The notes under the pieces: generated by a model
The model's input: the letters and a program-made list of their open reading frames with translations, nothing else
Database searches by the model: none
Told to the model about the DNA's origin: nothing
IMG/VR virus record: IMGVR_UViG_3300046167_000924
Coordinates: 32,001 to 96,000 of that record
Direction: 5' to 3' (one strand)
DNA from: a virus
Length of the DNA stretch: 64,000 nt
Shown here: piece after piece, positions 1 to 64,000 of the stretch
How positions within the stretch are numbered: the stretch's first letter is position 1
Layout: each line of letters begins with the position of its first letter
Position numbers and translations under genes: made by a program

Positions 1-27
1 TGCTTTCAAAGTTGGAAAGAAAATTAA
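1..27 (+). CDS. 3' end of upstream ORF (..CFQSWKEN*), truncated by window
   Basis: Open frame from position 1 to TAA at 25-27, 1 nt before next ATG. Confidence 0.4.
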   Translation, partial: CFQSWKEN

Positions 28-28
28 T

Positions 29-676
29 ATGAAAGAATCACTATTAAGATTTAAAAACAAACAAAAGTATTTACTTTTTGATTACGAAACTTGTAATTTA
101 AATTTAATATCTGGACACAATAAACCCTGGCAGTTAGCTTTTTTAGTTATCGAAAACAATAAAATTGTAGAAGAAAAAGATTATTGGTTAAAATGGGATG
201 ACTTGAGGGTTTCCCCAGAAGCTGCTAAAATTACAGGTTTCACTCAAGCAAAATACAAAAAGAACGCCGTTGACCCAAAGTTAGCTCTAGATCATTTTGA
301 GAAATATTTATATGACGATTCTTATATTAAGGTCGGCCATAATTTATTAGGATTCGATGTTTATATGCACAATTTGCACAGAAAATTAATCAATCCGAAA
401 GCGGAGTCCGATTTCAGTTATTCAGAGCAACTAGTAGATACGCTATGTTTAGCAAAAGCAGTTAAAAAACAAATTAAATTAAATAAAGAAGACAACTTTC
501 TAGCTTGGCAGTATAGATTGAATCATTTAATCGAAAGAGGGCTCTCCTGCAACCTTAAACAATGTTGTAAGGATTTCGATGTCCCCTTTGACGCGGCCAA
601 ATTACATGACGCATTATATGACATTAGAGTTAATTATGAAGTATTTAAAAAAATGATATGGGAGATAGAAATATGA
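29..676 (+). CDS. DEDDh 3'-5' exonuclease (DnaQ/epsilon-like)
   Basis: ExoI FDYET, ExoII GHNLLGFD, ExoIII HDALYD; ATGA overlap with dnaE. Confidence 0.9.
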   Translation: MKESLLRFKNKQKYLLFDYETCNLNLISGHNKPWQLAFLVIENNKIVEEKDYWLKWDDLRVSPEAAKITGFTQAKYKKNAVDPKLALDHFEKYLYDDSYIKVGHNLLGFDVYMHNLHRKLINPKAESDFSYSEQLVDTLCLAKAVKKQIKLNKEDNFLAWQYRLNHLIERGLSCNLKQCCKDFDVPFDAAKLHDALYDIRVNYEVFKKMIWEIEI

Positions 677-3231
677 GTTTTACAGAACAGTTTACAGATT
701 ATAAAGATTGTTGCCCTCCAGGGGTGCGCTTACCTGAAATTAAGATTGAACAAAAGTATTATGATATGCTCGAAGCAGATAATACTATATCCAATTACGA
801 CTTTCTTCGTAAGCTATGTCATAAAGGAGTATATGATAAAGGAATAGATAAATTTAAGAATAAAAAAGATTATTTTGATCGTGCAAAATCAGAATTAAAA
901 ATATTAAATGAACTAGGCTTTATTGATTATATTTTATTGAACTGGGATATAATTAATTTCTGCCACGAACAGGATATACCTACTGGTCCAGGTAGAGGGT
1001 CAGCAGCAGGATCACTTGTGTTGTATTTAATTGGAGTTACCAACGTAGACCCAGTAGAGTATAACTTGTTTTTTGAGCGCTTTGTTTCGAAAAGTCGAGC
1101 TAGAAAAATAGAAAAAGATGGAATAACTTACCTTGATGGAAGTTTGTTGGCGGATGTTGATAACGACATTGCTTATGAGCGTCGAGTAGAAGTGATCGAG
1201 TACATCGAGAAGAAACACCCGGCTCGTACTGCAAAGATTTTGACACTAAACACCTTGAGCGGAAAACTCTGCATTAAAGAATGTGGTAAAATTGTTGGAG
1301 AATACTCCGAACAAGAAGTTAATGAAGTGAGCGATACGATACCAAAAAAGTTTGGAGTTGTTGTGCCTCTCTCGACAGCAATCCAGGAAAGTGAAAAATT
1401 TACAGATTGGGCAGTTGAAAACCAAGAGGTTTTTGAAGTAGCTCTCAAGCTAGAAGGTTTAAATAAAAATACTGGAGTTCACCCAAGCGGAATAGCTATA
1501 TCCTTCGCCCAAATGACGGATATCTGCCCAGTTCAACAGACAAATGATGGCGCATTGGTTACAGGTTACGACATGAATTGGGTATCTGAATTGATGGTTA
1601 AATTTGATATTCTTGGACTAAGAACCTTGAGCGTTATCTATGATGTTTGTAAAAATATTGATATTGATATATCTAACGTAGACTTAAATGATAAAAAAAT
1701 GTTTAAACCGCTTCAGTCCTTAAGAGCTCCCCACGGACTATTTCAGCTTGAGTCTGATACAAATTATCGAGTGTGTAAGAAAATCAAGCCAAGAGATTTG
1801 GAACAGCTAAGCGCCGTGATTGCTATCGGCAGACCTGGAGCTTTAGATTTCCTCGACTCATATACAACTTATTCCGAAAGCGGAGAGGCTCAGGTTATTC
1901 ATGAATTTTTTAGAGATGTTCTTGATTATACTGGAGGAATACCTCTTTACCAAGAGCAGTTGATGCAAATGGCGGTTAAAGTTGGCTTCACCCTAGATGA
2001 ATCAGAACAGCTCAGAAGGATTGTCGGAAAGAAAAAAATCGACCAAATGCCAGCGTGGCAAGCAAAGATTCAACAAAAGATTATTGATAACGATCTACCT
2101 ACCGAAGTGGGGGATGTACTTTGGAGCGTTGCTGAAGACAGTGCAAACTATTCATTTAACAAATCCCACTCTTTGGCGTATGCAACTTTGGCGGCATGGA
2201 CAACATATTTGAAATTCAAGCACCCCCAACAGTTCTTTCTGTCTTTGCTTAAAATGACTAAATACGAACCTGCGCCACAAGAAGAAATATCTAAGGTCTC
2301 TCAAGAATTATCTAACTTTGGAATTAAGCTTCTCTCTCCAGATTTAGCTAAATCTAAAATGGACTTTTCTATCGAAGGGAAAAATATAAGATTTGGCCTT
2401 AACAGCATCAAAGGGGTTAGCGAAAAATCTCTCGCATCATTAAGAGATTTTAGATCTACAGAAACACCAACAAAGTATGATATTTTTCTTTCGGCCAAAC
2501 AGGCTGGGCTAAATATAGGCGTACTATCTTCGTTAGTTCAGGCTGGAGCTCTTCAAAGTAAAGGCTCTAATAGATCCTTAATGGCTCTTGAGGCGCAAGC
2601 ATTTAACCTCCTAACAGACAGAGAGAAAAGAAACTTTATTTTGCTTGGAGAGGAATATGAGTATAAGCTTCTTAATTGTATTGCAGATGCAAAAAGCGAG
2701 AAACTTGTAGGAGATGACGGAAAACCATTGATGAAAGAATCAAGATTTAAAACATTCAAGAAAAAGTATGACTTATACAAGTCTATATATGATAAAAATA
2801 AACAATATGAAACTTTTGCAAATTGGTATTTTGAAAATGAACTTCTTGGCTATAGCCACAGCTCGAAACTAAAAAGCTGTTTTATCGATTCCTACAAAGA
2901 CTTAAAAGATTCCACAGATTTAGAATTAATGAACCTAGATGAATCTGGAAAGTTTATAGGTGTTGTAGAAGATTGCCTGAAGGCCACCTCAAGAAACGGA
3001 AATAAATATATTAAATTATCAATCACAGACGAAAACGGAAGGTACAATGCAATGTTGTTAAACTCGAGAAGAGGTAATTTTTATGACAGATATTTTGAAA
3101 AAAATGAAAAAGCTCCAAGCAAAAAAAATATCGTAGTCGCATATGGAAGAAAAGCTGAAGACATAGTATTTCTTGACTCTATAAGGATTATGGATGAAAA
3201 GATATATATGAAAATGTCTGAAGTTAAGTAA
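673..3231 (+). CDS. dnaE: DNA polymerase III alpha (DnaE), lacking N-terminal PHP domain
   Basis: GPGRGSAAGSLVLY, FERF, catalytic DVDND and KFDILGL, YSFNKSH, C-terminal OB fold; start 673 from ATGA overlap. Confidence 0.95.
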   Translation: MSFTEQFTDYKDCCPPGVRLPEIKIEQKYYDMLEADNTISNYDFLRKLCHKGVYDKGIDKFKNKKDYFDRAKSELKILNELGFIDYILLNWDIINFCHEQDIPTGPGRGSAAGSLVLYLIGVTNVDPVEYNLFFERFVSKSRARKIEKDGITYLDGSLLADVDNDIAYERRVEVIEYIEKKHPARTAKILTLNTLSGKLCIKECGKIVGEYSEQEVNEVSDTIPKKFGVVVPLSTAIQESEKFTDWAVENQEVFEVALKLEGLNKNTGVHPSGIAISFAQMTDICPVQQTNDGALVTGYDMNWVSELMVKFDILGLRTLSVIYDVCKNIDIDISNVDLNDKKMFKPLQSLRAPHGLFQLESDTNYRVCKKIKPRDLEQLSAVIAIGRPGALDFLDSYTTYSESGEAQVIHEFFRDVLDYTGGIPLYQEQLMQMAVKVGFTLDESEQLRRIVGKKKIDQMPAWQAKIQQKIIDNDLPTEVGDVLWSVAEDSANYSFNKSHSLAYATLAAWTTYLKFKHPQQFFLSLLKMTKYEPAPQEEISKVSQELSNFGIKLLSPDLAKSKMDFSIEGKNIRFGLNSIKGVSEKSLASLRDFRSTETPTKYDIFLSAKQAGLNIGVLSSLVQAGALQSKGSNRSLMALEAQAFNLLTDREKRNFILLGEEYEYKLLNCIADAKSEKLVGDDGKPLMKESRFKTFKKKYDLYKSIYDKNKQYETFANWYFENELLGYSHSSKLKSCFIDSYKDLKDSTDLELMNLDESGKFIGVVEDCLKATSRNGNKYIKLSITDENGRYNAMLLNSRRGNFYDRYFEKNEKAPSKKNIVVAYGRKAEDIVFLDSIRIMDEKIYMKMSEVK

Positions 3232-3246
3232 AATAATGTGTAAATT

Positions 3247-5718
3247 ATGAAGATGACGCCAAAGCCTAATTTTACGCCGCGCGCACAGCAGGCAATCAAT
3301 GAAGCGAAAAAAGTTGCCGAGAAATATAAAAATAACGATGTATCAATAGAGCATTTATTTTATGGAATGCTCAAGTTGACAGCAGGAATATTAAGTGAAA
3401 TACTTTTTTTATTAAATATTAACCAAAGATTATTACTTGAAGAAGTAGAAAATTCTTTCGTAGACTCACTCGCTAATGAAGATTATGATCTTGATACAGA
3501 ATATGAAGAGCCCAGTTATGACGAACATTTTCACCTAATCCTTAAAGTTGCAGCCTCAATCAGCTCTAAGCTTGGTCATGAATATGTTGGACTAGAACAT
3601 ATGCTTTTAGCTTTATTGAAATATGAAGAATCGAGTGTGCCTCAATTTTTTGTTCCTTTCAATGCCTCTGAAGAAGATATTATCATAGAAGTAAGAGAAT
3701 ACCTGCATCTTTCAAAAGAAAATCACACAAGCAGTAGGACTCAGAAAAGCAACCCCACCCCGCCCAAACCTATAGTTAAAGACCTTGCGACCCCAACGCT
3801 TGAAAAGCATGCCTTAAATTTAAACATGCAAGCGATAAAAGGTAAATTTGATGGGATCATAGGAAAACAGCAAGAAATTATGGAAGCTTGTGAAATTTTA
3901 TGCCGAAAAACAAAAAATAATCCAGTTTTACTTGGAGAGCCTGGCGTAGGAAAAACGGCCATAGTTGAAGGTTTAGCTCAAAAAATAGTAAAAGCAGAAG
4001 CCCCAGATTTCCTACTAGGCAAGATTATATATGCCCTAGACCTAGGATCACTCATAGCTGGAACAAAATATAGAGGACAATTCGAGGAACGACTCAAGAA
4101 AATTATCGACGAAGCAAAGAAAAACCCAGAAATAATACTATTCATTGACGAAATTCACACCCTAGTAGGCGCAGGTAGCGCAGAAGGAAGCATGGACGCA
4201 GCGAATCTATTAAAACCCTTACTTGCAAGAGGAGAACTTAAATGTATTGGCGCAACAACAGTTGATGAATACAAAAAAAGTATATTAAAAGACGGAGCTT
4301 TAGATCGAAGATTTCAAGCAGTAAAAGTTATCGAGCCAACAAAGTCAGAAACTAGACAAATTTTACAAGGAATAAAAAATAAATACGAATCATTTCATAG
4401 TATTCATTATACAGATGAAATTTTAGATTTGATTGTTCATTTGACTTCTAAATACATTCTTGATAAACAGTTTCCAGATAAAGCGATTGATGTTATGGAT
4501 CAAGCTGGTTCAAAAGTTAAAATTAAAAATATAGAAAGACCACAAGAAGCAAAAGACATAGAAAAGCATTTAGAAAATCTAGCACTAAAAGAGTCTGATC
4601 TAAGCATAGTAGGAATGGATACATATGCAGTAACAGAAGAACAATTAAATTTATTAGAAGAATATGATACTATAATAGATAATTGGTTAACTAAAACATT
4701 AAAATCAAAAATAAAAGTTACTAAAAAAGATATTTTTGAAGTTGTGTCCTCGAGAACAGGAATACCGGTTTCTCAAGTTTCTAAAAAAGATTCAACAAGG
4801 ATGCTTGGATTGTTCAAAAAGCTAGACAAGAAAATTGTTGGCCAAACAGAAGCCTTACAAGAAATTTCTCAATCAATTTTAAGATCTAAATCTGGATTGC
4901 AGGATGCAGGTAAGCCAGTCGGAAGCTTTTTATTGGTTGGAGCTAGCGGAACAGGAAAAACTTATACAGCAAAATGTATTGCTGAATTTATATATGGAGG
5001 TATAGACAAATTAATACAGCTTGATATGAGTGAATTTTCCGAGAAGATTTCGTCTAGTCGACTAATTGGCGCATCCCCAGGGTATGTGGGATACGAAGAA
5101 GGTGGAGATCTAACTGAAAGAGTAAGAAGGAATCCTTACAGTGTTATACTATTTGATGAAATTGAGAAGGCTCACCCAGAGGTCCTAAACATATTGTTGC
5201 AAATTCTTGAAGAGGGTTTTGTTACAGACAACTCAGGAAGAAAGATTAATTTTAATAATTGTATAATTATCCTAACAGGTAATATTGGTAGTGAAAAAAT
5301 ATCCAAACCAACTATTGGATTCGGAGGAGATGGAGAAACTGCCGCAAAAGACAAAATCAAAAACGAACTAAAAGGGTTCTTTAGGCCAGAATTTCTAAAT
5401 AGGCTTAACGAAATTATTGTTTTTAAAGATTTCCAAGAAGATGAGTTGGCGGAAATAGCAAAACTTGAGATGCAAAAATTGATCAACAAATTAAAAGACA
5501 TGGATTTAAAAATGTCAGCAACTCCAAAAGTATCAAAGTATATAGCTTCCCTTGCGACATCAGAAAAAATGGGCGCGAGACCAATTAAAAGATTAATTCA
5601 AAAACACTTAGAAAATCCGCTATCTGAACTTATTTTAAATAAATCGCTAACAGAAGAATCGGAAATTAAATTCTCTATCGTAAAGGAAGAGGTAAAATAT
5701 ACTATTAAGGAAGTATAG
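3247..5718 (+). CDS. clpC: ClpA/ClpC-family AAA+ ATPase (alternative start 3253)
   Basis: Clp_N repeats, Walker A GEPGVGKT and GASGTGKT, Walker B FIDEIH and LFDEIEK, FRPEFLNR, IGF loop. Confidence 0.9.
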   Translation: MKMTPKPNFTPRAQQAINEAKKVAEKYKNNDVSIEHLFYGMLKLTAGILSEILFLLNINQRLLLEEVENSFVDSLANEDYDLDTEYEEPSYDEHFHLILKVAASISSKLGHEYVGLEHMLLALLKYEESSVPQFFVPFNASEEDIIIEVREYLHLSKENHTSSRTQKSNPTPPKPIVKDLATPTLEKHALNLNMQAIKGKFDGIIGKQQEIMEACEILCRKTKNNPVLLGEPGVGKTAIVEGLAQKIVKAEAPDFLLGKIIYALDLGSLIAGTKYRGQFEERLKKIIDEAKKNPEIILFIDEIHTLVGAGSAEGSMDAANLLKPLLARGELKCIGATTVDEYKKSILKDGALDRRFQAVKVIEPTKSETRQILQGIKNKYESFHSIHYTDEILDLIVHLTSKYILDKQFPDKAIDVMDQAGSKVKIKNIERPQEAKDIEKHLENLALKESDLSIVGMDTYAVTEEQLNLLEEYDTIIDNWLTKTLKSKIKVTKKDIFEVVSSRTGIPVSQVSKKDSTRMLGLFKKLDKKIVGQTEALQEISQSILRSKSGLQDAGKPVGSFLLVGASGTGKTYTAKCIAEFIYGGIDKLIQLDMSEFSEKISSSRLIGASPGYVGYEEGGDLTERVRRNPYSVILFDEIEKAHPEVLNILLQILEEGFVTDNSGRKINFNNCIIILTGNIGSEKISKPTIGFGGDGETAAKDKIKNELKGFFRPEFLNRLNEIIVFKDFQEDELAEIAKLEMQKLINKLKDMDLKMSATPKVSKYIASLATSEKMGARPIKRLIQKHLENPLSELILNKSLTEESEIKFSIVKEEVKYTIKEV

Positions 5719-6232
5719 GTTTTATCGGATCCTTGATTTCAGGGTCACTTGGCTTCATGGGGTCTTCGAACTTCTCTCCAGGATTTCCAGATAAATCCTG
5801 GGGAGCTTCGCTTTGTTTTTCGTTAAAAATAGTCATGCATGCACCAAACCTATCACCTTGAATTGGATAACGTTTTTTCATATTCGCATCCAATATACAT
5901 CTTGTAACGAACTGGTCTCCAGTTTCTGCCGCGGTTGGAATTGGATACCTTTTGTCCTGATTAGAGAGAAAATTGTTTGAACCTTCATCGGGTGAAGACT
6001 CTGCTTTTTGATTTGGAAATATCTTTTGATATTCGGTATAAGTCATAGCTTCGTCTAAAGCTTCATAAGATTCTCTTATCTTATTTTTTACCCAATCCTC
6101 AAGCTCAGAATCATCTTGCATCATATCGTACATAATTCTAGCTTTTTTCCAAATATGATAAAGTTCTGACTTAACAACTTTGGAGACTTGTTTTGAGTCA
6201 GCGTTTGATTCGTTTTGAGCTGTGTTATCCAT
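5705..6232 (-). CDS. Hypothetical protein
   Basis: 175-aa ORF ending head-module run; GTG-TAATTT motif 6 nt before ATG. Confidence 0.75.
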   Translation of the reverse strand: MDNTAQNESNADSKQVSKVVKSELYHIWKKARIMYDMMQDDSELEDWVKNKIRESYEALDEAMTYTEYQKIFPNQKAESSPDEGSNNFLSNQDKRYPIPTAAETGDQFVTRCILDANMKKRYPIQGDRFGACMTIFNEKQSEAPQDLSGNPGEKFEDPMKPSDPEIKDPIKPILP

Positions 6233-6257
6233 AATATAAAATTACACCTTTTTTATG

Positions 6258-8384
6258 TTATCTATAATAATTATCTAAACTTGGATTCGATCCTGTGGTA
6301 GGGGCGTCCCCGCCAACTACTTGGCTAGGTTTAGCTCCATATAAATTGTATGCATAAACTAAATCTTTAACCTTTGATTGTGAAGCTGTAAATGCATCAT
6401 AAATACCTTTTGCTGCGACATTTTTATTTGGTTTTTGTATCATAGAATCACCTTCTCGTATTACTTGAAAATCAGAAACCCCGTCGGTACCTGCGATTCC
6501 TCGCAATACATTTCTATGAGCCTTTCTGTTGTATTCAGTTAAATACATTTCGCGCAAGATAGCTTGTTCTTCTAAATTAAAACCCTGAGGGTTATACCCG
6601 CTAAAAGAAGTAAATATTAAAGTGTTAAGTTCGCCTAAATGACCTTCGAGCCAATTAGAAATCAATCCAATTTCTGTTGTCCTTTCTTGCCCTGTGTGGA
6701 AACCTAACTCTTCGTCGTATATTTTTGTTGCTAGAACTCCTAGGTCAGTTCCATTATAACTTACTGGATTCTCAAGCCCAATACTAGCAAATAAATCAGA
6801 AAGATCTTCAACCGCCTTGGATAGGCTTGATATTTCCGTTTGATCTAATGCTGGGCTTGCGGCAAGGCTGGAAACATCTGTATCTAAAGAAATGTCTTTT
6901 GCGGCAAGGCTGGAAATTTCTACTGATCCTGATAAAGGATTCTCTGCTAAACCTGATAGACCACTTTCTAACTCTGCATCTTTCGCTGCTAAACTAGATA
7001 TTTCGGTGTTTGCAGATAAAGGGTTTGCAGCCAAGCTAGAAATATCACTTTCTAATTCAACATCTTGCGACGCCAGACTTGAGACGTCTGTGTCTAAACT
7101 TAAATCTTTTAAATTTAAGGCTGTGTCCTGTGCAGCCAGACTAGAAATGTCAGTAGAGTCAACTGCGTTCTGAGCCGCGAGGCTAGAAACATCAACATCT
7201 AAATCTAAATCCTTGGCAGCTAAACTTGAAACGTCTGTAGTCGATTCAGTGTCCTGTGCAGCCAGACTAGAAATGTCAATAGAGTCAACTGTATTCTGAG
7301 CTGCGAGGCTAGAAACATCAACATCTAAATCTAAATCCTTGGCAGCTAAACTTGAAACGTCTGTAGTCGATTCAGTGTCCTGTGCAGCCAGACTAGAAAT
7401 GTCAGTAGAGTCAACTGTATTCTGAGCTGCGAGGCTAGAAACATCAACATCTAAATCTAAATCCTTGGCAGCTAAACTTGAAACGTCTGTAGTCGATTCA
7501 GTGTCCTGTGCAGCCAGACTAGAAATGTCAGTAGAGTCAACTGTATTCTGAGCTGCGAGGCTAGAAACATCAACATCTAAATCTAAATCCTTGGCAGCTA
7601 AACTTGAAACGTCTGTAGTCGATTCAGTGTCCTGTGCAGCCAGACTAGAAATGTCAGTAGAGTCAACTGTATTCTGAGCTGCGAGGCTAGAAACATCAAC
7701 ATCTAAATCTAAATCCTTGGCGGCTAAACTTGAAACGTCTGTAGTCGATTCAGTGTCCTGTGCAGCCAGACTAGAAATGTCAGTAGAGTCAACTGTATTC
7801 TGAGCTGCGAGGCTAGAAACATCAACATCTAAATCTAAATCCTTGGCAGCTAAACTTGAAACGTCTGTAGTCGATTCAGTGTCCTGTGCAGCCAGACTAG
7901 AAATGTCAGTAGAGTCAACTGTATTCTGAGCTGCGAGGCTAGAAACATCAACATCTAAATCTAAATCCTTGGCAGCTAAACTTGAAACGTCTGTAGTCGA
8001 TTCAGTGTCCTGTGCAGCTAGACTAGAAATGTCAATAGAGTCAACTGTATTCTGAGCTGCGAGGCTAGAAACATCTTCGTCTAGCGATACATCTTTAAAC
8101 GCAAGACTAGAAACATCTGAATCGATATCTCTAACACCCGTAGCTTCTGCATTAACGCTTAATTCATATCCATCAAAATTTAAAGCGCTACCAAAATTAA
8201 CATAAAAACCTGAAGAGGAAACTCCAGATACAATATAAGGAACAATCGCAGATGTTAAATCATTATTTAATTCAGTAACGACTGAAGGAGTTTCCAAAAA
8301 AGATTCTGGAAATTCAATAAAATATAAATTAGATCCTTTTTGTAAAGGTTCTATAAATGAAACAACATCTGGATCGCCAGCCAT
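6258..8384 (-). CDS. Putative virion neck/head-completion protein with internal 14-aa DxSSLAA repeats
   Basis: 708-aa ORF downstream of MCP; globular N- and C-termini flank long heptad-like repeat; function inferred from position. Confidence 0.6.
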   Translation of the reverse strand: MAGDPDVVSFIEPLQKGSNLYFIEFPESFLETPSVVTELNNDLTSAIVPYIVSGVSSSGFYVNFGSALNFDGYELSVNAEATGVRDIDSDVSSLAFKDVSLDEDVSSLAAQNTVDSIDISSLAAQDTESTTDVSSLAAKDLDLDVDVSSLAAQNTVDSTDISSLAAQDTESTTDVSSLAAKDLDLDVDVSSLAAQNTVDSTDISSLAAQDTESTTDVSSLAAKDLDLDVDVSSLAAQNTVDSTDISSLAAQDTESTTDVSSLAAKDLDLDVDVSSLAAQNTVDSTDISSLAAQDTESTTDVSSLAAKDLDLDVDVSSLAAQNTVDSTDISSLAAQDTESTTDVSSLAAKDLDLDVDVSSLAAQNTVDSIDISSLAAQDTESTTDVSSLAAKDLDLDVDVSSLAAQNAVDSTDISSLAAQDTALNLKDLSLDTDVSSLASQDVELESDISSLAANPLSANTEISSLAAKDAELESGLSGLAENPLSGSVEISSLAAKDISLDTDVSSLAASPALDQTEISSLSKAVEDLSDLFASIGLENPVSYNGTDLGVLATKIYDEELGFHTGQERTTEIGLISNWLEGHLGELNTLIFTSFSGYNPQGFNLEEQAILREMYLTEYNRKAHRNVLRGIAGTDGVSDFQVIREGDSMIQKPNKNVAAKGIYDAFTASQSKVKDLVYAYNLYGAKPSQVVGGDAPTTGSNPSLDNYYR
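7123..8075 (-). repeat. Coding tandem repeat, about 7.5 near-identical 126-bp units (3 x 42 bp)
   Basis: ggctagaaacatc recurs at 7181, 7307, 7433, 7559, 7685, 7811, 7937, 8063; degenerate copies extend to about 6830. Confidence 0.97.
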
Positions 8385-8387
8385 ATA

Positions 8388-8795
8388 TTATCCTTTTAGA
8401 TAGTCTATAACCTCTTTATGTTTGGGGTTACTTGGATCGAGTGTGATTGGTTGACCCATGACTTGAACGCTTCCTTGTCCATGTAAACTGGACTCGAAAG
8501 CTCTTTTGATTTTATTCTTTAATACAGTTTTATTTCCAGATGGAAATACTCCAACTTTTACTGCGAAAGCCTGAAGATCAGTTAAATTCATATCTTCAAG
8601 CATATCTTTAAAGATTCTTTTGTCGTTGGTTTTAAAAGGGTTTATCTTCGCGATACCCAAAATTTCCTCCAACTCCTTGGCTTTTGCTACTTGATCCTCG
8701 TAGCTCTTACCAGTTGTTTGATTGAGTTCTTCAAGCTTTGGGGCTTTTTTTACCGCAGCCTTGCTCGTTTTTTTAGTTGTTTTTTTATTTGCCAT
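8388..8795 (-). CDS. Hypothetical protein, basic N-terminus
   Basis: 135-aa ORF between MCP terminator and repeat protein. Confidence 0.8.
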   Translation of the reverse strand: MANKKTTKKTSKAAVKKAPKLEELNQTTGKSYEDQVAKAKELEEILGIAKINPFKTNDKRIFKDMLEDMNLTDLQAFAVKVGVFPSGNKTVLKNKIKRAFESSLHGQGSVQVMGQPITLDPSNPKHKEVIDYLKG

Positions 8796-8850
8796 AATTG
8801 TACCTTATTCCTTTGTATTTTAATACACTATATAATAATGATTTTAAATA

Positions 8851-8884
8851 AAAAATCCACCCCAGTTGCCTGAGGTGGACTTTT
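8851..8884 (-). terminator. Intrinsic terminator after major capsid gene
   Basis: GTCCACCTCAG-GCAA-CTGGGGTGGAT followed by T run. Confidence 0.85.
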
Positions 8885-8907
8885 ATAAAACGTTAATTCT
8901 ATTTAAA

Positions 8908-10030
8908 TTAAACGATCAGACCAAGTAATACGCGGTCGTCGATGATCATACGTCCCTCTTCAAGAGAACCGTAGTAACCAATCTTAGATTGACGTGTTAC
9001 GAATTGGTCATCGGATACAAGACTAAACTCGTCTCCGGACTCGGAATCGGTAGCTACTGCGCGAATCATAGACTCGCGACTGAGATCAACACCAACAAGG
9101 ATTTGCTCATCTGCCTGCGTAAAGGTTGTCTTTGCGGGGCTAGTTGCAACCGAATAATGGTCATCATAAGAAGCGCTTGAAGATGAGTCGAAGACTTTGT
9201 TCCAAGCTTGATCAACACCCATTTCATTGTACTCTTGAATGGATACGCCATAGAACTCAGGAATTCCAGCGCTATTGAAGATAGCATCGCGCATACTGTC
9301 TGTACCAGCGATATCTGTGTTACTTCCTTTTGTGTTGATTGGGTTATAAGCTAAACCACGAATTTCTTCTACGATTTCAGGCGAAACCAAGATGTCTGTA
9401 ATTCCACGCCCACGACGATCAGCAGGAGTTCCGCCAGTCCAAGAAGTATTAATTCTTTTTGCTCTGGTAAACAACTTATTCAAGTCTGAAAGTAAAAACC
9501 TTCCAGCTTGAGCGGAACGAATAACGTGCTTGTCGTTATTTGTGCTTGCGTTAGCCAATGCAGTCATGATCATGCTGGCAGAAGTTTTTTCTTGTTTAAG
9601 AAGAACTTCTTGAGCCATACGTGTGAATGTCTTGCTTACAACGTCAAGTCTTGAACGAGAAGCGTAGCGCTTGTCGAAGCTCAATGCACTGTCGAGAGTA
9701 TAAGTTGTGAACTTAAGCTCGCTTTGTGAAGGAGCGACTTGGTTTGTTGGAAGACCTCCTGGAACGGATTGACTCCAAACTTGGATGTAATCTTCGTCAG
9801 TAATGTCGTGATAAAGATCCAAAGGAATACTTGGGCTCTCATCGCTGTTGAACTGAAGGCTTGTAAACATGTTACTTACTGTAGGAGCTGCGTTAACAAC
9901 TTCTGCTAAAACTGGACCGATAAATTCAGCCAATGCAGTTTGAGCTTCGTAAGCAACTTCTCTGTTTCTTGGAAGCCATAGCTTTGATAAGCTCGACTTG
10001 CTCGGGTGTTCTTTCTAAAGTAATTTTCAT
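8908..10030 (-). CDS. Major capsid protein (apparent +1 frameshift near 9966)
   Basis: Removing one A joins MKITLERTPEQVELIKAMASK to NREVAYEAQTALAEFIGPVL; position after protease/scaffold, size and strong terminator fit an MCP. Confidence 0.8.
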
Positions 10031-10047
10031 TTTCTTTAATTCCTTTC

Positions 10048-10675
10048 TTAGAAGCTGATTTTGCAGAGAAACTTTGTTGCATCGCTGTCTACGGCTATAC
10101 AAGTACCAACAGACGAACCTGCTGATGAGCTTACTCAACTGGCCGTTAGCTCCAACATACAATGCTTCACCAACTGAAGGCTCTTCGCTTGTAGTAAATG
10201 CAGTTTTCTTTAATAAAACTAATCCGCGAGTCAAAACAGGAACTGTTTGACCAGGAAGAACTGCTTGAGCTTCGTCCAATTTTTGTTTATAATAGAGAAG
10301 TTTTTCTCCGTTTTCGTCGTAAGCCAAGGTTTCACGAAGTGTGATACCTAAAGCTACGTCGCCAGCACTTGTAGCAGCGTCAACTGTCATACCGTTAAAC
10401 GGGTATGCGTTATATCCGATGTGTGCACTTGTAGGAGTAGCGCCCAAGTAATCTCTGAGTTTTCCAGAGGTAGCTAGGCCGCTATCCGCGTTGTACATAT
10501 CACCAGTATTCCCCGCTTTACCGGACACAACAACGCCTGCATCCAAACGCCAACTAGTACGCTTCAGTCATCAACAATCGCGTGAGATGAGTATCGCTCT
10601 GTATACGTCAAGAGCGAATAAGTTAACAACGTCGTGTTCACTGTAGTCTCGGTATGGTAGTATTCTTTTTGCCAT
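10048..10675 (-). CDS. Capsid-associated (decoration-like) protein, disrupted by indels
   Basis: MAKRILPYRDYSEHDVVNLF start; TGA TGA near 10570; frameshift near 10130 restores ..VGTCIAVDSDATKFLCKISF* before AAGGAA and MCP ATG. Confidence 0.6.
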
Positions 10676-10694
10676 AATTTTTTTCTTCTATATA

Positions 10695-12312
10695 TTAGTA
10701 TGAAATTTTAACTGATTCTTTGAAGGTCTTCGCAAATCTATCGCGAAGAGATTCTCCTTCAGAAGAGCTTTCATTATTGTTTACGATTGCAGCTTCTTCA
10801 ACTTGAAGGCTGTCAAGAGCTTCTTCGACTTCGTCAGAAGAGTCTTCTTGTTCGGTTTGTGAAGCTTCAGCGACTTCAGCTCACTTCAGGGAGTTTCAGT
10901 GGAAACTTCTTCTGTTGCCTCTACTGTTTCAAGACGTTTAGCAACTTCTTGTGCCACGCGGTCTTCAAAAGCTTTTTGCTCAGTAGCAATAGTTTCTTTG
11001 TTTTTGTGCTTCCAAACCTTGGAAAGTTTTTCTTGATAATTTGCGAAGCTATCTTCTGTTTCGTCTAAATCAGAAAGATCTGCAGGCAAGTATCTTGCGG
11101 TCTTCATCATCAAGTTCATAAACTTCGCTTAAAGCTTCCATGCGGGAGTTAAAACGAACTTCTGCTTCGCGAGCAGAATTTTCTTGCTCTAAAGCTGTAA
11201 GCTGCTCTTTAGTAGAATTAAGTTGCTCTTCGACTTCAAGCATTTTCTCTTGAAGAGAATTTTGAGCCTGAACAGCTTCTTCTTTTTCAGCTTTTGTTTT
11301 CTCGAGGTCAGAAAGATATTGTTCACTTTTCTCTCTGATGGCTTCGATGAAAACTTTAGAAATGCTAGCAACGCTCTCTTCGGAGAAGTCTTGTTTGCCA
11401 AGCTTTTCGTCTAAAGCTGCTCGGAATTCATTGATGATTGTTTCTTTATCCATAATTATATTATTAGGTTCTTTGTTTAGTACATTTTCTTGAGAGGAAT
11501 GGGAAGTTTTTTGATTATTTATAATAATCTTATCAATCGGTTCGTTTCTGCTAGATTCTACCGCTTTGGGCGATCCAACCTTTGTAATCAAGCCTTTTAC
11601 GTCTGCCGCAGGGTTAGAAGTGAAACCAATTCCTAGTGGATAAATATCACCAACAATTAATCGATTAACTTTTCTTCCGTCTTTGAGAGTTCCTTTTCCT
11701 CCGAAAGATTTTAAATATGGGGTGTAAGCTTCTATTTCTTGTGGGTCAGAAATTAAAGAAGATTCGTGAAGATCATCTCCGCCAACAGCGATCACATAAT
11801 CATTAAAGCCAACTTCCCAACTTGCAGAAACAGTATTGAAATAATCTCCAGATTCATCTGTTGAGCTTTCAACGAGATCTGCAAACTCCTTGCTGGCAGT
11901 GCGGTAAACTACAGCGGCAAGCGCTATATTATAAGGGCCTTCCTCGATAAGCGCCTGATCGTCGCTCATTAAATCCGAAGTATTATCATATCGAGAAAAT
12001 CCAGCAGAAACAATATGACCAACGATTCTATCTCGATCATGTTCGATGTTTGTTGGTTTATGAACAAAGTAGTCCTTGACTGCAACTGCGGTTTCGCTAT
12101 CGATACCGTCTCCATTTTTATTAAATTTATTTACAACAGCGGCGTTAAACGCCACTCCCAACTAGGTCAATATTTTTATCCAGATCTATATTCGATGGAA
12201 TCAAAGGTCTCAGCGACTCAAGAGAAGCGCGGCTAATATTTGAATCTTCTATCTGGCTCGAAGCGACGATGATATTATCAAAACTTGCTGTGTATTTATA
12301 CGGTAAAGACAT
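10695..12312 (-). CDS. Prohead protease/scaffold protein, disrupted by +1 indels
   Basis: NKNGDG, EHDRDRIVGH, SASWEVGF, GIGFTSNPAA motifs then acidic coiled coil; frame restored by deleting single bases at about 12158, 11085, 10890, 10883. Confidence 0.8.
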
Positions 12313-12329
12313 GTGAATTAAATATACAC

Positions 12330-14201
12330 TTAGTTTATAAACATGGGAGTAAAGGTGGTAGCTACTGTTTCTACTTTAGAATCCATCATATCATAATAAA
12401 GTTTTATCATCCAATTTCCAAGTACCAATGCAGAATAACTATCTTTTCTCGCTTTTTCTGGCCCAGTTTGCCTTTTTAAACTTGGAGGTAAATCAAAATT
12501 TTGAGTGCCCGCTGAAGAGGTTGTGATTTGAATCAAAGAGCATTGCGTCTTGATCAAATTCATCATATCAAATTGATGCTCAACAAAGTCAATCATTTTT
12601 GCTTCTTTTGTTTGTCGCTCTCCAGATAAAGATGTTCGTAGAAAATTTATTTTATCGATTGGAATCTTTTGTCTTCGCTGAGTATTGTATTCATCATCAA
12701 TCGCACGAGAAGCGAATGCAATTCTGCGGTGATCGAAATTAGATTGCAATAATTCGTTTGCTCGCCTTATCCATTGACTAGTGGGTTTTCGCAAATAACA
12801 AATTGTATTATTATCTAAATTATATTCGCGCTTACCTTCTATTAATTTTTGTTGATAATTTTCTATATCATCAAAGTTTGTATTGATAAACTTTATATTG
12901 ATTTTATTCTCTTTAAACAAACTACTTTCATTCGCAGCATTCATAAACTGTACTCCACCATTATAATCGCCAACAATACTTACAATATTAAAATGTTTTA
13001 ATAAATAATAAAAATAATAAATATGTTGTTTTAAATTTGCTCCAGACAATGCATAGCTGTGAACCACAGTACCAGTTTTCTTTTCGTCATTTAATTTTAT
13101 AACCATCATTGCAAAGTCATCGCTACTCTCACTCTCAGCCCAACTTGGGTCGAACGCAAGAATATACTTTGAATCTGGAGCTCCTTTAATTTCTGTTGTC
13201 GGAGATTCTCCATCTTTTAATGTGCAGGCTGCCATTTTTGAGGTCTTAAAATAACCAGAACTATCGTCAGTAAAAATAGCCCCAAACTCTCGATCAAACT
13301 GACTTTGACTCATAGTTGATTTCGCCTGATCGATCAAATTTTGATCGTACAGCTGCCTGGGAGCGCAATCATAACTAAACTGCATTATAACTCGGTGGGC
13401 ATCCGATTCCTTTTTTCCGCCAACCCGAATGAGCTCTTCAAATTGCTCGTAAGCTTTATACATATATTCAAACTTGTAACTGGCAGAGGACAAAGCTATC
13501 AGTTTATTGTTTGGCCAAATATGGCGATCCTTTTCCTGCATTTTGCCTTGGCGTATAAGTTCTGTTTCGACATTATACAAATCCTCACGCTGTGTTGGAT
13601 TTTCAACAACACTCAAGAATGGTATAATAACCTCATTATAAATTCTTTCGGGCATCAAAGCAAACTCATCAATAATGATTCTGTGAAAACGAAATCCCCG
13701 AAGCTTCTCACCATCACCAAGAGGCAAGGCTCGTATTCTAGAACTTCCAATTTCTAGAAGCCACTCATCATTACTTTTAGATTTGTGAGTTATGCACTGC
13801 GAAAGGTACATAGCTTCAGGCTTAGCGGCGATATCCTCAATTTTTTTGAAAATCATTTTCGCCTGACGAAAAGATTTAGAAAGAATACCAATCTCAACAC
13901 CTTGATTCATTATCGCTTCTAAGTATGCATAAATAGCCGTAGTGAATGATTTACTCATTCCTCGACTCCAAACCCCCATAAAATAATCTGTTTCAAACAT
14001 AGCCTTGATAGCCATATGCTGAAAAGGAAAAAGTTTGACGCCAGATATAAGATCCGTAGTAAAGGTTATATTTTCCCGCAGAAACTTGTATAAAAGAATT
14101 TTAGCCTCTTCCTCTTCTAAATACCCTTCTAGTTCAAACAATTTTTTATTAAAGTCTGGGTCAGCATTTCTGCTTACCTGATTTCCTATTTCCCAAGCCA
14201 T
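12330..14201 (-). CDS. terL: Terminase large subunit
   Basis: Walker A-like SRGMSKS, Walker B IIIDEF, LRGFR, nuclease LAFDPS and KDSYSA. Confidence 0.9.
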   Translation of the reverse strand: MAWEIGNQVSRNADPDFNKKLFELEGYLEEEEAKILLYKFLRENITFTTDLISGVKLFPFQHMAIKAMFETDYFMGVWSRGMSKSFTTAIYAYLEAIMNQGVEIGILSKSFRQAKMIFKKIEDIAAKPEAMYLSQCITHKSKSNDEWLLEIGSSRIRALPLGDGEKLRGFRFHRIIIDEFALMPERIYNEVIIPFLSVVENPTQREDLYNVETELIRQGKMQEKDRHIWPNNKLIALSSASYKFEYMYKAYEQFEELIRVGGKKESDAHRVIMQFSYDCAPRQLYDQNLIDQAKSTMSQSQFDREFGAIFTDDSSGYFKTSKMAACTLKDGESPTTEIKGAPDSKYILAFDPSWAESESSDDFAMMVIKLNDEKKTGTVVHSYALSGANLKQHIYYFYYLLKHFNIVSIVGDYNGGVQFMNAANESSLFKENKINIKFINTNFDDIENYQQKLIEGKREYNLDNNTICYLRKPTSQWIRRANELLQSNFDHRRIAFASRAIDDEYNTQRRQKIPIDKINFLRTSLSGERQTKEAKMIDFVEHQFDMMNLIKTQCSLIQITTSSAGTQNFDLPPSLKRQTGPEKARKDSYSALVLGNWMIKLYYDMMDSKVETVATTFTPMFIN

Positions 14202-15118
14202 TATATTAATTCCTTATCTATATAGTACTGCAGATCAACGTTCCACAATTTTTTTCCAAGTGTTAATAATTTAGGTATCATAGACTCAGACTTTTTACGG
14301 CTGCCAGTAAATATAAATTGGCAATACCCATGAAACTGATGGTTAAGTACTCGCATGTTATGATAAATATATTTTAAATTAGATTTGTGCGCGCCGCGCC
14401 TATTATTCCGCTCTATCTGATCTATATCGCTTTCTACGACTATAAATAAATAACTATCAAAATCTTTTGTTCTTTGCAGTTCGTATTCAAATCTCTCAAG
14501 ATTATTTTTGCTGAGTGTGGACTTGAAGTCTTGCTCCCCCTTTCGATCTACATAAGTATAGTCGTAATTTTCTCCTCCTACTGCATAATCCCCAAACTCT
14601 AATTTCATGGATTCTGAATTTGGAAAAACTAAAGGTTGCTGTTCACGCGTGTCTATAAATATTTTTATATTGGGGTCTATATTGTTTTTAAAAACTTCGG
14701 GTAATCTCTCACCAAACATTGGCTTTACGCCAGCAGCTTCGCAGGCGGCGGTGTATGAACCGCAATGATGCTGGAATATATCAACGGTAGGTAGATCGTT
14801 GATCTTTAACTCTATATGGCAGGGCGCGGTTTTCAAGTCTTTCGCGGCGACTCTTTTTTGCAGTAAATTAATTATATATTCTTTTACTTTTTTAGAATCT
14901 TCCTTTTCACACCATTTTAACAATTGATCTCTATTTGAAAAATCTTTATTAAAATAATCATCCTTATTCTTAAATGGCAATGGATCACCAGTATATAAAT
15001 TATATCGAGGATAATATTTTGTATAATATTCTGCAAGCATAATTTTGTGCGTTTTTAAATGCGCATGCAAACTCCTCTCGGAAGGAAATTCCTCTGAACA
15101 TATTTTGCAGACGTTCAT
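14201..15118 (-). CDS. ERCC4/XPF-Mus81-type nuclease with N-terminal C2H2 zinc finger
   Basis: CKIC..HLKTH; IDTREQQP, GDYA, VDRKGEQDF. Confidence 0.8.
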   Translation of the reverse strand: MNVCKICSEEFPSERSLHAHLKTHKIMLAEYYTKYYPRYNLYTGDPLPFKNKDDYFNKDFSNRDQLLKWCEKEDSKKVKEYIINLLQKRVAAKDLKTAPCHIELKINDLPTVDIFQHHCGSYTAACEAAGVKPMFGERLPEVFKNNIDPNIKIFIDTREQQPLVFPNSESMKLEFGDYAVGGENYDYTYVDRKGEQDFKSTLSKNNLERFEYELQRTKDFDSYLFIVVESDIDQIERNNRRGAHKSNLKYIYHNMRVLNHQFHGYCQFIFTGSRKKSESMIPKLLTLGKKLWNVDLQYYIDKELI

Positions 15119-15789
15119 TTTTCGAAATCGTATATTTTAAGCCAAGATTCTGGAAACTTTCTTCTTACTCCCAGCCAGCCCCTTCTCTGCGCAGTCCAAA
15201 ATAACTTGACAAACAAACGAGGCACTCGCAGACCAAATCCGTGGCAGTTTTCCACGGTGGGCGTCTCAGAAAACAACCTTCTATACAAAACACGAAAGCC
15301 AACCTTTTCCATTTTACAATCTTTTATCAATACATTTCTCATCATAGGACGATCAACATCATCGTAATCAGTCCAATTACCTAAATCAATACATGCTCCA
15401 TCATAAAACTTATAAAAAGAATTAACAAAAGTACAATTATTAAAAGATAAATTTTTTACTCCACCTTTTGCAGTAATATGTTGTTTTGTATTTTGAGCAA
15501 TAAAAACGCAATTATTGAAAGAAATATTTTCTCCACGAACAATGTCAACACAGTCTTCGTATCCGCCGCGAATAATACAATCCTCCACCTCCACATTCCT
15601 GCAGAAAGATAGCTTCAAGCCCTCTGCAACACCGCGACCGTCAATTTCACACGATCTTACGCTTAAAGAATACTCTTCTGAACCTGGCCTCCAAGAAAAA
15701 CCTAAAGCGCTTGAGTCTTGGAATTTAGAATTAGGATTTCCAGTATCAGGATTAAAGAAAAATTCTTTTTTTATTTCTATATGCTTCAT
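15115..15789 (-). CDS. Right-handed beta-helix (pectate lyase-like) protein
   Basis: Repeats NVEVEDCII, GGYEDCVDI, NISFNNCVF, NLSFNNCTF. Confidence 0.7.
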   Translation of the reverse strand: MKHIEIKKEFFFNPDTGNPNSKFQDSSALGFSWRPGSEEYSLSVRSCEIDGRGVAEGLKLSFCRNVEVEDCIIRGGYEDCVDIVRGENISFNNCVFIAQNTKQHITAKGGVKNLSFNNCTFVNSFYKFYDGACIDLGNWTDYDDVDRPMMRNVLIKDCKMEKVGFRVLYRRLFSETPTVENCHGFGLRVPRLFVKLFWTAQRRGWLGVRRKFPESWLKIYDFEK

Positions 15790-15804
15790 GCGAAGAGGGG
15801 TTCA

Positions 15805-16857
15805 CTATACTATATCGTCTTTTGACACGCCCAACACCCTAGCCTTCCAGTCTGGCATAGACTCTATATTGTCCGCTTCTTTTTTTGCCGCTTTCTTTTG
15901 CATATCTGCGATTTTAATCATCACTTTTCTTTCCTCTTCTTCTTGAAAAAGTTGTACGAGAGCTAGAATACTAGCGTTTTGCTTGTGCTGTGAAGATATT
16001 CTTTTTGAGCGGTCACCCTGAAGCTTTTGAATCAGAGATTCCATTCTTTTTTCGCACTGATTATACTCTTCACTCTTGGTTTTCAATAACTCTGCAAGTC
16101 GAACAGTTAAATCTTGCTGATCTTCCGCGTCATCAAACATTCTATTCAATTTATTTATAGCTCCCTGTATGTTTTTCAAATGTATATAATCCATGCACAC
16201 ATTAATATATAAATTAATCTCATCATTGCTTAAGTCTGGCTTATCCCAAGTTGCTCTCACGAACTCAGCTTCGAATAAATTTCTATCTTCCATACTATCA
16301 TAGTTATTTATAACCTGAACAAGTCGAGGAGAAGATAAAAAACAACCAAGTGACTCGATCGATTTTCTTTCGCCAATGCTGAGCTTAGACTCTTCGATTT
16401 CCTTTTGGCAAGAATCATTTATTTTTTTTATAATTTTACTGACAGCCTTCGGTGAAGAATAACTCTTATTTACCGCATTTTCTGAAGGATGAATAACAAG
16501 AGATTCTTGACTTTCTACATATTTAAGTACACAATCATACTCTTTTGAGTTTCTGGTTACCCTTATATCCGGAAACAATACAATGGCTATTTGCAAAGCG
16601 CTCATCCCGTCTTGCGTTGAATTTGACGCGAACTCCTGCTGGACACTGGAGAGCTTAATTTCATCTTTTGGGTAAACATGTTTTGTTGCATAGTCAATCC
16701 CGCTTTCTAGCATAAAAGCTCGAACAGCCCTACCCTGCTTACTTCGTCCGTCTATATTATCTATTTCTGGAAATGCTAATTGAGTTAACTGAGTCAAGTC
16801 TGTAGTATTTTTACAGTTCTCAATTACAACTTGCTTTTGATCTTCTGTTAACTCCAT
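15805..16857 (-). CDS. Hypothetical coiled-coil protein
   Basis: 350-aa ORF coupled to sigma-like gene. Confidence 0.8.
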   Translation of the reverse strand: MELTEDQKQVVIENCKNTTDLTQLTQLAFPEIDNIDGRSKQGRAVRAFMLESGIDYATKHVYPKDEIKLSSVQQEFASNSTQDGMSALQIAIVLFPDIRVTRNSKEYDCVLKYVESQESLVIHPSENAVNKSYSSPKAVSKIIKKINDSCQKEIEESKLSIGERKSIESLGCFLSSPRLVQVINNYDSMEDRNLFEAEFVRATWDKPDLSNDEINLYINVCMDYIHLKNIQGAINKLNRMFDDAEDQQDLTVRLAELLKTKSEEYNQCEKRMESLIQKLQGDRSKRISSQHKQNASILALVQLFQEEEERKVMIKIADMQKKAAKKEADNIESMPDWKARVLGVSKDDIV

Positions 16858-17636
16858 GCTATTGGGGCTTTTACAGATATAATATCTTGAGTTTTTAAAA
16901 TTTCTTGAGCCTTAGTTTTGAAAATCTTTTTTAAATTTTTAATTTGCTTGTAGCCAGCTTTTCTACCCTTTTCAGATGTCTTATAGCCCATTTTTTTCGC
17001 AACCTCTTCTTCCTCTATATTCTTGATAAATAACAATTCATAAACAAGGTACTGTTTTTTTGATAATTCTTTTTTCATAGCTTGATTTAATTTACCTTGG
17101 GCAGTAAGCATGTCAAAACTTTCGTCCTGCATAACTCCAACTTCGTGAGCATGATTTTCTAACGCCAATGCCATTTTGATTCCATACGCAGACTTTTTCG
17201 TTTTTTCCCATTTTGCATAAAGCGGGCAAGAGGAATCCTGCATACCGCTCTTCGTAAAGCCGCAAAGAGATCCTGTTGCGGAGTCCTGAGATGCGCACGA
17301 TTGATTAAATGGGCAATTAAGGCACGGTCTTACGAAATTACTATAATTATTACGCAAGATATTTTTCATTTGATTGGTTATAATTTTATTAATCCATGGC
17401 TTGAGCGATCTAGATTGATCCCATTGATCCCATTTTTTATGAATGTGAGCTTTTATGATTTGTTCTACATCTTCAAAATCAAACCACGCCAATGAATCTA
17501 AGAACCATTTTCCGCGTCTTTTTCTGACTTCTAAATCAATTTCGTCAGATTTGTCTTCGTATCTAAACTTAGGACTTTCTTGGTCTGCCACGTTTCTTAG
17601 GTTTTGGAGCTTCTTCCTGGAAATTTTCAAACTCAT
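16848..17636 (-). CDS. Sigma70-family-like phage sigma factor (likely GTG start at 17591)
   Basis: Region 2-like DFEDVEQII..WDQSRSLKPWINKIITNQMKN; region 4-like LSKKQYLVYELLFIKNIEEEEVAKKMG; Cys-rich insert. Confidence 0.7.
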   Translation of the reverse strand: MSLKISRKKLQNLRNVADQESPKFRYEDKSDEIDLEVRKRRGKWFLDSLAWFDFEDVEQIIKAHIHKKWDQWDQSRSLKPWINKIITNQMKNILRNNYSNFVRPCLNCPFNQSCASQDSATGSLCGFTKSGMQDSSCPLYAKWEKTKKSAYGIKMALALENHAHEVGVMQDESFDMLTAQGKLNQAMKKELSKKQYLVYELLFIKNIEEEEVAKKMGYKTSEKGRKAGYKQIKNLKKIFKTKAQEILKTQDIISVKAPIAWS

Positions 17637-17946
17637 CTAAAGGAATTAAATCCTTAAGATTCATCTTGTTATTGTCTTGCTCAATGCTATAAGAAAAATT
17701 TGATATATCGGGAACCTCAAAAATATCAACGCCGTCAGGATCGAAATCCTCTGAAGGCATAGGTCTACTTCGCTTGGGTGAAGATCCTAATTTCCTAGGC
17801 GCAGCCTTAGGGCTACCTAGGTTAGCGTTCGTTTGTTTTGCTGCCGACAATATGCTCAAACCTTCTCCGCAACCACCGCAAAATTTTGGTGCCTGCAAAG
17901 AGTACATATTTTTAAAACCACAATGAGGACAATAAGAAAAAGCCAT
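17569..17946 (-). CDS. Zinc-ribbon protein
   Basis: CPHCG..KFCGGCG then acidic and basic tail. Confidence 0.75.
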   Translation of the reverse strand: MAFSYCPHCGFKNMYSLQAPKFCGGCGEGLSILSAAKQTNANLGSPKAAPRKLGSSPKRSRPMPSEDFDPDGVDIFEVPDISNFSYSIEQDNNKMNLKDLIPLDEFENFQEEAPKPKKRGRPRKS

Positions 17947-17973
17947 AATATCATATTATAGCTTAAAAAAAAA

Positions 17974-18564
17974 TTATATCAAATAACCGCTTATTACCCT
18001 AGCTTGTTTTTTTGTGAATTCTTCGGCCCCAGAACTCCACATTCTTTGATCCTTCACATATTCTAAACATATTACTCCTATAATTTTACCATTTAAGGTT
18101 TTTATGGGGCGAGCGAAAAGACTTTTAACGCCCTTTGCTTGAAGAAATGATCTAAACGCGAGATCTTCATCATAAATTGAAATATCTTTGCACGCAAACG
18201 TTTTTTCTTGAGATATGCATTTCACTAATCCGTGAAAATTAGATATACGAATATTTTGGAGAGAATGCGCTTCCACACTAATACCATCACCGACAACCTC
18301 ATATGTACAACTCATTTTTTGTTGACTTCTTCCTGAGAAATAATGCTCTCCATTGTGAAACTCTAAAATAGATACTCGATCTGCTTCAGTTTCTTCTTTT
18401 ATATATTCTAATGCCGTAATAACATTACTATGTAATTGCGGGTCATAATTTAATTGTTTATGCTTTTTTTCATCGTATTTGACTTTCAGCCACATTCCGA
18501 CTACTGCAGTCGCGGCAGATACGGCTCCAGTTAACACGGTTATAATATCTAAACCTAAATTCAT
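17974..18564 (-). CDS. N-terminal TM plus GAF-like domain protein (possible holin/lysis regulator)
   Basis: Start 18564 by ATGA overlap; hydrophobic N-terminus; ADRVSILEFHNG and KIIGVICLEY GAF-like strands. Confidence 0.55.
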   Translation of the reverse strand: MNLGLDIITVLTGAVSAATAVVGMWLKVKYDEKKHKQLNYDPQLHSNVITALEYIKEETEADRVSILEFHNGEHYFSGRSQQKMSCTYEVVGDGISVEAHSLQNIRISNFHGLVKCISQEKTFACKDISIYDEDLAFRSFLQAKGVKSLFARPIKTLNGKIIGVICLEYVKDQRMWSSGAEEFTKKQARVISGYLI

Positions 18565-18833
18565 GTTCTTTTTGTAAAAAATGATAGCCCTACAGAAGTT
18601 GCAAAAACAAGAAATATTATAAACAAGAACCATTTTACAGGAGCCTGGTTTTCATATGTATTGATCTGAGATTCTGAATATTCCTCCATCGAGATTACTG
18701 AGTCTCGATTTACATCTACTTGTTCAAATTGCTTTGATTGAACTGGGACTGGATTTAACTTATTGTTTATTGGCTTATTTATTGAGCACGACAAAACAAA
18801 AAATAAAGATAATATAAATAATATTTTATTCAT
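18561..18833 (-). CDS. Lipoprotein with EF-hand-like loop and C-terminal TM (u-spanin-like)
   Basis: Signal with VLSC lipobox; DVNRDSVISMEEY; C-terminal hydrophobic helix. Confidence 0.55.
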   Translation of the reverse strand: MNKILFILSLFFVLSCSINKPINNKLNPVPVQSKQFEQVDVNRDSVISMEEYSESQINTYENQAPVKWFLFIIFLVFATSVGLSFFTKRT

Positions 18834-19264
18834 CTTTTCTTGCTAGGGATAGCGTAAAAGCCTACTACCATAAAACATAAATCCATAAACGATGCAAGCA
18901 TTAAACCTCCAGTCATTTGCACCATCTCCCAATCTTTACCTCCCAGGATCCAAGAAAAGAAACCCCATTTTGCTCCGTCGCCCTTGGGGACAATTAAATT
19001 ATAAGTTATATGAGGATTCATTGCATAATAAATCATCAAAAAACACATAGTAAAAGTGATGGTCATAAACAGTATTCTTCTTGTAACCTTAACAAATGAA
19101 TCGCTTGCATTTTTCTCTTGGCTTTCGATTAACGCATGCAGCATTTTTTCGTCTCTTGCGGCGAGAGCTAATTGATCTTGTCTTTTTTGCTCAAGCCAGG
19201 AGTTAAGCAGGTTGCAGCCTAATTTTATTCCAGCTCCAATTATCGTATTCAATATCGGTCCCAT
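18830..19264 (-). CDS. Multi-TM membrane protein, putative holin
   Basis: 2-3 hydrophobic segments, basic C-terminus GFYAIPSKKR. Confidence 0.55.
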   Translation of the reverse strand: MGPILNTIIGAGIKLGCNLLNSWLEQKRQDQLALAARDEKMLHALIESQEKNASDSFVKVTRRILFMTITFTMCFLMIYYAMNPHITYNLIVPKGDGAKWGFFSWILGGKDWEMVQMTGGLMLASFMDLCFMVVGFYAIPSKKR

Positions 19265-19319
19265 AGCTATATATACACCCTCAATATGAAAAAAAATAGT
19301 TTTTGTGTAATATATATTA

Positions 19320-19520
19320 ATGTCACACAGGAGAATTTTAGAAACGCTTAGTAAAAATTTAAATTCGTATCAATCAACCCGTTGGTTAAAAACAGAAAAT
19401 GATCGACTAAATGGATCAACTCCAGCAGAATTAATGATGGAAGATCAACAAGATAAAGTATTTAAAATACTAGACGAAGAAATTAAAAGAATAAAAAGTA
19501 AAAAAGGTACCAATATTTAG
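19320..19520 (+). CDS. Xre/MbcA/ParS antitoxin C-terminal (toxin-binding)-like protein
   Basis: WLKTENDRLNGSTPAELM matches the WL..PN..L.G.TP.ELL signature. Confidence 0.65.
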   Translation: MSHRRILETLSKNLNSYQSTRWLKTENDRLNGSTPAELMMEDQQDKVFKILDEEIKRIKSKKGTNI

Positions 19521-19521
19521 A

Positions 19522-20073
19522 TTAAGCTTTTATATTAGCCTGCAATGTTGCAGATATAGTAAAGGAATTATAGCTAAGCCGCCAACCACGACTAGACTTG
19601 CTGGAATGATAGCCAAAAACCTTCATATTCGAAATTTCTATAATATCATCATAAATTTTGATTGTTGCAGTTAATTTGATTGGCATATCACCCCCGAATG
19701 ACCTGGAGCTTTTTCCCGTCAGTATATCAACATTATTTGTTGTACTCGGTATTCCATAATTGGTGAAATTGGCAATTCCTGCAGATTTAGTTAGAGAAAA
19801 TTTCCCGTCGAAACCGTTACTAGTAACTTGCACTAATGCTGCGCTATTTAACGATAATAGATTGTTATAGCTAAAGATTATTTTTCCAGGGTTGTTTCCT
19901 GCCGCAGTAGTTGTTTTGGTTTCTGTTTGAACTTCTCCTTGCGAAATTGAAGACAAGGCAGTCGCTGCGAGCATTTTGTATGTCGCCCCATTAGGCTTTT
20001 GAATGATAATTAAATCCTGTGAGGGGTCAAAGTTATTCGCGGGTAAATCCGGCAGGTCATTAATTTTGGTCAT
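19522..20073 (-). CDS. Hypothetical, possibly virion-associated
   Basis: Start MTKINDLP at 20073; beta-rich S/T/G composition. Confidence 0.65.
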   Translation of the reverse strand: MTKINDLPDLPANNFDPSQDLIIIQKPNGATYKMLAATALSSISQGEVQTETKTTTAAGNNPGKIIFSYNNLLSLNSAALVQVTSNGFDGKFSLTKSAGIANFTNYGIPSTTNNVDILTGKSSRSFGGDMPIKLTATIKIYDDIIEISNMKVFGYHSSKSSRGWRLSYNSFTISATLQANIKA

Positions 20074-20221
20074 GAGATATATACATACACTATTTCTAAT
20101 TAAATAAAATATTTCTGCAGAAACTCTCTGCATTTTATTATTGTATAATACATATATTATTGAATATATTCTATTGCAAAACAATTTATAGAATATTACA
20201 ACACACACTATATAATATAAT

Positions 20222-20446
20222 GTGAATCAGCCTTTAAGTATTGTTAGTTTGTTATTATTGATATTTTATTTAGGGTGGTTCGCATGGGAGCAACGAGGAT
20301 TACTACATGAGCAACAAAGAGAAATACAAAAATTAGAACAACAATTAATATTTCAATCTATAGTAATAGACGCTACGCTTCAAGAAAATAATTCACCACT
20401 GAATAAACAAAAATATAATTCGCCGCAAAAATACTTTAATTTTTAA
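20222..20446 (+). CDS. TM plus coiled-coil hypothetical protein
   Basis: Hydrophobic N-terminus then Q/E-rich helix. Confidence 0.6.
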   Translation: MNQPLSIVSLLLLIFYLGWFAWEQRGLLHEQQREIQKLEQQLIFQSIVIDATLQENNSPLNKQKYNSPQKYFNF

Positions 20447-20468
20447 CAATAACTTATACTATATACAT

Positions 20469-20759
20469 ATGACAACGGAAAATACAACATCTGAATCAAA
20501 CGAAAACGTCGATCCTAAGCAAGAAGAAGCTACGGTTGCATTAGCAAATCAAATTCTTGCAAGAGTGAATGTATCTGAGGCATTGTCCATGATATCCTTG
20601 AATGCTGTTCTGCAGTTAGTTCAAAATAAAGTTGTTGAACAAGCGCGCTCAGAGGTTGAGAAAATGGATGATGATCAAATTGAAGATCTATTGAATCCTC
20701 CTGCTGAAACAGAAGACGTCGAAGACGATTCTGAAGAAGCTAGTAGCGAAGACTCCTGA
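20469..20759 (+). CDS. Acidic hypothetical protein
   Basis: 96-aa ORF, D/E-rich tail. Confidence 0.7.
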   Translation: MTTENTTSESNENVDPKQEEATVALANQILARVNVSEALSMISLNAVLQLVQNKVVEQARSEVEKMDDDQIEDLLNPPAETEDVEDDSEEASSEDS

Positions 20760-21054
20760 TCCAAGTCAGGATTTCATTCATATTAGAATAATTTATACGA
20801 TCCGTGGTGTAATTTGCGCCACGGGTCGTTTTTATTTTATGTCCAGATTGATTTTCTGTTTCTAGAATCATTTGCGATACAAAATCATGTGCGCCATTAG
20901 ATTTTAACCAATTCCAATATATTGCACGAGTTCCAGGTTGACACTCGACAAGAACATCTTCAAAAACAAATAATTTAGCAAATAATGTAACATCGCGAAA
21001 ACATGTTACTTCACTGGGTGGTTCTGTTAAGCAAGATTCTATAATTAAAATCAT
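20740..21054 (-). CDS. Hypothetical protein
   Basis: 104-aa ORF in operon after LamG-like gene. Confidence 0.65.
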   Translation of the reverse strand: MILIIESCLTEPPSEVTCFRDVTLFAKLFVFEDVLVECQPGTRAIYWNWLKSNGAHDFVSQMILETENQSGHKIKTTRGANYTTDRINYSNMNEILTWIRSLRY

Positions 21055-21056
21055 AA

Positions 21057-21971
21057 TTATGCTCGCTCAATATCCCATTTTTTTATTAAATAATTTGCAA
21101 CAGGGTTAACATCTGTAGTAGGAATGCATATCATTTCTGCGATATCAGCTTTTAATCTTTGAGTTTGAGCGTGATTACAACAAATGTTTAATTTAGAAGG
21201 AAACCAATATCTTGGATTTGATACGTCGGGCTCAAAACCAGCTTGGTTAGTTTGTTGATTAGTTCGAATAAATCTTACGGCTTTATGATATACATTATCT
21301 TCATAATTAAAAATTTTAGTAGTCAGATAGTTCACTGTTACAGTTGATTTTATTTGTGGAAGCGTATTAGGTATAACCTGCTCAGGTCTGCCGTCTACAG
21401 AAAGAAAGATTGATCCTGACCTAAAGCTAATTGACAGCAAGTGCCAATCTTGACTAACATTAATGTTATTGTTGGCTGTTCGCTTGCTACTTGAATACAT
21501 ATGGTCGTGCACATAGTCGCTTCCACTAAACGTTTTATTTACATTGTTTTTGTATCTCATTCTCCCCATAAAGTTTTTTGCTAGACCTGCTCTATATTCC
21601 CAGTCTTTATGGTGTGAAATTAAACTTTGAAAAGCATTAGTCACTTGATTAACCTTGAAAACAAGATAAATTGTATTATTGTCATAACTAAAATCCCATG
21701 GAGATTCTAAATAAGATTGACCATTAAAAGATAAATATCTTAAATCCAGTCCTCTACTATTTGTATAACTTTTAACTGTTATTCCTGATGAAGAAGGACC
21801 TTCTTGTGTGAAATTTTTAAGTAAACTATTTGATGATTTATTATATGCATATTCAATGAAATTAGTGCCGGAGTGGTTTAAAACTGAAAAATCATCAGAA
21901 GGATCCAACCATAAAACACTTCGAGTAGATAAATATGCATCCATCAAAGAAAAGTTTGTTATATAACTCAT
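21057..21971 (-). CDS. LamG/concanavalin A-like jellyroll protein
   Basis: VLWLDPSD start, WHLLSI, ADIAEMI..YLIKKWDI end. Confidence 0.65.
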   Translation of the reverse strand: MSYITNFSLMDAYLSTRSVLWLDPSDDFSVLNHSGTNFIEYAYNKSSNSLLKNFTQEGPSSSGITVKSYTNSRGLDLRYLSFNGQSYLESPWDFSYDNNTIYLVFKVNQVTNAFQSLISHHKDWEYRAGLAKNFMGRMRYKNNVNKTFSGSDYVHDHMYSSSKRTANNNINVSQDWHLLSISFRSGSIFLSVDGRPEQVIPNTLPQIKSTVTVNYLTTKIFNYEDNVYHKAVRFIRTNQQTNQAGFEPDVSNPRYWFPSKLNICCNHAQTQRLKADIAEMICIPTTDVNPVANYLIKKWDIERA

Positions 21972-21979
21972 ATTATTAT

Positions 21980-22711
21980 TTACACTTTCTTTTGTATTTT
22001 ACTTATTACATATTTTAGTATTTCACTTCTTTTTATATCTTCTGCTCCAAAATGAAATGTATGTATACCTTTTTCTTTACTTTGATCATCATTAAAAAGA
22101 GAATACATGTCTGCGAAGCCACTCTTTCCATTGATATCACTTTGCATTGGATCACCACAAATAATTAATTTACTGCCGCGACCAAGTCGGGTCATGAGTG
22201 TGGTAAGTTCTTTGAATGTAAAATTCTGCGATTCATCAGCAATAACAATTTCATTCATCCAACTTGCGCCGCGAAGATAATTTACAGGCATTCCTTTGAC
22301 GATATTCTTCTCTTTTATGAGACTGGCTTGGCCAGGAATCAAAAGTTCGTCCAGCTTTTCATTCATAGGCATCATGTATGGATTGATTTTCTCGGCCATT
22401 TCTCCAGGTAGTGCGCCAAGGCTTTTTTCGCCACTCTCGGCGATTGTGCGGACATATGTAATGCCGCGGTCATTATTCATATTATATAATTGTAATGCTC
22501 CATATATTGCTACATATGTTTTACTTGTTCCAGCAGGTCCACTTATAAATATGATACTGGATTCTTTATCAAATATTATTTTTAATAAAGCTAGTTGCTT
22601 TTCTGTTAGGCTTATTTTTTTTAGCTTGATATTGCGTTTGTGGATTGATGAAGCGATTTTGTCAATCTCGTTCTCATCCGTTATCTCGGGTTGTTTACGT
22701 TTTCGAGCCAT
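21980..22711 (-). CDS. phoH: PhoH-family ATPase
   Basis: GPAGTSKT, LGALPG, YLRGAS, ADESQN, CGDPMQSD. Confidence 0.93.
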   Translation of the reverse strand: MARKRKQPEITDENEIDKIASSIHKRNIKLKKISLTEKQLALLKIIFDKESSIIFISGPAGTSKTYVAIYGALQLYNMNNDRGITYVRTIAESGEKSLGALPGEMAEKINPYMMPMNEKLDELLIPGQASLIKEKNIVKGMPVNYLRGASWMNEIVIADESQNFTFKELTTLMTRLGRGSKLIICGDPMQSDINGKSGFADMYSLFNDDQSKEKGIHTFHFGAEDIKRSEILKYVISKIQKKV

Positions 22712-22873
22712 TTTACTATTATATTATACACTTATTTAAGTTATTTTTATATAGTGGCCGGATTTTTTTTGAGTCGAGCAATATGTTATAATTTATTAGG
22801 TTGTATTTCATATTGAAAAAAGGCACCCCCGGCGTCTATTGCACAATGCGATTGAAAAATGAATTCATTTAAT

Positions 22874-22899
22874 GGGTAGGGTCATAGGGGGGTAGGGGG
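22874..22899 (+). other. G-quadruplex-type G-tract motif at divergent junction
   Basis: GGG-TA-GGG-TCATA-GGGGGG-TA-GGGGG. Confidence 0.5.
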
Positions 22900-22953
22900 T
22901 ACAATATATCTAATAAATATAAACTTTTTTAAACTTTTTTTTCTATGTTTTCA

Positions 22954-22978
22954 TAAGTACTTCTTTATCATATACTTA
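22954..22978 (+). repeat. Single degenerate 25-bp dyad
   Basis: TAAGTACTTC-TTTAT-CATATACTTA, 26 bp before TTGACT at 23005. Confidence 0.65.
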
Positions 22979-23082
22979 CAGCACAAAGTTTTTTTGCTAT
23001 GGGCTTGACTTTTGGCCAAAGTATGTTAGATTGTATATATAAGATTAATTAAAACACTTTAACAATTAACAAAATAAAAATT

Positions 23083-23331
23083 ATGAAATTATCACAAAAT
23101 AAAATACAAGCTCTCTTTTCAATACTTGCCGACGCTGACGAAGGTTGTAACGATCGTGCTTGCGATAACTTAGCAGAAGCCTTTGGTGGTAAACTTGGGC
23201 TTGGTGAAGTTGTTTCTTTACCTTCTGAGTTGTCATCTGAAAAAGTTGTTTCTGAAATACAAGATCCTGAGTTGTTTTGGGAGTCAGGATGCGTCGAAGC
23301 TTGTGAAGAAATACTTGAGCTTGTAAAATAA
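23083..23331 (+). CDS. Hypothetical early protein
   Basis: Follows TTGACT promoter at 23005. Confidence 0.75.
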   Translation: MKLSQNKIQALFSILADADEGCNDRACDNLAEAFGGKLGLGEVVSLPSELSSEKVVSEIQDPELFWESGCVEACEEILELVK

Positions 23332-23370
23332 AGCTTGCATTTTAAATCTTAAAACCTATAATAAATAATT

Positions 23371-23586
23371 ATGAATAAATCACAAATACTTTTCAAAATA
23401 GAATGTTTAAACAGTCGCTTAGATGCTTTTGAGTATGTTCGTGGAATCGGATGGTCTCCTGCTAAAGGGAAAGACAGAATTGAAATTCTTTCAGAAATTA
23501 AAAATTTAAGAGCTGAATTGCCTCGCGCAGAATACGAGCAAGAAGTTGCACAATACGGATGGAAGTCTGTAGAGCGTAATGCTTAA
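23371..23586 (+). CDS. Hypothetical early protein
   Basis: TTGCAT-16-TATAAT-8-ATG. Confidence 0.75.
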   Translation: MNKSQILFKIECLNSRLDAFEYVRGIGWSPAKGKDRIEILSEIKNLRAELPRAEYEQEVAQYGWKSVERNA

Positions 23587-23589
23587 ATT

Positions 23590-23666
23590 GTCAGAATAGC
23601 TCAGCAGGTTAGAGCGTTGGAATCATAACCCAAAGGTCGGCGGTTCAAATCCGCCTTCTGACACCA
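23590..23666 (+). tRNA. tRNA-Met or Ile2 (CAT)
   Basis: Cloverleaf, anticodon CAT, GGTTCAAATCC T-arm, encoded CCA; no initiator features. Confidence 0.85.
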
Positions 23667-23667
23667 A

Positions 23668-23742
23668 GGGCTAATAGCTCAGTGGTAGAGCACCGCCTTG
23701 ATAAGGCGGCGGTCGGTGGTTCAAGTCCACCTTAGCCCACCA
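23668..23742 (+). tRNA. tRNA-Ile (GAT)
   Basis: CCGCC-TTGATAA-GGCGG anticodon arm, encoded CCA. Confidence 0.92.
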
Positions 23743-23753
23743 CTTTAATCTCG

Positions 23754-23830
23754 TAAAGTGTTAAGCGTCAACAACTTACGAGAAATTCTCCTAGGCTTTT
23801 TTGCGTAACTCGTTGGTATACAGCGACTTA
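23754..23830 (+). repeat. 77-bp double-dyad element, copy 1
   Basis: Dyads at 23754 and 23806, 27-bp spacer with CCTAGG. Confidence 0.9.
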
Positions 23831-23884
23831 CAACAAACCTAAAACTTTTCTCAAAATAAACAAACTTTTTTTTGCGTGTTTGCA

Positions 23885-23909
23885 TAAGTATATGATAATC
23901 AACAGCTTA
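23885..23909 (+). repeat. Single 25-bp dyad
   Basis: TAAGTATATG-ATAAT-CAACAGCTTA, 26 bp before TTGACT at 23936. Confidence 0.8.
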
Positions 23910-23970
23910 CAACACAAACTTTTTTTGTTTCAGGCTTGACTTTTGTCGATTTATAGATTAGTTTAATAGT

Positions 23971-24117
23971 ATGTTAGATAAGAAAATAGAACAATTCATT
24001 CAAGACAACGGTCTTGTTCGTGTTCAAGCAAGCCCAATGTCAGAGGCTTTTGACCTTTGGGAATGTCCTGGTGGTCATGTTTGGAATCTTGAGATGATTA
24101 AACAAGCAATAAAATAA
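23971..24117 (+). CDS. Small hypothetical protein (48 aa)
   Basis: TTGACT-17-TAGTTT-6-ATG; MLDKKIEQF..KQAIK. Confidence 0.65.
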   Translation: MLDKKIEQFIQDNGLVRVQASPMSEAFDLWECPGGHVWNLEMIKQAIK

Positions 24118-24166
24118 TTCGCTTTTTGCTTGCAATTACATAAAAAATAGTTTACATTTAAAACAT

Positions 24167-24445
24167 ATGATTAAGACAAATAAAACAACATTCAAAGCAA
24201 TCGTCCATGTACATTCTATTGACGGAGATAAACTTCCATTGTGGAACACACACATGAACGCTTTTGTAGACACTACCTTAACACATCACATCTTGGAAAT
24301 TACTGCTGAAAACAAGCACGAAGTTCGTGCCAAGATCTCTCGCATGATGCCAAAATTACAACACAAAGTCCAACTTAAAAAAGGCTTTGAAAGAAAAGAA
24401 GGCGACAATGCCACTTGGTACATTCAACAAATTTATTCGAAATAA
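24167..24445 (+). CDS. Hypothetical protein, paralog of 25475-25750
   Basis: Shared HxxxIxAExKHEVRxK and RKxGDNAxxYIQ; own promoter. Confidence 0.8.
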   Translation: MIKTNKTTFKAIVHVHSIDGDKLPLWNTHMNAFVDTTLTHHILEITAENKHEVRAKISRMMPKLQHKVQLKKGFERKEGDNATWYIQQIYSK

Positions 24446-24484
24446 GTTTGACACAATAAACAAAATACTTTAATCTACTATCAT

Positions 24485-24700
24485 ATGACAAATACATTAG
24501 AAGACAAATACCCAACTCTCGCAGTCGGGCTTGCAATGTCCAAAGCAGAAGGAAACTTAAAGTTTCTTGCTCAAGCTGAGATGTCAACCTTTACACAAGG
24601 GGAAGCCGTACTTGATGCGTTGCACGCATTACAGCAAGCACGCAAGGCATACGCTGAAGTCACAAAAGAGTTGAGTGAATTAAGAGACGGCTTAAAATAA
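24485..24700 (+). CDS. Hypothetical protein
   Basis: Own TTGACA promoter. Confidence 0.75.
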   Translation: MTNTLEDKYPTLAVGLAMSKAEGNLKFLAQAEMSTFTQGEAVLDALHALQQARKAYAEVTKELSELRDGLK

Positions 24701-24758
24701 TGCTTGACATAATCATTCTGTCTGTCATAATAGGAATCATAACAACAATAAAAGAATC

Positions 24759-25067
24759 ATGCGAAAAGTAACACAACAAATTAAACAAGCATTTGAACGC
24801 GGCGAAGCTAAGACGATTGGCAACACCACCACAGACGGCAACACCGTTTGGTTGCATGGTAACGCGATTGTCAAGCGTGACGCTGACGGCTTGGTTAGAT
24901 GGTCGCTTGCAGGATGGAACACACCCACCACACGCGAACGCGTCAACGGCATAGCTAATGCAGATGTTTGCCAATTCAAATTCGAGCCTATACTAAACGG
25001 GCAAGTCATTGACTCATCCGATTGGTTCGCATCGCCTAATTCATTGCCCGATCCTCTTGTGTTCTAA
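24759..25067 (+). CDS. Hypothetical phage protein
   Basis: LAGWNTPTTRERVNG; stop codon is first 3 nt of element copy 2. Confidence 0.8.
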   Translation: MRKVTQQIKQAFERGEAKTIGNTTTDGNTVWLHGNAIVKRDADGLVRWSLAGWNTPTTRERVNGIANADVCQFKFEPILNGQVIDSSDWFASPNSLPDPLVF

Positions 25068-25141
25068 GTAGCACAGAGTCAACGACTTAGGGCAAATCGC
25101 CCTAGGCTTTTTTGCGTAACTCATTGAATACCAACAGCTTA
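25065..25141 (+). repeat. 77-bp double-dyad element, copy 2
   Basis: Dyads at 25065 and 25117. Confidence 0.9.
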
Positions 25142-25217
25142 CAACAAAATGAAAAAAAAGTTAAAAAAAATGAAAATAATACTTGACTTTTGCCGTTTTG
25201 TCTGATACATTGTATAT

Positions 25218-25415
25218 ATGATTAAGAATAATAAAATACAAGTTCGCATTAAAGAATGGTCAACCCATTGGTCAGTTAAGATCTTTGATCAAGGCACCGA
25301 CTCACAAGGCAATGATCGCCCACGAGTTCGCACGGCATCAAGCCAATCACATCTTAACAAGATCATGAGAGACGAAGGATTTAATCAATTCCGTTTTAAT
25401 GTTGTCTTTCAATAA
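25218..25415 (+). CDS. Hypothetical protein
   Basis: TTGACT-17-TACATT-6-ATG. Confidence 0.75.
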   Translation: MIKNNKIQVRIKEWSTHWSVKIFDQGTDSQGNDRPRVRTASSQSHLNKIMRDEGFNQFRFNVVFQ

Positions 25416-25474
25416 TAAGAAAAAAAAGTAAAATAAAGCTTGACTTTCAACCAAAACTAGATTAGATTATATAT

Positions 25475-25750
25475 ATGATTAAGAATAAAACATTCATTGC
25501 AAGCGTTCATGTCTCTTCCCTCGATGGTGAAGCAATTTCCTTATGGAATAGTAATACCAAGTCATACATCGACATTGACAAGACACATCATGCAATCACT
25601 ATCGAAGCTGAAGATAAGCATGAAGTCAGAAGAAAAGTTGCTCGCATGATTCGCACACTTCAACCGAAATTGCAATTCCAAACAAGCATTCAACGCAAAG
25701 ATGGCGATAATGCACAATACTACATCCAAGAAATAAGAGAGAAGAAATAA
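25475..25750 (+). CDS. Hypothetical protein, paralog of 24167-24445
   Basis: TTGACT-17-TAGATT-6-ATG; alignable over full length. Confidence 0.8.
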   Translation: MIKNKTFIASVHVSSLDGEAISLWNSNTKSYIDIDKTHHAITIEAEDKHEVRRKVARMIRTLQPKLQFQTSIQRKDGDNAQYYIQEIREKK

Positions 25751-25794
25751 ACTTTTCTCTTGACTCGATCACAAAAATTTGCTTTAATAATAAA

Positions 25795-25950
25795 ATGATA
25801 AATGTATTCAGACACCCGAATTTTGCTAATTGGTTTAATGTCGTCTTTAATGGCGAGCTAATTGACGGAGCGAGAACGCACGCACAAGCTCTTGAAATAG
25901 CCAAGGAATTAAGCGTAAAGTACAGTTCGCCGATTCTTTCTTCTAAGTAA
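25795..25950 (+). CDS. Small hypothetical protein (51 aa)
   Basis: Promoter at 25760; MINVFRHPNFANWF..; ends inside element copy 3. Confidence 0.65.
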   Translation: MINVFRHPNFANWFNVVFNGELIDGARTHAQALEIAKELSVKYSSPILSSK

Positions 25951-26020
25951 CTGAAGGTCAACGACTTAGGGTAAATCGCCCTAGCCGGTTTTGCATAACT
26001 CCTTGATAGTCAGCGACTTA
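25944..26020 (+). repeat. 77-bp double-dyad element, copy 3
   Basis: Dyads at 25944 and 25996. Confidence 0.9.
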
Positions 26021-26301
26021 CAACAAAAGTAAAAATAATTAATCTTTTTTTAAAAAACGCTTGACTTTGCTCCATTTTCTGATACATTGTATATATAACA
26101 TTAAATTAATATAACAAAAATAAATTATGAATTACGACATCTTGCTTCTTTTAACTTTTATTCCTGCTTTCTTCTTTATGTATAAATCTATGGCAGAAAA
26201 GAAAATTGATCTTTTTTCAGATGTGAGTAAAGAAAAGCTTGACACAAAATAAAATTACTATAATATAAAAATTATAAATCAAATTGCTAAAAATAAAAAA
26301 T

Positions 26302-26847
26302 ATGAAAATTAAAATATCTGAAGCTTGGAATAAACATCATGGAAAAAACTCTGTAAAGAGTAACAGAACAGATCTCGATCTCGGAGATATGCTTAAAATC
26401 TCAGAGCAAGCACAAGTCAAGTCAGAGCTTGAGGGAATCGAAAAGCTAGAAAAGATGATCGAAGCAAAAAAGAAAGAGATTGCAAACATCAAAGAAAAAT
26501 ACAAAAGAATAAGAAACAAAATCGCCCACGATCCGAAAGTGAAAATGTTAACAGACAGAGAGGAAAGAAACTGCTTTCATCAATCAATTTCAAATCTTGG
26601 AGTAAGAAAAAAGAGTCTTGGATGCTCGCTCGATCAATTCAGAATATTCTTAGATGTTCAACTCGAAGACGGCAAGTCTTGGTCTAATTGGACAAATAAA
26701 AATGTAGACAACGCTTGGAACATTGACCACATACAAGAGCGACAAAGTGGCGGGGGCAATCATTGGTCAAACTTCGTACCTCGTGACAGAAAAGAAAATC
26801 TTAACAAGGGTAAACTTGAAAGTGCATTCAATCATTTCTTGAAATAA
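26302..26847 (+). CDS. HNH endonuclease-like protein
   Basis: LGCS..SWSNW..WNIDHI..NHWSNFVP..ENLNKG. Confidence 0.7.
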   Translation: MKIKISEAWNKHHGKNSVKSNRTDLDLGDMLKISEQAQVKSELEGIEKLEKMIEAKKKEIANIKEKYKRIRNKIAHDPKVKMLTDREERNCFHQSISNLGVRKKSLGCSLDQFRIFLDVQLEDGKSWSNWTNKNVDNAWNIDHIQERQSGGGNHWSNFVPRDRKENLNKGKLESAFNHFLK

Positions 26848-26897
26848 TTCGCATTCACACTTGACAGAAACAAAAAAATAGATTAGATTAAATACAT

Positions 26898-27098
26898 ATG
26901 ACAGAAACATTACTACAAGAAAAAAGAAGGCTTCAAGCCATCATTGACGACAATAACGACGATGCAGAAAATGGATCTACCTCAGCTAAAATGTGCGTGA
27001 TCTCAGCTCAAGCAGATCTCGACAGAATTGCTCAGAGTGAGCTTGCTGAGTTCGTCGCCCACACTCCACTACCTGACCCTCTCATCATAGTTGACTAG
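26898..27098 (+). CDS. Hypothetical protein
   Basis: TTGACA-17-TAGATT-8-ATG; ends LPDPLIIVD just before element copy 4. Confidence 0.75.
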   Translation: MTETLLQEKRRLQAIIDDNNDDAENGSTSAKMCVISAQADLDRIAQSELAEFVAHTPLPDPLIIVD

Positions 27099-27100
27099 CG

Positions 27101-27177
27101 TAAAGCGTTAGTAATCAACAACTTAGGGTAAACCGCCCTCCGGAGTTTTCCGTAACTCGTTGAAAGATAACGACTTA
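27101..27177 (+). repeat. 77-bp double-dyad element, copy 4
   Basis: Dyads at 27101 and 27153. Confidence 0.9.
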
Positions 27178-27306
27178 CAACAAAATCAATACAGATTCCG
27201 TGCCAACTTTGCAAGAAAATAGCAGTCGAATTGTGCAAAAACATAGTTGAAAGGTAAGTGAGAATAAATTTGACAAACCCCTTTTTATGTGTTACCTTGT
27301 AGGTAT

Positions 27307-27510
27307 ATGATTAAGACAAAAGAAACAATAATAAAAGAAATCGACTTCGGAACTAAGCTCGCACAAATGGAGGGAGCGATCGACTTTCTTCATTATATGC
27401 AAACAGAAAAAAAAGATTCCGACAGAACTTTGACCGAAGAAATGACCACCAAAGGACTTCTCGAAAAGGTTCAAGAGCTTAGAAAAATATTCAAAGAATT
27501 ACAAAAATAA
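27307..27510 (+). CDS. Hypothetical protein
   Basis: TTGACA-17-TACCTT-8-ATG. Confidence 0.7.
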   Translation: MIKTKETIIKEIDFGTKLAQMEGAIDFLHYMQTEKKDSDRTLTEEMTTKGLLEKVQELRKIFKELQK

Positions 27511-27559
27511 TTCACTTTGTGCTTGCAATTTACGAAAAAATAGATTAAATTAAATACAT

Positions 27560-27748
27560 ATGATTAAGAAAATTAAATTCAAAAAAGGCGATGTTCTCAT
27601 CTCACGAGATAATAAAGTCTTTCAATTTATTCAAGCTACCAAGCACGACACGCTTGGAATTATCGCAATGGTTCGCCCATACAGAACCAATCGCAAGGTT
27701 GGCATCCGATTTGAGGATGTAAAAATTCATCCACTTTTTGCAAAATAA
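27560..27748 (+). CDS. Hypothetical protein
   Basis: TTGCAA-17-TAAATT-8-ATG. Confidence 0.7.
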   Translation: MIKKIKFKKGDVLISRDNKVFQFIQATKHDTLGIIAMVRPYRTNRKVGIRFEDVKIHPLFAK

Positions 27749-27787
27749 GTTTGACAAACTCACATAATTAATCCATAATACTAAAAT

Positions 27788-28075
27788 ATGAATAACATTG
27801 ATCTCATTCGCCAAGCAATCGAAAACGCAAAAGATGCACCTGTTTCTAAAGGTTTGTCTAGCTTCATTCAAGACATGAAAGCCGAAATTATGGCTGAGGA
27901 GTTGGTCGTTGAGCATGGCTTGCTCGAAGCAACTCAAAGAGATGTCGAGGATGAGGTTTCAGAATTGGCTTCATCCGAAGACAAAGCCGAAGAAGATGAT
28001 GACTTCGACAATGACGAAAACCTCCACGATATGGAGTCAGTCAGTCCATCTATGCGAGCAATCTTTGAAGATTGA
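27788..28075 (+). CDS. Acidic hypothetical protein
   Basis: TTGACA-17-CATAAT-8-ATG. Confidence 0.75.
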   Translation: MNNIDLIRQAIENAKDAPVSKGLSSFIQDMKAEIMAEELVVEHGLLEATQRDVEDEVSELASSEDKAEEDDDFDNDENLHDMESVSPSMRAIFED

Positions 28076-28112
28076 TCTCGACAAGTCGCCCTCAATATGG
28101 TATAATAATAGC

Positions 28113-28286
28113 ATGAACAAAGCAATAACAGAAAAAATTGATACATTAATCAGCACGCTTCAAGCGTTGACAATTCAAAGAGTCAATGCCTTGAGACTCG
28201 GCAAGCAAGAAGAAGCAAGCCAAATTCAAGCCGTGCAAATTGATATTGACAATAAAATTCAAGAGTTAGAAAGGTCAATGTCCTAG
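28113..28286 (+). CDS. Small coiled-coil protein
   Basis: TCGACA-17-TATAAT-6-ATG. Confidence 0.7.
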   Translation: MNKAITEKIDTLISTLQALTIQRVNALRLGKQEEASQIQAVQIDIDNKIQELERSMS

Positions 28287-28360
28287 TGGATTTGTTAACA
28301 ATTATGATTATCGCATCGTTAATTGGAATTTTTAGAGGCTTAACTGATTGTGCCTTTTAA
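28286..28360 (+). CDS. 24-aa hydrophobic peptide
   Basis: GTG overlapping TAG; MDLLTIMIIASLIGIFRGLTDCAF. Confidence 0.45.
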   Translation: MDLLTIMIIASLIGIFRGLTDCAF

Positions 28361-28404
28361 TTGCACAATCCCTTTATAGGGCAAGAGAAAAGTTTAGTTT
28401 TTCC

Positions 28405-28481
28405 TAAGTTGTTGCAAGTCAATGACTTAGGGAAAGCCGCCCAAGGCTTTTTTTCGTAAGTCCTTAATTACAAGTGACTTA
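28405..28481 (+). repeat. 77-bp double-dyad element, copy 5
   Basis: Dyads at 28405 and 28457. Confidence 0.9.
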
Positions 28482-28536
28482 CAACAGAATGAAAAAAAAG
28501 TTTGACAAAGCTGTACGATTTTGATAGATTACAATT

Positions 28537-28728
28537 ATGGAAAATAATGATTCACTCACTCGCCTCTCTCACGCCAACGGCATCACCGATGTCGATCTTG
28601 ACGAGCGTCAAGCAATCCTTGGCCAGCTTGTTCAAGACGAGCTGGAGGAGTCTGATCGTCAGGCTCTAAAACAATTCTCTGAAAATGAGGATATAGACTG
28701 GGGCTACCACGACCAATACGACTTTTAA
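28537..28728 (+). CDS. Acidic hypothetical protein
   Basis: TTGACA-17-TAGATT-6-ATG. Confidence 0.75.
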   Translation: MENNDSLTRLSHANGITDVDLDERQAILGQLVQDELEESDRQALKQFSENEDIDWGYHDQYDF

Positions 28729-28730
28729 CA

Positions 28731-28807
28731 TAAGTCGTTAAACATCAAGGGCTTAGGGAAAACCATCCTAGGCCTTTTTTCGCAAGTCGTTGATACTCAA
28801 CACATTC
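28731..28807 (+). repeat. 77-bp double-dyad element, copy 6 (last arm degenerate) at convergent junction
   Basis: Dyads at 28731 and 28783. Confidence 0.85.
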
Positions 28808-28852
28808 GGATTTCTTAGTTCAAATCATTATTTATGTATTTGTATTTGTTGT

Positions 28853-29029
28853 TTAAATATTTGGTATTTGCAACTTTACCGTTCGTTTGGTCAATTCAAT
28901 TGTATAAGGTGAATGTTCAGTTACTCGATCAAGATCTGATTCGAGGTTACGAATGGCGTTGACAATATAGTCGAGCGTGCCAACGATTCCGGCGGGCTCT
29001 CCGTTTTTAAGTATTTGGTAACTAGTCAT
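28853..29029 (-). CDS. Hypothetical protein
   Basis: Start MTSYQIL overlaps upstream stop. Confidence 0.6.
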   Translation of the reverse strand: MTSYQILKNGEPAGIVGTLDYIVNAIRNLESDLDRVTEHSPYTIELTKRTVKLQIPNI

Positions 29030-29354
29030 TTTTTTGTTTATCTTGTTTTGTTTTCTGCAAAAGCTTTTCGTGTTGCACTCCATCTTGTTGAAATTGACTC
29101 ATCAACTTAGAAACTTGCATTCTATCCTGCCAACCAAGAACATCGTCAAAAGGTTGCAACGGAACAAAATCTCCACGCTGATTGAATACTGCGACTTCGT
29201 AAGTGTTTGGGTGATCTCCATAAAAACAAGTTCCACCTTCTACATTGGATACAACGCTAATAGCGTAACCATTATCGAAAGTTATACTTGCTTGGACTCC
29301 CAAATCTTTTGCACTAGAGTGAGGTTGAAAGTTCAAATCATCAAAGGTCTTCAT
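29022..29354 (-). CDS. Hypothetical phage protein
   Basis: FDNGYAISVV..YEVAV; coupled in operon. Confidence 0.75.
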   Translation of the reverse strand: MKTFDDLNFQPHSSAKDLGVQASITFDNGYAISVVSNVEGGTCFYGDHPNTYEVAVFNQRGDFVPLQPFDDVLGWQDRMQVSKLMSQFQQDGVQHEKLLQKTKQDKQKND

Positions 29355-29541
29355 GGTAGATATATATTGGATTATTGTTGTGTGTGAGTGTTGCGTGTTT
29401 TACGAATGTTTTACTTGAGATGTTCTTCTCGAATGTTGCTTGCGAGATAAAGACATCGGTCTGCTCGGTCTTCTTCTCTGCTTTAATAAGGACAACGCAT
29501 CCGTCTTTGCTTTTGGTAATTAGATGTTTTTCTTTGTTCAT
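29341..29541 (-). CDS. Hypothetical protein
   Basis: Operon-coupled ORF. Confidence 0.6.
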   Translation of the reverse strand: MNKEKHLITKSKDGCVVLIKAEKKTEQTDVFISQATFEKNISSKTFVKHATLTHNNNPIYIYHEDL

Positions 29542-29784
29542 TTAGTTTCTGTAATGAGATGAGTCTTGCGATTCTGTGAGAGTTTCGTAAGCGTGAGCTT
29601 TTTGAGCGATGCACTTTAACGCACTACCAACTACATTTAACATTGAAAGTTGATCATTGTCAAGCATATTCTTGTCGGTCATAGGCTCGATCATATTGTC
29701 ATGGATGAATGCCATAACTAATTCGTTTGCTTCGAGCGAGTCAACATCTTGGACTTGCAAGTGGTTTGGGTCGTTAAGATACAT
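29542..29784 (-). CDS. Hypothetical protein
   Basis: Operon-coupled ORF. Confidence 0.65.
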   Translation of the reverse strand: MYLNDPNHLQVQDVDSLEANELVMAFIHDNMIEPMTDKNMLDNDQLSMLNVVGSALKCIAQKAHAYETLTESQDSSHYRN

Positions 29785-29899
29785 AAGTCAATTTGGTTTT
29801 GTGTTTTAGTTTTCTGTCAAGAATTTTGTTTTTCATCTTGAAAGGGCGAGCTTTTGTAAAGAGAATGGATTGTCTTATCTTAATTTTTTTCGCTTTCAT
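29774..29899 (-). CDS. 41-aa basic peptide
   Basis: TTGACT-16-CATACT-7-ATG; MKAKKIKIRQ..RKLKHK. Confidence 0.6.
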   Translation of the reverse strand: MKAKKIKIRQSILFTKARPFKMKNKILDRKLKHKTKLTYVS

Positions 29900-29962
29900 A
29901 ATTAATAGTATGACAGAATTTTTTGTGAAGTCAAGTGTTTTTTTAGTGAATAATAAAATGAT

Positions 29963-30064
29963 ACCAAACACGGAGGGAGTCGAACCCACAAGAGTATAAT
30001 TAGGACTGCAATCCGCACCTCTCTTAATCACCACTAATTTGCAGATTAGTTTGATCGTGTTGGT
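29963..30064 (-). ncRNA. tRNA-Cys-like non-canonical RNA
   Basis: Own promoter; closing stem ACCAACACG/CGTGTTTGGT; GCGGATTGCAGTCC; T-arm GGGTTCGACTCCC; no CCA. Confidence 0.5.
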
Positions 30065-30130
30065 AAGTATTAGTATGTCAGAATCTCAAACTAAGTCAAC
30101 CCCTAAATGCAAAAAAAATGAAAATAGTTG

Positions 30131-30207
30131 CAAGCTCTTGATGCTCAATGACTTGCGCGAAAACGCCCAGGGCTTTTTGCCCTAACTAGTTCATAGCCAA
30201 CAGTTTA
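30131..30207 (-). repeat. 77-bp double-dyad element, copy 7
   Basis: Dyads at 30131 and 30183. Confidence 0.85.
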
Positions 30208-30451
30208 TGACATCTGCATAAATACATAATAAAATGTATGCACTAAAGGTTAATAAAATTGATGTAAATAATAATGCTTTAATCATTTTAATATCCTAAC
30301 CATTCCAATACTTTTTGTGCATTATACTCTTCTTTGTCGCCCATGTCCAAAATAAATTGATGAATATCTTGGCAACCATGTTTTGAGAGTTCCTCAAACG
30401 CTCTTGTTTGGCTAATCATTAAATCTTCGGCTGAATCGTAATATGTTTCAC

Positions 30452-31174
30452 TCATGAGTTTATCCCTTCCTTTACAAATCCTGTACTATCCTTTTTTGCC
30501 ATACCTTTCTCGATAAGACCAACGACCACACCTTGCTTGTCTAAAAAGCGAAGGTCATTATCATCGCCATTGATAACTTCAAAACCTTGCCAAGTTTTAG
30601 GTAATTGATTGCGAAACACTACGGCAACATTGCCACCCATGCCCAAAACCATTTTGCCAAGTTTCTGATTGGTTTCGGAAAGTGAGAAAGTTAAATGGTA
30701 GTTACTTGGCAATTCTCCATGAATAAATTGTTTCATCCGTTCAAATGACTTTGTATAGTCATAAAATTGAATTGACGGAAACTTATCAAAGATTGACTTT
30801 GGCTGATCTTCGCTGAAGAAAACAGATTCCCAAGCGATGTCGCTTGTAAGGTTAAGTCTGAAGACGGACTTCATTCCTTTCTTTGTAGATGTCTTAATTG
30901 AATTAGAAATTTCCTTTGATAACTTTGCAAGAAAATCCAACTGCTGAGTAAAAAACAATTTTGTCTTTGCTATGCGAGACTTTTGGATTGAGTCCATGCG
31001 ACCACGACCAGCAGTGTTAAGGCAAGAAGCAGTGCAACCTTTACTTCGCCAACGACAAACTTCGAAGCCCGAAAGTTGAGCAGGAGCGAGGTGAATTCCT
31101 TTAGTTGTATAGCCTAGCTTTTCGCCTTTGACTATCTTTGCGTTTCCTTGAGTGAGTAGTGTTGTCTTAATCAT
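30452..31174 (-). CDS. Gp88-like phage protein (radical-SAM-like Cys motif)
   Basis: CRWRSKGCTASCL, FRLNLTSD, FYDYTK, YHLTFS, GNVAVVF, DLRFLD; start 31174 from promoter. Confidence 0.8.
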   Translation of the reverse strand: MIKTTLLTQGNAKIVKGEKLGYTTKGIHLAPAQLSGFEVCRWRSKGCTASCLNTAGRGRMDSIQKSRIAKTKLFFTQQLDFLAKLSKEISNSIKTSTKKGMKSVFRLNLTSDIAWESVFFSEDQPKSIFDKFPSIQFYDYTKSFERMKQFIHGELPSNYHLTFSLSETNQKLGKMVLGMGGNVAVVFRNQLPKTWQGFEVINGDDNDLRFLDKQGVVVGLIEKGMAKKDSTGFVKEGINS

Positions 31175-31247
31175 GTATTCCATTATGACAGAATAAGGTG
31201 TGAAGTCAACCCCTAAATGCAAAAAAAGTAAAAAAAGTTTTGTTGCG

Positions 31248-31324
31248 GATGTCGTTGATACGCAAAGGCTTACGAAAAAAAGCCTAGGCCCGTTTTCCAT
31301 AACTGCCTGGCCTGCAACGACTTA
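31248..31324 (-). repeat. 77-bp double-dyad element, copy 8
   Basis: Dyads at 31248 and 31300. Confidence 0.85.
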
Positions 31325-31345
31325 CGAAACAATAATTCAAGATGC

Positions 31346-31371
31346 AAAAAAGCCTCCCCGAAGGGAGGCTT
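31346..31371 (-). terminator. Intrinsic terminator
   Basis: AGCCTCCC-TTCG-GGGAGGCT plus T run. Confidence 0.9.
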
Positions 31372-31397
31372 GAGCCTACTCGTTTCCGAGCTTGCGA

Positions 31398-31628
31398 TTA
31401 ACCAACTGACCTCTTAAAAGATTTGTTAGCACAAGTCGCACGAAGAACATGGCGACGATTAACTCGACGATTTGCTCCATTCATGTCCGAAAACATAACA
31501 TGACGAGAAGTCACGCTATTGACTTTAGCAGAGAAGACCTTGCGTTGCTCACCTTGCTTGACAAGAAGAGAAACGAAACGACCTTTGAGACTATCAACTA
31601 CATTTTTGAGTTTTGCTTGATTTTTCAT
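31398..31628 (-). CDS. Basic hypothetical protein
   Basis: aaaattATG start, followed by terminator. Confidence 0.75.
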   Translation of the reverse strand: MKNQAKLKNVVDSLKGRFVSLLVKQGEQRKVFSAKVNSVTSRHVMFSDMNGANRRVNRRHVLRATCANKSFKRSVG

Positions 31629-31675
31629 AATTTTAATTTTTGTTAGGTTTGTGTTTTGGTTTTGATTAAGAATGA

Positions 31676-32413
31676 TTACTTTACAAGTGCGACTTCGGAG
31701 TCAAGAACACCATGCAATGCGAGAGAACGATTTGGTAAGGCATGAACTCCACCTTTAAGGACATGAGTAAAGCCGTTATACAATGAGTGCATATTCCGAG
31801 CAGAAAAGTCATCATGTTCGGGTTTGTGCCATTGCTCAACTACATCAGCGATTTTGCCCTTGCTGATAGCACCATTTTGAAAAGCACGGATAACAAGGTC
31901 ATGGGCTTGCTCGTTGCCAAGTTCGTACTCTTTGTACGCTTCGATGCGTTTCTCATCGCTTGCCCATGTCTCAGTCATCTTGCCGAGAGTGCGAGCGATA
32001 ACTTGAGACAAGTCAGTCAAAATGTTTTTTGTGTGCCGTCTTGCAAGAGTCACTTCGTTAGTGAAGATAAGGTTGGAGCAAACAAATGGAGCATTGCCCA
32101 TGCACAAACCTGCTGGAAAGCATTTGTCGTGTGAGTTGCGAAGACCAAGGACTGTGCCACGATCATCAGCATCAGAACCCGTGTTCTTGACATGGAAGAG
32201 ACCGAAGTAACGCTGACCGAATCTGTGAAGAGAATGGTAAGTGTCAACAATTTCCCAACCATTGTCTTGAATTTGGTTTTGCACACGATCAACAAGGAAC
32301 GCATGACCGATTGGTTGCCAAGACTCAGTCTTTTCGGGAGTCTGTACGGACTTTACTTCGCTAAAGTCAATTCTTTTTGTGCCACATACGGAGAGATCAA
32401 TTTTTTTATTCAT
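31676..32413 (-). CDS. DUF932-family protein
   Basis: LGLRNSHDK and PFVCSNL motifs. Confidence 0.8.
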   Translation of the reverse strand: MNKKIDLSVCGTKRIDFSEVKSVQTPEKTESWQPIGHAFLVDRVQNQIQDNGWEIVDTYHSLHRFGQRYFGLFHVKNTGSDADDRGTVLGLRNSHDKCFPAGLCMGNAPFVCSNLIFTNEVTLARRHTKNILTDLSQVIARTLGKMTETWASDEKRIEAYKEYELGNEQAHDLVIRAFQNGAISKGKIADVVEQWHKPEHDDFSARNMHSLYNGFTHVLKGGVHALPNRSLALHGVLDSEVALVK

Positions 32414-32613
32414 AATTTTTAGTGTTGGTTTATCGTCTTTGATGGGTTAATTATACTAAAGTTTTTGGTTTTTGTCAAGCTTTTTTTTCTTCGATTAAGT
32501 TTTTTTTGTTTCGACTAATTTTTTTTAAGTTCAGTTATCTCGCTTATGTATACAAGTATGACAGAAAATGATGTAATGTCAACCCTTTTTTTTCATAAAA
32601 ATAAAGATTGTCG

Positions 32614-32690
32614 TAAGTTTCTTAGTATCAATGAGTTAGGGCAAACCGGCCAGGGCGATTTTTTGCAAGTCGTTGTATAGCAAAGGCTAA
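32614..32690 (-). repeat. 77-bp double-dyad element, copy 9
   Basis: Dyads at 32614 and 32666. Confidence 0.85.
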
Positions 32691-32724
32691 GGCGAGCTTG
32701 GATTTACCAAGCCCGCCCCTTTAA

Positions 32725-32889
32725 CTATACCCTTTTTTCGAGAGAGTAAAGTTCACCAAGAAGAAGGTTGTGAGCCAATTTCTTAGCAAACAATTCTTCT
32801 CCCCTCAAGCCTCGCAATTCAGCTTGAGCCAAAGCGTAGCCCATATTGCGAACTTTATTCCTAAGGTTTTCAATTCGAGAATTTCGCAT
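32725..32889 (-). CDS. Small hypothetical protein (54 aa)
   Basis: MRNSRIENL..EKRV, followed by hairpin. Confidence 0.6.
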   Translation of the reverse strand: MRNSRIENLRNKVRNMGYALAQAELRGLRGEELFAKKLAHNLLLGELYSLEKRV

Positions 32890-32892
32890 ATC

Positions 32893-33102
32893 TTATCCTT
32901 GGTTAGGTTGTGAATAGTGGTTGTAAGATTGTTCTGCTTCTTGGGCAGAGTCAAAACTTACTGCGATTAAATCCCTTGAGTCATAAGGATGCCAAGGCGT
33001 GGCAGACTCTTCAAAGTACAATTCCCATTGCTCTGAATCTTGGTTGAAACTTGGTTTGTCAAGAGGTTGTCCCTCGCATACTGCATCAATATATTCGTTC
33101 AT
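32893..33102 (-). CDS. Hypothetical protein
   Basis: Operon-coupled ORF. Confidence 0.7.
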   Translation of the reverse strand: MNEYIDAVCEGQPLDKPSFNQDSEQWELYFEESATPWHPYDSRDLIAVSFDSAQEAEQSYNHYSQPNQG

Positions 33103-33104
33103 CC

Positions 33105-33302
33105 TTATCCCTCCATGTGGTTGAGTAATTGGTCAAGAACAGATTGCTTGTTGCCCTTGAATCCGAATTCAGATTTTACAATCGAGTAGCAACTTCTACC
33201 TCTCGACATCTTTAGTCCATTCATTTCCAATTTTATTCCTCTTGCGAGAGTCCTTAATCGGAATGCGTTAATTTGTTGTGGTGTTTCTAGTGTCATGCTC
33301 AT
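33105..33302 (-). CDS. Hypothetical protein
   Basis: TTGACT-16-CAAACT-7-ATG. Confidence 0.75.
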   Translation of the reverse strand: MSMTLETPQQINAFRLRTLARGIKLEMNGLKMSRGRSCYSIVKSEFGFKGNKQSVLDQLLNHMEG

Positions 33303-33340
33303 AATGTATAGTTTGTCAGATTTTCAGCAAAAGTCAAGCC

Positions 33341-33748
33341 TTAATACCAAGAAGAGTAAAAAATTCTGTGCTTTTTCTCAAGCATTTTTCTTGCTTCTTT
33401 GATGAATGTCAAGTCAGATTCTTTGTACCAATAATCGTTATCGGCATGAGGTTCGTCATTTTCGTCAGTCCAAAAATAAGAATCTGAACCAAAAAAGAAT
33501 CCATCTGTTTCGGGAAGTTCAAAGTTAAGAATTGCTTCCTCAAGAGAATCAATGTCTTCAGATGTGAGTGGTAATACTGCACAATTAAAATCACCATCTT
33601 CATTTGCGTTTGGACAACCTTTGCTTTGCCAAAGGTCTTCCATCCAACCTTGCAAGCGATTGTGTTTTCTCCACTCGCCAATTTGAATATCATCATCCGA
33701 GTTGCGTTTGCGTGGTGGTCGTGCGTATGCGTATTGATCTAATCCCAT
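33341..33748 (-). CDS. Conserved-type phage protein (MGLDQY..WRKHN)
   Basis: MGLD start, WRKxN, GFFFG, YSSWY end. Confidence 0.8.
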   Translation of the reverse strand: MGLDQYAYARPPRKRNSDDDIQIGEWRKHNRLQGWMEDLWQSKGCPNANEDGDFNCAVLPLTSEDIDSLEEAILNFELPETDGFFFGSDSYFWTDENDEPHADNDYWYKESDLTFIKEARKMLEKKHRIFYSSWY

Positions 33749-33764
33749 GATTTTTTCCTTGTGT

Positions 33765-34013
33765 TTATAGTTGTGCTGATTGAAATGAAGACTCTATTCT
33801 AAGCTCATTTTGCAATGATGTCAAACTTAAAATGATGTCTTCTAAAACTTCTTCGGCTGATTGAAATGTACTTCCAAGTGGAAACTTTTCGGGGTGACGC
33901 TCGTTCTGTTCCAAGCAAACCTTGGACATTGGATCTGCGTATGCCATTTCTCCTCGAACGATGCTTAAAATGTTTTCTCTAATTTTTGCTTGCGTCATAA
34001 TTACTTGCTCCAA
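33765..34013 (-). CDS. Hypothetical protein
   Basis: Operon ORF. Confidence 0.65.
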   Translation of the reverse strand: MEQVIMTQAKIRENILSIVRGEMAYADPMSKVCLEQNERHPEKFPLGSTFQSAEEVLEDIILSLTSLQNELRIESSFQSAQL

Positions 34014-34146
34014 TCTACTTCATCTAGTTGAACTTCTCCCATTCCGAAGATTAACTCGAAAATCACCATTAACTCTGTCGGACTTAAATAGTCAAATTGG
34101 TCAATGATCTCTTTTTTGATGCTTGTTTTGGTCATTTGTGTTTCAT

Positions 34147-34545
34147 TCATAATACTGCTAATACTTGTTTGGGTTCTAATCTTACGGCAATAGCATAGTC
34201 TACCATTTGTTCCGTGTCCTTGTCAACAAAATTCTCATACTTATATGGGTTGTATGAAACAGGTCGTGCGGTGGGATGAGATTCTCTCCAATCACCCATT
34301 TGCCAATTCTCTATATAACCCTCGATTCCTGCATGAACATTTTTACGCTGTTCTTTTAAAACTCTTTCTCGCCCACTCTTGCTAACCTTGAAGGTGCAAC
34401 TATGCATTGCCAATAATTTAGTGTGAGCCTTGACCAATCCGTTTTGCTTGATGCTCCAACATTTTTTGTGAAGATTTTTGTAAACAAAAACAGGACTGCC
34501 AAAGTCAATCTTATATCTTTTTTCGTTAGGCTTAGTCTTAATCAT
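34147..34545 (-). CDS. Hypothetical phage protein
   Basis: VYKNLHKKCWS, RKNVHA, YNPYK; TTGACT-16-CATACT-7-ATG. Confidence 0.8.
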   Translation of the reverse strand: MIKTKPNEKRYKIDFGSPVFVYKNLHKKCWSIKQNGLVKAHTKLLAMHSCTFKVSKSGRERVLKEQRKNVHAGIEGYIENWQMGDWRESHPTARPVSYNPYKYENFVDKDTEQMVDYAIAVRLEPKQVLAVL

Positions 34546-34610
34546 GTATATAAGTATGACAGGTTTTTACCGCAAGTCAACCTTTTTTTTCATTTAATTG
34601 AATATAGTTG

Positions 34611-34687
34611 TAAGTTGTTGAGCTCCAAAGACTTACGTAAAAAAGCCTAGGCGGATTTTCCGCAACTTGTTGATATACAACGACTTA
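34611..34687 (-). repeat. 77-bp double-dyad element, copy 10
   Basis: Dyads at 34611 and 34663. Confidence 0.9.
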
Positions 34688-34838
34688 TGTAAATTATAAT
34701 TTTATTCTTTTTTTTCTGAATTTATTTTATTTTATTTTCTTTATTTATTTAGATTGTTATTTGTTCCCCCCTTATTTGTAATATATATAATTGGTATTTG
34801 GTTGTGTTATTTGGACAAGGGAATATTTGCTTTGGGTT

Positions 34839-34922
34839 TTAATAGTCTTCGTTTTTGTGTTCGATTACTGCGCGGATGAGGCCTAGGATTACTGAGACGA
34901 CAATAATTAAAGTCGGATCCAC
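34839..34922 (-). CDS. 27-aa hydrophobic peptide
   Basis: GTG overlapping TAG; MDPTLIIVVSVILGLIRAVIEHKNEDY. Confidence 0.45.
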   Translation of the reverse strand: MDPTLIIVVSVILGLIRAVIEHKNEDY

Positions 34923-35497
34923 TATGCTGTGCCAGAATACTTCTTCCAGATTTCCAAATCAAGATCAGTCACTGACTTACCTAGTTGTCGAGCAATACTC
35001 TTAAAGATGTTCGCGAAATAATAGTATGTATTCTCATTAGTTGGCGTGCTCTTTGGGGCGTCGCCATATCCTTGGTCGCGAAGGAACCTTAAGATATGTG
35101 TGTCGAGCATTGGTTCGTCAAAGTCTTCGCGACTATGAGAAAGAAAGAATCTTGCTGTTTTGAGCCCGATGCCAGCAACCTGTAGTAAACGGTTAAGAGT
35201 AACGGTTTGAAGGTCTTGAATCTTTGATACAGCAACATAAGAGTTATATCTTTGCTTGTATGGACTAAGCTTTGCCCAATGCATGATCTCTTGCAGCCGG
35301 CCCAATTTAATCAATTTTCTTATACAATTAAGTGGAGTAGTTTCTTTTGTTATATCTTTTGCTCTTTCAATAAACACTTCTAATTTAGGTGCTTCAATTG
35401 AGCTTTTCTTTCCTGCTACATTAATACAAAATAAGATAAATTCTTCTAATTCGTATTGTGTTCTATTATAGTTTGTTACTTCTGCTGGATTAATCAT
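34922..35497 (-). CDS. HhH-GPD DNA glycosylase, Ogg2-like
   Basis: GIGLKTARFFL, LDTHILRFL, LDLEIW. Confidence 0.75.
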   Translation of the reverse strand: MINPAEVTNYNRTQYELEEFILFCINVAGKKSSIEAPKLEVFIERAKDITKETTPLNCIRKLIKLGRLQEIMHWAKLSPYKQRYNSYVAVSKIQDLQTVTLNRLLQVAGIGLKTARFFLSHSREDFDEPMLDTHILRFLRDQGYGDAPKSTPTNENTYYYFANIFKSIARQLGKSVTDLDLEIWKKYSGTA

Positions 35498-35515
35498 ATG
35501 TTTTTTTGTTTATGG

Positions 35516-35770
35516 TTATTGTGCAATGTGGAGTGTTGTGCGAAGATTGTCGCATTCTTTACTCGAGAAAAATACTTCTCTGCAATAGTCGACATCTCTT
35601 TCTTCTACATCTTCGATGCGTTGAATTGCACGCCAAACAGGCATGCGTTCTCTTTGCATTCCGCCCCATTTGATTACTACTCTCATGTGTGGAAAGTGTT
35701 CGTTGAGTTCGGCGAGTTGTGGTTTGGTTATATATCCGTAGTTCGCGAGAATGTTTTTTAATGTGTTCAT
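35516..35770 (-). CDS. Hypothetical protein
   Basis: TTGACA-16-CATACT-7-ATG. Confidence 0.7.
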   Translation of the reverse strand: MNTLKNILANYGYITKPQLAELNEHFPHMRVVIKWGGMQRERMPVWRAIQRIEDVEERDVDYCREVFFSSKECDNLRTTLHIAQ

Positions 35771-35807
35771 GAGTACTAGTATGACAGATTTCGAATCATT
35801 GTCAAAC

Positions 35808-35842
35808 AAAAAAACCTACCCAAGGAATAAACCTTGAGTAGG
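35808..35842 (-). terminator. Intrinsic terminator
   Basis: 11-bp stem CCTACTCAAGG/CCTTGGGTAGG plus T run. Confidence 0.85.
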
Positions 35843-35844
35843 CT

Positions 35845-36203
35845 AGAATGCATGATTAAGAAAATGGTGTGGGGAAGGACTACTGTATACCTCCAATTTT
35901 TCGGCGTGAACATCAGTTCATTGTGTACCTACTTCAAACTACAGACTAGACATGGTATTGTCATTTGGCTCATTCGATTGAACTCTACCAACCCTACCAC
36001 AGGGATCTGCATACTTTAGCCCGCTCACGACAGGCTTATTCGGTCACCCACAGGATGTCTCCGTCGAGAACATCCAAAGTTAAAACAAATTGAAATGAGA
36101 ATGTAAACTCTGATCTACAGAATGACTTATTAAACTCCAACTTGTTTTTAAAATGTAAAAGATCAATTATTTTATTTGATTGAGTTTATTTCTCAATTGT
36201 TAT
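35845..36203 (-). ncRNA. Candidate large structured ncRNA
   Basis: TTGACT-17-TATAAT promoter (36238/36215), no sense ORF, several hairpins, terminator. Confidence 0.55.
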
Positions 36204-36246
36204 ACGAGTATTATACTATATATTTGATTAAAAGTCAAGCACTTTT

Positions 36247-36501
36247 TTATATATTTGTAATTTTATTATTTGCTACTCTATTTATTCTTAATAGGTCTTG
36301 TTGTATTTGGTTAATATATTTGTATGTATTATTTGCATCAATTATTTTATTGTTTGGATATTGTGTGCAATGATAAAGATCAGCAATAAATTCATTTAGC
36401 TTGGCGAGTTTAACATACACATATTCTTTTTCAGTTAGCTCGTTGCGAAGTTCTTGTTCTGTGGCGAACATCGAGGCTTTTGGGGATAGTGACTCGATCA
36501 T
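36247..36501 (-). CDS. Hypothetical protein
   Basis: Coupled to upstream ORF. Confidence 0.6.
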   Translation of the reverse strand: MIESLSPKASMFATEQELRNELTEKEYVYVKLAKLNEFIADLYHCTQYPNNKIIDANNTYKYINQIQQDLLRINRVANNKITNI

Positions 36502-36722
36502 TAAATGAAAATTCCTTTCAATCTTAATCTTGCTCGGCTTGCTTCGACTCGTGCAATGCGAACTGCATCTGCTTTTTGAGATAGTTTGGTGGAATAGTAT
36601 ATACTATCCTCGGCAACTGATCCATAATTTGCAAACTTACCTTGCTTGTTCGCAGGTGTGTGTTTACCACTTTTAATATCTGCCATTACTTGGCTCGCTC
36701 TCGCATTTTTCGCAATACTCAT
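36501..36722 (-). CDS. Basic hypothetical protein
   Basis: aaaattATG start. Confidence 0.7.
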   Translation of the reverse strand: MSIAKNARASQVMADIKSGKHTPANKQGKFANYGSVAEDSIYYSTKLSQKADAVRIARVEASRARLRLKGIFI

Positions 36723-36984
36723 AATTTTATCTTTTTTTAGTTGTAGTTAAGTTGAACACGGACGACATTTATGCCATCTTCTTCATCAAGATCAGCAATA
36801 TCACATCCATTAAACTTGCCGAATGCACTAATAACATTCTCTTCGTCAAAAGGATTGGCGACAAAGGAACATAAATCATTTCCGTAATAATCTTCAATTT
36901 GTATTTTTATCATAATTTTTAAGCAATAATTTGTTTTATGTATTCTAGTATATCAGAATGTAATTTATTGTCAAGTCTTTTTTT

Positions 36985-37173
36985 TTAAGAAACGAATCCG
37001 TATGTTGGAAGATCAAATTCATGATCGAACATTCCTACTTCATCCCATCCATAAAGAATCAATGCTTGATCGAGATCATCTTTCATTAAATGCTTTCTGT
37101 CAATAACTGCGAGTTCACTACCTTTTGGAATCATGCCGTCAACATTTTTTATGTCGATTTCTTGAAATGTCAT
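36985..37173 (-). CDS. Hypothetical protein
   Basis: ATGA overlap. Confidence 0.65.
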   Translation of the reverse strand: MTFQEIDIKNVDGMIPKGSELAVIDRKHLMKDDLDQALILYGWDEVGMFDHEFDLPTYGFVS

Positions 37174-37421
37174 AGCACTTTTCCTCCGACTCTATAGACA
37201 GACCATTGTTCTTGTCCTTGATAAGAAATGTATTGATTATCATTCTCTGCCCAATCAACTGCACCTTGTAGTGAACGAAAATAAAGAGGCGATTCGCTCG
37301 GACTCGCATCATCTACTAACATATATACTCCCTCTGCGAGATCGCATGTACTGACATTCTTTTCTTTTTTAGCTTGAGCTTGCCACTCAAGATATTCTAG
37401 TTGTTCTTCGCAATAATTCAT
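37170..37421 (-). CDS. Hypothetical protein
   Basis: TTGACA-16-TATACT-7-ATG. Confidence 0.7.
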   Translation of the reverse strand: MNYCEEQLEYLEWQAQAKKEKNVSTCDLAEGVYMLVDDASPSESPLYFRSLQGAVDWAENDNQYISYQGQEQWSVYRVGGKVL

Positions 37422-37439
37422 AACCCTAAGTATATCAGA

Positions 37440-37589
37440 TTAGGATTTGTTGTCAAGCCTTTTTTTGTTGAATTTACTTTTTCCTCCGAATGCTCCTGTT
37501 GGAGTAGCTTGTCCGCCCTTTGAGCCGAACATCCCTTTTCCACTTTTCTTTTTTCCAACTAAGTATTTATTTGAGTTTATTTGATTCAT
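37440..37589 (-). CDS. 49-aa Lys/Gly-rich peptide
   Basis: MNQINSNKYLVGKKKSGKGMFGSKGGQATPTGAFGGKSKFNKKRLDNKS. Confidence 0.5.
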   Translation of the reverse strand: MNQINSNKYLVGKKKSGKGMFGSKGGQATPTGAFGGKSKFNKKRLDNKS

Positions 37590-37925
37590 AATTTTGTATA
37601 ATTAATGTTATTTAAATTGTATTGTTTTGCTTTTTATATCAAGCATTTGTATTGTTTATTTAGTATATTGTATTGTATAAGAGTAAATACTATAATAATG
37701 CATTTTATATCATGCAAAAATTTGTTTATTTATTTCTTAATATTTGAGCAATCAACATTAGTGTTTTATTTAAATCAGATAATTCTTTTCTTACATCATC
37801 TGTATATCCATTTGAGATAGATATTTGGTCTTTTATCTTTTGCAATTCTTTTGTTATTTCGTCCATGATTAATAGTATGGCAGAATATTTGGCGATTGTC
37901 AAGCCTTTTTTTAAAAAAAATCAAA

Positions 37926-38002
37926 TGGCGGGATAGACGAGACTCGAACTCGCGACCTTCTGCGTGACAGGCAGACACTCTAACCAACTGAGCTACTACC
38001 CC
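37926..38002 (-). tRNA. tRNA-Asp (GTC)
   Basis: Cloverleaf, CT-GTC-AC loop, encoded CCA. Confidence 0.93.
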
Positions 38003-38034
38003 GATTATTTGATAAAAATATTTGTATAATTAAG

Positions 38035-38127
38035 TGGCGGAGAAAGAGGGATTCGAACCCTCGGAAGAGCGTTAAACCCTTCAGCAGTTTAGCAAACTAC
38101 CGCATTCGACCACTCTGCCATTTCTCC
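38035..38127 (-). tRNA. tRNA-Ser (GCT)
   Basis: Long variable arm, TT-GCT-AA loop, encoded CCA. Confidence 0.93.
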
Positions 38128-38145
38128 TCGAAATAACATTACACT

Positions 38146-38358
38146 TTATTTGTCGTAAATATTTGTACAATTAAATTCGGGCGAGTCAGTCCACATTCCT
38201 TTGGCATATTTGCCGTCATTTGTTTTGAGATTGATTGTTGCGTACAAGTGTTCAAGCATTGCCTTGTCATCTTCGCTTTCTTTATTTGATGTTTTATTTT
38301 TTGCAATTATTTTATTTATATCATCTAATATATGATCTATTTCTCTTCTTATGTGCAT
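38146..38358 (-). CDS. Hypothetical protein
   Basis: Operon ORF. Confidence 0.6.
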   Translation of the reverse strand: MHIRREIDHILDDINKIIAKNKTSNKESEDDKAMLEHLYATINLKTNDGKYAKGMWTDSPEFNCTNIYDK

Positions 38359-38582
38359 TACTTATTATTGTTTTTTAATTTTATTAAATATTCTTTTAAA
38401 TTAGTCGCTTCTATATATGCTCTATCTATATTATCATTCTCTACATGAAATCCGATACTCTCATTACTTGTAATAACATTCTCTGTTTCTTCATCATTAA
38501 AACAAGAAATATTTTGTTCAATTAATTGTATTATTTCATATGATAATTGTAATACATCTTCATCAGTATATTTATTTGCCAT
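38358..38582 (-). CDS. Hypothetical protein
   Basis: Operon ORF. Confidence 0.65.
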   Translation of the reverse strand: MANKYTDEDVLQLSYEIIQLIEQNISCFNDEETENVITSNESIGFHVENDNIDRAYIEATNLKEYLIKLKNNNK

Positions 38583-38826
38583 TGTTTACTATATTATTTA
38601 ATAATTGTAATGTATATTTGGCTTCCCATAATGCTTTTTGTTGCAATGCTTTTGTGGCAGATACCGAATTGACAACCTCCTCGCCTAACTGCATATAAAA
38701 ATTCATGCTATTATTGCAGAGATTTATGGTTTCGGCATCATCAGTTGATAGCTTTCCTATCTTGCTATTGAATATTTCTATTATTTCGGCACTTATCTTT
38801 TGTAATTCATCCATTTTTTTATGCAA
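38572..38826 (-). CDS. Hypothetical protein
   Basis: Operon ORF. Confidence 0.65.
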   Translation of the reverse strand: MHKKMDELQKISAEIIEIFNSKIGKLSTDDAETINLCNNSMNFYMQLGEEVVNSVSATKALQQKALWEAKYTLQLLNNIVNNGK

Positions 38827-38848
38827 TTAAGTATATTTATTTATTATT

Positions 38849-39055
38849 TTATTTATTTTCTAGTGGTGGAACATCAATATCTTGCTTGTTATGTAAGCTA
38901 GACTCTGTTACATCCATGCTTTCTTCTAATTTACAACATTCTTTCTCTAAATCTTGCTTTATTTGTTGTGTTGGGGCAGTTTTCATTGCCTCTTTATACA
39001 AATTTAGCATTTTATCTTTGCTCATTGGCGGTGGACTATTAGTTTTCTCATTCAT
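38849..39055 (-). CDS. Hypothetical protein
   Basis: TTGACT upstream near 39090. Confidence 0.6.
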   Translation of the reverse strand: MNEKTNSPPPMSKDKMLNLYKEAMKTAPTQQIKQDLEKECCKLEESMDVTESSLHNKQDIDVPPLENK

Positions 39056-39189
39056 AATATACTATATACTATACAATATAATAAAAGACAAGTCAAGAAT
39101 AAATGTAAATAATTATAAAATTTTGTAAATAATTGAAAGATAATGACTTATTATATTAATCTTTGTAAAGAGTTGGAAATCCATGAGAA

Positions 39190-39606
39190 TTACGCTTGAT
39201 TGATTGCTTTCTTGGCGAGTTGCTCGACTTGATCCTCTTGATCCGCACAACTTGATAAAATATTTTGTTCAATAAACCTCTCATTATCAGCACTAATTTT
39301 ATTAATTTTTTCATGTAATTGCGTTATTTTATTTATTATTTCTTGTATTGTATTAATTTCTTCATCATTTGAAAGACAATCTTCGACCAATTTCTTTAAA
39401 CAATAATCTAATGTAGAATAATATCCAATCAAATGCCACTTATATTGTACATTATTTGATGAATTATTTTGTGCGATTGGCTCGCTACCACTCTTGCCGT
39501 TCCTTCCATATGGATTTTTTGCTTGTTGTTTTTCTTTTTTTACTTCAACACACAAGTTTAAACTATCATATCTTCTAATTCTATAATTATTTATTTGTAT
39601 TTGCAT
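39190..39606 (-). CDS. Hypothetical protein
   Basis: 138-aa ORF. Confidence 0.7.
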   Translation of the reverse strand: MQIQINNYRIRRYDSLNLCVEVKKEKQQAKNPYGRNGKSGSEPIAQNNSSNNVQYKWHLIGYYSTLDYCLKKLVEDCLSNDEEINTIQEIINKITQLHEKINKISADNERFIEQNILSSCADQEDQVEQLAKKAINQA

Positions 39607-39925
39607 TATTTTTCTTTTGTTATTAAGTTATAATCGAATGTTTTATTTTATATATTTAAGTCGGGCAACCCACTATCACCCATTTTACCCCACATTTTAA
39701 TAATTTTATTTATATTTTTATTTTATATTTTAATCTATTATATACTATACTAATATTCTTATTATATTGTATTGTTTTACTTATATAGAATGGTATATGG
39801 TGTTATAGTATATGGGGATGATTAATAGGGTATCTTACGAGGTTTCTATGAGGCATTCCTTGGTATGCTTGTTTATAGTTGTTTGATATGTTGGCTTATA
39901 TGTAACATATATGTTTTTTATATGT

Positions 39926-41116
39926 TTACTCATAGTTTCTAAAACCTATTGCATAAGGAAACCTTGGAATTCCATCGGGAGTAAGTTGGAAATACTTAAT
40001 GGTTGCTAACTGACCAATATAATCTTTGCGATTATCATAGATTTCTTTGAGGTATTCAAATGAACCTTTAATATTAGAATTGAATGTGGTATTTGTTTTC
40101 GGACAATAACACACTAAATGTTTTGCAGTTCCACTACGATTGCCATTTCCAATATTAATATCTACAACTTTATATTCTGCATCAATAAATTCTTTTCTTT
40201 TTAATAATGATGTACTTCTTTTGTTATCATATTTAGATAGTGATTTGCGAACCATTTGTCCTTCGTATCCTTGTTCAAGATATTGTTCATACAAATTATT
40301 TAGATTGCCGAGAGAGTATACTTCATTTGTTTCAACTAATATAATATGTTTGTTTGTCATTAGTTTAGCTTTTAGTTCATCCATTCTAAAGTCAAATGAT
40401 TGATTTTCATTTACAACATCATTGATCTTTGGTGCATCATATACATGATATTGAATAGTATCTTCTGCTTCTGCGAGTCGTTCTTGATATTCAGTTTGCT
40501 TTTTGGCAAATGCTTTATCAGTCATACTTGCTGACTTGGTTGGTCTTTGCTTGCGAACAAGTGATGTAATCTTGTTGAAGTTTTCACGCAGATCATGGTT
40601 GTATAGTTCACCATCGAGAATAGCGTTTGGATGAGCGAGAAAGAACCCATTTAGGCTTTTAAGGATATGAGGTATGCACTCTATCTCTTTACCATTGCGA
40701 GTTCGTCCTACGAGTTCTCCATCTTCTTTGCGAACAACACAACGAATGCCATCTAGCTTTGGTTGCGAAAAATGAGGATACTTACCAACCAATTCGTCTT
40801 GGCGATCTTTAAAGTTGTGTGCAAGCATTGGCTCATAAAACTTTTTTTTCTGTGCATCTATCTCGTTGAGAGCATATCCACTATCCAATTTCTTTTGAAA
40901 TTTAGCTTGAGCTTGCAATTCTGCTTGACCTTCGGGAGTTGTTTCGTTACTTCGCCCAACATTCTTGGCGATTGTGGTTGTGGCTTTATCTTGGGTCTTC
41001 TTGCCCTCAACCAAGCCTTTAACTGCATAAAAGGATGCACCATCGATGTGCATCGTCCACTCACGCAATTTTCCTTTAGTATCTATCTTGTATAATGTCT
41101 GCAATGTTTTCGTCAT
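39926..41116 (-). CDS. lig: ATP-dependent DNA ligase
   Basis: Motif I QPKLDGIR, III LDGELY, IV EGQMVR, V LLKRK, VI PRFP. Confidence 0.93.
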   Translation of the reverse strand: MTKTLQTLYKIDTKGKLREWTMHIDGASFYAVKGLVEGKKTQDKATTTIAKNVGRSNETTPEGQAELQAQAKFQKKLDSGYALNEIDAQKKKFYEPMLAHNFKDRQDELVGKYPHFSQPKLDGIRCVVRKEDGELVGRTRNGKEIECIPHILKSLNGFFLAHPNAILDGELYNHDLRENFNKITSLVRKQRPTKSASMTDKAFAKKQTEYQERLAEAEDTIQYHVYDAPKINDVVNENQSFDFRMDELKAKLMTNKHIILVETNEVYSLGNLNNLYEQYLEQGYEGQMVRKSLSKYDNKRSTSLLKRKEFIDAEYKVVDINIGNGNRSGTAKHLVCYCPKTNTTFNSNIKGSFEYLKEIYDNRKDYIGQLATIKYFQLTPDGIPRFPYAIGFRNYE

Positions 41117-41156
41117 GGTTATAATAATACGAAATTTTTAGCTTGATGTCAAGCAT

Positions 41157-41360
41157 TTAAATTAGTTTTTGTAAGATTTTTAATTCTTTGATTCCCAAGT
41201 GTTTAGATAAATACAAGCAAAAATCTATTAAATTAGCCCGATTTGAAAATACAATGTCATATCGAATATAGTCTGCGACTTGAGCATATTGTCCATCTTG
41301 CCAACGCTCTGTTAATTGTAAAAATAAATTACTTTGATTGTCTTCTGCGATCTTGGGCAT
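41157..41360 (-). CDS. Hypothetical protein
   Basis: ORF track. Confidence 0.5.
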   Translation of the reverse strand: MPKIAEDNQSNLFLQLTERWQDGQYAQVADYIRYDIVFSNRANLIDFCLYLSKHLGIKELKILQKLI

Positions 41361-41511
41361 TGCGAACCTTTTGAGTGACCATTACATTCGGCATATCAAT
41401 GTGTGGCACAAGAGGCTTTGCACCCGAATGCGAAACCTTTTTTGAGACTTCATGTAATTTTGCACTTTGTTCTTTTGAAGTATTTCTTCTTGTTGTTGCT
41501 TTTTTGCTCAT
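41329..41511 (-). CDS. Basic hypothetical protein
   Basis: K/R-rich 60 aa. Confidence 0.6.
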   Translation of the reverse strand: MSKKATTRRNTSKEQSAKLHEVSKKVSHSGAKPLVPHIDMPNVMVTQKVRNAQDRRRQSK

Positions 41512-41707
41512 GTTATTTTATAGTTTTTTTTGTTTAATTAGCTTTGGTTGTTTGTAGATGATCCCAAGGAAATCCTTCAATTTGATCTAAAATTTCGTTC
41601 AGACAACTTAATTCTGAAATGTATGCTTGTTCTTCCTCTTGGCAAAGTGTGTGTGCGTTTGCACAAAATTCCATACGCTCGTATATTTTATTTATTATTT
41701 CTTGCAT

Positions 41708-41890
41708 TTATTTTTTTCTCCATATAGTTTGTTTTAATGAAAGTTTGATTGTTTTGAAATTCAAGTAAACATGATTTAATGTATTTAAATAATTTATGTT
41801 TTTATTTAAGTAGGTAATCATGTTCTTCTCTGTATGAAAGTTTATTTGTTTGTCTTCTTCGTTATCCTTGTATGAAATGTTATACTTCAA
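41708..41890 (-). CDS. Hypothetical protein
   Basis: ATGA overlap. Confidence 0.55.
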   Translation of the reverse strand: MKYNISYKDNEEDKQINFHTEKNMITYLNKNINYLNTLNHVYLNFKTIKLSLKQTIWRKK

Positions 41891-42183
41891 AATGGAATCT
41901 CGTCTCTTGGGTCTTGTTTGAAACTTCTAATATCTTTCTTTTTCTTCATCTTCTGTGCGAATGTTCGCTCGTTATGTTTAATATAGCACTTATCGCCATT
42001 CTCGTCAAGTTTATTATACGCAATCGCAAAACCTAAAGATTTAAGTGATTCAAGATCAACCTCATCAAGACTTTTCTTGCGAGTCATATTGTTAATTGCT
42101 TGTGCGTGAACAGAAGTAACTACATAAAGAGGTTCGCTTCTATTGCTTAAAATTTTATGTTCAACTAAGATTTCGTCTTTCAT
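41887..42183 (-). CDS. Hypothetical protein
   Basis: Operon ORF. Confidence 0.65.
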   Translation of the reverse strand: MKDEILVEHKILSNRSEPLYVVTSVHAQAINNMTRKKSLDEVDLESLKSLGFAIAYNKLDENGDKCYIKHNERTFAQKMKKKKDIRSFKQDPRDEIPF

Positions 42184-42440
42184 TTTGATCCGCCATTTAT
42201 ATCTTTAAGGTAATTTTCTCTAGCTTGATTTCTTTTAGCTTCATTAATTTCTTCTTGCAATAAAGTATTGATTCTGTCCATGTCTTCAATATAAATTTCT
42301 TCGTAATGCTTTTCTATTACATTTGCAATTTCTTCTGTGCAGTTGTAGAATCTTTCCATTGTCTTATCGTGATCTTCTTTTTGAATCGGCAAATCTGAAC
42401 TTTGCCTAATACAACCTTCTATTATTGAGTAATCGCACAT
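42180..42440 (-). CDS. Hypothetical protein
   Basis: Operon ORF. Confidence 0.55.
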   Translation of the reverse strand: MCDYSIIEGCIRQSSDLPIQKEDHDKTMERFYNCTEEIANVIEKHYEEIYIEDMDRINTLLQEEINEAKRNQARENYLKDINGGSK

Positions 42441-42997
42441 TTTTCTTTATTCATTAAATTTTTAATTTGTTCTTTAGTTTCGTTCCAATGTTTATCTGTA
42501 TCTTGAGTTATTCTTATTATGCTATAATTATACCATACATCACATATCTTGTCAATGTTTTTATCATCGGCTTTTACTTTAAAATGATTCCAATTTTTTT
42601 CTCCATCAATTATTTCTTGTTCAATCCATTCAGAGGGGAAACCAAAAGGAAAATACATTAAATTATAATCTAACGCAAATTTTTGTGCAACTGAAACAAA
42701 ACTTCCCTCTGTTTTATGGCATTCATAATAGTTTGAATCATCGCCCCAAGACTCGTAAACGCTGATATAGAATTGAAAACTATCTTTTATTGCAACATCT
42801 TCTTGTTGCCATTTTTGTAACTCTTCATCACCATGCTCAATTAATTGAACGCTATATTCTTTGCCATACCATTTCATGTGAGACATAATCTTGTTGCTAG
42901 AATAAACTAAATTTTGAAACTTCCAAAGAAGTTCATTATTCGATTCTTTGGTCTGACTTGTTCTTCTAAAACTTACTGATAATCCTTCGCCACTCAT
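42422..42997 (-). CDS. Hypothetical protein
   Basis: 191-aa ORF. Confidence 0.7.
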   Translation of the reverse strand: MSGEGLSVSFRRTSQTKESNNELLWKFQNLVYSSNKIMSHMKWYGKEYSVQLIEHGDEELQKWQQEDVAIKDSFQFYISVYESWGDDSNYYECHKTEGSFVSVAQKFALDYNLMYFPFGFPSEWIEQEIIDGEKNWNHFKVKADDKNIDKICDVWYNYSIIRITQDTDKHWNETKEQIKNLMNKEKCAITQ

Positions 42998-43140
42998 CTT
43001 TTATTGTTTGCAAATTTTTTTTGTCATAATTAAACTCTAAAGCAAATTCTAGTTCTTGTCAAGCCTTTTATTTTCTAATATAGAAATCAATTATGAATGC
43101 GAGCATAATACAACAAATAAATATTGTCGATAAAGTTAAA

Positions 43141-43404
43141 TCATTCATTTGAATATTTTTTAATTTCGTTATTTTTTAAGTTTAATTCTCTTTCTATTTC
43201 CTTGGAAACATTTTCACTAACAGATATTTCGTGATCTTTTGAAAGGGAATCTAATAATTCTACTAAATTTTCTCCCATTTTATTTCGATTCTCTTCACCG
43301 ATAAGAAAAATATTGTCAGAACTTACAAGACTAAGATCATCAAACTTTACAATGATACCATATACTGCATCTGAGCTTCCCCTTAGTCCTAATTTTATTT
43401 TCAT
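43141..43404 (-). CDS. Hypothetical protein
   Basis: ORF track. Confidence 0.6.
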   Translation of the reverse strand: MKIKLGLRGSSDAVYGIIVKFDDLSLVSSDNIFLIGEENRNKMGENLVELLDSLSKDHEISVSENVSKEIERELNLKNNEIKKYSNE

Positions 43405-43693
43405 ATTTTAAATATTTGCACGGAGAGTATCCGTGACTAACTCCAATATAGTAGTAATCGAATTACTTGCTAGTCTTTTTCTGCTGATCGGACATGGTAG
43501 ATCTTGCTCATTCAATAAGATCAAGTTACTAGTAAACTATCACGAATTACTGAAATCACTCACATTAAGAGGTGAACCTATTTTTAATCTCCAAAAGAAT
43601 TTGTTATGATTAACATAAAAAGTAAGGCAACTCCACAAGCAATTAAAACATTAATTGCATAAAAAACATCGGGTAAATTATAAATTAAATTGT

Positions 43694-43930
43694 TCATAAA
43701 GAATTTCCATGTTCGTCATCACATATTGTATTTAAATGTCGGTTCGATCCTTTATCGTGACATTCATACTCTTCTTCGTATTCGTTTAATGCTTTTTCAA
43801 TAACGCTTGCTAAGACAATACTTTCGCCATATTCTAAATTGCTATATCCTTCGCCAACAAAAATAGAACGATTTTCACATTCAACATAAATTTCTGCTCC
43901 ACCTTTGCGTGTTTCTGTTTTCCACTTCAT
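43694..43930 (-). CDS. Hypothetical protein
   Basis: ORF track. Confidence 0.6.
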   Translation of the reverse strand: MKWKTETRKGGAEIYVECENRSIFVGEGYSNLEYGESIVLASVIEKALNEYEEEYECHDKGSNRHLNTICDDEHGNSL

Positions 43931-44030
43931 TTTTTAATTTGTTTAATTTCTTTAAGTTTATATCGTTTTGCGAATTCAATATCTGAATCTTGATTCGACA
44001 TTAATATCATATCTGATCGAACAAAAATTC

Positions 44031-44495
44031 TCATGCAACTAACTCTATACCTTGTTGATGAGGAACTAAGACTTCAAAAAGAAATCTGCGAACTGATTCT
44101 GTTATATCTAATAACTCGGAAAATTCGTTGTAACTAAGTGAGTTGCTATCGCCTTGTCCACCATAACAAATTCTGTAACCTTCTTCAAGAGGGCAAATAT
44201 TCTGCCCTCTTTGCTTGGTATAATGTCCATTCTGACCTTGACTCCATGTCCATTCGCAATGAAATGAATTTATGTAAATCAATACATTAACTCGCCCAAG
44301 ATTATTCCCGACACTATCTTTTCTATCAGTACAATCAACAAAGTCAACATTCGCACTAGGAAATTCCTGACTTAACATCTTTAAGTTGTACATGAACTGC
44401 ACGATAATTCTCACTTCCATGATATGAGGCGTTGTTCCATGAAGTCGTATGCAATTTGCCGTTCGTCTTTTTGCACATCTGTGCATCACGATCAC
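44031..44495 (-). CDS. Hypothetical protein (start uncertain)
   Basis: 5' part overlaps 44356-44622. Confidence 0.55.
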   Translation of the reverse strand: MIVMHRCAKRRTANCIRLHGTTPHIMEVRIIVQFMYNLKMLSQEFPSANVDFVDCTDRKDSVGNNLGRVNVLIYINSFHCEWTWSQGQNGHYTKQRGQNICPLEEGYRICYGGQGDSNSLSYNEFSELLDITESVRRFLFEVLVPHQQGIELVA

Positions 44496-44622
44496 TCTTG
44501 CTTTTATAGCTTAACACATTTTCTTGTGGCATTAACTTTTTAATAACATTATTACTTTTGAATATAATGTCTTCGGGACTCCATGTGTTCCAATTTACTT
44601 TCGCATTTTTAAAATAATTCAT
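44356..44622 (-). CDS. Hypothetical protein
   Basis: ORF track. Confidence 0.55.
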   Translation of the reverse strand: MNYFKNAKVNWNTWSPEDIIFKSNNVIKKLMPQENVLSYKSKSDRDAQMCKKTNGKLHTTSWNNASYHGSENYRAVHVQLKDVKSGIS

Positions 44623-44671
44623 TTTTTCAATTTGGTTTTTATTGTTTATTCTTTATAGAATAGACTATAGA

Positions 44672-45004
44672 TTATAATGTGTCAATCTTTTTTTGTTCTA
44701 ATCTTGTTAAATTATATTCTTCTTCTGTAATGTAAGAGTAACTTGATAAAAATTCCTCTTTACTTAACTCGTTAAAGTCTTTCATCTTTTCTTCATCGTC
44801 TATAAAATCTGCATGATTGTGATGATGGCAGTCAAATTCATTTATTGAGAAATTCTTGAAATGCTTGCCGTGATTATCATAGAAATCTCGCACAACATCT
44901 AATGCTTCCATAACTCTCTTGCTATTTGGATTCTCTTCGCAATCTCCAATGGCAGATGTTTCTGCTTCATTCAATACTAATTGTATCGCTTCAGATAACT
45001 TCAT
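44672..45004 (-). CDS. Hypothetical protein
   Basis: ATGA overlap. Confidence 0.65.
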   Translation of the reverse strand: MKLSEAIQLVLNEAETSAIGDCEENPNSKRVMEALDVVRDFYDNHGKHFKNFSINEFDCHHHNHADFIDDEEKMKDFNELSKEEFLSSYSYITEEEYNLTRLEQKKIDTL

Positions 45005-45231
45005 AGCTCTTCGTCTTCTTCGTCTTCTTCTCTTGTGCCAACAACTAAAAGTTTAATGTCTTTGCCGTCTCCACTCAATCCGAAAAGTTTTACTGCATCG
45101 TTATATATAATTCCATCTTCTGAATCTATACTGATCCAAGAGCAATTCTGAATTTCTCCATCAGTCTCACTTTCAACTACATCCCAACCGAATTCCAACA
45201 TTCTTGCTTTTTGATATTTTGTTAATCTCAT
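45001..45231 (-). CDS. Hypothetical protein
   Basis: Operon ORF. Confidence 0.65.
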   Translation of the reverse strand: MRLTKYQKARMLEFGWDVVESETDGEIQNCSWISIDSEDGIIYNDAVKLFGLSGDGKDIKLLVVGTREEDEEDEEL

Positions 45232-45243
45232 ATTAAATTTTAT

Positions 45244-45459
45244 TTAATTATACTCTTTCCACACTTCATCAAATCCAACTAATGCTTCGGTATCTCCACC
45301 GATATAGTCTCCATCGAATCCATTTTTATTTTCAACTATCAACGCTCCTCTTGATTGAATCTGCTTTACTTTTCCACATTGCTCAATGTCGGATTTGAAT
45401 CCTACCCAATCACCAACATTTACTTCAAAGGTTTCTTCCCATTTGTTTGTAATTTTCAT
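45244..45459 (-). CDS. Hypothetical protein
   Basis: Operon ORF. Confidence 0.65.
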   Translation of the reverse strand: MKITNKWEETFEVNVGDWVGFKSDIEQCGKVKQIQSRGALIVENKNGFDGDYIGGDTEALVGFDEVWKEYN

Positions 45460-45610
45460 TCTATAAAGTTTTCTACATTTACATGAAATAATTCTTCATC
45501 TTTATCCATAATAGCACAAAGGTCATCATAGACATAACTCATCAAATCATCTAAGTCCATATCGTCTACAATTTTTTGTGAAACTAACTCTATATTATCA
45601 TCTGTATAAT

Positions 45611-45802
45611 TCATAAATCCCACTCTCCATTTTTTACATTGTCAATGTCTTGCATTGCTTTGTCGTATGCAGTCTCACTACTATGATCTTCAACTTCGTC
45701 ATCATACAATTCAATTATGTCTTTTGCATGATTAACATTAAATGATTCTTGTTTAACCAATCTTTGTAACTCTTCTGTTAGTGCTTGTCTATATGTTTGC
45801 AT
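45611..45802 (-). CDS. Hypothetical protein
   Basis: TTGACA upstream near 45838. Confidence 0.65.
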   Translation of the reverse strand: MQTYRQALTEELQRLVKQESFNVNHAKDIIELYDDEVEDHSSETAYDKAMQDIDNVKNGEWDL

Positions 45803-45824
45803 GAGTATAAGTATGTACTATGTT

Positions 45825-46028
45825 TTAATCTTTGTCAACCTTAAAATAATAATCCCACTCATCTTTTACTTCAATGTCGGGCATTTCATCTAATCCTTGA
45901 ATTCCATTGATAAGAATTTCTATAATTTCGCTTACACCCATGTTCATTGCTTCTCTTTCGGCAAGATCATAACGCATATCATCAATGGTTGGTTCTTCGT
46001 CTCTTTTTTGTTGTTCAGTTGTTCTCAT
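45825..46028 (-). CDS. Hypothetical protein
   Basis: Operon ORF. Confidence 0.65.
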   Translation of the reverse strand: MRTTEQQKRDEEPTIDDMRYDLAEREAMNMGVSEIIEILINGIQGLDEMPDIEVKDEWDYYFKVDKD

Positions 46029-46215
46029 CGCTAATTTTATCTAATTTTTCGTATAATTCGTCTATCGACTTTTCTAAGCTAGAAATATATTTTATTTCAT
46101 CGGGTTCTCTTGAGTACATAAACTCAAGTTCCATTTCTAAATCTTTGATTGATTTAATTAAATCAATTTTTTCTTCTTGTTGTTCTTGCACTTTACTTAG
46201 AATTTTGTGATTCAT
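46015..46215 (-). CDS. Coiled-coil hypothetical protein
   Basis: Operon ORF. Confidence 0.6.
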   Translation of the reverse strand: MNHKILSKVQEQQEEKIDLIKSIKDLEMELEFMYSREPDEIKYISSLEKSIDELYEKLDKISDENN

Positions 46216-46507
46216 GTTCTTCGATTAGTTGTTCGTAGGTTGGGTAATCGTCTCCTATAATCGGAGGAGACTTATCATCACCCAATCGTTCAAGAAGAGA
46301 TTCGTTTTTATTGATAACTTCACCAATTAATTCGTTCATTTGTTTTTTACTCAACTTTGGAGTTGGTTTAAACACATTAAAAATTTTAGAAAATAAACTC
46401 ATCATACATGAAAATAGGTTTGTTTTTGTCTTCCATGCCATTAAATGTTCCAAGAGTATTAAACTCAAACCATTCAAGTGCTTCTTGTTCGTCCATATCA
46501 TCTTCAT
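46193..46507 (-). CDS. Hypothetical protein (true start probably near 46410)
   Basis: ORF track. Confidence 0.45.
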   Translation of the reverse strand: MKMIWTNKKHLNGLSLILLEHLMAWKTKTNLFSCMMSLFSKIFNVFKPTPKLSKKQMNELIGEVINKNESLLERLGDDKSPPIIGDDYPTYEQLIEEHESQNSK

Positions 46508-46676
46508 CCATCAATGCACGAATGATCTTGGTTACTGAATATACAATTCTGCAATCAGTATCACTTCCGATAATCGCACGATTAAAAGTGGAGCGAGGCT
46601 CAAGTATAATCGCATCTTCGTTAATATCTGACAACTCTTCTAGGATTTGATCTCCTTCTGTAATTTCGTTTTGCAT
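46386..46676 (-). CDS. Conserved-type phage protein
   Basis: AIIG..RIVYS..EALEWFEFNTLG. Confidence 0.7.
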   Translation of the reverse strand: MQNEITEGDQILEELSDINEDAIILEPRSTFNRAIIGSDTDCRIVYSVTKIIRALMDEDDMDEQEALEWFEFNTLGTFNGMEDKNKPIFMYDEFIF

Positions 46677-46688
46677 AATAATATCCTA

Positions 46689-46895
46689 TTAAACTTCTGC
46701 GAGATTGTCAACACTTAAATTCATAGAATCTGATAATGGCACATCATCTCTTGAGTGATGAATGTGAACGCTGACTCGATCCTTGTATTCAGTATCCTCT
46801 GTTGGAATAAAGTTAAATGTACAAATTTCTCCATCCAATAAACTTTGAATCTCTTCTTCTCCTAAAACTAATTTTATATTATATTCTTTTTTCAT
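46689..46895 (-). CDS. Hypothetical protein
   Basis: Operon ORF. Confidence 0.6.
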   Translation of the reverse strand: MKKEYNIKLVLGEEEIQSLLDGEICTFNFIPTEDTEYKDRVSVHIHHSRDDVPLSDSMNLSVDNLAEV

Positions 46896-47051
46896 ATTAC
46901 TTAATTCTATCTAGAAAACTTTTCATTAATTTTACATGATAGTGCATTAACACTAACTCCGATTGATCGTACTGATCTCTTATGTGTCCAATTAATAGAT
47001 AATGTTCTGTGCAGTCAATTAAATCTTGCAAGGCTAGTTTTTCTTTGTTGT

Positions 47052-47813
47052 TCATGCTTCTAAGCAGTAACTCCAATAACGAGAATTTCTTCTGCCTTGA
47101 ACCTTGTTCCAATACATTTCTCTTGCGACATTTGGCGAAATGCCATACTTGTTGCAACGAGCAAGCCACTCATTCTCCATCTCCTCATAGACCTTGAGAC
47201 TACTTGCATGACCTTTCTTGAGGTCGTGACCCATGAACCGCAACAAGTGAACATCCAAGCAACAAAGTTGCGATTCTGTTGGATAACTAAGAGAAAGAGC
47301 ATAAGTTGTCTTTGCGTTACCTAATCCATAAATTGTTCCGATTAAACGATTGCGACATTCTTGCCATGTCTCTTCATCTTGCTTCTTGAACTGATCGGGG
47401 TTTTCACGAAACTTAGTAACTAAATCCCACAATCCACGCTCTCTACGCTCATATAAGCCGACTTTAGCCTTGACGATCATCTGCTTGAGCTTATCCTTGG
47501 ATAAAGTCCAAGAAAGATCGCTCATGGCAATCTCGTAGCCTCGCACATTACTTTCCCAAGTTGTGTGAACGCTCATAATTGCGAATACCCAACGAGCAAA
47601 CATTTCTGCATCGTCTTTGGGAATTAAGTTTGTCCAATAATCAGTCTCGCTTTTGACTGCACCAAATTTAAGGTTGTCGAAAAACTTATCAACATTCCTA
47701 AAGGGGTCAACTTGTATTGTAGGTTTTGACTCCTCAACAAGTTGGTTGATAGGAGCGATAGCGTTTTCTAATAACAGAATTTGTTTATTCAATGTGTCTT
47801 TTGCAATGTTCAT
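47052..47813 (-). CDS. HhH-GPD DNA glycosylase-like, second paralog
   Basis: YGLGNAKTTYAL, CLDVHLLRFM, REMYW; TTGACA-16-CATACT-7-ATG. Confidence 0.65.
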   Translation of the reverse strand: MNIAKDTLNKQILLLENAIAPINQLVEESKPTIQVDPFRNVDKFFDNLKFGAVKSETDYWTNLIPKDDAEMFARWVFAIMSVHTTWESNVRGYEIAMSDLSWTLSKDKLKQMIVKAKVGLYERRERGLWDLVTKFRENPDQFKKQDEETWQECRNRLIGTIYGLGNAKTTYALSLSYPTESQLCCLDVHLLRFMGHDLKKGHASSLKVYEEMENEWLARCNKYGISPNVAREMYWNKVQGRRNSRYWSYCLEA

Positions 47814-47901
47814 GTTTATAAGTATGACATAATCATAAGAAATGTCAAGAGTTTTTTTTGTTTTTTAGTTTTTTTGTTTTAAGTATGTGGTATTCAGCAA
47901 T

Positions 47902-48309
47902 TTAAACTTCGGCAAAATCAAATACAATAGGAGAATTGTTTATTGCTCCACAATTTTGAGGATTAATGTCAAGTCTTTCGCAGATGTTTATACCTAATTT
48001 GTTTAATATTTTTTTGTAATTATCTTTTGAGTTTTTGGTATTTGCTTTTTTTTGTATTACAATTCTTTCGTCAATATAATATGGTTTGATATAATAGTTT
48101 TTTATTTCGCTTGGAACATTCGCAAATTCATCGTTGAGGGAGTTGGCTACTTTTATAACATAACCTAACTTTTTTTTAGAGTAAACTGACTTATAACTTC
48201 CAATGCCAATTTGTTCAAACCCTCTAACGATAATTTGCTGAATGAATTTTTCTGTATTCTTTTCTAGTTCCAAGTAAAGATCGACAATCTTAGACTTGGT
48301 TTGCCTCAT
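47902..48309 (-). CDS. Minimal protein-kinase-like protein
   Basis: GIGSYKSVY, VIK, DINPQN, DFA. Confidence 0.6.
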   Translation of the reverse strand: MRQTKSKIVDLYLELEKNTEKFIQQIIVRGFEQIGIGSYKSVYSKKKLGYVIKVANSLNDEFANVPSEIKNYYIKPYYIDERIVIQKKANTKNSKDNYKKILNKLGINICERLDINPQNCGAINNSPIVFDFAEV

Positions 48310-48311
48310 TG

Positions 48312-48563
48312 TTATGAGACTCCAATTAAAGCATCATGTATTAGATGCCGAGTCTTATAGTCTAATATTCGCCCTTCTTCATCTTGAGGAAGACTACCAA
48401 GCATATTTTCAAAATCTTGATTCAAGACTTCGCACATACAAGCAACCTTCCGATAGATTCCGATTTCTTTATATTTAAGTATTGCCCACATCGAGTCTAC
48501 TTGAGCCTCGTTAGCTTGAGAAATTTTTTCAAGCAACTCTATTTGTTCTGTTTCTGTATTCAT
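48312..48563 (-). CDS. Hypothetical protein
   Basis: Operon ORF after rIIB. Confidence 0.7.
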   Translation of the reverse strand: MNTETEQIELLEKISQANEAQVDSMWAILKYKEIGIYRKVACMCEVLNQDFENMLGSLPQDEEGRILDYKTRHLIHDALIGVS

Positions 48564-48583
48564 AATTGTATTAAATTAATTAT

Positions 48584-49741
48584 TTAATTAAGTTCAACTC
48601 TCCACATGGAGCGAGGTAAATCTTCATCTTCAAAAATGTCATATCCAAGATCAATTACTATATCTTGTATTTCTCCACAAGTCAACTCTGAACCTTTCAT
48701 TCTGCTTTGAATTTGTTTGAGCATTGGACATTCTCCATCTTCATGCTTGTTTTCAATGTAATTTCTGATTGAAAGATAATCGTTGGGCATATCTTCTAAT
48801 GGCTCATTGTAATCATCATCATCATAATTTTCGGGAAGAGTAACTTTTGGTTCTCCGTATTCGTCAAGATCATAATTATCGTCATCAGACAAATCACAAT
48901 CGTAGTCGCAATTATCATCTTCACAACAATCATCTGAATCTGATCCATAGATAGGCTTATTAGCCTCGTAGATGGGCTTATCAATCTCTTTGCGAGTGTC
49001 AGTAATGTCAGACACTACCTTGTACTTTGAAACCCTAAGTTTCTGAAAGTTGCAATCAGTAGGAACGCTAACTGCATCTGATGGATCAAATTCAACAACA
49101 AGTAATTTGCCGTCTGATCCCGCCCATTCGTTAGCGTAATCGTAACTACCCACATGAAGACCAAAAGAACAATGATGATCCTTGTTGTCATCCACACATC
49201 TACGAGCAACTTCAATCGTTGCACCAACTTCATTGAGAATTTGATGCCTACCATTAGTCTCACCTTGCAATACGATTGTATCTGCATTACCTGTTTGTGA
49301 CCAATAATCTCCTTGAACTCCCTTATACCCCAATACTTTTCCTTCGGGAGTATTTGGCAAAGATTTATAACTCAAGAAAGAATACAATTCATTTACAGAA
49401 TTTGCACTTGGATTGGATTGCAAGCGAGTAATAAAGTTTACAAGAGGTGCAGAATCTTTCATTCCACTACGAAGCATTTCTAGTAACTTGTCAACAACAA
49501 CTCCATGCAGACGATTATTCTTGTAATAAACAACTTCGTCACGCACTTCAACATCTCCTTCAACAAAGTTTTCGACTGACTTTTTGATGTCAATGAGATC
49601 GCCAAGATCATCATATCTTGCATCGAACAATGCCTTGCGTACAAGTTGGAAATTTGGATGGTCACTACGAAGAGTGTATGGCTTGCCATCCCAAAAGATC
49701 GTTACTGAATTTTCGCTTAATGTATATGGTACTTTTTTCAT
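48584..49741 (-). CDS. rIIB: RIIB-like protein
   Basis: GYKGV, GLHVGSYDYA, FDPSDAVSVPTD; downstream of rIIA. Confidence 0.85.
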   Translation of the reverse strand: MKKVPYTLSENSVTIFWDGKPYTLRSDHPNFQLVRKALFDARYDDLGDLIDIKKSVENFVEGDVEVRDEVVYYKNNRLHGVVVDKLLEMLRSGMKDSAPLVNFITRLQSNPSANSVNELYSFLSYKSLPNTPEGKVLGYKGVQGDYWSQTGNADTIVLQGETNGRHQILNEVGATIEVARRCVDDNKDHHCSFGLHVGSYDYANEWAGSDGKLLVVEFDPSDAVSVPTDCNFQKLRVSKYKVVSDITDTRKEIDKPIYEANKPIYGSDSDDCCEDDNCDYDCDLSDDDNYDLDEYGEPKVTLPENYDDDDYNEPLEDMPNDYLSIRNYIENKHEDGECPMLKQIQSRMKGSELTCGEIQDIVIDLGYDIFEDEDLPRSMWRVELN

Positions 49742-49777
49742 TATTCTAATATAATATATTTTTGTTTGTTTGTCAAG

Positions 49778-52066
49778 TTAATTTTTATCACAGAGTAAAA
49801 TATAATCTATAATATCTTTAAAAAGTTTTTCATCTGCTCTGTATGAATTTACACTATTTGATACATAATCGAGGAAAGAATACTTTTCTCTAATTGTATC
49901 TATATCTTTTGCGAATTGCTTCGCAGAGAATCCATTGTCAAGATTGAATTTGAGCCAATCTTTATCGAACTTAGAAATGAATGCGATTGCAGAATTACAT
50001 TGAGGGCAAGCACCTTCATTGATAACGATCTGAAAGTTATCTCTGATCTTGCGTACCAAATTATCTTTTGGTAATTTGTCGAACTTAATTCGAGTTGAAT
50101 TCATAATGTATGCAAGATTGTATCTGCAATCAGCAATAGACTTCTGAATGTCCGTATCATCGTGATGAAGAGAGTCTACGCTAAACTTAATGTAAGATTT
50201 TTTCGCTTCAGTTAAGTTTGAGAGTAAATAATCTTTAGAGTTTTGAAGAAGAAAATCTTCAAAAGAAATCCAAGAATCTGAATCTAACTTAGATACATCT
50301 CCACTACGAATTCCAAACAAGCGAAACTTTTTCGCATCTGATTTGTCATCTGATCTTCTACGCACTCTATCGCATAAACTATATACCTTGCCGAGATCAT
50401 AGTCATCACTATCAATCTTGTAATTCTTGATTTTTACATATACAAGTTTGCCATCAATAGCACCATCAGTATCATCTTGGATTTTGTCAATATCTTCTTT
50501 GACATTTTTCCAATAATCTATATTGCGGTAGCTAGGTCTGTCTTGAACCATTTCAAATAATGGAATGTTTGCACGACTACCATTAGATTTGCGTACTCCA
50601 TTGTATTGAATTTTTTCTTTAACTACATTGGATGTAAGTCGAATATGTTTCTTGTCTACAAGGTCAAAATTCCATTCATTTTTAATATAACTTTTAGCTA
50701 ATTTAGTCAATGGATTAATGAAAAATATATTATTCAGTTTTTCGTTTTCATTAAATATAGTTCTTGCACGAAGATTGTTGCCATGTGAAGATTCTATATC
50801 TTGCATAAGAAAAATTGTCTCATCATCACAATGAATTCGGGTAACTTTGTTCGAGCGAACTTTAAATCCATTTCTTGCAGAAGAATCGTGATCCCTAGTT
50901 GTTTGAGTAAGAATTAAATCATCATACATTTTATGATCTCGATGAAATGTTGCTGATTGAATCTTGATGCCGTTCCACTCGAAAGCGTTTTCAAAAATTT
51001 GCCTCATGTTATATGGCATAGAATTAACTATTCTTGCATAGTTACTTTTTGCCTCAAAAAGATCATTTGAGTCTGCAAGTTTTTCTTTAGCAATTTCTTG
51101 CACTTCATCGCAAGCCTTTAACATTGCACCAATAATCTTTTGTTGAGTAGCTTTGTTGTACTCTAATGACTCTCTACTATGATGCAATTTGACTGCACCT
51201 AATGGTAATCGCAAATAAAAATTTGTTTGACCAAGTAGGTTGTAGATAATATCTTTCTTTCTCGAACTCTCTACAAAATTATCAACTTGAACAGAGTTTT
51301 TATCTAGTGGATAAGCAACTCTTCCCATGATAATGTGAGCATTATAACTTCTTTGACTATAATAAGAATCATTGCGTTCATCTTCCAAGAAAAACCAAGA
51401 ACCATTCTTCGATTCAATAACCTTACTTCTGTTTCTAATAAAAGTTCCATCGTCACCAATAAACTTTGGCATTTCTTTGTCAGAAAAGAACTCAAAAAAG
51501 TTTTTAATTATCTTGCGAAAATCATCCACATCTGATTCTGAAACCGCAACTTCAATGCAAAGACCACTTGGTTCATTGCTTGGTTCGGGTTCTTGCAGTT
51601 CTACAATTTTTGTGTCATCATTGTCATTAACAAAGACATTATATGAACTTTTGAGTCCACCATTATAGGAAACGCAAGTGAAATTGTCTCCATAGGAAAG
51701 CGGAGCAAATTTACCAATACCAAATGCACCAATATAATTGTTCGATTGCCTTTTGGTACTCTTGCCATACTTGGAGTATAAGCCGAATACATCTTCTTTA
51801 CTTAGTCCACCGCCAAAGTCACGAACTCTAAAAGTAGGACTTAGCTTGCTAGGAATTGAGATTTCAATCGGTCGAGTTTCGTTAGCTTCAACATTCGCAT
51901 CTAGTGCATTAGCACTAATCTCACGAACGACTGCAAGCCGAGTGTTGGAGTAATTGTTTCGCAAGAGCGAAGCAACATAACGCATATCTTCGGCATCAAT
52001 CGTACAATTTACGGAATCAAAATCGTGCGACTGCACAATGGTTTTTTTATCTTTTTCAATTATCAT
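49778..52066 (-). CDS. rIIA: RIIA-like protein (GHKL ATPase)
   Basis: VREISANALDA, VRDFGGG, YGKSTKR, GAFGIGK, HHSRESL. Confidence 0.88.
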   Translation of the reverse strand: MIIEKDKKTIVQSHDFDSVNCTIDAEDMRYVASLLRNNYSNTRLAVVREISANALDANVEANETRPIEISIPSKLSPTFRVRDFGGGLSKEDVFGLYSKYGKSTKRQSNNYIGAFGIGKFAPLSYGDNFTCVSYNGGLKSSYNVFVNDNDDTKIVELQEPEPSNEPSGLCIEVAVSESDVDDFRKIIKNFFEFFSDKEMPKFIGDDGTFIRNRSKVIESKNGSWFFLEDERNDSYYSQRSYNAHIIMGRVAYPLDKNSVQVDNFVESSRKKDIIYNLLGQTNFYLRLPLGAVKLHHSRESLEYNKATQQKIIGAMLKACDEVQEIAKEKLADSNDLFEAKSNYARIVNSMPYNMRQIFENAFEWNGIKIQSATFHRDHKMYDDLILTQTTRDHDSSARNGFKVRSNKVTRIHCDDETIFLMQDIESSHGNNLRARTIFNENEKLNNIFFINPLTKLAKSYIKNEWNFDLVDKKHIRLTSNVVKEKIQYNGVRKSNGSRANIPLFEMVQDRPSYRNIDYWKNVKEDIDKIQDDTDGAIDGKLVYVKIKNYKIDSDDYDLGKVYSLCDRVRRRSDDKSDAKKFRLFGIRSGDVSKLDSDSWISFEDFLLQNSKDYLLSNLTEAKKSYIKFSVDSLHHDDTDIQKSIADCRYNLAYIMNSTRIKFDKLPKDNLVRKIRDNFQIVINEGACPQCNSAIAFISKFDKDWLKFNLDNGFSAKQFAKDIDTIREKYSFLDYVSNSVNSYRADEKLFKDIIDYILLCDKN

Positions 52067-52138
52067 TTTTATTCAATTAGTTTTGTTTTAAGTAAGACTC
52101 TATTATAATATAGGTTTTAAAGTTTGTCAAGAAAAAAG

Positions 52139-52381
52139 TTATTGCCGTCTTCCATTGCCATCTAAAACATTACGCAAGCAACTTGATTGCCCTTTCCTAG
52201 AGGAAATTGATTTAGCTTGGTTGAAGCTATCTGCACTAGCGTACTGCACTAAAATTGGAGTGCTTTTATCTAAATATACCATCATGCCCTTGCGAGGTTG
52301 TGAGGCTAACTCTTTTTCGTGCTTCTTGATTGAAGCGTTCATGTCTGCAATAAAATCTATCATTCCTAAAGTATGACACAA
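52139..52381 (-). CDS. Hypothetical protein (start probably near 52363)
   Basis: Promoter with TGTCATACT upstream. Confidence 0.6.
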   Translation of the reverse strand: MCHTLGMIDFIADMNASIKKHEKELASQPRKGMMVYLDKSTPILVQYASADSFNQAKSISSRKGQSSCLRNVLDGNGRRQ

Positions 52382-52423
52382 AAACGAAATTGTGTCAAGG
52401 CTTTTTGCAAAAATATTTCTAAG

Positions 52424-52690
52424 TTATTGCTCTTGAGTTATTTGAGTAAGAATATCACTCTCATCAACCCATCTGTGCTTTGATGCGTATGGAGAGAAAG
52501 TTTTTCTTTCGAGGGTCACTAATTCTATTTCCCAATGTTTGTGATCCATCATTTCGAGTTGATACTCGATTGCTTTCTTAGCGTTTTCTGCAAGATAATA
52601 ATGGTAGTTATGACCTCTTGAATTTCTGCTAATGTATTTTATTCTGTACTCAAATAGTTTTGGATATTTATTTGAGTTTTTTTTGTTCAT
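52424..52690 (-). CDS. Hypothetical protein
   Basis: Operon ORF. Confidence 0.65.
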   Translation of the reverse strand: MNKKNSNKYPKLFEYRIKYISRNSRGHNYHYYLAENAKKAIEYQLEMMDHKHWEIELVTLERKTFSPYASKHRWVDESDILTQITQEQ

Positions 52691-52691
52691 T

Positions 52692-53150
52692 CTATTTTAA
52701 GTCTTCTATGTCTAGTTCTTCTACTTCTTTTACTGCTTTATTTAATCCTTTTCTGCCTTCAGTTATCTTCTCTCTACTGAAACCCCAAAATGTTATTTCC
52801 CATAATATATGAGCAACAATAGTGGTTTGATTAAACGCTTTTGGGGCAACAACTTGGCAGTCAATTATTTCTCCCCAATCCATAAAGTCTAAACCATAAT
52901 GTTCATCTTCATTATCATCGTAAAAACATACATCTATTATTTGCTCTTCTTCGTTTTCGACTTCATTTAAAACAACTAAATTTTTTGTTTTATTTTGTTG
53001 TTCGATAGACTTTAACTCTTTGAACGCTTGTTGAAATTTTATTGAAAACTCTACAACCTTATCTTGAGTGCGATCTTTTAAAAAAGTTTTATATATAACA
53101 TTGAAAATATTTTTATATGATTTTCTATACAATAATTCTCTTAATGTCAT
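52692..53150 (-). CDS. Hypothetical protein
   Basis: GTG-TATATA-5-ATG; LWEITFWGFS. Confidence 0.75.
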   Translation of the reverse strand: MTLRELLYRKSYKNIFNVIYKTFLKDRTQDKVVEFSIKFQQAFKELKSIEQQNKTKNLVVLNEVENEEEQIIDVCFYDDNEDEHYGLDFMDWGEIIDCQVVAPKAFNQTTIVAHILWEITFWGFSREKITEGRKGLNKAVKEVEELDIEDLK

Positions 53151-53169
53151 ATATGTATATACACCTTAT

Positions 53170-53382
53170 TTAATATAAATTTTCGTCAGTCCAATATATA
53201 TTTGAGAATAATACAAGGTCAACGCTATCCGCCTCTTCAATCTCTATTCCTACTGCATCTCCTTCGGGGACGACTTTATTTGTATCTTGATAAAAAAATT
53301 CTTCTACATCAGAAGCACAAGTTATCTGCCAATTATTTACATTTCTCACATTTTTTTTGTTCCAATTATTTGTATTGTTCAT
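53170..53382 (-). CDS. Hypothetical protein
   Basis: Operon ORF. Confidence 0.6.
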   Translation of the reverse strand: MNNTNNWNKKNVRNVNNWQITCASDVEEFFYQDTNKVVPEGDAVGIEIEEADSVDLVLFSNIYWTDENLY

Positions 53383-53385
53383 ATA

Positions 53386-53649
53386 TTAAAAATCTTGATC
53401 GAATTCATCTTCGTCTAGGTTGTCTAGTTCTAGGAATTTATAAAGCCAAGTAGAAAACTCTTGCAAGTCATATAAGAATCTTTTTGTATTATTATTTGCT
53501 ACCCAAAACATTTGTTGTTGCAATAGCATTCCATGCCTTTCTGATATTTCTTCTAATTTGGAAACAGGTAAATCTTCGGTACAAGTTTCATACATTAAAT
53601 TAATTGCTTCCATTTTTCTGGAAATTTCTTCGTCATAATCTTCTTGCAT
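53386..53649 (-). CDS. Acidic hypothetical protein
   Basis: Operon ORF. Confidence 0.65.
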   Translation of the reverse strand: MQEDYDEEISRKMEAINLMYETCTEDLPVSKLEEISERHGMLLQQQMFWVANNNTKRFLYDLQEFSTWLYKFLELDNLDEDEFDQDF

Positions 53650-53852
53650 ATCTATGATCCGATGGTTACTAATTCTATTATTTCACGAACATGAGTTTGC
53701 AACTCAGTTTCTAGTCTATTTGCTAACATTTCTCTAGCACTTTCACTTTTGATATTTAATTGTGAGTCTCGCAACTCCTCTAAAACTTTAAGGATTATTT
53801 CTTTCATATTCACCTATTATATCATACCCATTGTTATTTGTCAAGAATATTT

Positions 53853-54077
53853 TTAACCTTCGTAATTGTCAAATTCATTTGATTCGGGATCAAAGATCGG
53901 AAAAAGATAACTTATTTGCGTTCCATCTTTTTCTTCTTCCATGATTGCTTCGTATCTTATTTCACCTCTCGCTTCGTGCCATAGTCCATCTACCATAATT
54001 CCGCTTTTAAAAACAGAGGAAAATGTATGATCCATGTGGAATCTAACATATCTTTTACTTCTCTCCCCTACATTCAT
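53853..54077 (-). CDS. Hypothetical protein
   Basis: Operon ORF. Confidence 0.6.
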   Translation of the reverse strand: MNVGERSKRYVRFHMDHTFSSVFKSGIMVDGLWHEARGEIRYEAIMEEEKDGTQISYLFPIFDPESNEFDNYEG

Positions 54078-54384
54078 TTGACTCTTTCAAGCATAAAGCT
54101 AAAGATTCTAAATCGAATCGAGATTGAGTGGAAGTAGCAAAAAGATTTCTGTTATCCATTTGATTCCATATTTGTTTGCATAAAGAAATTTTTTCAATTA
54201 AGTCAAGCTCTTTCATTTGATTCACAATTTCTCTCCAAAAAGAATATGACTTTCTGCCTCTTATTTGTTTTTCTTTGTGGAATAATTTAATATTATTTGC
54301 TTTGATTAAATCTTCAAAATCTAAATATTTAAAAGTGCAAAATTTGTTATCTAATAAAACTTCTCTCATCGAATAAATAACCAA
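54055..54384 (-). CDS. Hypothetical protein
   Basis: ORF track. Confidence 0.6.
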   Translation of the reverse strand: MVIYSMREVLLDNKFCTFKYLDFEDLIKANNIKLFHKEKQIRGRKSYSFWREIVNQMKELDLIEKISLCKQIWNQMDNRNLFATSTQSRFDLESLALCLKESNECRGEK

Positions 54385-54441
54385 ATACTCATGGCGACAA
54401 TTAATATTATATTTACTACAATAACTAAAATGGCACTTTTA

Positions 54442-54777
54442 TCACCCATCAAATGCTACCTTTCCGTTTTTATAATTAAATAAAACTTTTGTTATTTCTG
54501 TATTTATTTGATGATGTTCATTTTCTTCATTAGGTGGATCAACATGATATGCCGAGCAACCCCATTCGTACCCATCAAAATCATCATACTTTTGCCCAAA
54601 GTTCGCCTCGTGAATATTGTAGTCAATAAAATTTCCATTATTTGATGGAACGCTATTCCAATAATCAAAATTATCTCCATCAGTTTCGATGTCAGGATTA
54701 ACTTCAACTTTTTTTATGTGCGATAACGCTTTATCAATTATCAATAATTCAACTTCTTTATCTAATTCTAATAACAT
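54442..54777 (-). CDS. Hypothetical protein
   Basis: Operon ORF. Confidence 0.65.
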   Translation of the reverse strand: MLLELDKEVELLIIDKALSHIKKVEVNPDIETDGDNFDYWNSVPSNNGNFIDYNIHEANFGQKYDDFDGYEWGCSAYHVDPPNEENEHHQINTEITKVLFNYKNGKVAFDG

Positions 54778-54781
54778 TCTC

Positions 54782-55009
54782 TTATTTATCCTTATTTGCT
54801 ATTGTTCCGTTTTTAATTAAACGCTCGAATACATTCCACATTTTTTGATAGCGAGTATCGTGCATTTGTTTCATGCCAATCAACATATTTAATAGTTGAT
54901 CCTCAGTATGTTTGATTGGGGAATCTCCAATCGCATATATAATTGTTTCTATGTCTTGACCTATTTGGTGCAAGTCACTCATTGCGTCTTCTAATTCAAA
55001 TCTGTTCAT
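54782..55009 (-). CDS. Hypothetical protein
   Basis: Own TTGACA promoter. Confidence 0.7.
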   Translation of the reverse strand: MNRFELEDAMSDLHQIGQDIETIIYAIGDSPIKHTEDQLLNMLIGMKQMHDTRYQKMWNVFERLIKNGTIANKDK

Positions 55010-55047
55010 GCTTACGACTATACAATATTTTTAAAACTTTGTCAAGC

Positions 55048-55236
55048 CTAATCTTCGGTTGACTTTATTATTTTAGAAATTGATGCAGTATATAATCTTT
55101 TTCTGCCCATTAACTGCTTGTATTTTTTCTTGGCTTTATCTAGCGAATTAAATATTTGCCATTCATTAATGTGCAAGGGACTTTGCTTTATTGTTAAAGC
55201 CCATGCAACAATGTATTTTTCATTATTGGCTGACAT
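55048..55236 (-). CDS. Hypothetical protein
   Basis: Operon ORF. Confidence 0.6.
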   Translation of the reverse strand: MSANNEKYIVAWALTIKQSPLHINEWQIFNSLDKAKKKYKQLMGRKRLYTASISKIIKSTED

Positions 55237-55242
55237 GGAGTT

Positions 55243-55521
55243 CTATATATCAAGTTGATCTTTGGTTAGTCTATGCAAAGTTTCCAATCTATCTTCCGCA
55301 TCTGCAAGAAGAGATAATGCTTCTTCTGCATTTTTGTAAAAATCTTCGGTTGAATGATCTCCGATGCCAACTGCATTTGAACCTAGTAAATCTAGGCTTA
55401 ACTTGGCTTTGGCTACATCTGCTTTTGCGGATGTTTTTAACATTTGATATAAATTATTATTCATCTTCATTCGTAAATAATAACATAAAACTTGCCCCAA
55501 TGCAATAACAAAGTACGCCAA
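55243..55521 (-). CDS. Conserved-type phage protein (start probably near 55470)
   Basis: AVGIGDHSTEDF motif. Confidence 0.65.
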   Translation of the reverse strand: MAYFVIALGQVLCYYLRMKMNNNLYQMLKTSAKADVAKAKLSLDLLGSNAVGIGDHSTEDFYKNAEEALSLLADAEDRLETLHRLTKDQLDI

Positions 55522-55556
55522 TCGCTAAAAAAGTTCCTTTAATCCAATCTAAAAAT

Positions 55557-55832
55557 TTATTCATTTGAGTATGGTTTTACATCTCCGTTTTGAACGATTT
55601 TAACTTCTTCATAGACTCCGATTTTTCTTCTGTATATTTCCATTTTAACACATTCTAATGCTCCAATGATGTCGTTATATGTTTGGTATGACTCTTTATT
55701 TTGCGAAAGGTATTCTGCAATTAGCTTGTGAATTGCATAATTTAACCCGCCCGCATCTTTAAATTCGGATAAATGAGAGGCGACTAGCCCTCTATCTATT
55801 TTTTCTTTTTGTGATGATGATATATATGGCAT
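55557..55832 (-). CDS. Conserved-type phage protein
   Basis: MPYI..GLNYAI..IGALECVKMEIYRR..NGDV. Confidence 0.75.
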   Translation of the reverse strand: MPYISSSQKEKIDRGLVASHLSEFKDAGGLNYAIHKLIAEYLSQNKESYQTYNDIIGALECVKMEIYRRKIGVYEEVKIVQNGDVKPYSNE

Positions 55833-55870
55833 GGCGATATTATATTTGATTTGTTTGAAAATGTCAAGCG

Positions 55871-56521
55871 TTATTTATTTGATTGTTTATAAATACTATA
55901 TTTGTGCGTTTTTGAAAATGCGTTTTTAAAGTATGTAAAAAACTCTGCTTCTCTAGCGTGAATATTATAACCATCGTTATCGAATATTCTGTACAATGAT
56001 GTTTTAAATCTCATTGGTAGATAAAAATTTTCTTTTATACATTTCTTGATGAATACAACTGCATGATCTAATACCTTTCGGGATATTTTATTTGATTTAA
56101 ATTTGTTTTTAATAAAAACTAAATATTCTTTTGCTTCTTTAAATGCTTGTTCTTTTTGGTATTCTTCGTATGTAGGTTCTCTTCCTGCGATGTCTCTCCC
56201 AACATCTTCTTCTGTTGTGAGTTTTTTAGCAGTTTTTTTTTCGCTTATTTTATTTCGGCATTCTATATTTGATTTATACATTTCTGCTTGCCGTTTCATT
56301 TCGTCTTTTTCTTTTTCTTTTAAAGTGTTGATCGCAGTAGATTCGTTCATCTTGCCATGAATAACCTTTCTAACATTCATGTCAATAGATCGACAAGTTA
56401 ATCTATAAGGAAAATTCTTGCAAAGAAAGCGATAGAATTGACCACTTATTTTGCCGTGTTTTAATTGTTTATGCAAGAATCTTCTGTAGTTGCAATTTTT
56501 TGTATTGTGCAATGTTTTCAT
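55871..56521 (-). CDS. Basic hypothetical protein
   Basis: 216-aa ORF. Confidence 0.65.
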   Translation of the reverse strand: MKTLHNTKNCNYRRFLHKQLKHGKISGQFYRFLCKNFPYRLTCRSIDMNVRKVIHGKMNESTAINTLKEKEKDEMKRQAEMYKSNIECRNKISEKKTAKKLTTEEDVGRDIAGREPTYEEYQKEQAFKEAKEYLVFIKNKFKSNKISRKVLDHAVVFIKKCIKENFYLPMRFKTSLYRIFDNDGYNIHAREAEFFTYFKNAFSKTHKYSIYKQSNK

Positions 56522-56581
56522 ATGTACATATTTTAGCTTTTTATCGACATATATTTAAAATGTGTCGATTTTATAAGCATA

Positions 56582-56812
56582 TTATTTTTGTTTATTTGTT
56601 TTTTTATCTCCCCAAAAGCCACAAACACATGGCTTATTATTTTTTTGATTCGCTCCTTCTTGGAAGCCTTTTTCATATGATTGGTTTGCGTTTTTACTTA
56701 ATATTTTTTCAAATTTTCTCGATAAGATTTCTTGTGCATCTGCGAAGCCTTTGTTGTACCCACGCTCGTAGTATATGTTTTCTGCCATGTGTTCTATCAT
56801 GTCGTTGTTCAT
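56582..56812 (-). CDS. Hypothetical protein
   Basis: ORF track. Confidence 0.55.
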   Translation of the reverse strand: MNNDMIEHMAENIYYERGYNKGFADAQEILSRKFEKILSKNANQSYEKGFQEGANQKNNKPCVCGFWGDKKTNKQK

Positions 56813-56993
56813 ATTATCTCATATTTTTGTGTGTTTGTCAATCTTTTTTTTATTTATTGTTGTTTTCCAAACCTTGTGATTTGTATCTAGCTTCATGCTC
56901 CAATACATTATTTTGCTATAGACAGGGTACAGAAAGGCGAATAAATCACAATACAATAAAAAACTTAATGCATGACCGCAATAATACAAAAAA

Positions 56994-57284
56994 TTACTTG
57001 CAATCAACTTCATCTATTTTAGCTTTTACCGCTTCTTCGCAGAGTTCGTTGAATGTTATATTTTTTTCATGTGCGAATGTCATGTATTTGAGTAATTCTT
57101 CTTTATCAAATTCTAGTTCTACATTTTCATATTTTACTTTTTTAATAATAAATGCTTCATCTTGAGGAATAAACTTTAATTCATCCCCCTCGTTCCATCC
57201 TAACCTATTTAAAACATCATCGGGTAAGCGAAAATATAATTCGCCATCAAAACTTTCTTTAACTTCTAGTTCTGAAACTTTCAC
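56994..57284 (-). CDS. AbrB/MazE/SpoVT-like DNA-binding protein
   Basis: GELYFRLPDDVLNRLGWNEGDELKF. Confidence 0.75.
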   Translation of the reverse strand: MKVSELEVKESFDGELYFRLPDDVLNRLGWNEGDELKFIPQDEAFIIKKVKYENVELEFDKEELLKYMTFAHEKNITFNELCEEAVKAKIDEVDCK

Positions 57285-57459
57285 GAATATCTTTTAATAG
57301 AGTTTACGATTGCCATTGCTCCTTCTTTGTTTTTGGTCATAATCGCTTCTCCTGTTGATAAGGAAATTTTCCAGAAATTATCTCTGCGTTTTACATAAAC
57401 TACATTAGTAGGATTTATGTAATAACTTTCATTATTTGCGTCTTCTATTGTTATCATTT

Positions 57460-57831
57460 TTAGTTAAACATATCGTCCGATTTTTTATAAAGATCGTCTT
57501 GAAATTTTTGAACTTTGTCTTGGTGCTTCGCTTCGTCCCAACCTTTTGCGTAACCTTGGTTGTAAGCTTCCGCATGATCTTCTTCTTGTTTAAGATACAT
57601 TGGGTGGTCGGGGTCGGTATAATTATATTTTTTATGACCTTGCATATTTTCGTCTCTCTCTTCTTGAGTAAACCATTTATATTCAGTATTAAATAATTCA
57701 TCTACATTGCTCGGATGGTAGCCCATGCTCACTAATAAACCCTTGAGCATATCTCCGATACTTTCTATATCTGTATCGTTATCGTATTCAACGCTATAAG
57801 TTTTATCGTAACTTGTAATTGTTATTTTCAT
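57460..57831 (-). CDS. Hypothetical protein
   Basis: 123-aa ORF. Confidence 0.65.
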   Translation of the reverse strand: MKITITSYDKTYSVEYDNDTDIESIGDMLKGLLVSMGYHPSNVDELFNTEYKWFTQEERDENMQGHKKYNYTDPDHPMYLKQEEDHAEAYNQGYAKGWDEAKHQDKVQKFQDDLYKKSDDMFN

Positions 57832-58276
57832 TATTTATTTCCAATCTTTCTCTAGTATGTATTTCTTTGCAACTCTGTTTGTTTTAAATGCTTTATTTTT
57901 TTCTTGCGATTCATATTTTGATAATATGGCACTGCTTAATCTTGCATAAGATGCTCGTGCAGTTGTGTCAATTAATATATATTTGTATAATTTTGGATTG
58001 TTTTCTATCATTTTTAATATTTATTGTTTTCATTTTTTAAACTTATTGTCTATCCAAACCTTGTAGGTATATAGAGCCATCAATATAAAAGTCAACATCA
58101 AGCCGTCTCCCCAAGATAAATTCCACAACTCTATTATTTGATCCATGAAACTATTCTATCACTTATCTCTTATTTTGTCAAGCTTTTTTTTGACACTCTT
58201 CCATTTTATTTTAGAGTAGTTGTCTTGAAATTGTTTTGAAATATTATTCCGAGGCGAGTCGCCTTTGCCGTTTTGA

Positions 58277-58864
58277 TTATTTGATGATTTGCCTTTTGTC
58301 ATTTTTAATTTTCCATATTCCTTCTGAATATATTAACCTACTATTTTCGTTAAAATGTATCTCTCCGTGACAATTTTTACATAAGAGCATACATTTATCA
58401 AGCTCTTTTTTAACAATATCTGAAAAAGTTTTAGATGTAAGTTTGCCAATTTCAAAATCTTTTTTTGAGCGATCTTTATGGTGAAACTCTAACGCCCCAA
58501 TAGATTCATTATAGCCACAAATTTCACATTCGCCACCTTTGTAATCAACGCATTGTTGGGTGAAATTGTATTTTCGCATAGAGGATTCTGCACTTTGACA
58601 ATATTTGCAGTAAGTTGCTCCATTAATAATTTTTTTTCCATTTCGGGTTCGATTGTTAAATTCTTTTATTGATAATATTTCTAAGCAACATGGACATTTT
58701 TTAATCCCAAGTTTTTTTAATTTTTCTTGCTTGGTAATTAAATTAAATTTATTAAAATAGTAAACTATATTTGAATTAGAACAATTTAACCACCTCGCTA
58801 TTTGCCTTCTAGTTAAACCTTCAGATATTTTTTTCTCTAATATTTCTTTGCTTATTTCTGTCAT
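58277..58864 (-). CDS. HNH endonuclease
   Basis: YKGGECEICGY, LEFHH, KCMLLCKNCHGEIH; N-terminal HTH and CxxC pairs. Confidence 0.85.
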   Translation of the reverse strand: MTEISKEILEKKISEGLTRRQIARWLNCSNSNIVYYFNKFNLITKQEKLKKLGIKKCPCCLEILSIKEFNNRTRNGKKIINGATYCKYCQSAESSMRKYNFTQQCVDYKGGECEICGYNESIGALEFHHKDRSKKDFEIGKLTSKTFSDIVKKELDKCMLLCKNCHGEIHFNENSRLIYSEGIWKIKNDKRQIIK

Positions 58865-59151
58865 TTTACATAAAATATATAAACATAATTACAATTCCCG
58901 CGATAATGAGTAACTCAATAATAAAACTCCAAGGATGGTACATATATTTATCAACTTATTTGCCGTAAACTAAGAAATCTTTGACCTCGATAACTAAAGG
59001 TATAAAATCTGAGTATATTAATCCTACTGATAGGCATATGCCTACAACCATTAAAAATATATCTTCTAATGTATCTCTATTGAATTCCATAAAAATATAT
59101 TAACATAAAAATCTAAAGTTGTCAAGTGGTTTGTTTGGTGTAATATGATTT

Positions 59152-59988
59152 ATGACCGACCAACCTAAATTTGATGATTCGAGTGAAATTGTGCCGCATC
59201 GCAATTTTACAATACCTTTTAATTATGTATGGGAGCGAGAAAGCGAGTGTTGGATTCCAATGGAAGAAGGTTTTGGCGGTTCATATTTGGACAAGATAAC
59301 ATTCAATGCTAGTGCGTTTGTTCATAAATTTGGAAGCAATCCAAGTATCAAAAATAGCGGGTTATCAGTTAGTAGCCCCGAAACCATTTGGGACGGATCA
59401 AATGAATATATTTTCCCAAGTAATAGTGGAGAGATTATGGAAATTGTGTCATCCGATGGATCAGATACTCAAGATGTGGTTGTTCAAGGTTTAGATGAAA
59501 ATTTCTTAGAAAAGACTTGGGTGGGCACACTCGAAGGTTCAACTCCTATTAATATTGGAACTTGGACACGCATATTTCGGGCGTATAACGATGGAAATGT
59601 CGATTTCGTGGGAAGCATAACAATCAATGAAGTTGGAGGTTCGATTGATTATATTAAAATTCTTGATGGAAACAATCAAACATTAATGTGCGTATATACA
59701 ATACCCGCCGATAAAATTGGTTATTTAACAAAATATAGTTTGAGTGCCCAAAAGCCAAGTTCAGCAAGTATTAATTTTACTGCACAAATAAGGACACGCG
59801 AATTTGGCAAAGTATTTCGAGTTCGCGAAATTGTATCTTTTGGAACAGATCACGACACACAAAGAAGTCTTGACTTCCCAACAAAACTACAACCAAAAAC
59901 AGATATAATATTTAATATTGTAGATTCAGATGGCAACAATGGTGCAGTTAATGCTGATTTTGATATTGCATTGCACGATTTAAGCTAA
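59152..59988 (+). CDS. Hypothetical, probably virion structural protein
   Basis: Beta-rich; HKFGSN, VQGLDENF, RIFRAY; GTG-TAATAT-5-ATG. Confidence 0.7.
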   Translation: MTDQPKFDDSSEIVPHRNFTIPFNYVWERESECWIPMEEGFGGSYLDKITFNASAFVHKFGSNPSIKNSGLSVSSPETIWDGSNEYIFPSNSGEIMEIVSSDGSDTQDVVVQGLDENFLEKTWVGTLEGSTPINIGTWTRIFRAYNDGNVDFVGSITINEVGGSIDYIKILDGNNQTLMCVYTIPADKIGYLTKYSLSAQKPSSASINFTAQIRTREFGKVFRVREIVSFGTDHDTQRSLDFPTKLQPKTDIIFNIVDSDGNNGAVNADFDIALHDLS

Positions 59989-60996
59989 GGCTTTTTGTAG
60001 TAAGCGAATAGCTTTGTCTTTGCCTTTAACTTCACATTCCCACTTTGCGGGTCGATCTACATCTATAGCAATATGAGGGGGAGTATTTCCAAGGGCGAAA
60101 TAATCCGCGTGTGCTCTTGGTTTTTCTGGCTTACCTTCAGACCAATGAAATACAGGAGCAAAATAATCTGCCACTGCCTCGCATTCATCGTTATGGGGTT
60201 TGTCTGTATTTACCCATGTGTAAGCACATCTCTCTGCTTGAAATGTAATATTGCGTTCCTCTGATGGATTGCAAAAATCATGCAAATTGTCATAGCAGAC
60301 AGGTATTTGAGCTCCGAATGTATCATATAAGTGGTCGCTAAATTTTATGCAGTTGTCTACATTGAAAAAACCTTTGTCTTCATTTTCTATAGTTAGTCGT
60401 TTGTAAACCCCTTTGTCGCACATAGAAAGATTGCGGAAAAATCTGGTAGCAACGATCTCTAATGTTTCATCTGCTTGCGGAGTGTAATTAATATGAATAT
60501 TCATTGGAGCATTATGATTTTGGGGTAAACCCAATTGATCAAGAACGCTTGCTTGAAAATTTAATTCGTTGATCGTTCGTTTTACTGCATCTTTATTATT
60601 TGAAGCAAGAACATTAAATTGATCGGGATGAGAGCCAATAGAGATTCTCAATGTTTGAGCAATTAACCCCGCTTGCCTTAGTTCTTGTTTGATCGAGGCG
60701 TAATTCGGAAGCTCTTCAAGAGATATTTCCAAAGTTTGATCGGTAAGGAGAGGGAAAAGAGAAGAACTAAGACGATAATGCCTAATATTTGTGGCACTAC
60801 AATGATTGACAATATATTGAGTAACAATAACATTGTGCAAAATTCTTTGAGAGAGTTGGTTAAGTGCTTCATTTCTACCTTCTGAGTTACACAAGTCGTT
60901 AAATCGCTTGCGGGTCATTGTACGAAATGAGTATTTCTTTTTATCTTTATCTTTTAATTCTTCGCTAATGCAAGTTAATCCTAGTATTGTTGTCAT
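59980..60996 (-). CDS. uvsE: UV damage endonuclease UvsE
   Basis: YRLSSSLFP, HPDQFNVL, IENEDK, YDNLH, HWSEG, RAHAD, CEVKGKD. Confidence 0.92.
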   Translation of the reverse strand: MTTILGLTCISEELKDKDKKKYSFRTMTRKRFNDLCNSEGRNEALNQLSQRILHNVIVTQYIVNHCSATNIRHYRLSSSLFPLLTDQTLEISLEELPNYASIKQELRQAGLIAQTLRISIGSHPDQFNVLASNNKDAVKRTINELNFQASVLDQLGLPQNHNAPMNIHINYTPQADETLEIVATRFFRNLSMCDKGVYKRLTIENEDKGFFNVDNCIKFSDHLYDTFGAQIPVCYDNLHDFCNPSEERNITFQAERCAYTWVNTDKPHNDECEAVADYFAPVFHWSEGKPEKPRAHADYFALGNTPPHIAIDVDRPAKWECEVKGKDKAIRLLQKALA

Positions 60997-61277
60997 GCTC
61001 TAATTGTAACAGATGTTTATACCTCTGTCAAGATTATTTAAGTGTAATAATGTATAACGCAATAAAGTTATTATGCAAACGCTCGTTGATCTGTGGAACT
61101 TATTTCTTATCGCTTATGTGATATTTGCCTTGGGTATCATATTTTTACCCCGAAAATAGTTAATATCCTCTAAAATATTTTAAAATAGGCTCAATCAAAA
61201 GGTAATACCAAAAAGCGAAAAACATTAAAGTAAAATCAAATAATTTTCTTAAAATTTTCTTCACTCATGTATTTACA

Positions 61278-61640
61278 CTATCTTAGTTCGTCGTATACCC
61301 TATAGGAGTCTGAGTTTTTATGAAATGTACTTGCTTCAATTAGTCTGACTGATCCATTGTGAGCAATGAGTTGGTGAGGCTGGCCTTGTTCTATTTCGTA
61401 TTTATCTCCCTCTTTTAAGATAATTCGGCTTGATTGCCCGATTTTTGTAGAAATTAATTCAAGAGCAAGCTGACCCTCTAATATGTAAAATACTTCATGC
61501 TTTTCCAGATGAAAGTGCATAGATGTGTGGCGATCTTCTTTAATAAATAATTCTTTACCGCAATAATTTTCTTTTTCATTATTTGCGAACCATATTTCAT
61601 GTCCCCATCTTTTTTCTACGAATTTACTTTTTGTTTCCAT
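61278..61640 (-). CDS. Cupin (mannose-6-phosphate isomerase C-terminal-like)
   Basis: KRWGHE, SMHFHLEKHEVFYILEG, PHQL, EAST..DSYR. Confidence 0.8.
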   Translation of the reverse strand: METKSKFVEKRWGHEIWFANNEKENYCGKELFIKEDRHTSMHFHLEKHEVFYILEGQLALELISTKIGQSSRIILKEGDKYEIEQGQPHQLIAHNGSVRLIEASTFHKNSDSYRVYDELR

Positions 61641-61906
61641 TTTATTTGTATTTTAATATAGCTTCTTCTAAAGCTTCTATTGCTGTTCTTATTTTAATAT
61701 ATTGTTCGATTTTTGTTGTGTCGAGGACACAATTTGATCTTGGGGCTACTGTTTTTTTCTCCAATTGATTCAAATATCTCTGATGCGTTGGAATGCTTTA
61801 GTATTCCTTTGTATCTTGACATGTCATTTTTCATAAAACTTTCGATTGAGGTTCCAGAAGTTCTAGGTATATGAATAAAGATAATTTTATGAAAATCGTC
61901 TATCAC
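61637..61906 (-). pseudogene. Chimeric remnant: sulfotransferase N-terminus joined to RmlD/epimerase-like C-terminus
   Basis: FIHIPRTSGTS truncated; alternate frame APRSNCVLDTTKIE..AILKYK*. Confidence 0.5.
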
Positions 61907-61915
61907 TTTATATAA

Positions 61916-62761
61916 TCAGTTATTTTTTCGTGATGCTGCATGTTGGTAGTTGTGTTTTAGTATTTTATTTACATTTATTATGAATTCTTTCCATTCTTTT
62001 TTTGTTTTATTGCATAGAGTTTTAACTTCTTTTATTATTGCCGATATTCTTTCGTCTCTATCCTGTATTTCGTCATAACTTTCATCAATGTAAGGGTGAA
62101 ATGTTTTAAAGCCGTCTTGCTTTAACAATTTTAATGCTTGGTAATTACCTGCCATAATAAATGGATGCTTCATCCAGAAACACTTGTAAGTTTTTTCTGT
62201 ATAACGATTTGATCTATTTGTCATTTCCGTTTCTTGAACCAAGCTGAATCGAGAATATTTATAAAAATCTTCATTTATTTCCGCCCACGCTTTGCGAATT
62301 TTTTTTATAGATTTGTCATAATCAATGATTTTTGGTAAATCTGGAAGCTTTAAATTATGGTTTGATTTAATAGACCCACAAGACCAGAGATTTCCTTTTA
62401 ATAAATCATGGACAAACAAACTGGATAATACATGAAGTTTATCTTCTCTTGGATACCCGCACAAATATGTGAAATTATATTTATATTCATCATACGTGGG
62501 TGGTATAATTTTTTCGTACAATTGCCAACAAAAGTTTTTATAGAAAATGGATTTATCATCTGAGATTTTTTGATTCATGGTGTTGAAAATGCAAGGTCGT
62601 TTATATTCTCGTGAATATTGCTGAGTTAATTTATGCAATAATTCTTTTGTGTAGTAAGAGTGATCTTCAAAAGAGCTATCTAATATAATAAGTTCATCTT
62701 TGATAATTATTCTATAATTTAACATTTTTATTTTGTATTTATATTTGTATCCATTCTTCAA
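61916..62761 (-). CDS. Putative glycosyltransferase-like protein
   Basis: SLVQET, YTEKTYK, HPFIMAG, GFKTF..DESYD. Confidence 0.55.
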   Translation of the reverse strand: MKNGYKYKYKIKMLNYRIIIKDELIILDSSFEDHSYYTKELLHKLTQQYSREYKRPCIFNTMNQKISDDKSIFYKNFCWQLYEKIIPPTYDEYKYNFTYLCGYPREDKLHVLSSLFVHDLLKGNLWSCGSIKSNHNLKLPDLPKIIDYDKSIKKIRKAWAEINEDFYKYSRFSLVQETEMTNRSNRYTEKTYKCFWMKHPFIMAGNYQALKLLKQDGFKTFHPYIDESYDEIQDRDERISAIIKEVKTLCNKTKKEWKEFIINVNKILKHNYQHAASRKNN

Positions 62762-63266
62762 AATCCGCTAGTTGTTGTGTTGATGCTTCGCATTTTGGTA
62801 TGGCCTGTTTTACAATGATATCTGTTAAATCTTGATCTGCAATCAATTTATCTTTAAATGTATCAAAAAATAATTCGAATGCGGCGATTCTATTTTGTGG
62901 AAATTTAAATTCTTTGCCTTTTGTTACTCTACCTTTTTTCAGCCAAAGCAAGGGGTGCTTATTGCTTTTATTTGCATTGCAGGTTTTGCAAGAAGGGATT
63001 ATGTTTCCTTTATGCTCCAAGCCGAACATCGGCGGATCAAACAATCTTCCATTTGTTGGCATAAAATGATCCATATCTCTAATATCTTCAGCACCACAAT
63101 ACCAGCATTTTCCATCGACTATAATTTCATTAAATATTTTTTGCTTTTTAACTTCATCTTCTTCTCCCCATGTTGGGGATTGAAAATAAGCGAGCAGATC
63201 TTTTATTAAACCATTTAATATGCTATGACCCCTAAATAGGGTATTGGCGTTATATTTTTTGACCAC
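62739..63266 (-). CDS. HNH endonuclease
   Basis: CWYCG, DHFMP, NIIPSCKTCNANK. Confidence 0.85.
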   Translation of the reverse strand: MVKKYNANTLFRGHSILNGLIKDLLAYFQSPTWGEEDEVKKQKIFNEIIVDGKCWYCGAEDIRDMDHFMPTNGRLFDPPMFGLEHKGNIIPSCKTCNANKSNKHPLLWLKKGRVTKGKEFKFPQNRIAAFELFFDTFKDKLIADQDLTDIIVKQAIPKCEASTQQLADFEEWIQI

Positions 63267-63276
63267 AATTAAAGCT

Positions 63277-63591
63277 TTATAATTCGTCTTCTTTCGGAAA
63301 TAGTTCGTTTATAACGCATCTTCCGAAGTCTTCCACGCTTGGCTTTTTACCTATTTTTACTCCAAGTCTTGGGTGGTCTTTATATTCTTTTTGAATTAAA
63401 TCATCTATGAATTTTAAAACTTTTTTGCCAACTTCATCGTGAACAGGGGAGAAAGTATATGTCGTCATATCTTTATCGCTTCCATAACCAAATTCAATTG
63501 AAATATGGCAATCGTCTAATACATCTTTATTTGAAATCGGGCAAACGATATTAAGGCTATCATCGTAAAATGGATCGTGTTTTTTTGTCAT
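63277..63591 (-). CDS. Hypothetical protein
   Basis: ISIEFGYGS; TTGACA upstream. Confidence 0.7.
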   Translation of the reverse strand: MTKKHDPFYDDSLNIVCPISNKDVLDDCHISIEFGYGSDKDMTTYTFSPVHDEVGKKVLKFIDDLIQKEYKDHPRLGVKIGKKPSVEDFGRCVINELFPKEDEL

Positions 63592-63627
63592 AACTCATAT
63601 CTTACCACAAAAATCATAATCTGTCAA

Positions 63628-63921
63628 CTATATATTTAATCTAATAGCTGTAGTTGGATTTCCTTTGTCATCTACATCAATAACATCAATCAGTTTGCAT
63701 TTATTAGGTTCGGCGATAAATGTTTTAGGTTTTCCGTCTTCGTTTAAAATTCTTGGTAATCCAACTTTTGGATCTATTTGAACGCACTCTAGCAGATCTT
63801 TGCCATTGTGGTCGCCAATATCGTATGAATGTGGATACAGACCTTCTTCTTGATTTAAATACCCTATAATTCTTCCATATTTTATCCTGCTATTCGTTTT
63901 GCAGCGAATATGCTCCCCCAC
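63628..63921 (-). CDS. Hypothetical protein (start uncertain)
   Basis: ORF track. Confidence 0.55.
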   Translation of the reverse strand: MGEHIRCKTNSRIKYGRIIGYLNQEEGLYPHSYDIGDHNGKDLLECVQIDPKVGLPRILNEDGKPKTFIAEPNKCKLIDVIDVDDKGNPTTAIRLNI

Positions 63922-64000
63922 TAAAAAAGACTTTTTCTTGAATAATTTTTTTCTAGGAATATAATGCTTTAATTTACTTCTTTTGCATTTAAATTTTTTG

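Follow-up and report, generated by a model that had tools for sequence, protein, structure and literature searches.

The early genes of an uncultured marine phage are divided into cassettes by ten 77-bp repeats, each of which holds two palindromic dyads around a GC-containing core. We consider it probable that this repeat is a boundary module of early-gene cassettes, made of phased protein sites read by a host binder and giving rise to cassette recombination as a by-product. From one cassette to the next such a module would run from the end of the upstream gene through a 27-bp palindrome, a GC inverted repeat, a second 27-bp palindrome and an A-rich tract to a promoter.

The window, meaning the whole 64-kb stretch of DNA that was analysed, was scanned with a profile of the element. 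All ten 77-bp elements listed in the first-pass annotation were recovered at their coordinates, all of them between 23.7 and 34.7 kb, and the scan found no further element in the rest of the 64-kb window. Half-sites with at most one mismatch to CAACGACTTA crowd into the same interval, and when up to two mismatches were allowed there were 86 matches versus 56.6 +/- 7.4 in shuffled sequence. A 125.7-kb relative (93% complete) also has ten double dyads, all within 73-84 kb. The 52-bp register between dyads holds in the window because all ten elements align without gaps, and nine of the ten pass the dyad threshold at exactly 52 bp.

Element 1 (23754-23830, plus strand) follows two tRNA genes, has the core CTCCTAGGC followed by T6 and scored 78 bits on the plus strand versus 34 on the minus strand. 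The TAA of element 2 (25065-25141, plus) is the stop codon of the ORF at 24759-25067, and dyad 1 of element 3 (25944-26020, plus) contains the stop codon of the ORF at 25795-25950. Element 4 (27101-27177, plus) has the variant core CCCTCCGGAG and the next good -35 box lies 91 nt downstream; in element 5 (28405-28481, plus) a -35 box, TTGACA, is found 19-20 nt past dyad 2. Element 6 (28731-28807, plus) lies where plus and minus transcription converge and its dyad 2 is degenerate. Element 7 (30131-30207, minus) scored 46 bits on the minus strand versus 29 on the plus strand, element 8 (31248-31324, minus) is preceded in the minus direction by a separate strong terminator (31350-31371), element 9 (32614-32690) is ambiguous in orientation (42 versus 37 bits) and element 10 (34611-34687, minus; 76 versus 39 bits) is followed by a minus-strand promoter, TTGACT-16-CATACT, at 34553-34580. 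As had been claimed, orientation is with transcription: the elements from 23754 to 28731 are plus, those at 30131, 31248 and 34611 are minus and 32614 is ambiguous. Their supposed placement at or near stop codons was confirmed for four of the ten (25065, 25944, 27101 and 28731). The two single dyads that had been reported (22954-22978 and 23885-23909, both plus) are real and belong to the left (22931-23014) and right (23862-23945) copies of one 84-bp direct repeat, which also has a promoter.

The dyads were compared across 82 unique element copies from related viral contigs. Covariation was absent, with 73.9% of cells pairing versus 74.9% in column shuffles; RNAalifold returned zero consensus pairs and a C.C mismatch at columns 62/80 was kept in 66 of the 82 copies. 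The earlier observation that the N4 positions vary without keeping complementarity was borne out on this set, and dyads that do not covary favour protein readout over hairpins, as had been proposed. Because base-pair covariation is absent in the 82 copies, the dyads are not RNA or single-stranded DNA hairpins. RNA hairpin, cloverleaf and long-hairpin folds were rejected on this absence and on that of an RNAalifold consensus, and REP/REPIN or MITE hairpin repeats were rejected as neither compensatory changes nor, in the window, a transposase was found. No Rfam family matched the elements, the only Rfam matches in the window being tRNAs and a manA RNA elsewhere. Among the matches listed, at least 120 loci from many lineages show a constant dyad consensus and divergent spacers, with proteins down to 40-60% identity. 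The dyads look like double-stranded protein sites with a half-site, (A)TCAA-N4-TTA, that resembles the IHF consensus. Each palindrome can be described as an oriented (A)TCAA-N4-TTA(C/G), which matches the conserved IHF positions, together with a second, inverted copy that overlaps it, and would serve as a double-stranded site for a dimeric or bending protein.

A half-site profile built from 994 unique dyads was rich in information at TCAA and TTA and poor at the first two N positions, like WATCAANNNNTTR. The A before TCAA was present in only 47% of half-sites, and three positions that are free in the IHF consensus were conserved: N3 (A, 84%), N4 (C, 71%) and the base after TTA. Exact IHF consensus matches had been noted at 23897, 27113 and 32626; these were present along with others at 25996, 28783 and 34663, so that the strict consensus is exact in only about 6 of 40 window half-sites. 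Classical IHF sites are asymmetric and are bound by one heterodimer, unlike the marine sites, which are palindromic and contain two motifs that overlap in inverted orientation. No phage HU/IHF gene was found in G001-G006 or in Stenotrophomonas phage DLP6, G004 giving only a sub-threshold 12-bit match. A dyad scan of bacterial genomes gave no evidence on the host: it returned three short MAG contigs from three different phyla, which do not count as such evidence because they are probably binned phage DNA. The leading candidate binder is IHF or an HU-family relative, an assignment we make tentatively, at somewhat less than an even chance.

The first-pass annotation had read the 52-bp spacing as five helical turns. 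The inter-dyad spacing is fixed at 52 bp in the lineage of the window, but other lineages fix other spacings (41/42, 48-50, 53 or 58 bp), so the five-turn reading cannot be generalised. A helical rule valid for every pair of dyads, suggested by the likeness of the step from 41 to 52 bp to one turn, was dropped when the wider sample broke it, the dyads being out of phase in lineages with 48-50 and 58 bp.

The promoter link of the elements was upheld. Promoters with a -35 box of TTGACT or TTGACA, a 16-17 nt spacer and TAnnnT follow eight of the ten elements at 19-91 nt, for example TTGACT-17-TACATT at 25183-25211 on the plus strand, which comes after an element and its A-rich tract; the element-to--35 distances given earlier were correct within 1. 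Distances from dyad to -35 box cluster at 19, 29-31, 39-41 and 91-93 in the lineage of the window and are periodic at about 10.5-11 bp across many lineages. In the periodogram the maximum lay at 10.6-11 bp for two sets of unique contexts, one of 193 and one of 112 (67 loci); these statistics overstate independence because the element copies are related. The promoters are of sigma-70 type and would be strong, and the promoter-proximal site keeps a fixed helix face relative to the -35 box. Because of this fixed face, a bound protein most likely shapes the DNA upstream of the promoter, and it would thereby stimulate or gate early transcription; it may also stop read-through into the following cassette.

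The same motif was found through a literature string search in DLP6 (KU682439.2), a cultured, T4-like soil phage unrelated to the marine one, where it is repeated directly in tandem in front of 14 early promoters. The 14 tandem pairs of AAATCAACGACTTA (28 copies forward, 3 reverse) are nearly always co-oriented with transcription and start at or on a stop codon (TRA-AATCAACGACTTAG); the sites are asymmetric and all 28 forward copies are exact IHF consensus. The proximal copy lies 11, 11, 12, 21 (three times), 22 (five times), 32 and 32 nt from the -35 box TTTACT, and is thus quantised at 11-12, 21-22 and 32 nt; unrelated hairpins of varying length lie in between. The helical phase differs by about 2-3.5 bp, with marine peaks at about 7.6 + 10.6n versus 11.5 + 10.4n in DLP6. 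The string search gave the only DNA match of the element or its region to a cultured phage, near or distant. At BLAST level the genes common to DLP6 and the marine phages are only PhoH, ribonucleotide reductase and dCMP deaminase, and this sharing of nothing beyond nucleotide-metabolism genes and PhoH points to a host factor. The binder is most likely a conserved host protein, since DLP6 shares no regulatory gene and carries this motif at the corresponding position.

The dyads could instead be operators of a phage regulator made after infection, either an early shut-off repressor or a phi29-p4-like switch, which would bind both dyads and rely on their helical register either to contact RNA polymerase or to occlude it. 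Palindromes fit a homodimer, there are conserved bases that IHF leaves unread, and the elements are restricted to the early region, which is also rich in conserved small ORFs of no assigned function. We nevertheless think this unlikely. Searches of the approximately 115 ORFs of the window gave no HTH, RHH or repressor family, DLP6 has the motif and its context with no shared candidate regulator at BLAST level, and co-evolution would be expected to make the sites drift, yet the consensus is constant over 36% to 56% GC. MotA-box, boxA, Ter/Tus, FNR and Fur look-alikes were dropped because they did not fit in spacing or in bases.

Between the two putative protein sites, every core has a GC inverted repeat flanked by A- and T-tracts, with covariation at pair 35-41. 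A canonical terminator (hairpin plus T-run) is seen in only one of the ten window cores, that of element 2 (25086-25106 plus the T-run), which alone passed a simple terminator scan, and by a looser rule in 15 of the 82 copies. The core would act as an insulator or a weak terminator and be strong only in some copies. Another reading has the motif act in RNA as a 3'-UTR signal between stop codon and terminator. It would then be a site governing RNA processing or stability, or else a multi-frame stop cassette freeing the RNA of ribosomes ahead of the terminator. The DLP6 motif is co-oriented and starts at or on the stop codon, four window elements provide or adjoin one, and a 372-nt RNA-library contig (31285-31656) ends within element 8, a weak hint. 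The RNA libraries (X19 and X21) consist of contigs with small shares and show no transcript ends or expression levels. An RNA role is improbable all the same, as dyad 2 sits 3' of the T-tract and yet is more conserved than dyad 1, covariation is absent, the marine sites are palindromic and the helically quantised -35 distances are a property of DNA.

The first-pass annotation had held that the same cassette order in relatives would speak against its proposal; gain, loss and exchange of cassettes were instead seen at the elements. One cassette (23015-23862, plus) consists of two ORFs, tRNA-Met, tRNA-Ile and element 1, is flanked by the 84-bp repeat of dyad plus promoter and is missing from the relative L003. 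Another (28466-28730, plus) carries a promoter and a 63-aa ORF and has its ends inside two dyads, the second of element 5 and the first of element 6; L003, L017 and L072 have a fused dyad-core-dyad-core-dyad in its place, and both forms were present in one seawater run (X3). When relatives are compared, homology breaks off and cassettes are gained or lost within elements, some breakpoints lie in promoter or start-codon parts, the junction overlaps of 8-16 bp are typical of homologous exchange, and chimeric elements were found (L046:1925 and L003:7568). A tandem 27-bp repeat in L047 is half-site-like and was set aside as a separate, iteron-like array. Pfam and PHROGs searches detected no recombinase, integrase, transposase or repressor among the approximately 115 window ORFs, and no mini-circle junction was seen among the contigs, the only data searched for one. 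The window ORFs also gave candidate hits to Sigma70_r2, zf-C2H2 and Xre_MbcA_ParS_C. The suggested cassette-shuffling site was thus supported as to gain, loss and exchange and not as to a site-specific mode; ordinary homologous exchange fits better because no recombinase was found and breakpoints also lie in promoter parts. That the dyads are core sites of integron- or Xer-like cassette recombination, or ends of MITE-like elements, is very doubtful: the attC-like layout (two inverted-repeat 'simple sites' and a variable centre at the cassette 3' end), the precise presence or absence of cassettes with dyad junctions and the chimeric elements agree with it, but the missing enzymes, the cassettes' own promoters, the absent hairpin covariation, the breakpoints in promoter and start-codon parts and the overlaps of homologous-exchange size all argue against it, and it leaves promoter phasing and presence in unrelated phages unexplained.

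If the repeat is a boundary module with phased sites for a host protein, its 80-130 bp of repeated sequence would supply the homology by which cassettes are added, deleted and swapped, like those of the promoter-early stem-loops (PeSLs) considered below. To our knowledge hardly any work exists on the early promoters of large phages that have not been cultured, and the present results suggest a conserved cis-element, rigidly phased, in front of the early promoters of many phage lineages and of DLP6. Early expression would then require a particular DNA-binding protein of the host (or one carried in the virion), and the insulation and swapping of accessory-gene cassettes in the most variable part of the genome would be accounted for. 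A more speculative extension, which we rate as possible and less than likely, is that the oriented 13-bp (A)TCAA-N4-TTA(C/G) is a cross-phage 'adaptor' for a conserved host architectural protein that makes cassettes portable. Unrelated large phages (DLP6 and widespread marine and freshwater families) would set the motif ahead of early promoters in helical register, and cassettes would work and recombine in any genome using the same code.

Several known systems resemble the element. In integron attC sites, too, a pair of inverted-repeat sub-sites flanks a variable centre, at the cassette 3' end and co-oriented with the gene. Unlike them, the window elements conserve sequence and not fold, with covariation absent, and among the approximately 115 ORFs there is neither an integron integrase (IntI) nor promoterless cassettes, as the cassettes carry promoters. 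Stoperators of mycobacteriophages L5 and Bxb1 are asymmetric 13-bp sites for the phages' own repressor, spread genome-wide in temperate phages. What they share with the elements is a single protein site repeated many times in short gaps between genes, pointing in the direction of transcription and frequently placed at stop codons; the window sites differ in being palindromic pairs, in lying in the early region only and in that no repressor gene was found. IHF sites (WATCAANNNNTTR) precede early promoters in phages, lambda pL and Mu Pe among them. These are alike in the conserved TCAA and TTR, the free first N positions and the helix-face-dependent placement upstream of strong early promoters, whereas the marine sites are palindromic with extra conserved positions, and come as 10-30 rigid pairs per genome.

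The first-pass annotation did not recognise the repeat as a described element, but a precedent exists in the promoter/terminator cassettes known as PeSLs, found in T4-type phages (Arbiol et al. 2010, PMC2839356; Comeau et al. 2014, PMC4122927). Like the repeat described here, these combine a stem-loop with an early promoter of sigma-70 type, sit between small ORFs in a hyperplastic region, have a stem-loop of type A3-4 G3-loop-C3 T3-4, as in phage nt-1, and occur in many copies with indels and replacements between relatives and chimeric elements (PMC2839356, PMC4122927). The window repeat includes a sigma-70-type early promoter, and small variable ORFs with indels or replacements were found in close relatives. 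PeSLs as described have neither conserved palindromes nor an IHF-like motif beside the stem-loop, and neither a fixed length nor a reported helical register to the -35 box (PMC2839356, PMC4122927); the stem-loop of the window is often too weak for a terminator, and the phage itself is not close to T4, its terminase being about 25% identical to that of any cultured phage. On these sequence features the element is a PeSL variant with added phased sites, PeSLs being the closest known kind. The PeSL idea would then reach beyond relatives of T4 and provide a sequence handle for early regions in metagenomic contigs.

A profile built from the ten 77-bp elements listed in the first-pass annotation (numbered 1 to 10, 23754 to 34611) was scanned across the window. 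The scan recovered all ten and no others in the 64 kb, every one of them within 23.7-34.7 kb. The elements align without any gap, so the two dyads stand 52 bp apart in each copy. Asymmetric marks (an A-tract before the GC core, a T-tract after it and an ACAACAA flank after dyad 2, the promoter-proximal dyad) orient the elements, and their reported orientation with transcription held, with elements on the + strand up to 28.8 kb and on the - strand beyond, 32614 being ambiguous. The single dyads reported at 22954 and 23885 were both located within an 84-bp direct repeat, which includes a promoter as well. The perfect palindrome TAAGTCGTTG-N5-CAACGACTTA was found in 0 of ~300 dyads of the window's lineage (class-I loci), where dyad 2 retains C at the position where symmetry needs G; perfect palindromes are present in other lineages (L077, L079, L086, L090 and others).

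A pattern scan of IMG/VR recovered 72 loci, many of them syntenic with the window, carrying ~150 further elements (129 unique). The relative G003 (125.7 kb, 93% complete) has ten double dyads in 73-84 kb and essentially none elsewhere. A more distant lineage (L004, L023) carries the same dyads and has early-gene orthologues whose proteins are 40-80% identical; its spacer is a 14-bp GC-rich palindrome and its spacing 41 bp. Scanning for dyads only extended the family to at least 120 loci from many phage lineages, some on contigs of 100-190 kb. Among the matches listed, spacing is fixed per lineage at 41/42, 48-50, 52, 53 or 58 bp and the centre between the dyads is a GC-rich inverted repeat in every lineage, that of the 58-bp class being GACCCC-tetraloop-GGGGTC with a T-run. 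Because each lineage fixes its own spacing, 52 bp, invariant in the window's lineage, is a lineage trait; the proposed five-turn rule fails as a general one. At L047:14718-14830, on an otherwise unrelated contig, four to five half-site-like tandem 27-bp units (AAATCGTTATAAATCAATGACTTAC) form an iteron-like array.

Downstream of most elements come an A-rich tract and then a sigma-70-type promoter. Dyad 2 to -35 distances in the window's lineage cluster at 19, 29-31, 39-41 and 91-93 nt. Across all lineages the periodogram of this distance peaked at 10.6-10.8 bp (power 12.8, 193 unique contexts), and with stricter promoters at 10.7-11 bp (power 10-11; 112 contexts, 67 loci), powers that are not clean probabilities as the copies are related. 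Several unrelated early ORFs have promoter-proximal DNA and first codons in common (ATGATTAAGA..., MIK(T/N)K; 24152-24203, 27292-27343 and 27545-27596), and ORFs 24167-24445 and 25475-25750 are paralogues.

A full-text search located the half-site in a paper on the cultured Stenotrophomonas phage DLP6 (PMC5349666), within its table of terminators. In the DLP6 genome (KU682439.2), 28 copies of AAATCAACGACTTA(C/G) run forward and 3 in reverse, arranged as 14 tandem pairs with copies 25-26 bp apart. These pairs mark fourteen unannotated promoter modules within 45312-144778 (loci L194-L213), each with two tandem AAATCAACGACTTA. Every pair begins at or on a stop codon; after each come a GC-rich stretch or hairpin and then an early promoter, TTTACT-16-TATAAT. 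Distances from the -35 box to the proximal copy are 11, 11, 12, 21 (three times), 22 (five times), 32 and 32 nt, and this quantisation (11-12, 21-22, 32 nt) persists despite intervening hairpins of differing sequence and length. No other single observation speaks as strongly for a putative face-of-helix function in DNA. The marine series is offset in phase from the DLP6 series by about 2-3.5 bp.

Information in the half-site profile (n=1,988) is high at T-C-A-A and T-T-A and low at the first two of the four intervening bases, and the centre prefers A/T; each dyad consists of two inverted copies of this motif that overlap at TTGA-N3-TCAA. Protein readout of the dyads had been favoured over hairpins, and 82 unique ungapped copies bear this out. 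Standard pairs filled 73.9% of cells at dyad positions versus 74.9% after shuffling 3' letters within columns, double changes in dyad pairs were rarer than in shuffles, long-range pairings did no better than shuffles, and RNAalifold returned no consensus pair. A C.C mismatch (columns 62/80) is kept in 66/82 copies, and the half-site variants CAACGAC, CAAGGAC, CAAGCAC and CAACAAC combine freely within dyads. Together this argues for dyads read as double-stranded DNA, against RNA or single-stranded DNA hairpins. Dyad 2, downstream of the T-tract, is better conserved than dyad 1. Compensatory change was seen only at the top of the central hairpin (pair 35-41). As few cores pass a hairpin plus T-run rule (1/10 in the window, 15/82 in the family) and a separate strong terminator precedes element 8, the centre would at best be a weak or context-dependent terminator. 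RNA structure as the identity of the elements was rejected, with no pairing above shuffles in the 82 copies.

Identical cassette order across relatives, named in the first-pass annotation as counting against its proposal, was not found. L003, L017 and L072 lack a 265-bp cassette (28466-28730, promoter plus 63-aa ORF); in these loci two cores are joined by one common dyad with a junction overlap of 8-16 bp. Contigs of seawater run X3 contain both the full form and a fused form (joint 28459 to 28752) bearing the same 18 bridging letters. A second cassette (23015-23862), which carries two ORFs, two tRNAs and element 1 and is flanked by the 84-bp dyad and promoter repeat, is not in L003, and cassette content differs widely between lineages. 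Homology blocks against eleven related loci end in or beside elements and their promoters, and many between relatives stop just past a start codon (e.g. 25235). Chimeric elements take their left half from one paralogue and their right half from another (L046:1925, L003:7568), and chimeric joints also occur in runs X21 and X2 (27135/27138 to 23799). No phage recombinase was found among ~115 ORFs and the breakpoints are spread over more than one position, so ordinary homologous exchange, as demonstrated for the promoter-early stem-loop (PeSL) cassettes of T4-type phages (PMC2839356), would be the economical explanation; there was no sign of an integron-like system.

The window, which belongs to a large, uncultured phage from the sea, encodes Pol III alpha, a ClpB-like ATPase, a T4-type terminase N-domain, rIIA and PhoH, with four tRNAs and one manA RNA (Rfam RF01745; 35864-36075, - strand, 89 bits, full length). 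No near relative was found among 50,697 GenBank phage records; seawater metagenomes of 19 studies carry near-identical DNA. The PhoH-like ATPase gene (21980-22711, - strand) directly adjoins the array, as does PhoH in 44/115 dyad-bearing loci among the matches listed, and PhoH is the sole window protein with a DLP6 homologue. PhoH is common in marine phages and its position may be coincidence. Eight tandem 126-bp units (6968-8149, 94% identical) make ORF 6258-8384 (- strand, 708 aa) a 42-aa repeat protein. A hydrophobic 18-codon mini-ORF (MIIASLIGIFRGLTDCAF; 28305-28361, + strand) lies between ORF 28113-28286 and element 5. Window ORFs (alignment A2) gave one Pfam match each to Sigma70_r2, GAF, UvdE, ERCC4 and C2H2 zinc finger; the protein resembling a sigma factor may act at middle or late promoters.

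At BLAST level, the genes common to DLP6 (56% GC) and the marine phages (36-38% GC) are limited to PhoH, ribonucleotide reductase and dCMP deaminase, and searches of DLP6 and of the marine phage genomes G002 and G003 found no HU/IHF gene. On these findings, one phage-encoded binder common to both is unlikely. The predicted binder is most simply read as a conserved host protein, with IHF the leading, unproven candidate. The reported IHF resemblance stands in part. Half-sites share TCAA and TTA, the positions conserved in the IHF consensus WATCAANNNNTTR, but strict matches to it within the window's elements number only six, and 47% of half-sites (n=1,988) carry the A of ATCAA. They differ from IHF sites in also conserving two positions free in the consensus and the base after TTA.

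What is new here is that the motif is tied to a cultured phage with its host, a system where binding, phasing and IHF dependence become testable, and that DLP6 and the marine phages have no phage regulator in common at BLAST level. By analogy, we interpret the elements as PeSL-like cassette boundaries (PMC2839356, PMC4122927). Unlike PeSLs as described, they add a conserved pair of putative protein-site palindromes, and these stand in helical register with the promoter that follows.

Follow-up and report, generated by a model that had tools for sequence, protein, structure and literature searches.

A probable free-standing manA RNA gene with a guide-like leader hairpin and a conserved 3′ tail in large marine phages

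The manA RNA motif (RF01745) was described by Weinberg et al. in 2010 as a riboswitch candidate found in marine metagenomes, T4-like cyanophages, and two gamma-proteobacteria (PMC2864571), and its alignment was updated in Rfam 14 (PMC7779021). Rfam gives the family the type "Cis-reg", and the literature likewise classes manA as cis-regulatory. RNA-only assemblies of manA have been reported from cryo-EM by Ren et al. (bioRxiv 10.64898/2026.07.01.735769): decamers, octamers, and a 60-mer cage, built from pentamers and joined in vitro through kissing loops. In that preprint manA still figures as a putative element of 5′ UTRs. A second described system resembles a smaller part of the locus studied here. 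In the TIGR-Tas systems described by Faure et al. (2025, PMC12045711), the stem-loop TIGR arrays and tigRNAs have an internal loop that separates a palindromic basal stem from a linker stem-loop, and each side of this loop holds one short variable segment with conserved 2–3-nt motifs at its flanks.

An Rfam 15 scan of the window (the whole 64,000-nt stretch of viral DNA that was analysed) returned manA as the sole non-tRNA match, at 36075..35864 on the minus strand. The match scores 89.4 bits against a gathering score of 55.2, has an E of 1.6e-23 in a local covariance-model search, and covers model positions 1–192, the full model without truncation. The first-pass annotation could not assign the RNA to a family and had allowed that a known Rfam hit would remove the novelty; the Rfam scan that it had proposed has now done so for the core. 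The RNA is real, its family is already catalogued, and, judged from the covariance-model match, the core almost certainly belongs to manA. Each hairpin that had been picked out by eye corresponds to one manA consensus helix (GGATGT/ACATCC, GCCTG/CGGGC, CCCT/AGGG, GACA/TGTC, and TGAAC/GTTCA), as does the long-range helix GTGGG/CCCAC (GUGGG/CCCAC in the RNA). The window copy also carries the conserved loop and junction words of the model, namely GUGAC-GAAUAA, GUGGU, ACCA, CUG, GGUAUACAGUA, and UAUACAGUA. Two model helices pair poorly in this copy, and two peripheral helices are altered relative to the consensus. The transcription unit and its surroundings comprise the following features, all on the minus strand.

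36210..36238, minus: sigma70-type promoter TTGACT-17-TATAAT, near-consensus (11/12)
36179..36197, minus: small leader hairpin UUGAG...CUCAA, kept by almost every relative of the subtype
36154..36165, minus: boxA-like 12-nt word TGATCTTTTACA, following the small hairpin
36082..36148, minus: 67-nt dual-arm hairpin, guide-like, of the stem-loop TIGR type but off-rule (see below), with a 15-bp basal stem and a 6-bp apical stem
36133..36124 and 36106..36097, minus: the two 10-nt arms of this hairpin, UUA-AUAAG-UC and UUA-CAUUC-UC
35864..36075, minus: manA RNA core, divergent subtype, 212 nt, identified by covariance-model match and covariation
35845..35863, minus: single-stranded tail between core and terminator, UUUUCUUAAUCAUGCAUUCUAG, unpaired save for a weak, non-significant pairing with the leader
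35806..35844, minus: intrinsic terminator found by terminator scan, hairpin (35844..35813) plus T run, at the same position in relatives but with other stem sequences
35778..35805, minus: promoter of the next gene, TTGACA-16-CATACT with TG, 7 nt from its -10 box to the ATG
35516..35770, minus: conserved 84-aa ORF, apparently with a leaderless message and outside the RNA gene, from the ORF list and relatives

Most of what had been read from the letters alone was borne out. The promoter lies at 36238..36210 on the minus strand and matches the consensus at 11 of 12 positions in a promoter scan, and transcription probably starts near 36203. The terminator hairpin at 35844..35813 has the proposed 11-bp core (CCUACUCAAGG/CCUUGGGUAGG), with 13 pairs counted in all and a T run. 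The unit, put at about 390 nt, comes to ~396 nt with its own promoter and intrinsic terminator, and its longest sense-strand ORF between the two is 45 aa, none being credible. The supposed GC-richer core has a GC fraction of 0.41–0.49, compared with 0.19–0.23 in the leader. The folding energy of the 396-nt unit gives a z of -3.7 against dinucleotide shuffles.

We collected relatives by pattern scans of IMG/VR. A two-block manA pattern gave 30 loci, 28 of which score 160–187 bits and two 77–81 bits. A window-specific pattern, CTGTGGGTGACNGAATAA, gave about 20 further loci at 66–93 bits, mostly on contigs of 33–214 kb. These loci define a divergent subtype, present in about 20 large marine phage contigs, that keeps the helices and the loop and junction words of RF01745 but scores about half as high as the canonical cyanophage copies (76–93 against 160–187 bits). 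The phages also differ, the canonical copies being of cyanophage type and the subtype residing in large marine phages that are not cyanophage-like. The subtype shares a conserved insert, AAGUAGGUAC, and the loop words GUGGU, ACCA, CUG, and UAUACAGUA are largely kept across its alignment. In a scan of the genome collection the two-block pattern found nothing, and in a second such scan for manA 26 of 27 matches were chance; blastn with the 1.2-kb region found no match among 50,697 phage records.

The homolog and covariation check that had been suggested was performed on 17 subtype sequences. RNAalifold independently recovered most manA helices, among them the long-range helix that closes the core, the junction helix, and six hairpins (the first, GAAUAA, GUGGU, variable, CUG, and UAUACAGUA hairpins). 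Among the 51 predicted pairs, 23 have changed on both sides in a compensatory manner. The near-identical IMG/VR fragment G001 contributes no covariation.

Among the genes of the window phage are those for RIIA/RIIB, a DNA polymerase, a ligase, a Lon-like protease, and tRNAs; the ligase shares no more than 42% identity with its counterpart in any catalogued phage. The contigs binned into a Cellvibrionales metagenome-assembled genome include a phage-like one of 210,818 nt (L215; G003:C4, JAYQMT010000004.1) whose manA gene has this architecture too; its presence there is a weak hint of a marine gamma-proteobacterial host or else a binning artefact. Several other RNAs accompany manA in these phages. 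A tRNA-Asp and a tRNA-Ser gene lie at 37926-38127 (minus) in the window, 1.8 kb upstream of manA on the same strand, and L059 likewise has a tRNA-Asp/tRNA-Ser pair ~2 kb upstream. Matches to tmRNA (RF00023) occur on contigs with divergent manA (L014:10941-11374, 102.6 bits; L041:7424-7507, 62.7 bits), and a glutamine-II riboswitch (L019:996-1053) lies on the same strand ~630 nt downstream of a canonical cyanophage-type manA copy. The window also contains eight head-to-tail repeats at 126-nt spacing at about 55940–56830 (plus-strand coordinates), each with AGGCTAGAAACATCAACATCTA on the plus strand; they fall partly within a 216-aa ORF (55871..56521), in which the period would equal 42 aa.

The leader of the RNA begins with the small hairpin, a region that overlaps a weaker promoter-like match, TTGAGA-16-TAAAAT. 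The 12-nt word that follows is conserved in position and reads TGATCTTTAACA in most relatives and TGATCTTTTACA in the window. With the E. coli rrn boxA, TGCTCTTTAACA, it shares 10 of 12 positions in the window and 11 of 12 in relatives. BoxA is a word of rRNA-operon and CRISPR-array leaders that acts in NusB/S10 antitermination. As in such leaders, the word here follows a small hairpin near the start of an untranslated transcript with extensive structure. Unlike in such leaders, it also serves as the linker between guide units in one relative (L081), so it may instead be a processing or recombination site.

A hairpin of 64–68 nt is inserted right after the boxA-like word in the window, G001, L040/L042, L055, L084, and L089, whereas in eight relatives without it manA follows within about 10–20 nt of the word. 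It is absent from the close relatives L044/L059/L062 and L060, and in two pairs of near-identical leaders (window and L044/L059; L040 and L060) the hairpin unit is the only difference. The unit combines a basal stem of 14–15 bp and an apical stem of 6 bp with two 10-nt arms that follow the pattern U(U/C)A-N5-UC. Across seven unit variants the N5 pentamers differ pairwise at 73–74% of positions (0.73–0.74), which is essentially random, compared with 0–23% for the scaffold. From promoter to terminator the window and G001 (L001) differ by a single base, and this base (window 36127) lies inside the 5′ pentamer (AUAAG vs AUACG).

Six units from relatives end both pentamers on 2 nt that are Watson-Crick complementary to each other, for which the chance expectation is (1/16)^6. 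The two pentamers of such a unit thus define a single 8-bp word that can be read on both strands of DNA. The window hairpin shares with stem-loop TIGR units the guide architecture of two variable spacers, each with short conserved flanks, placed around a linker: its variable segments likewise face each other across an internal loop, with a palindromic basal stem below and a linker stem-loop above, and are flanked by conserved 2–3-nt motifs. It differs in that its variable parts are only 5 nt long, compared with the 8–12-nt spacers of stem-loop TIGR (PMC12045711), and in that it is a single unit inside the leader of another RNA gene rather than part of an array. Unlike its relatives, moreover, the window copy breaks the 2-nt overlap rule (AUAAG/CAUUC, and AUACG/CAUUC in G001), so that its two spacers do not specify one DNA site on opposite strands, and its apical loop has 5 nt where relatives have 6. 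Candidate words read from the window hairpin in shifted register show no depletion in the window, where avoidance of its own word was not seen. The window unit is probably a decayed copy.

Searches for partners and further copies of this hairpin were negative within their scope. No match was found to Pfam Nop in G001 and G002 or to IS110 DEDD in G001–G003, all three of which are fragments or bins, and three syntenic relatives of the right end of the window contain no dual-arm hairpins. An IMG/VR scan for the linker word plus ATAAG gave chance matches only, and one for the hairpin stems gave the three lineages already found plus chance matches in coding DNA.

Related hairpin arrangements occur in other phages. 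L081, which is syntenic with the window, has a two-unit guide-hairpin mini-array (L081:1-1104, minus as oriented) with its own promoter, TTGACA-17-TATATT. This mini-array lies between an 83-aa ORF and the manA promoter, just upstream of the latter, with the boxA-like word as linker, and the manA leader of L081 carries a different hairpin insert of ~95 nt (UUUUAGCUCA...UGAGCUAAAA). L045 has two leader hairpins (5132-5360, minus; apical loop UUAAAU) and L052 has one (890-1030), with unrelated stems and a similar dual-arm design; their arms depart from the 2-nt overlap rule when read in the same register.

At the other end of the RNA, the tail decamer UCUUAAUCAU (35861..35852) is the exact complement of ATGATTAAGA. 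This word occurs exactly eight times in the window: one copy is the tail complement, and the other seven open promoter-proximal early ORFs (24167, 25218, 25475, 27307, 27560, 31174, and 34545). These seven ORFs are otherwise unrelated and start 6–7 nt after a -10 box, and by this spacing their messages look leaderless. The predicted tail–tag duplexes are short and AU-rich, with 10–14 bp and energies of -10.6 to -14.3 kcal/mol. Within the tail, at least five lineages keep the block AUUUCUUAAUCAU unchanged, while its flanks and the terminators differ. All eight loci with this tail have the tag at leaderless-type starts, compared with none of ten loci with other tails, an association that is confined to one clade and hence confounded by relatedness. 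The 210-kb relative (G003:C4), which has a different tail, contains the tag only twice, and a covariation test of the tail saw no enrichment in it.

Trans-acting bacterial and phage small RNAs with a single-stranded seed offer a parallel. They likewise have a conserved, unpaired block of 10–13 nt just before the terminator hairpin with its U tail, and this block is likewise complementary to the start region of several messages. In contrast to these RNAs, the body here is an ornate, possibly multimeric fold of 212 nt, and pairing would be aimed at the very first bases of leaderless messages. Antisense action of the tail is tentatively proposed on the basis of complementarity and conservation, and we regard it as somewhat less probable than its absence.

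A different explanation would keep the free-standing manA RNA but deny its additions any function in trans. The tail would be a spacer or a partner of the leader in closing or processing, the tag match a by-product of the AU-rich early region, and the hairpin a dead passenger. The minimum-energy fold does pair leader AUUGAGAAA weakly with tail UUUCUUAAU, a pairing that could mask the tail or supply its real partner, and a short GAGAA(A)/UUUCU(C) pairing between leader and tail is possible in several lineages. These leader–tail closing helices are, however, weak and no better than shuffles (fraction at least as good 0.03–0.63). The hairpin itself fits such an account, with its shortened apical loop, its departure from the overlap rule obeyed by six other units, and no demonstrable avoided word. 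So do the out-group tails, which lack a repeated partner: relatives with other tails showed no repeated complementary start tag in the sequences examined, and an IMG/VR scan for the tag predicted from L045/L053, which was too unspecific, showed no matching repeated tag among the matches listed. Against this account, the tag complement is exact over 10 nt, for which we estimate from base composition a chance of ~1e-4 in a tail of ~20 nt, and the tail block is invariant between variable flanks. We consider an RNA without trans function unlikely, though the main alternative to a trans-acting one.

A cis-regulatory leader or riboswitch, in which the folded domain would sense a signal and use the terminator as expression platform to control the 84-aa ORF, would agree with the proposal of Weinberg et al. 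(PMC2864571), with the conserved order of domain, terminator, and ORF, and with the placement of canonical manA copies directly upstream of ORFs. Among the 30 canonical cyanophage-type loci, several of them near-duplicates, an ORF starts 18–54 nt downstream in 25 and a terminator is found in none. The divergent subtype is arranged differently, since its copies are flanked by their own promoter and terminator and not placed in a 5′ UTR. In 17 of the 22 subtype loci manA is preceded by a promoter of the same type (TTGACA/T-17-TATAAT), 69–223 nt away, with L014 as an outlier at 39 nt. A hairpin with a T run follows manA by 11–25 nt in 17/22 loci and lies further downstream in two more; in the window it begins 21 nt after the motif. 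The terminator does not overlap the folded domain, as would be needed for riboswitch-type competition with the core: the 3′ strand of the core is invariant, and the terminator stems are unrelated between phages (eight distinct stems in the clade of the window, plus that of L011). Such variation of the stem sequence with retention of the hairpin fits a real terminator selected for structure alone. Because these stems lie outside the core and differ freely, there is no room for a conserved antiterminator pairing.

The next gene is independent as well. Its promoter, TTGACA-16/17-CATACT, and the distance of 6–7 nt from -10 box to ATG are kept in at least ten distinct loci, and the 84-aa ORF has before it no Shine-Dalgarno sequence or other ribosome-binding site that could serve read-through. 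The position of this promoter, the short distance to the ATG, and the lack of a ribosome-binding site indicate a leaderless message that does not depend on the manA transcript. Terminator and separate promoter thus intervene where a cis-regulatory element would share one transcript with its ORF; in L056, which lacks the terminator, the ORF promoter follows manA directly. These observations leave cis-regulation improbable, and manA here is very probably a stand-alone gene. The 84-aa ORF has no PHROG or Pfam match. Two genes downstream of manA, a 191-aa ORF (34922-35497, minus) strongly matches PHROG 11575; its match to the Ogg-HhH domain of 8-oxoguanine glycosylase, at 26 bits, stays below the cut-off of 27.

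The first-pass annotation had described a functional phage RNA with an acceptor-like end that may be processed. The RNA is indeed structured, independently transcribed, and functional-looking; the acceptor-like end is unsupported. A CCA follows the closing helix at 35865, and the same strand carries tRNA genes 1.8 kb upstream, as might be expected of a tRNA-like or CCA-ended processed RNA. The CCA, however, is missing in about half of the relatives, among all of which the bases after the closing helix read CCAT, CCTA, CCAA, CTAA, TCTA, TCAA, or CAAT, and the RNA runs on past this site for ~20 nt into the conserved tail and then the terminator. Given also that neither ARAGORN nor the Rfam tRNA model finds anything at the manA unit, we reject this highly improbable reading. 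A protein-coding origin, from the 45-aa sense ORF (35913..35776) or from a plus-strand ORF that opens with the shared start tag ATGATTAAGA at 35852, is least credible of all, as the compensatory base-pair changes indicate selection on RNA structure, the full-length covariance-model match covers the region, and the plus strand has no promoter at the right distance.

We return to a free-standing manA RNA gene that would act in trans, is likely multimeric, and has a tail that possibly damps tagged early messages, a reading to which we assign a probability of roughly 60%. Host RNA polymerase would start at the strong sigma70 promoter, read the AU-rich leader with its small hairpin and boxA-like word, then the 67-nt guide-like hairpin and the 212-nt manA core, and stop at the intrinsic terminator. 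The RNA would then form a multimeric particle through loop–loop contacts. The assemblies of Ren et al. belong to the same family, and the window copy has the complementary loops GUGGUA/UACCAU (GUGGU/ACCA) and ACUG/CAGU; retention of these loop pairs in a family that assembles in vitro leads us to expect a particle here too. Those assemblies were made in vitro from other manA variants, and our mapping of the loop numbers of the preprint onto the window is inferential. By this analogy, self-assembly in vivo could equally well occur or not. Within the proposed mechanism, the tail UCUUAAUCAU would pair with the first 10 nt (AUGAUUAAGA) of the seven leaderless early messages, cover the start codon, and so damp early-gene translation. 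The leader hairpin would be a passenger guide unit of a TIGR-like system of the phage, probably decayed here.

A bolder version, which we consider speculative and rather unlikely, would make the locus a composite RNA operon. The boxA-led, free-standing manA transcript would offer its leader as a landing pad for TIGR-type guide hairpins that are gained and lost, and a manA ring or cage would display many antisense tails that trap AUGAUUAAGA-tagged leaderless 5′ ends, resulting in a multivalent shut-off of early genes.

The family to which this RNA belongs is known; what would make the variant new, as far as can be read from the genomes compared, are the divergent subtype, the gene-like context, the landing site for guide hairpins, and the antisense tail. 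If neither the tail nor the guide link holds, the locus is one more copy of a known family. Since 2010 manA has been an orphan "riboswitch candidate", and a clade in which it is a gene of its own, with a promoter, an antitermination-like leader, a terminator, and a separately promoted next gene, argues for a trans-acting manA, at least here. The clade also provides two handles on function, namely a conserved antisense tail aimed at a shared tag and a physical link to TIGR-like guide-hairpin units. Were the composite-operon reading true, both manA and an RNA cage would for the first time have a biological role.
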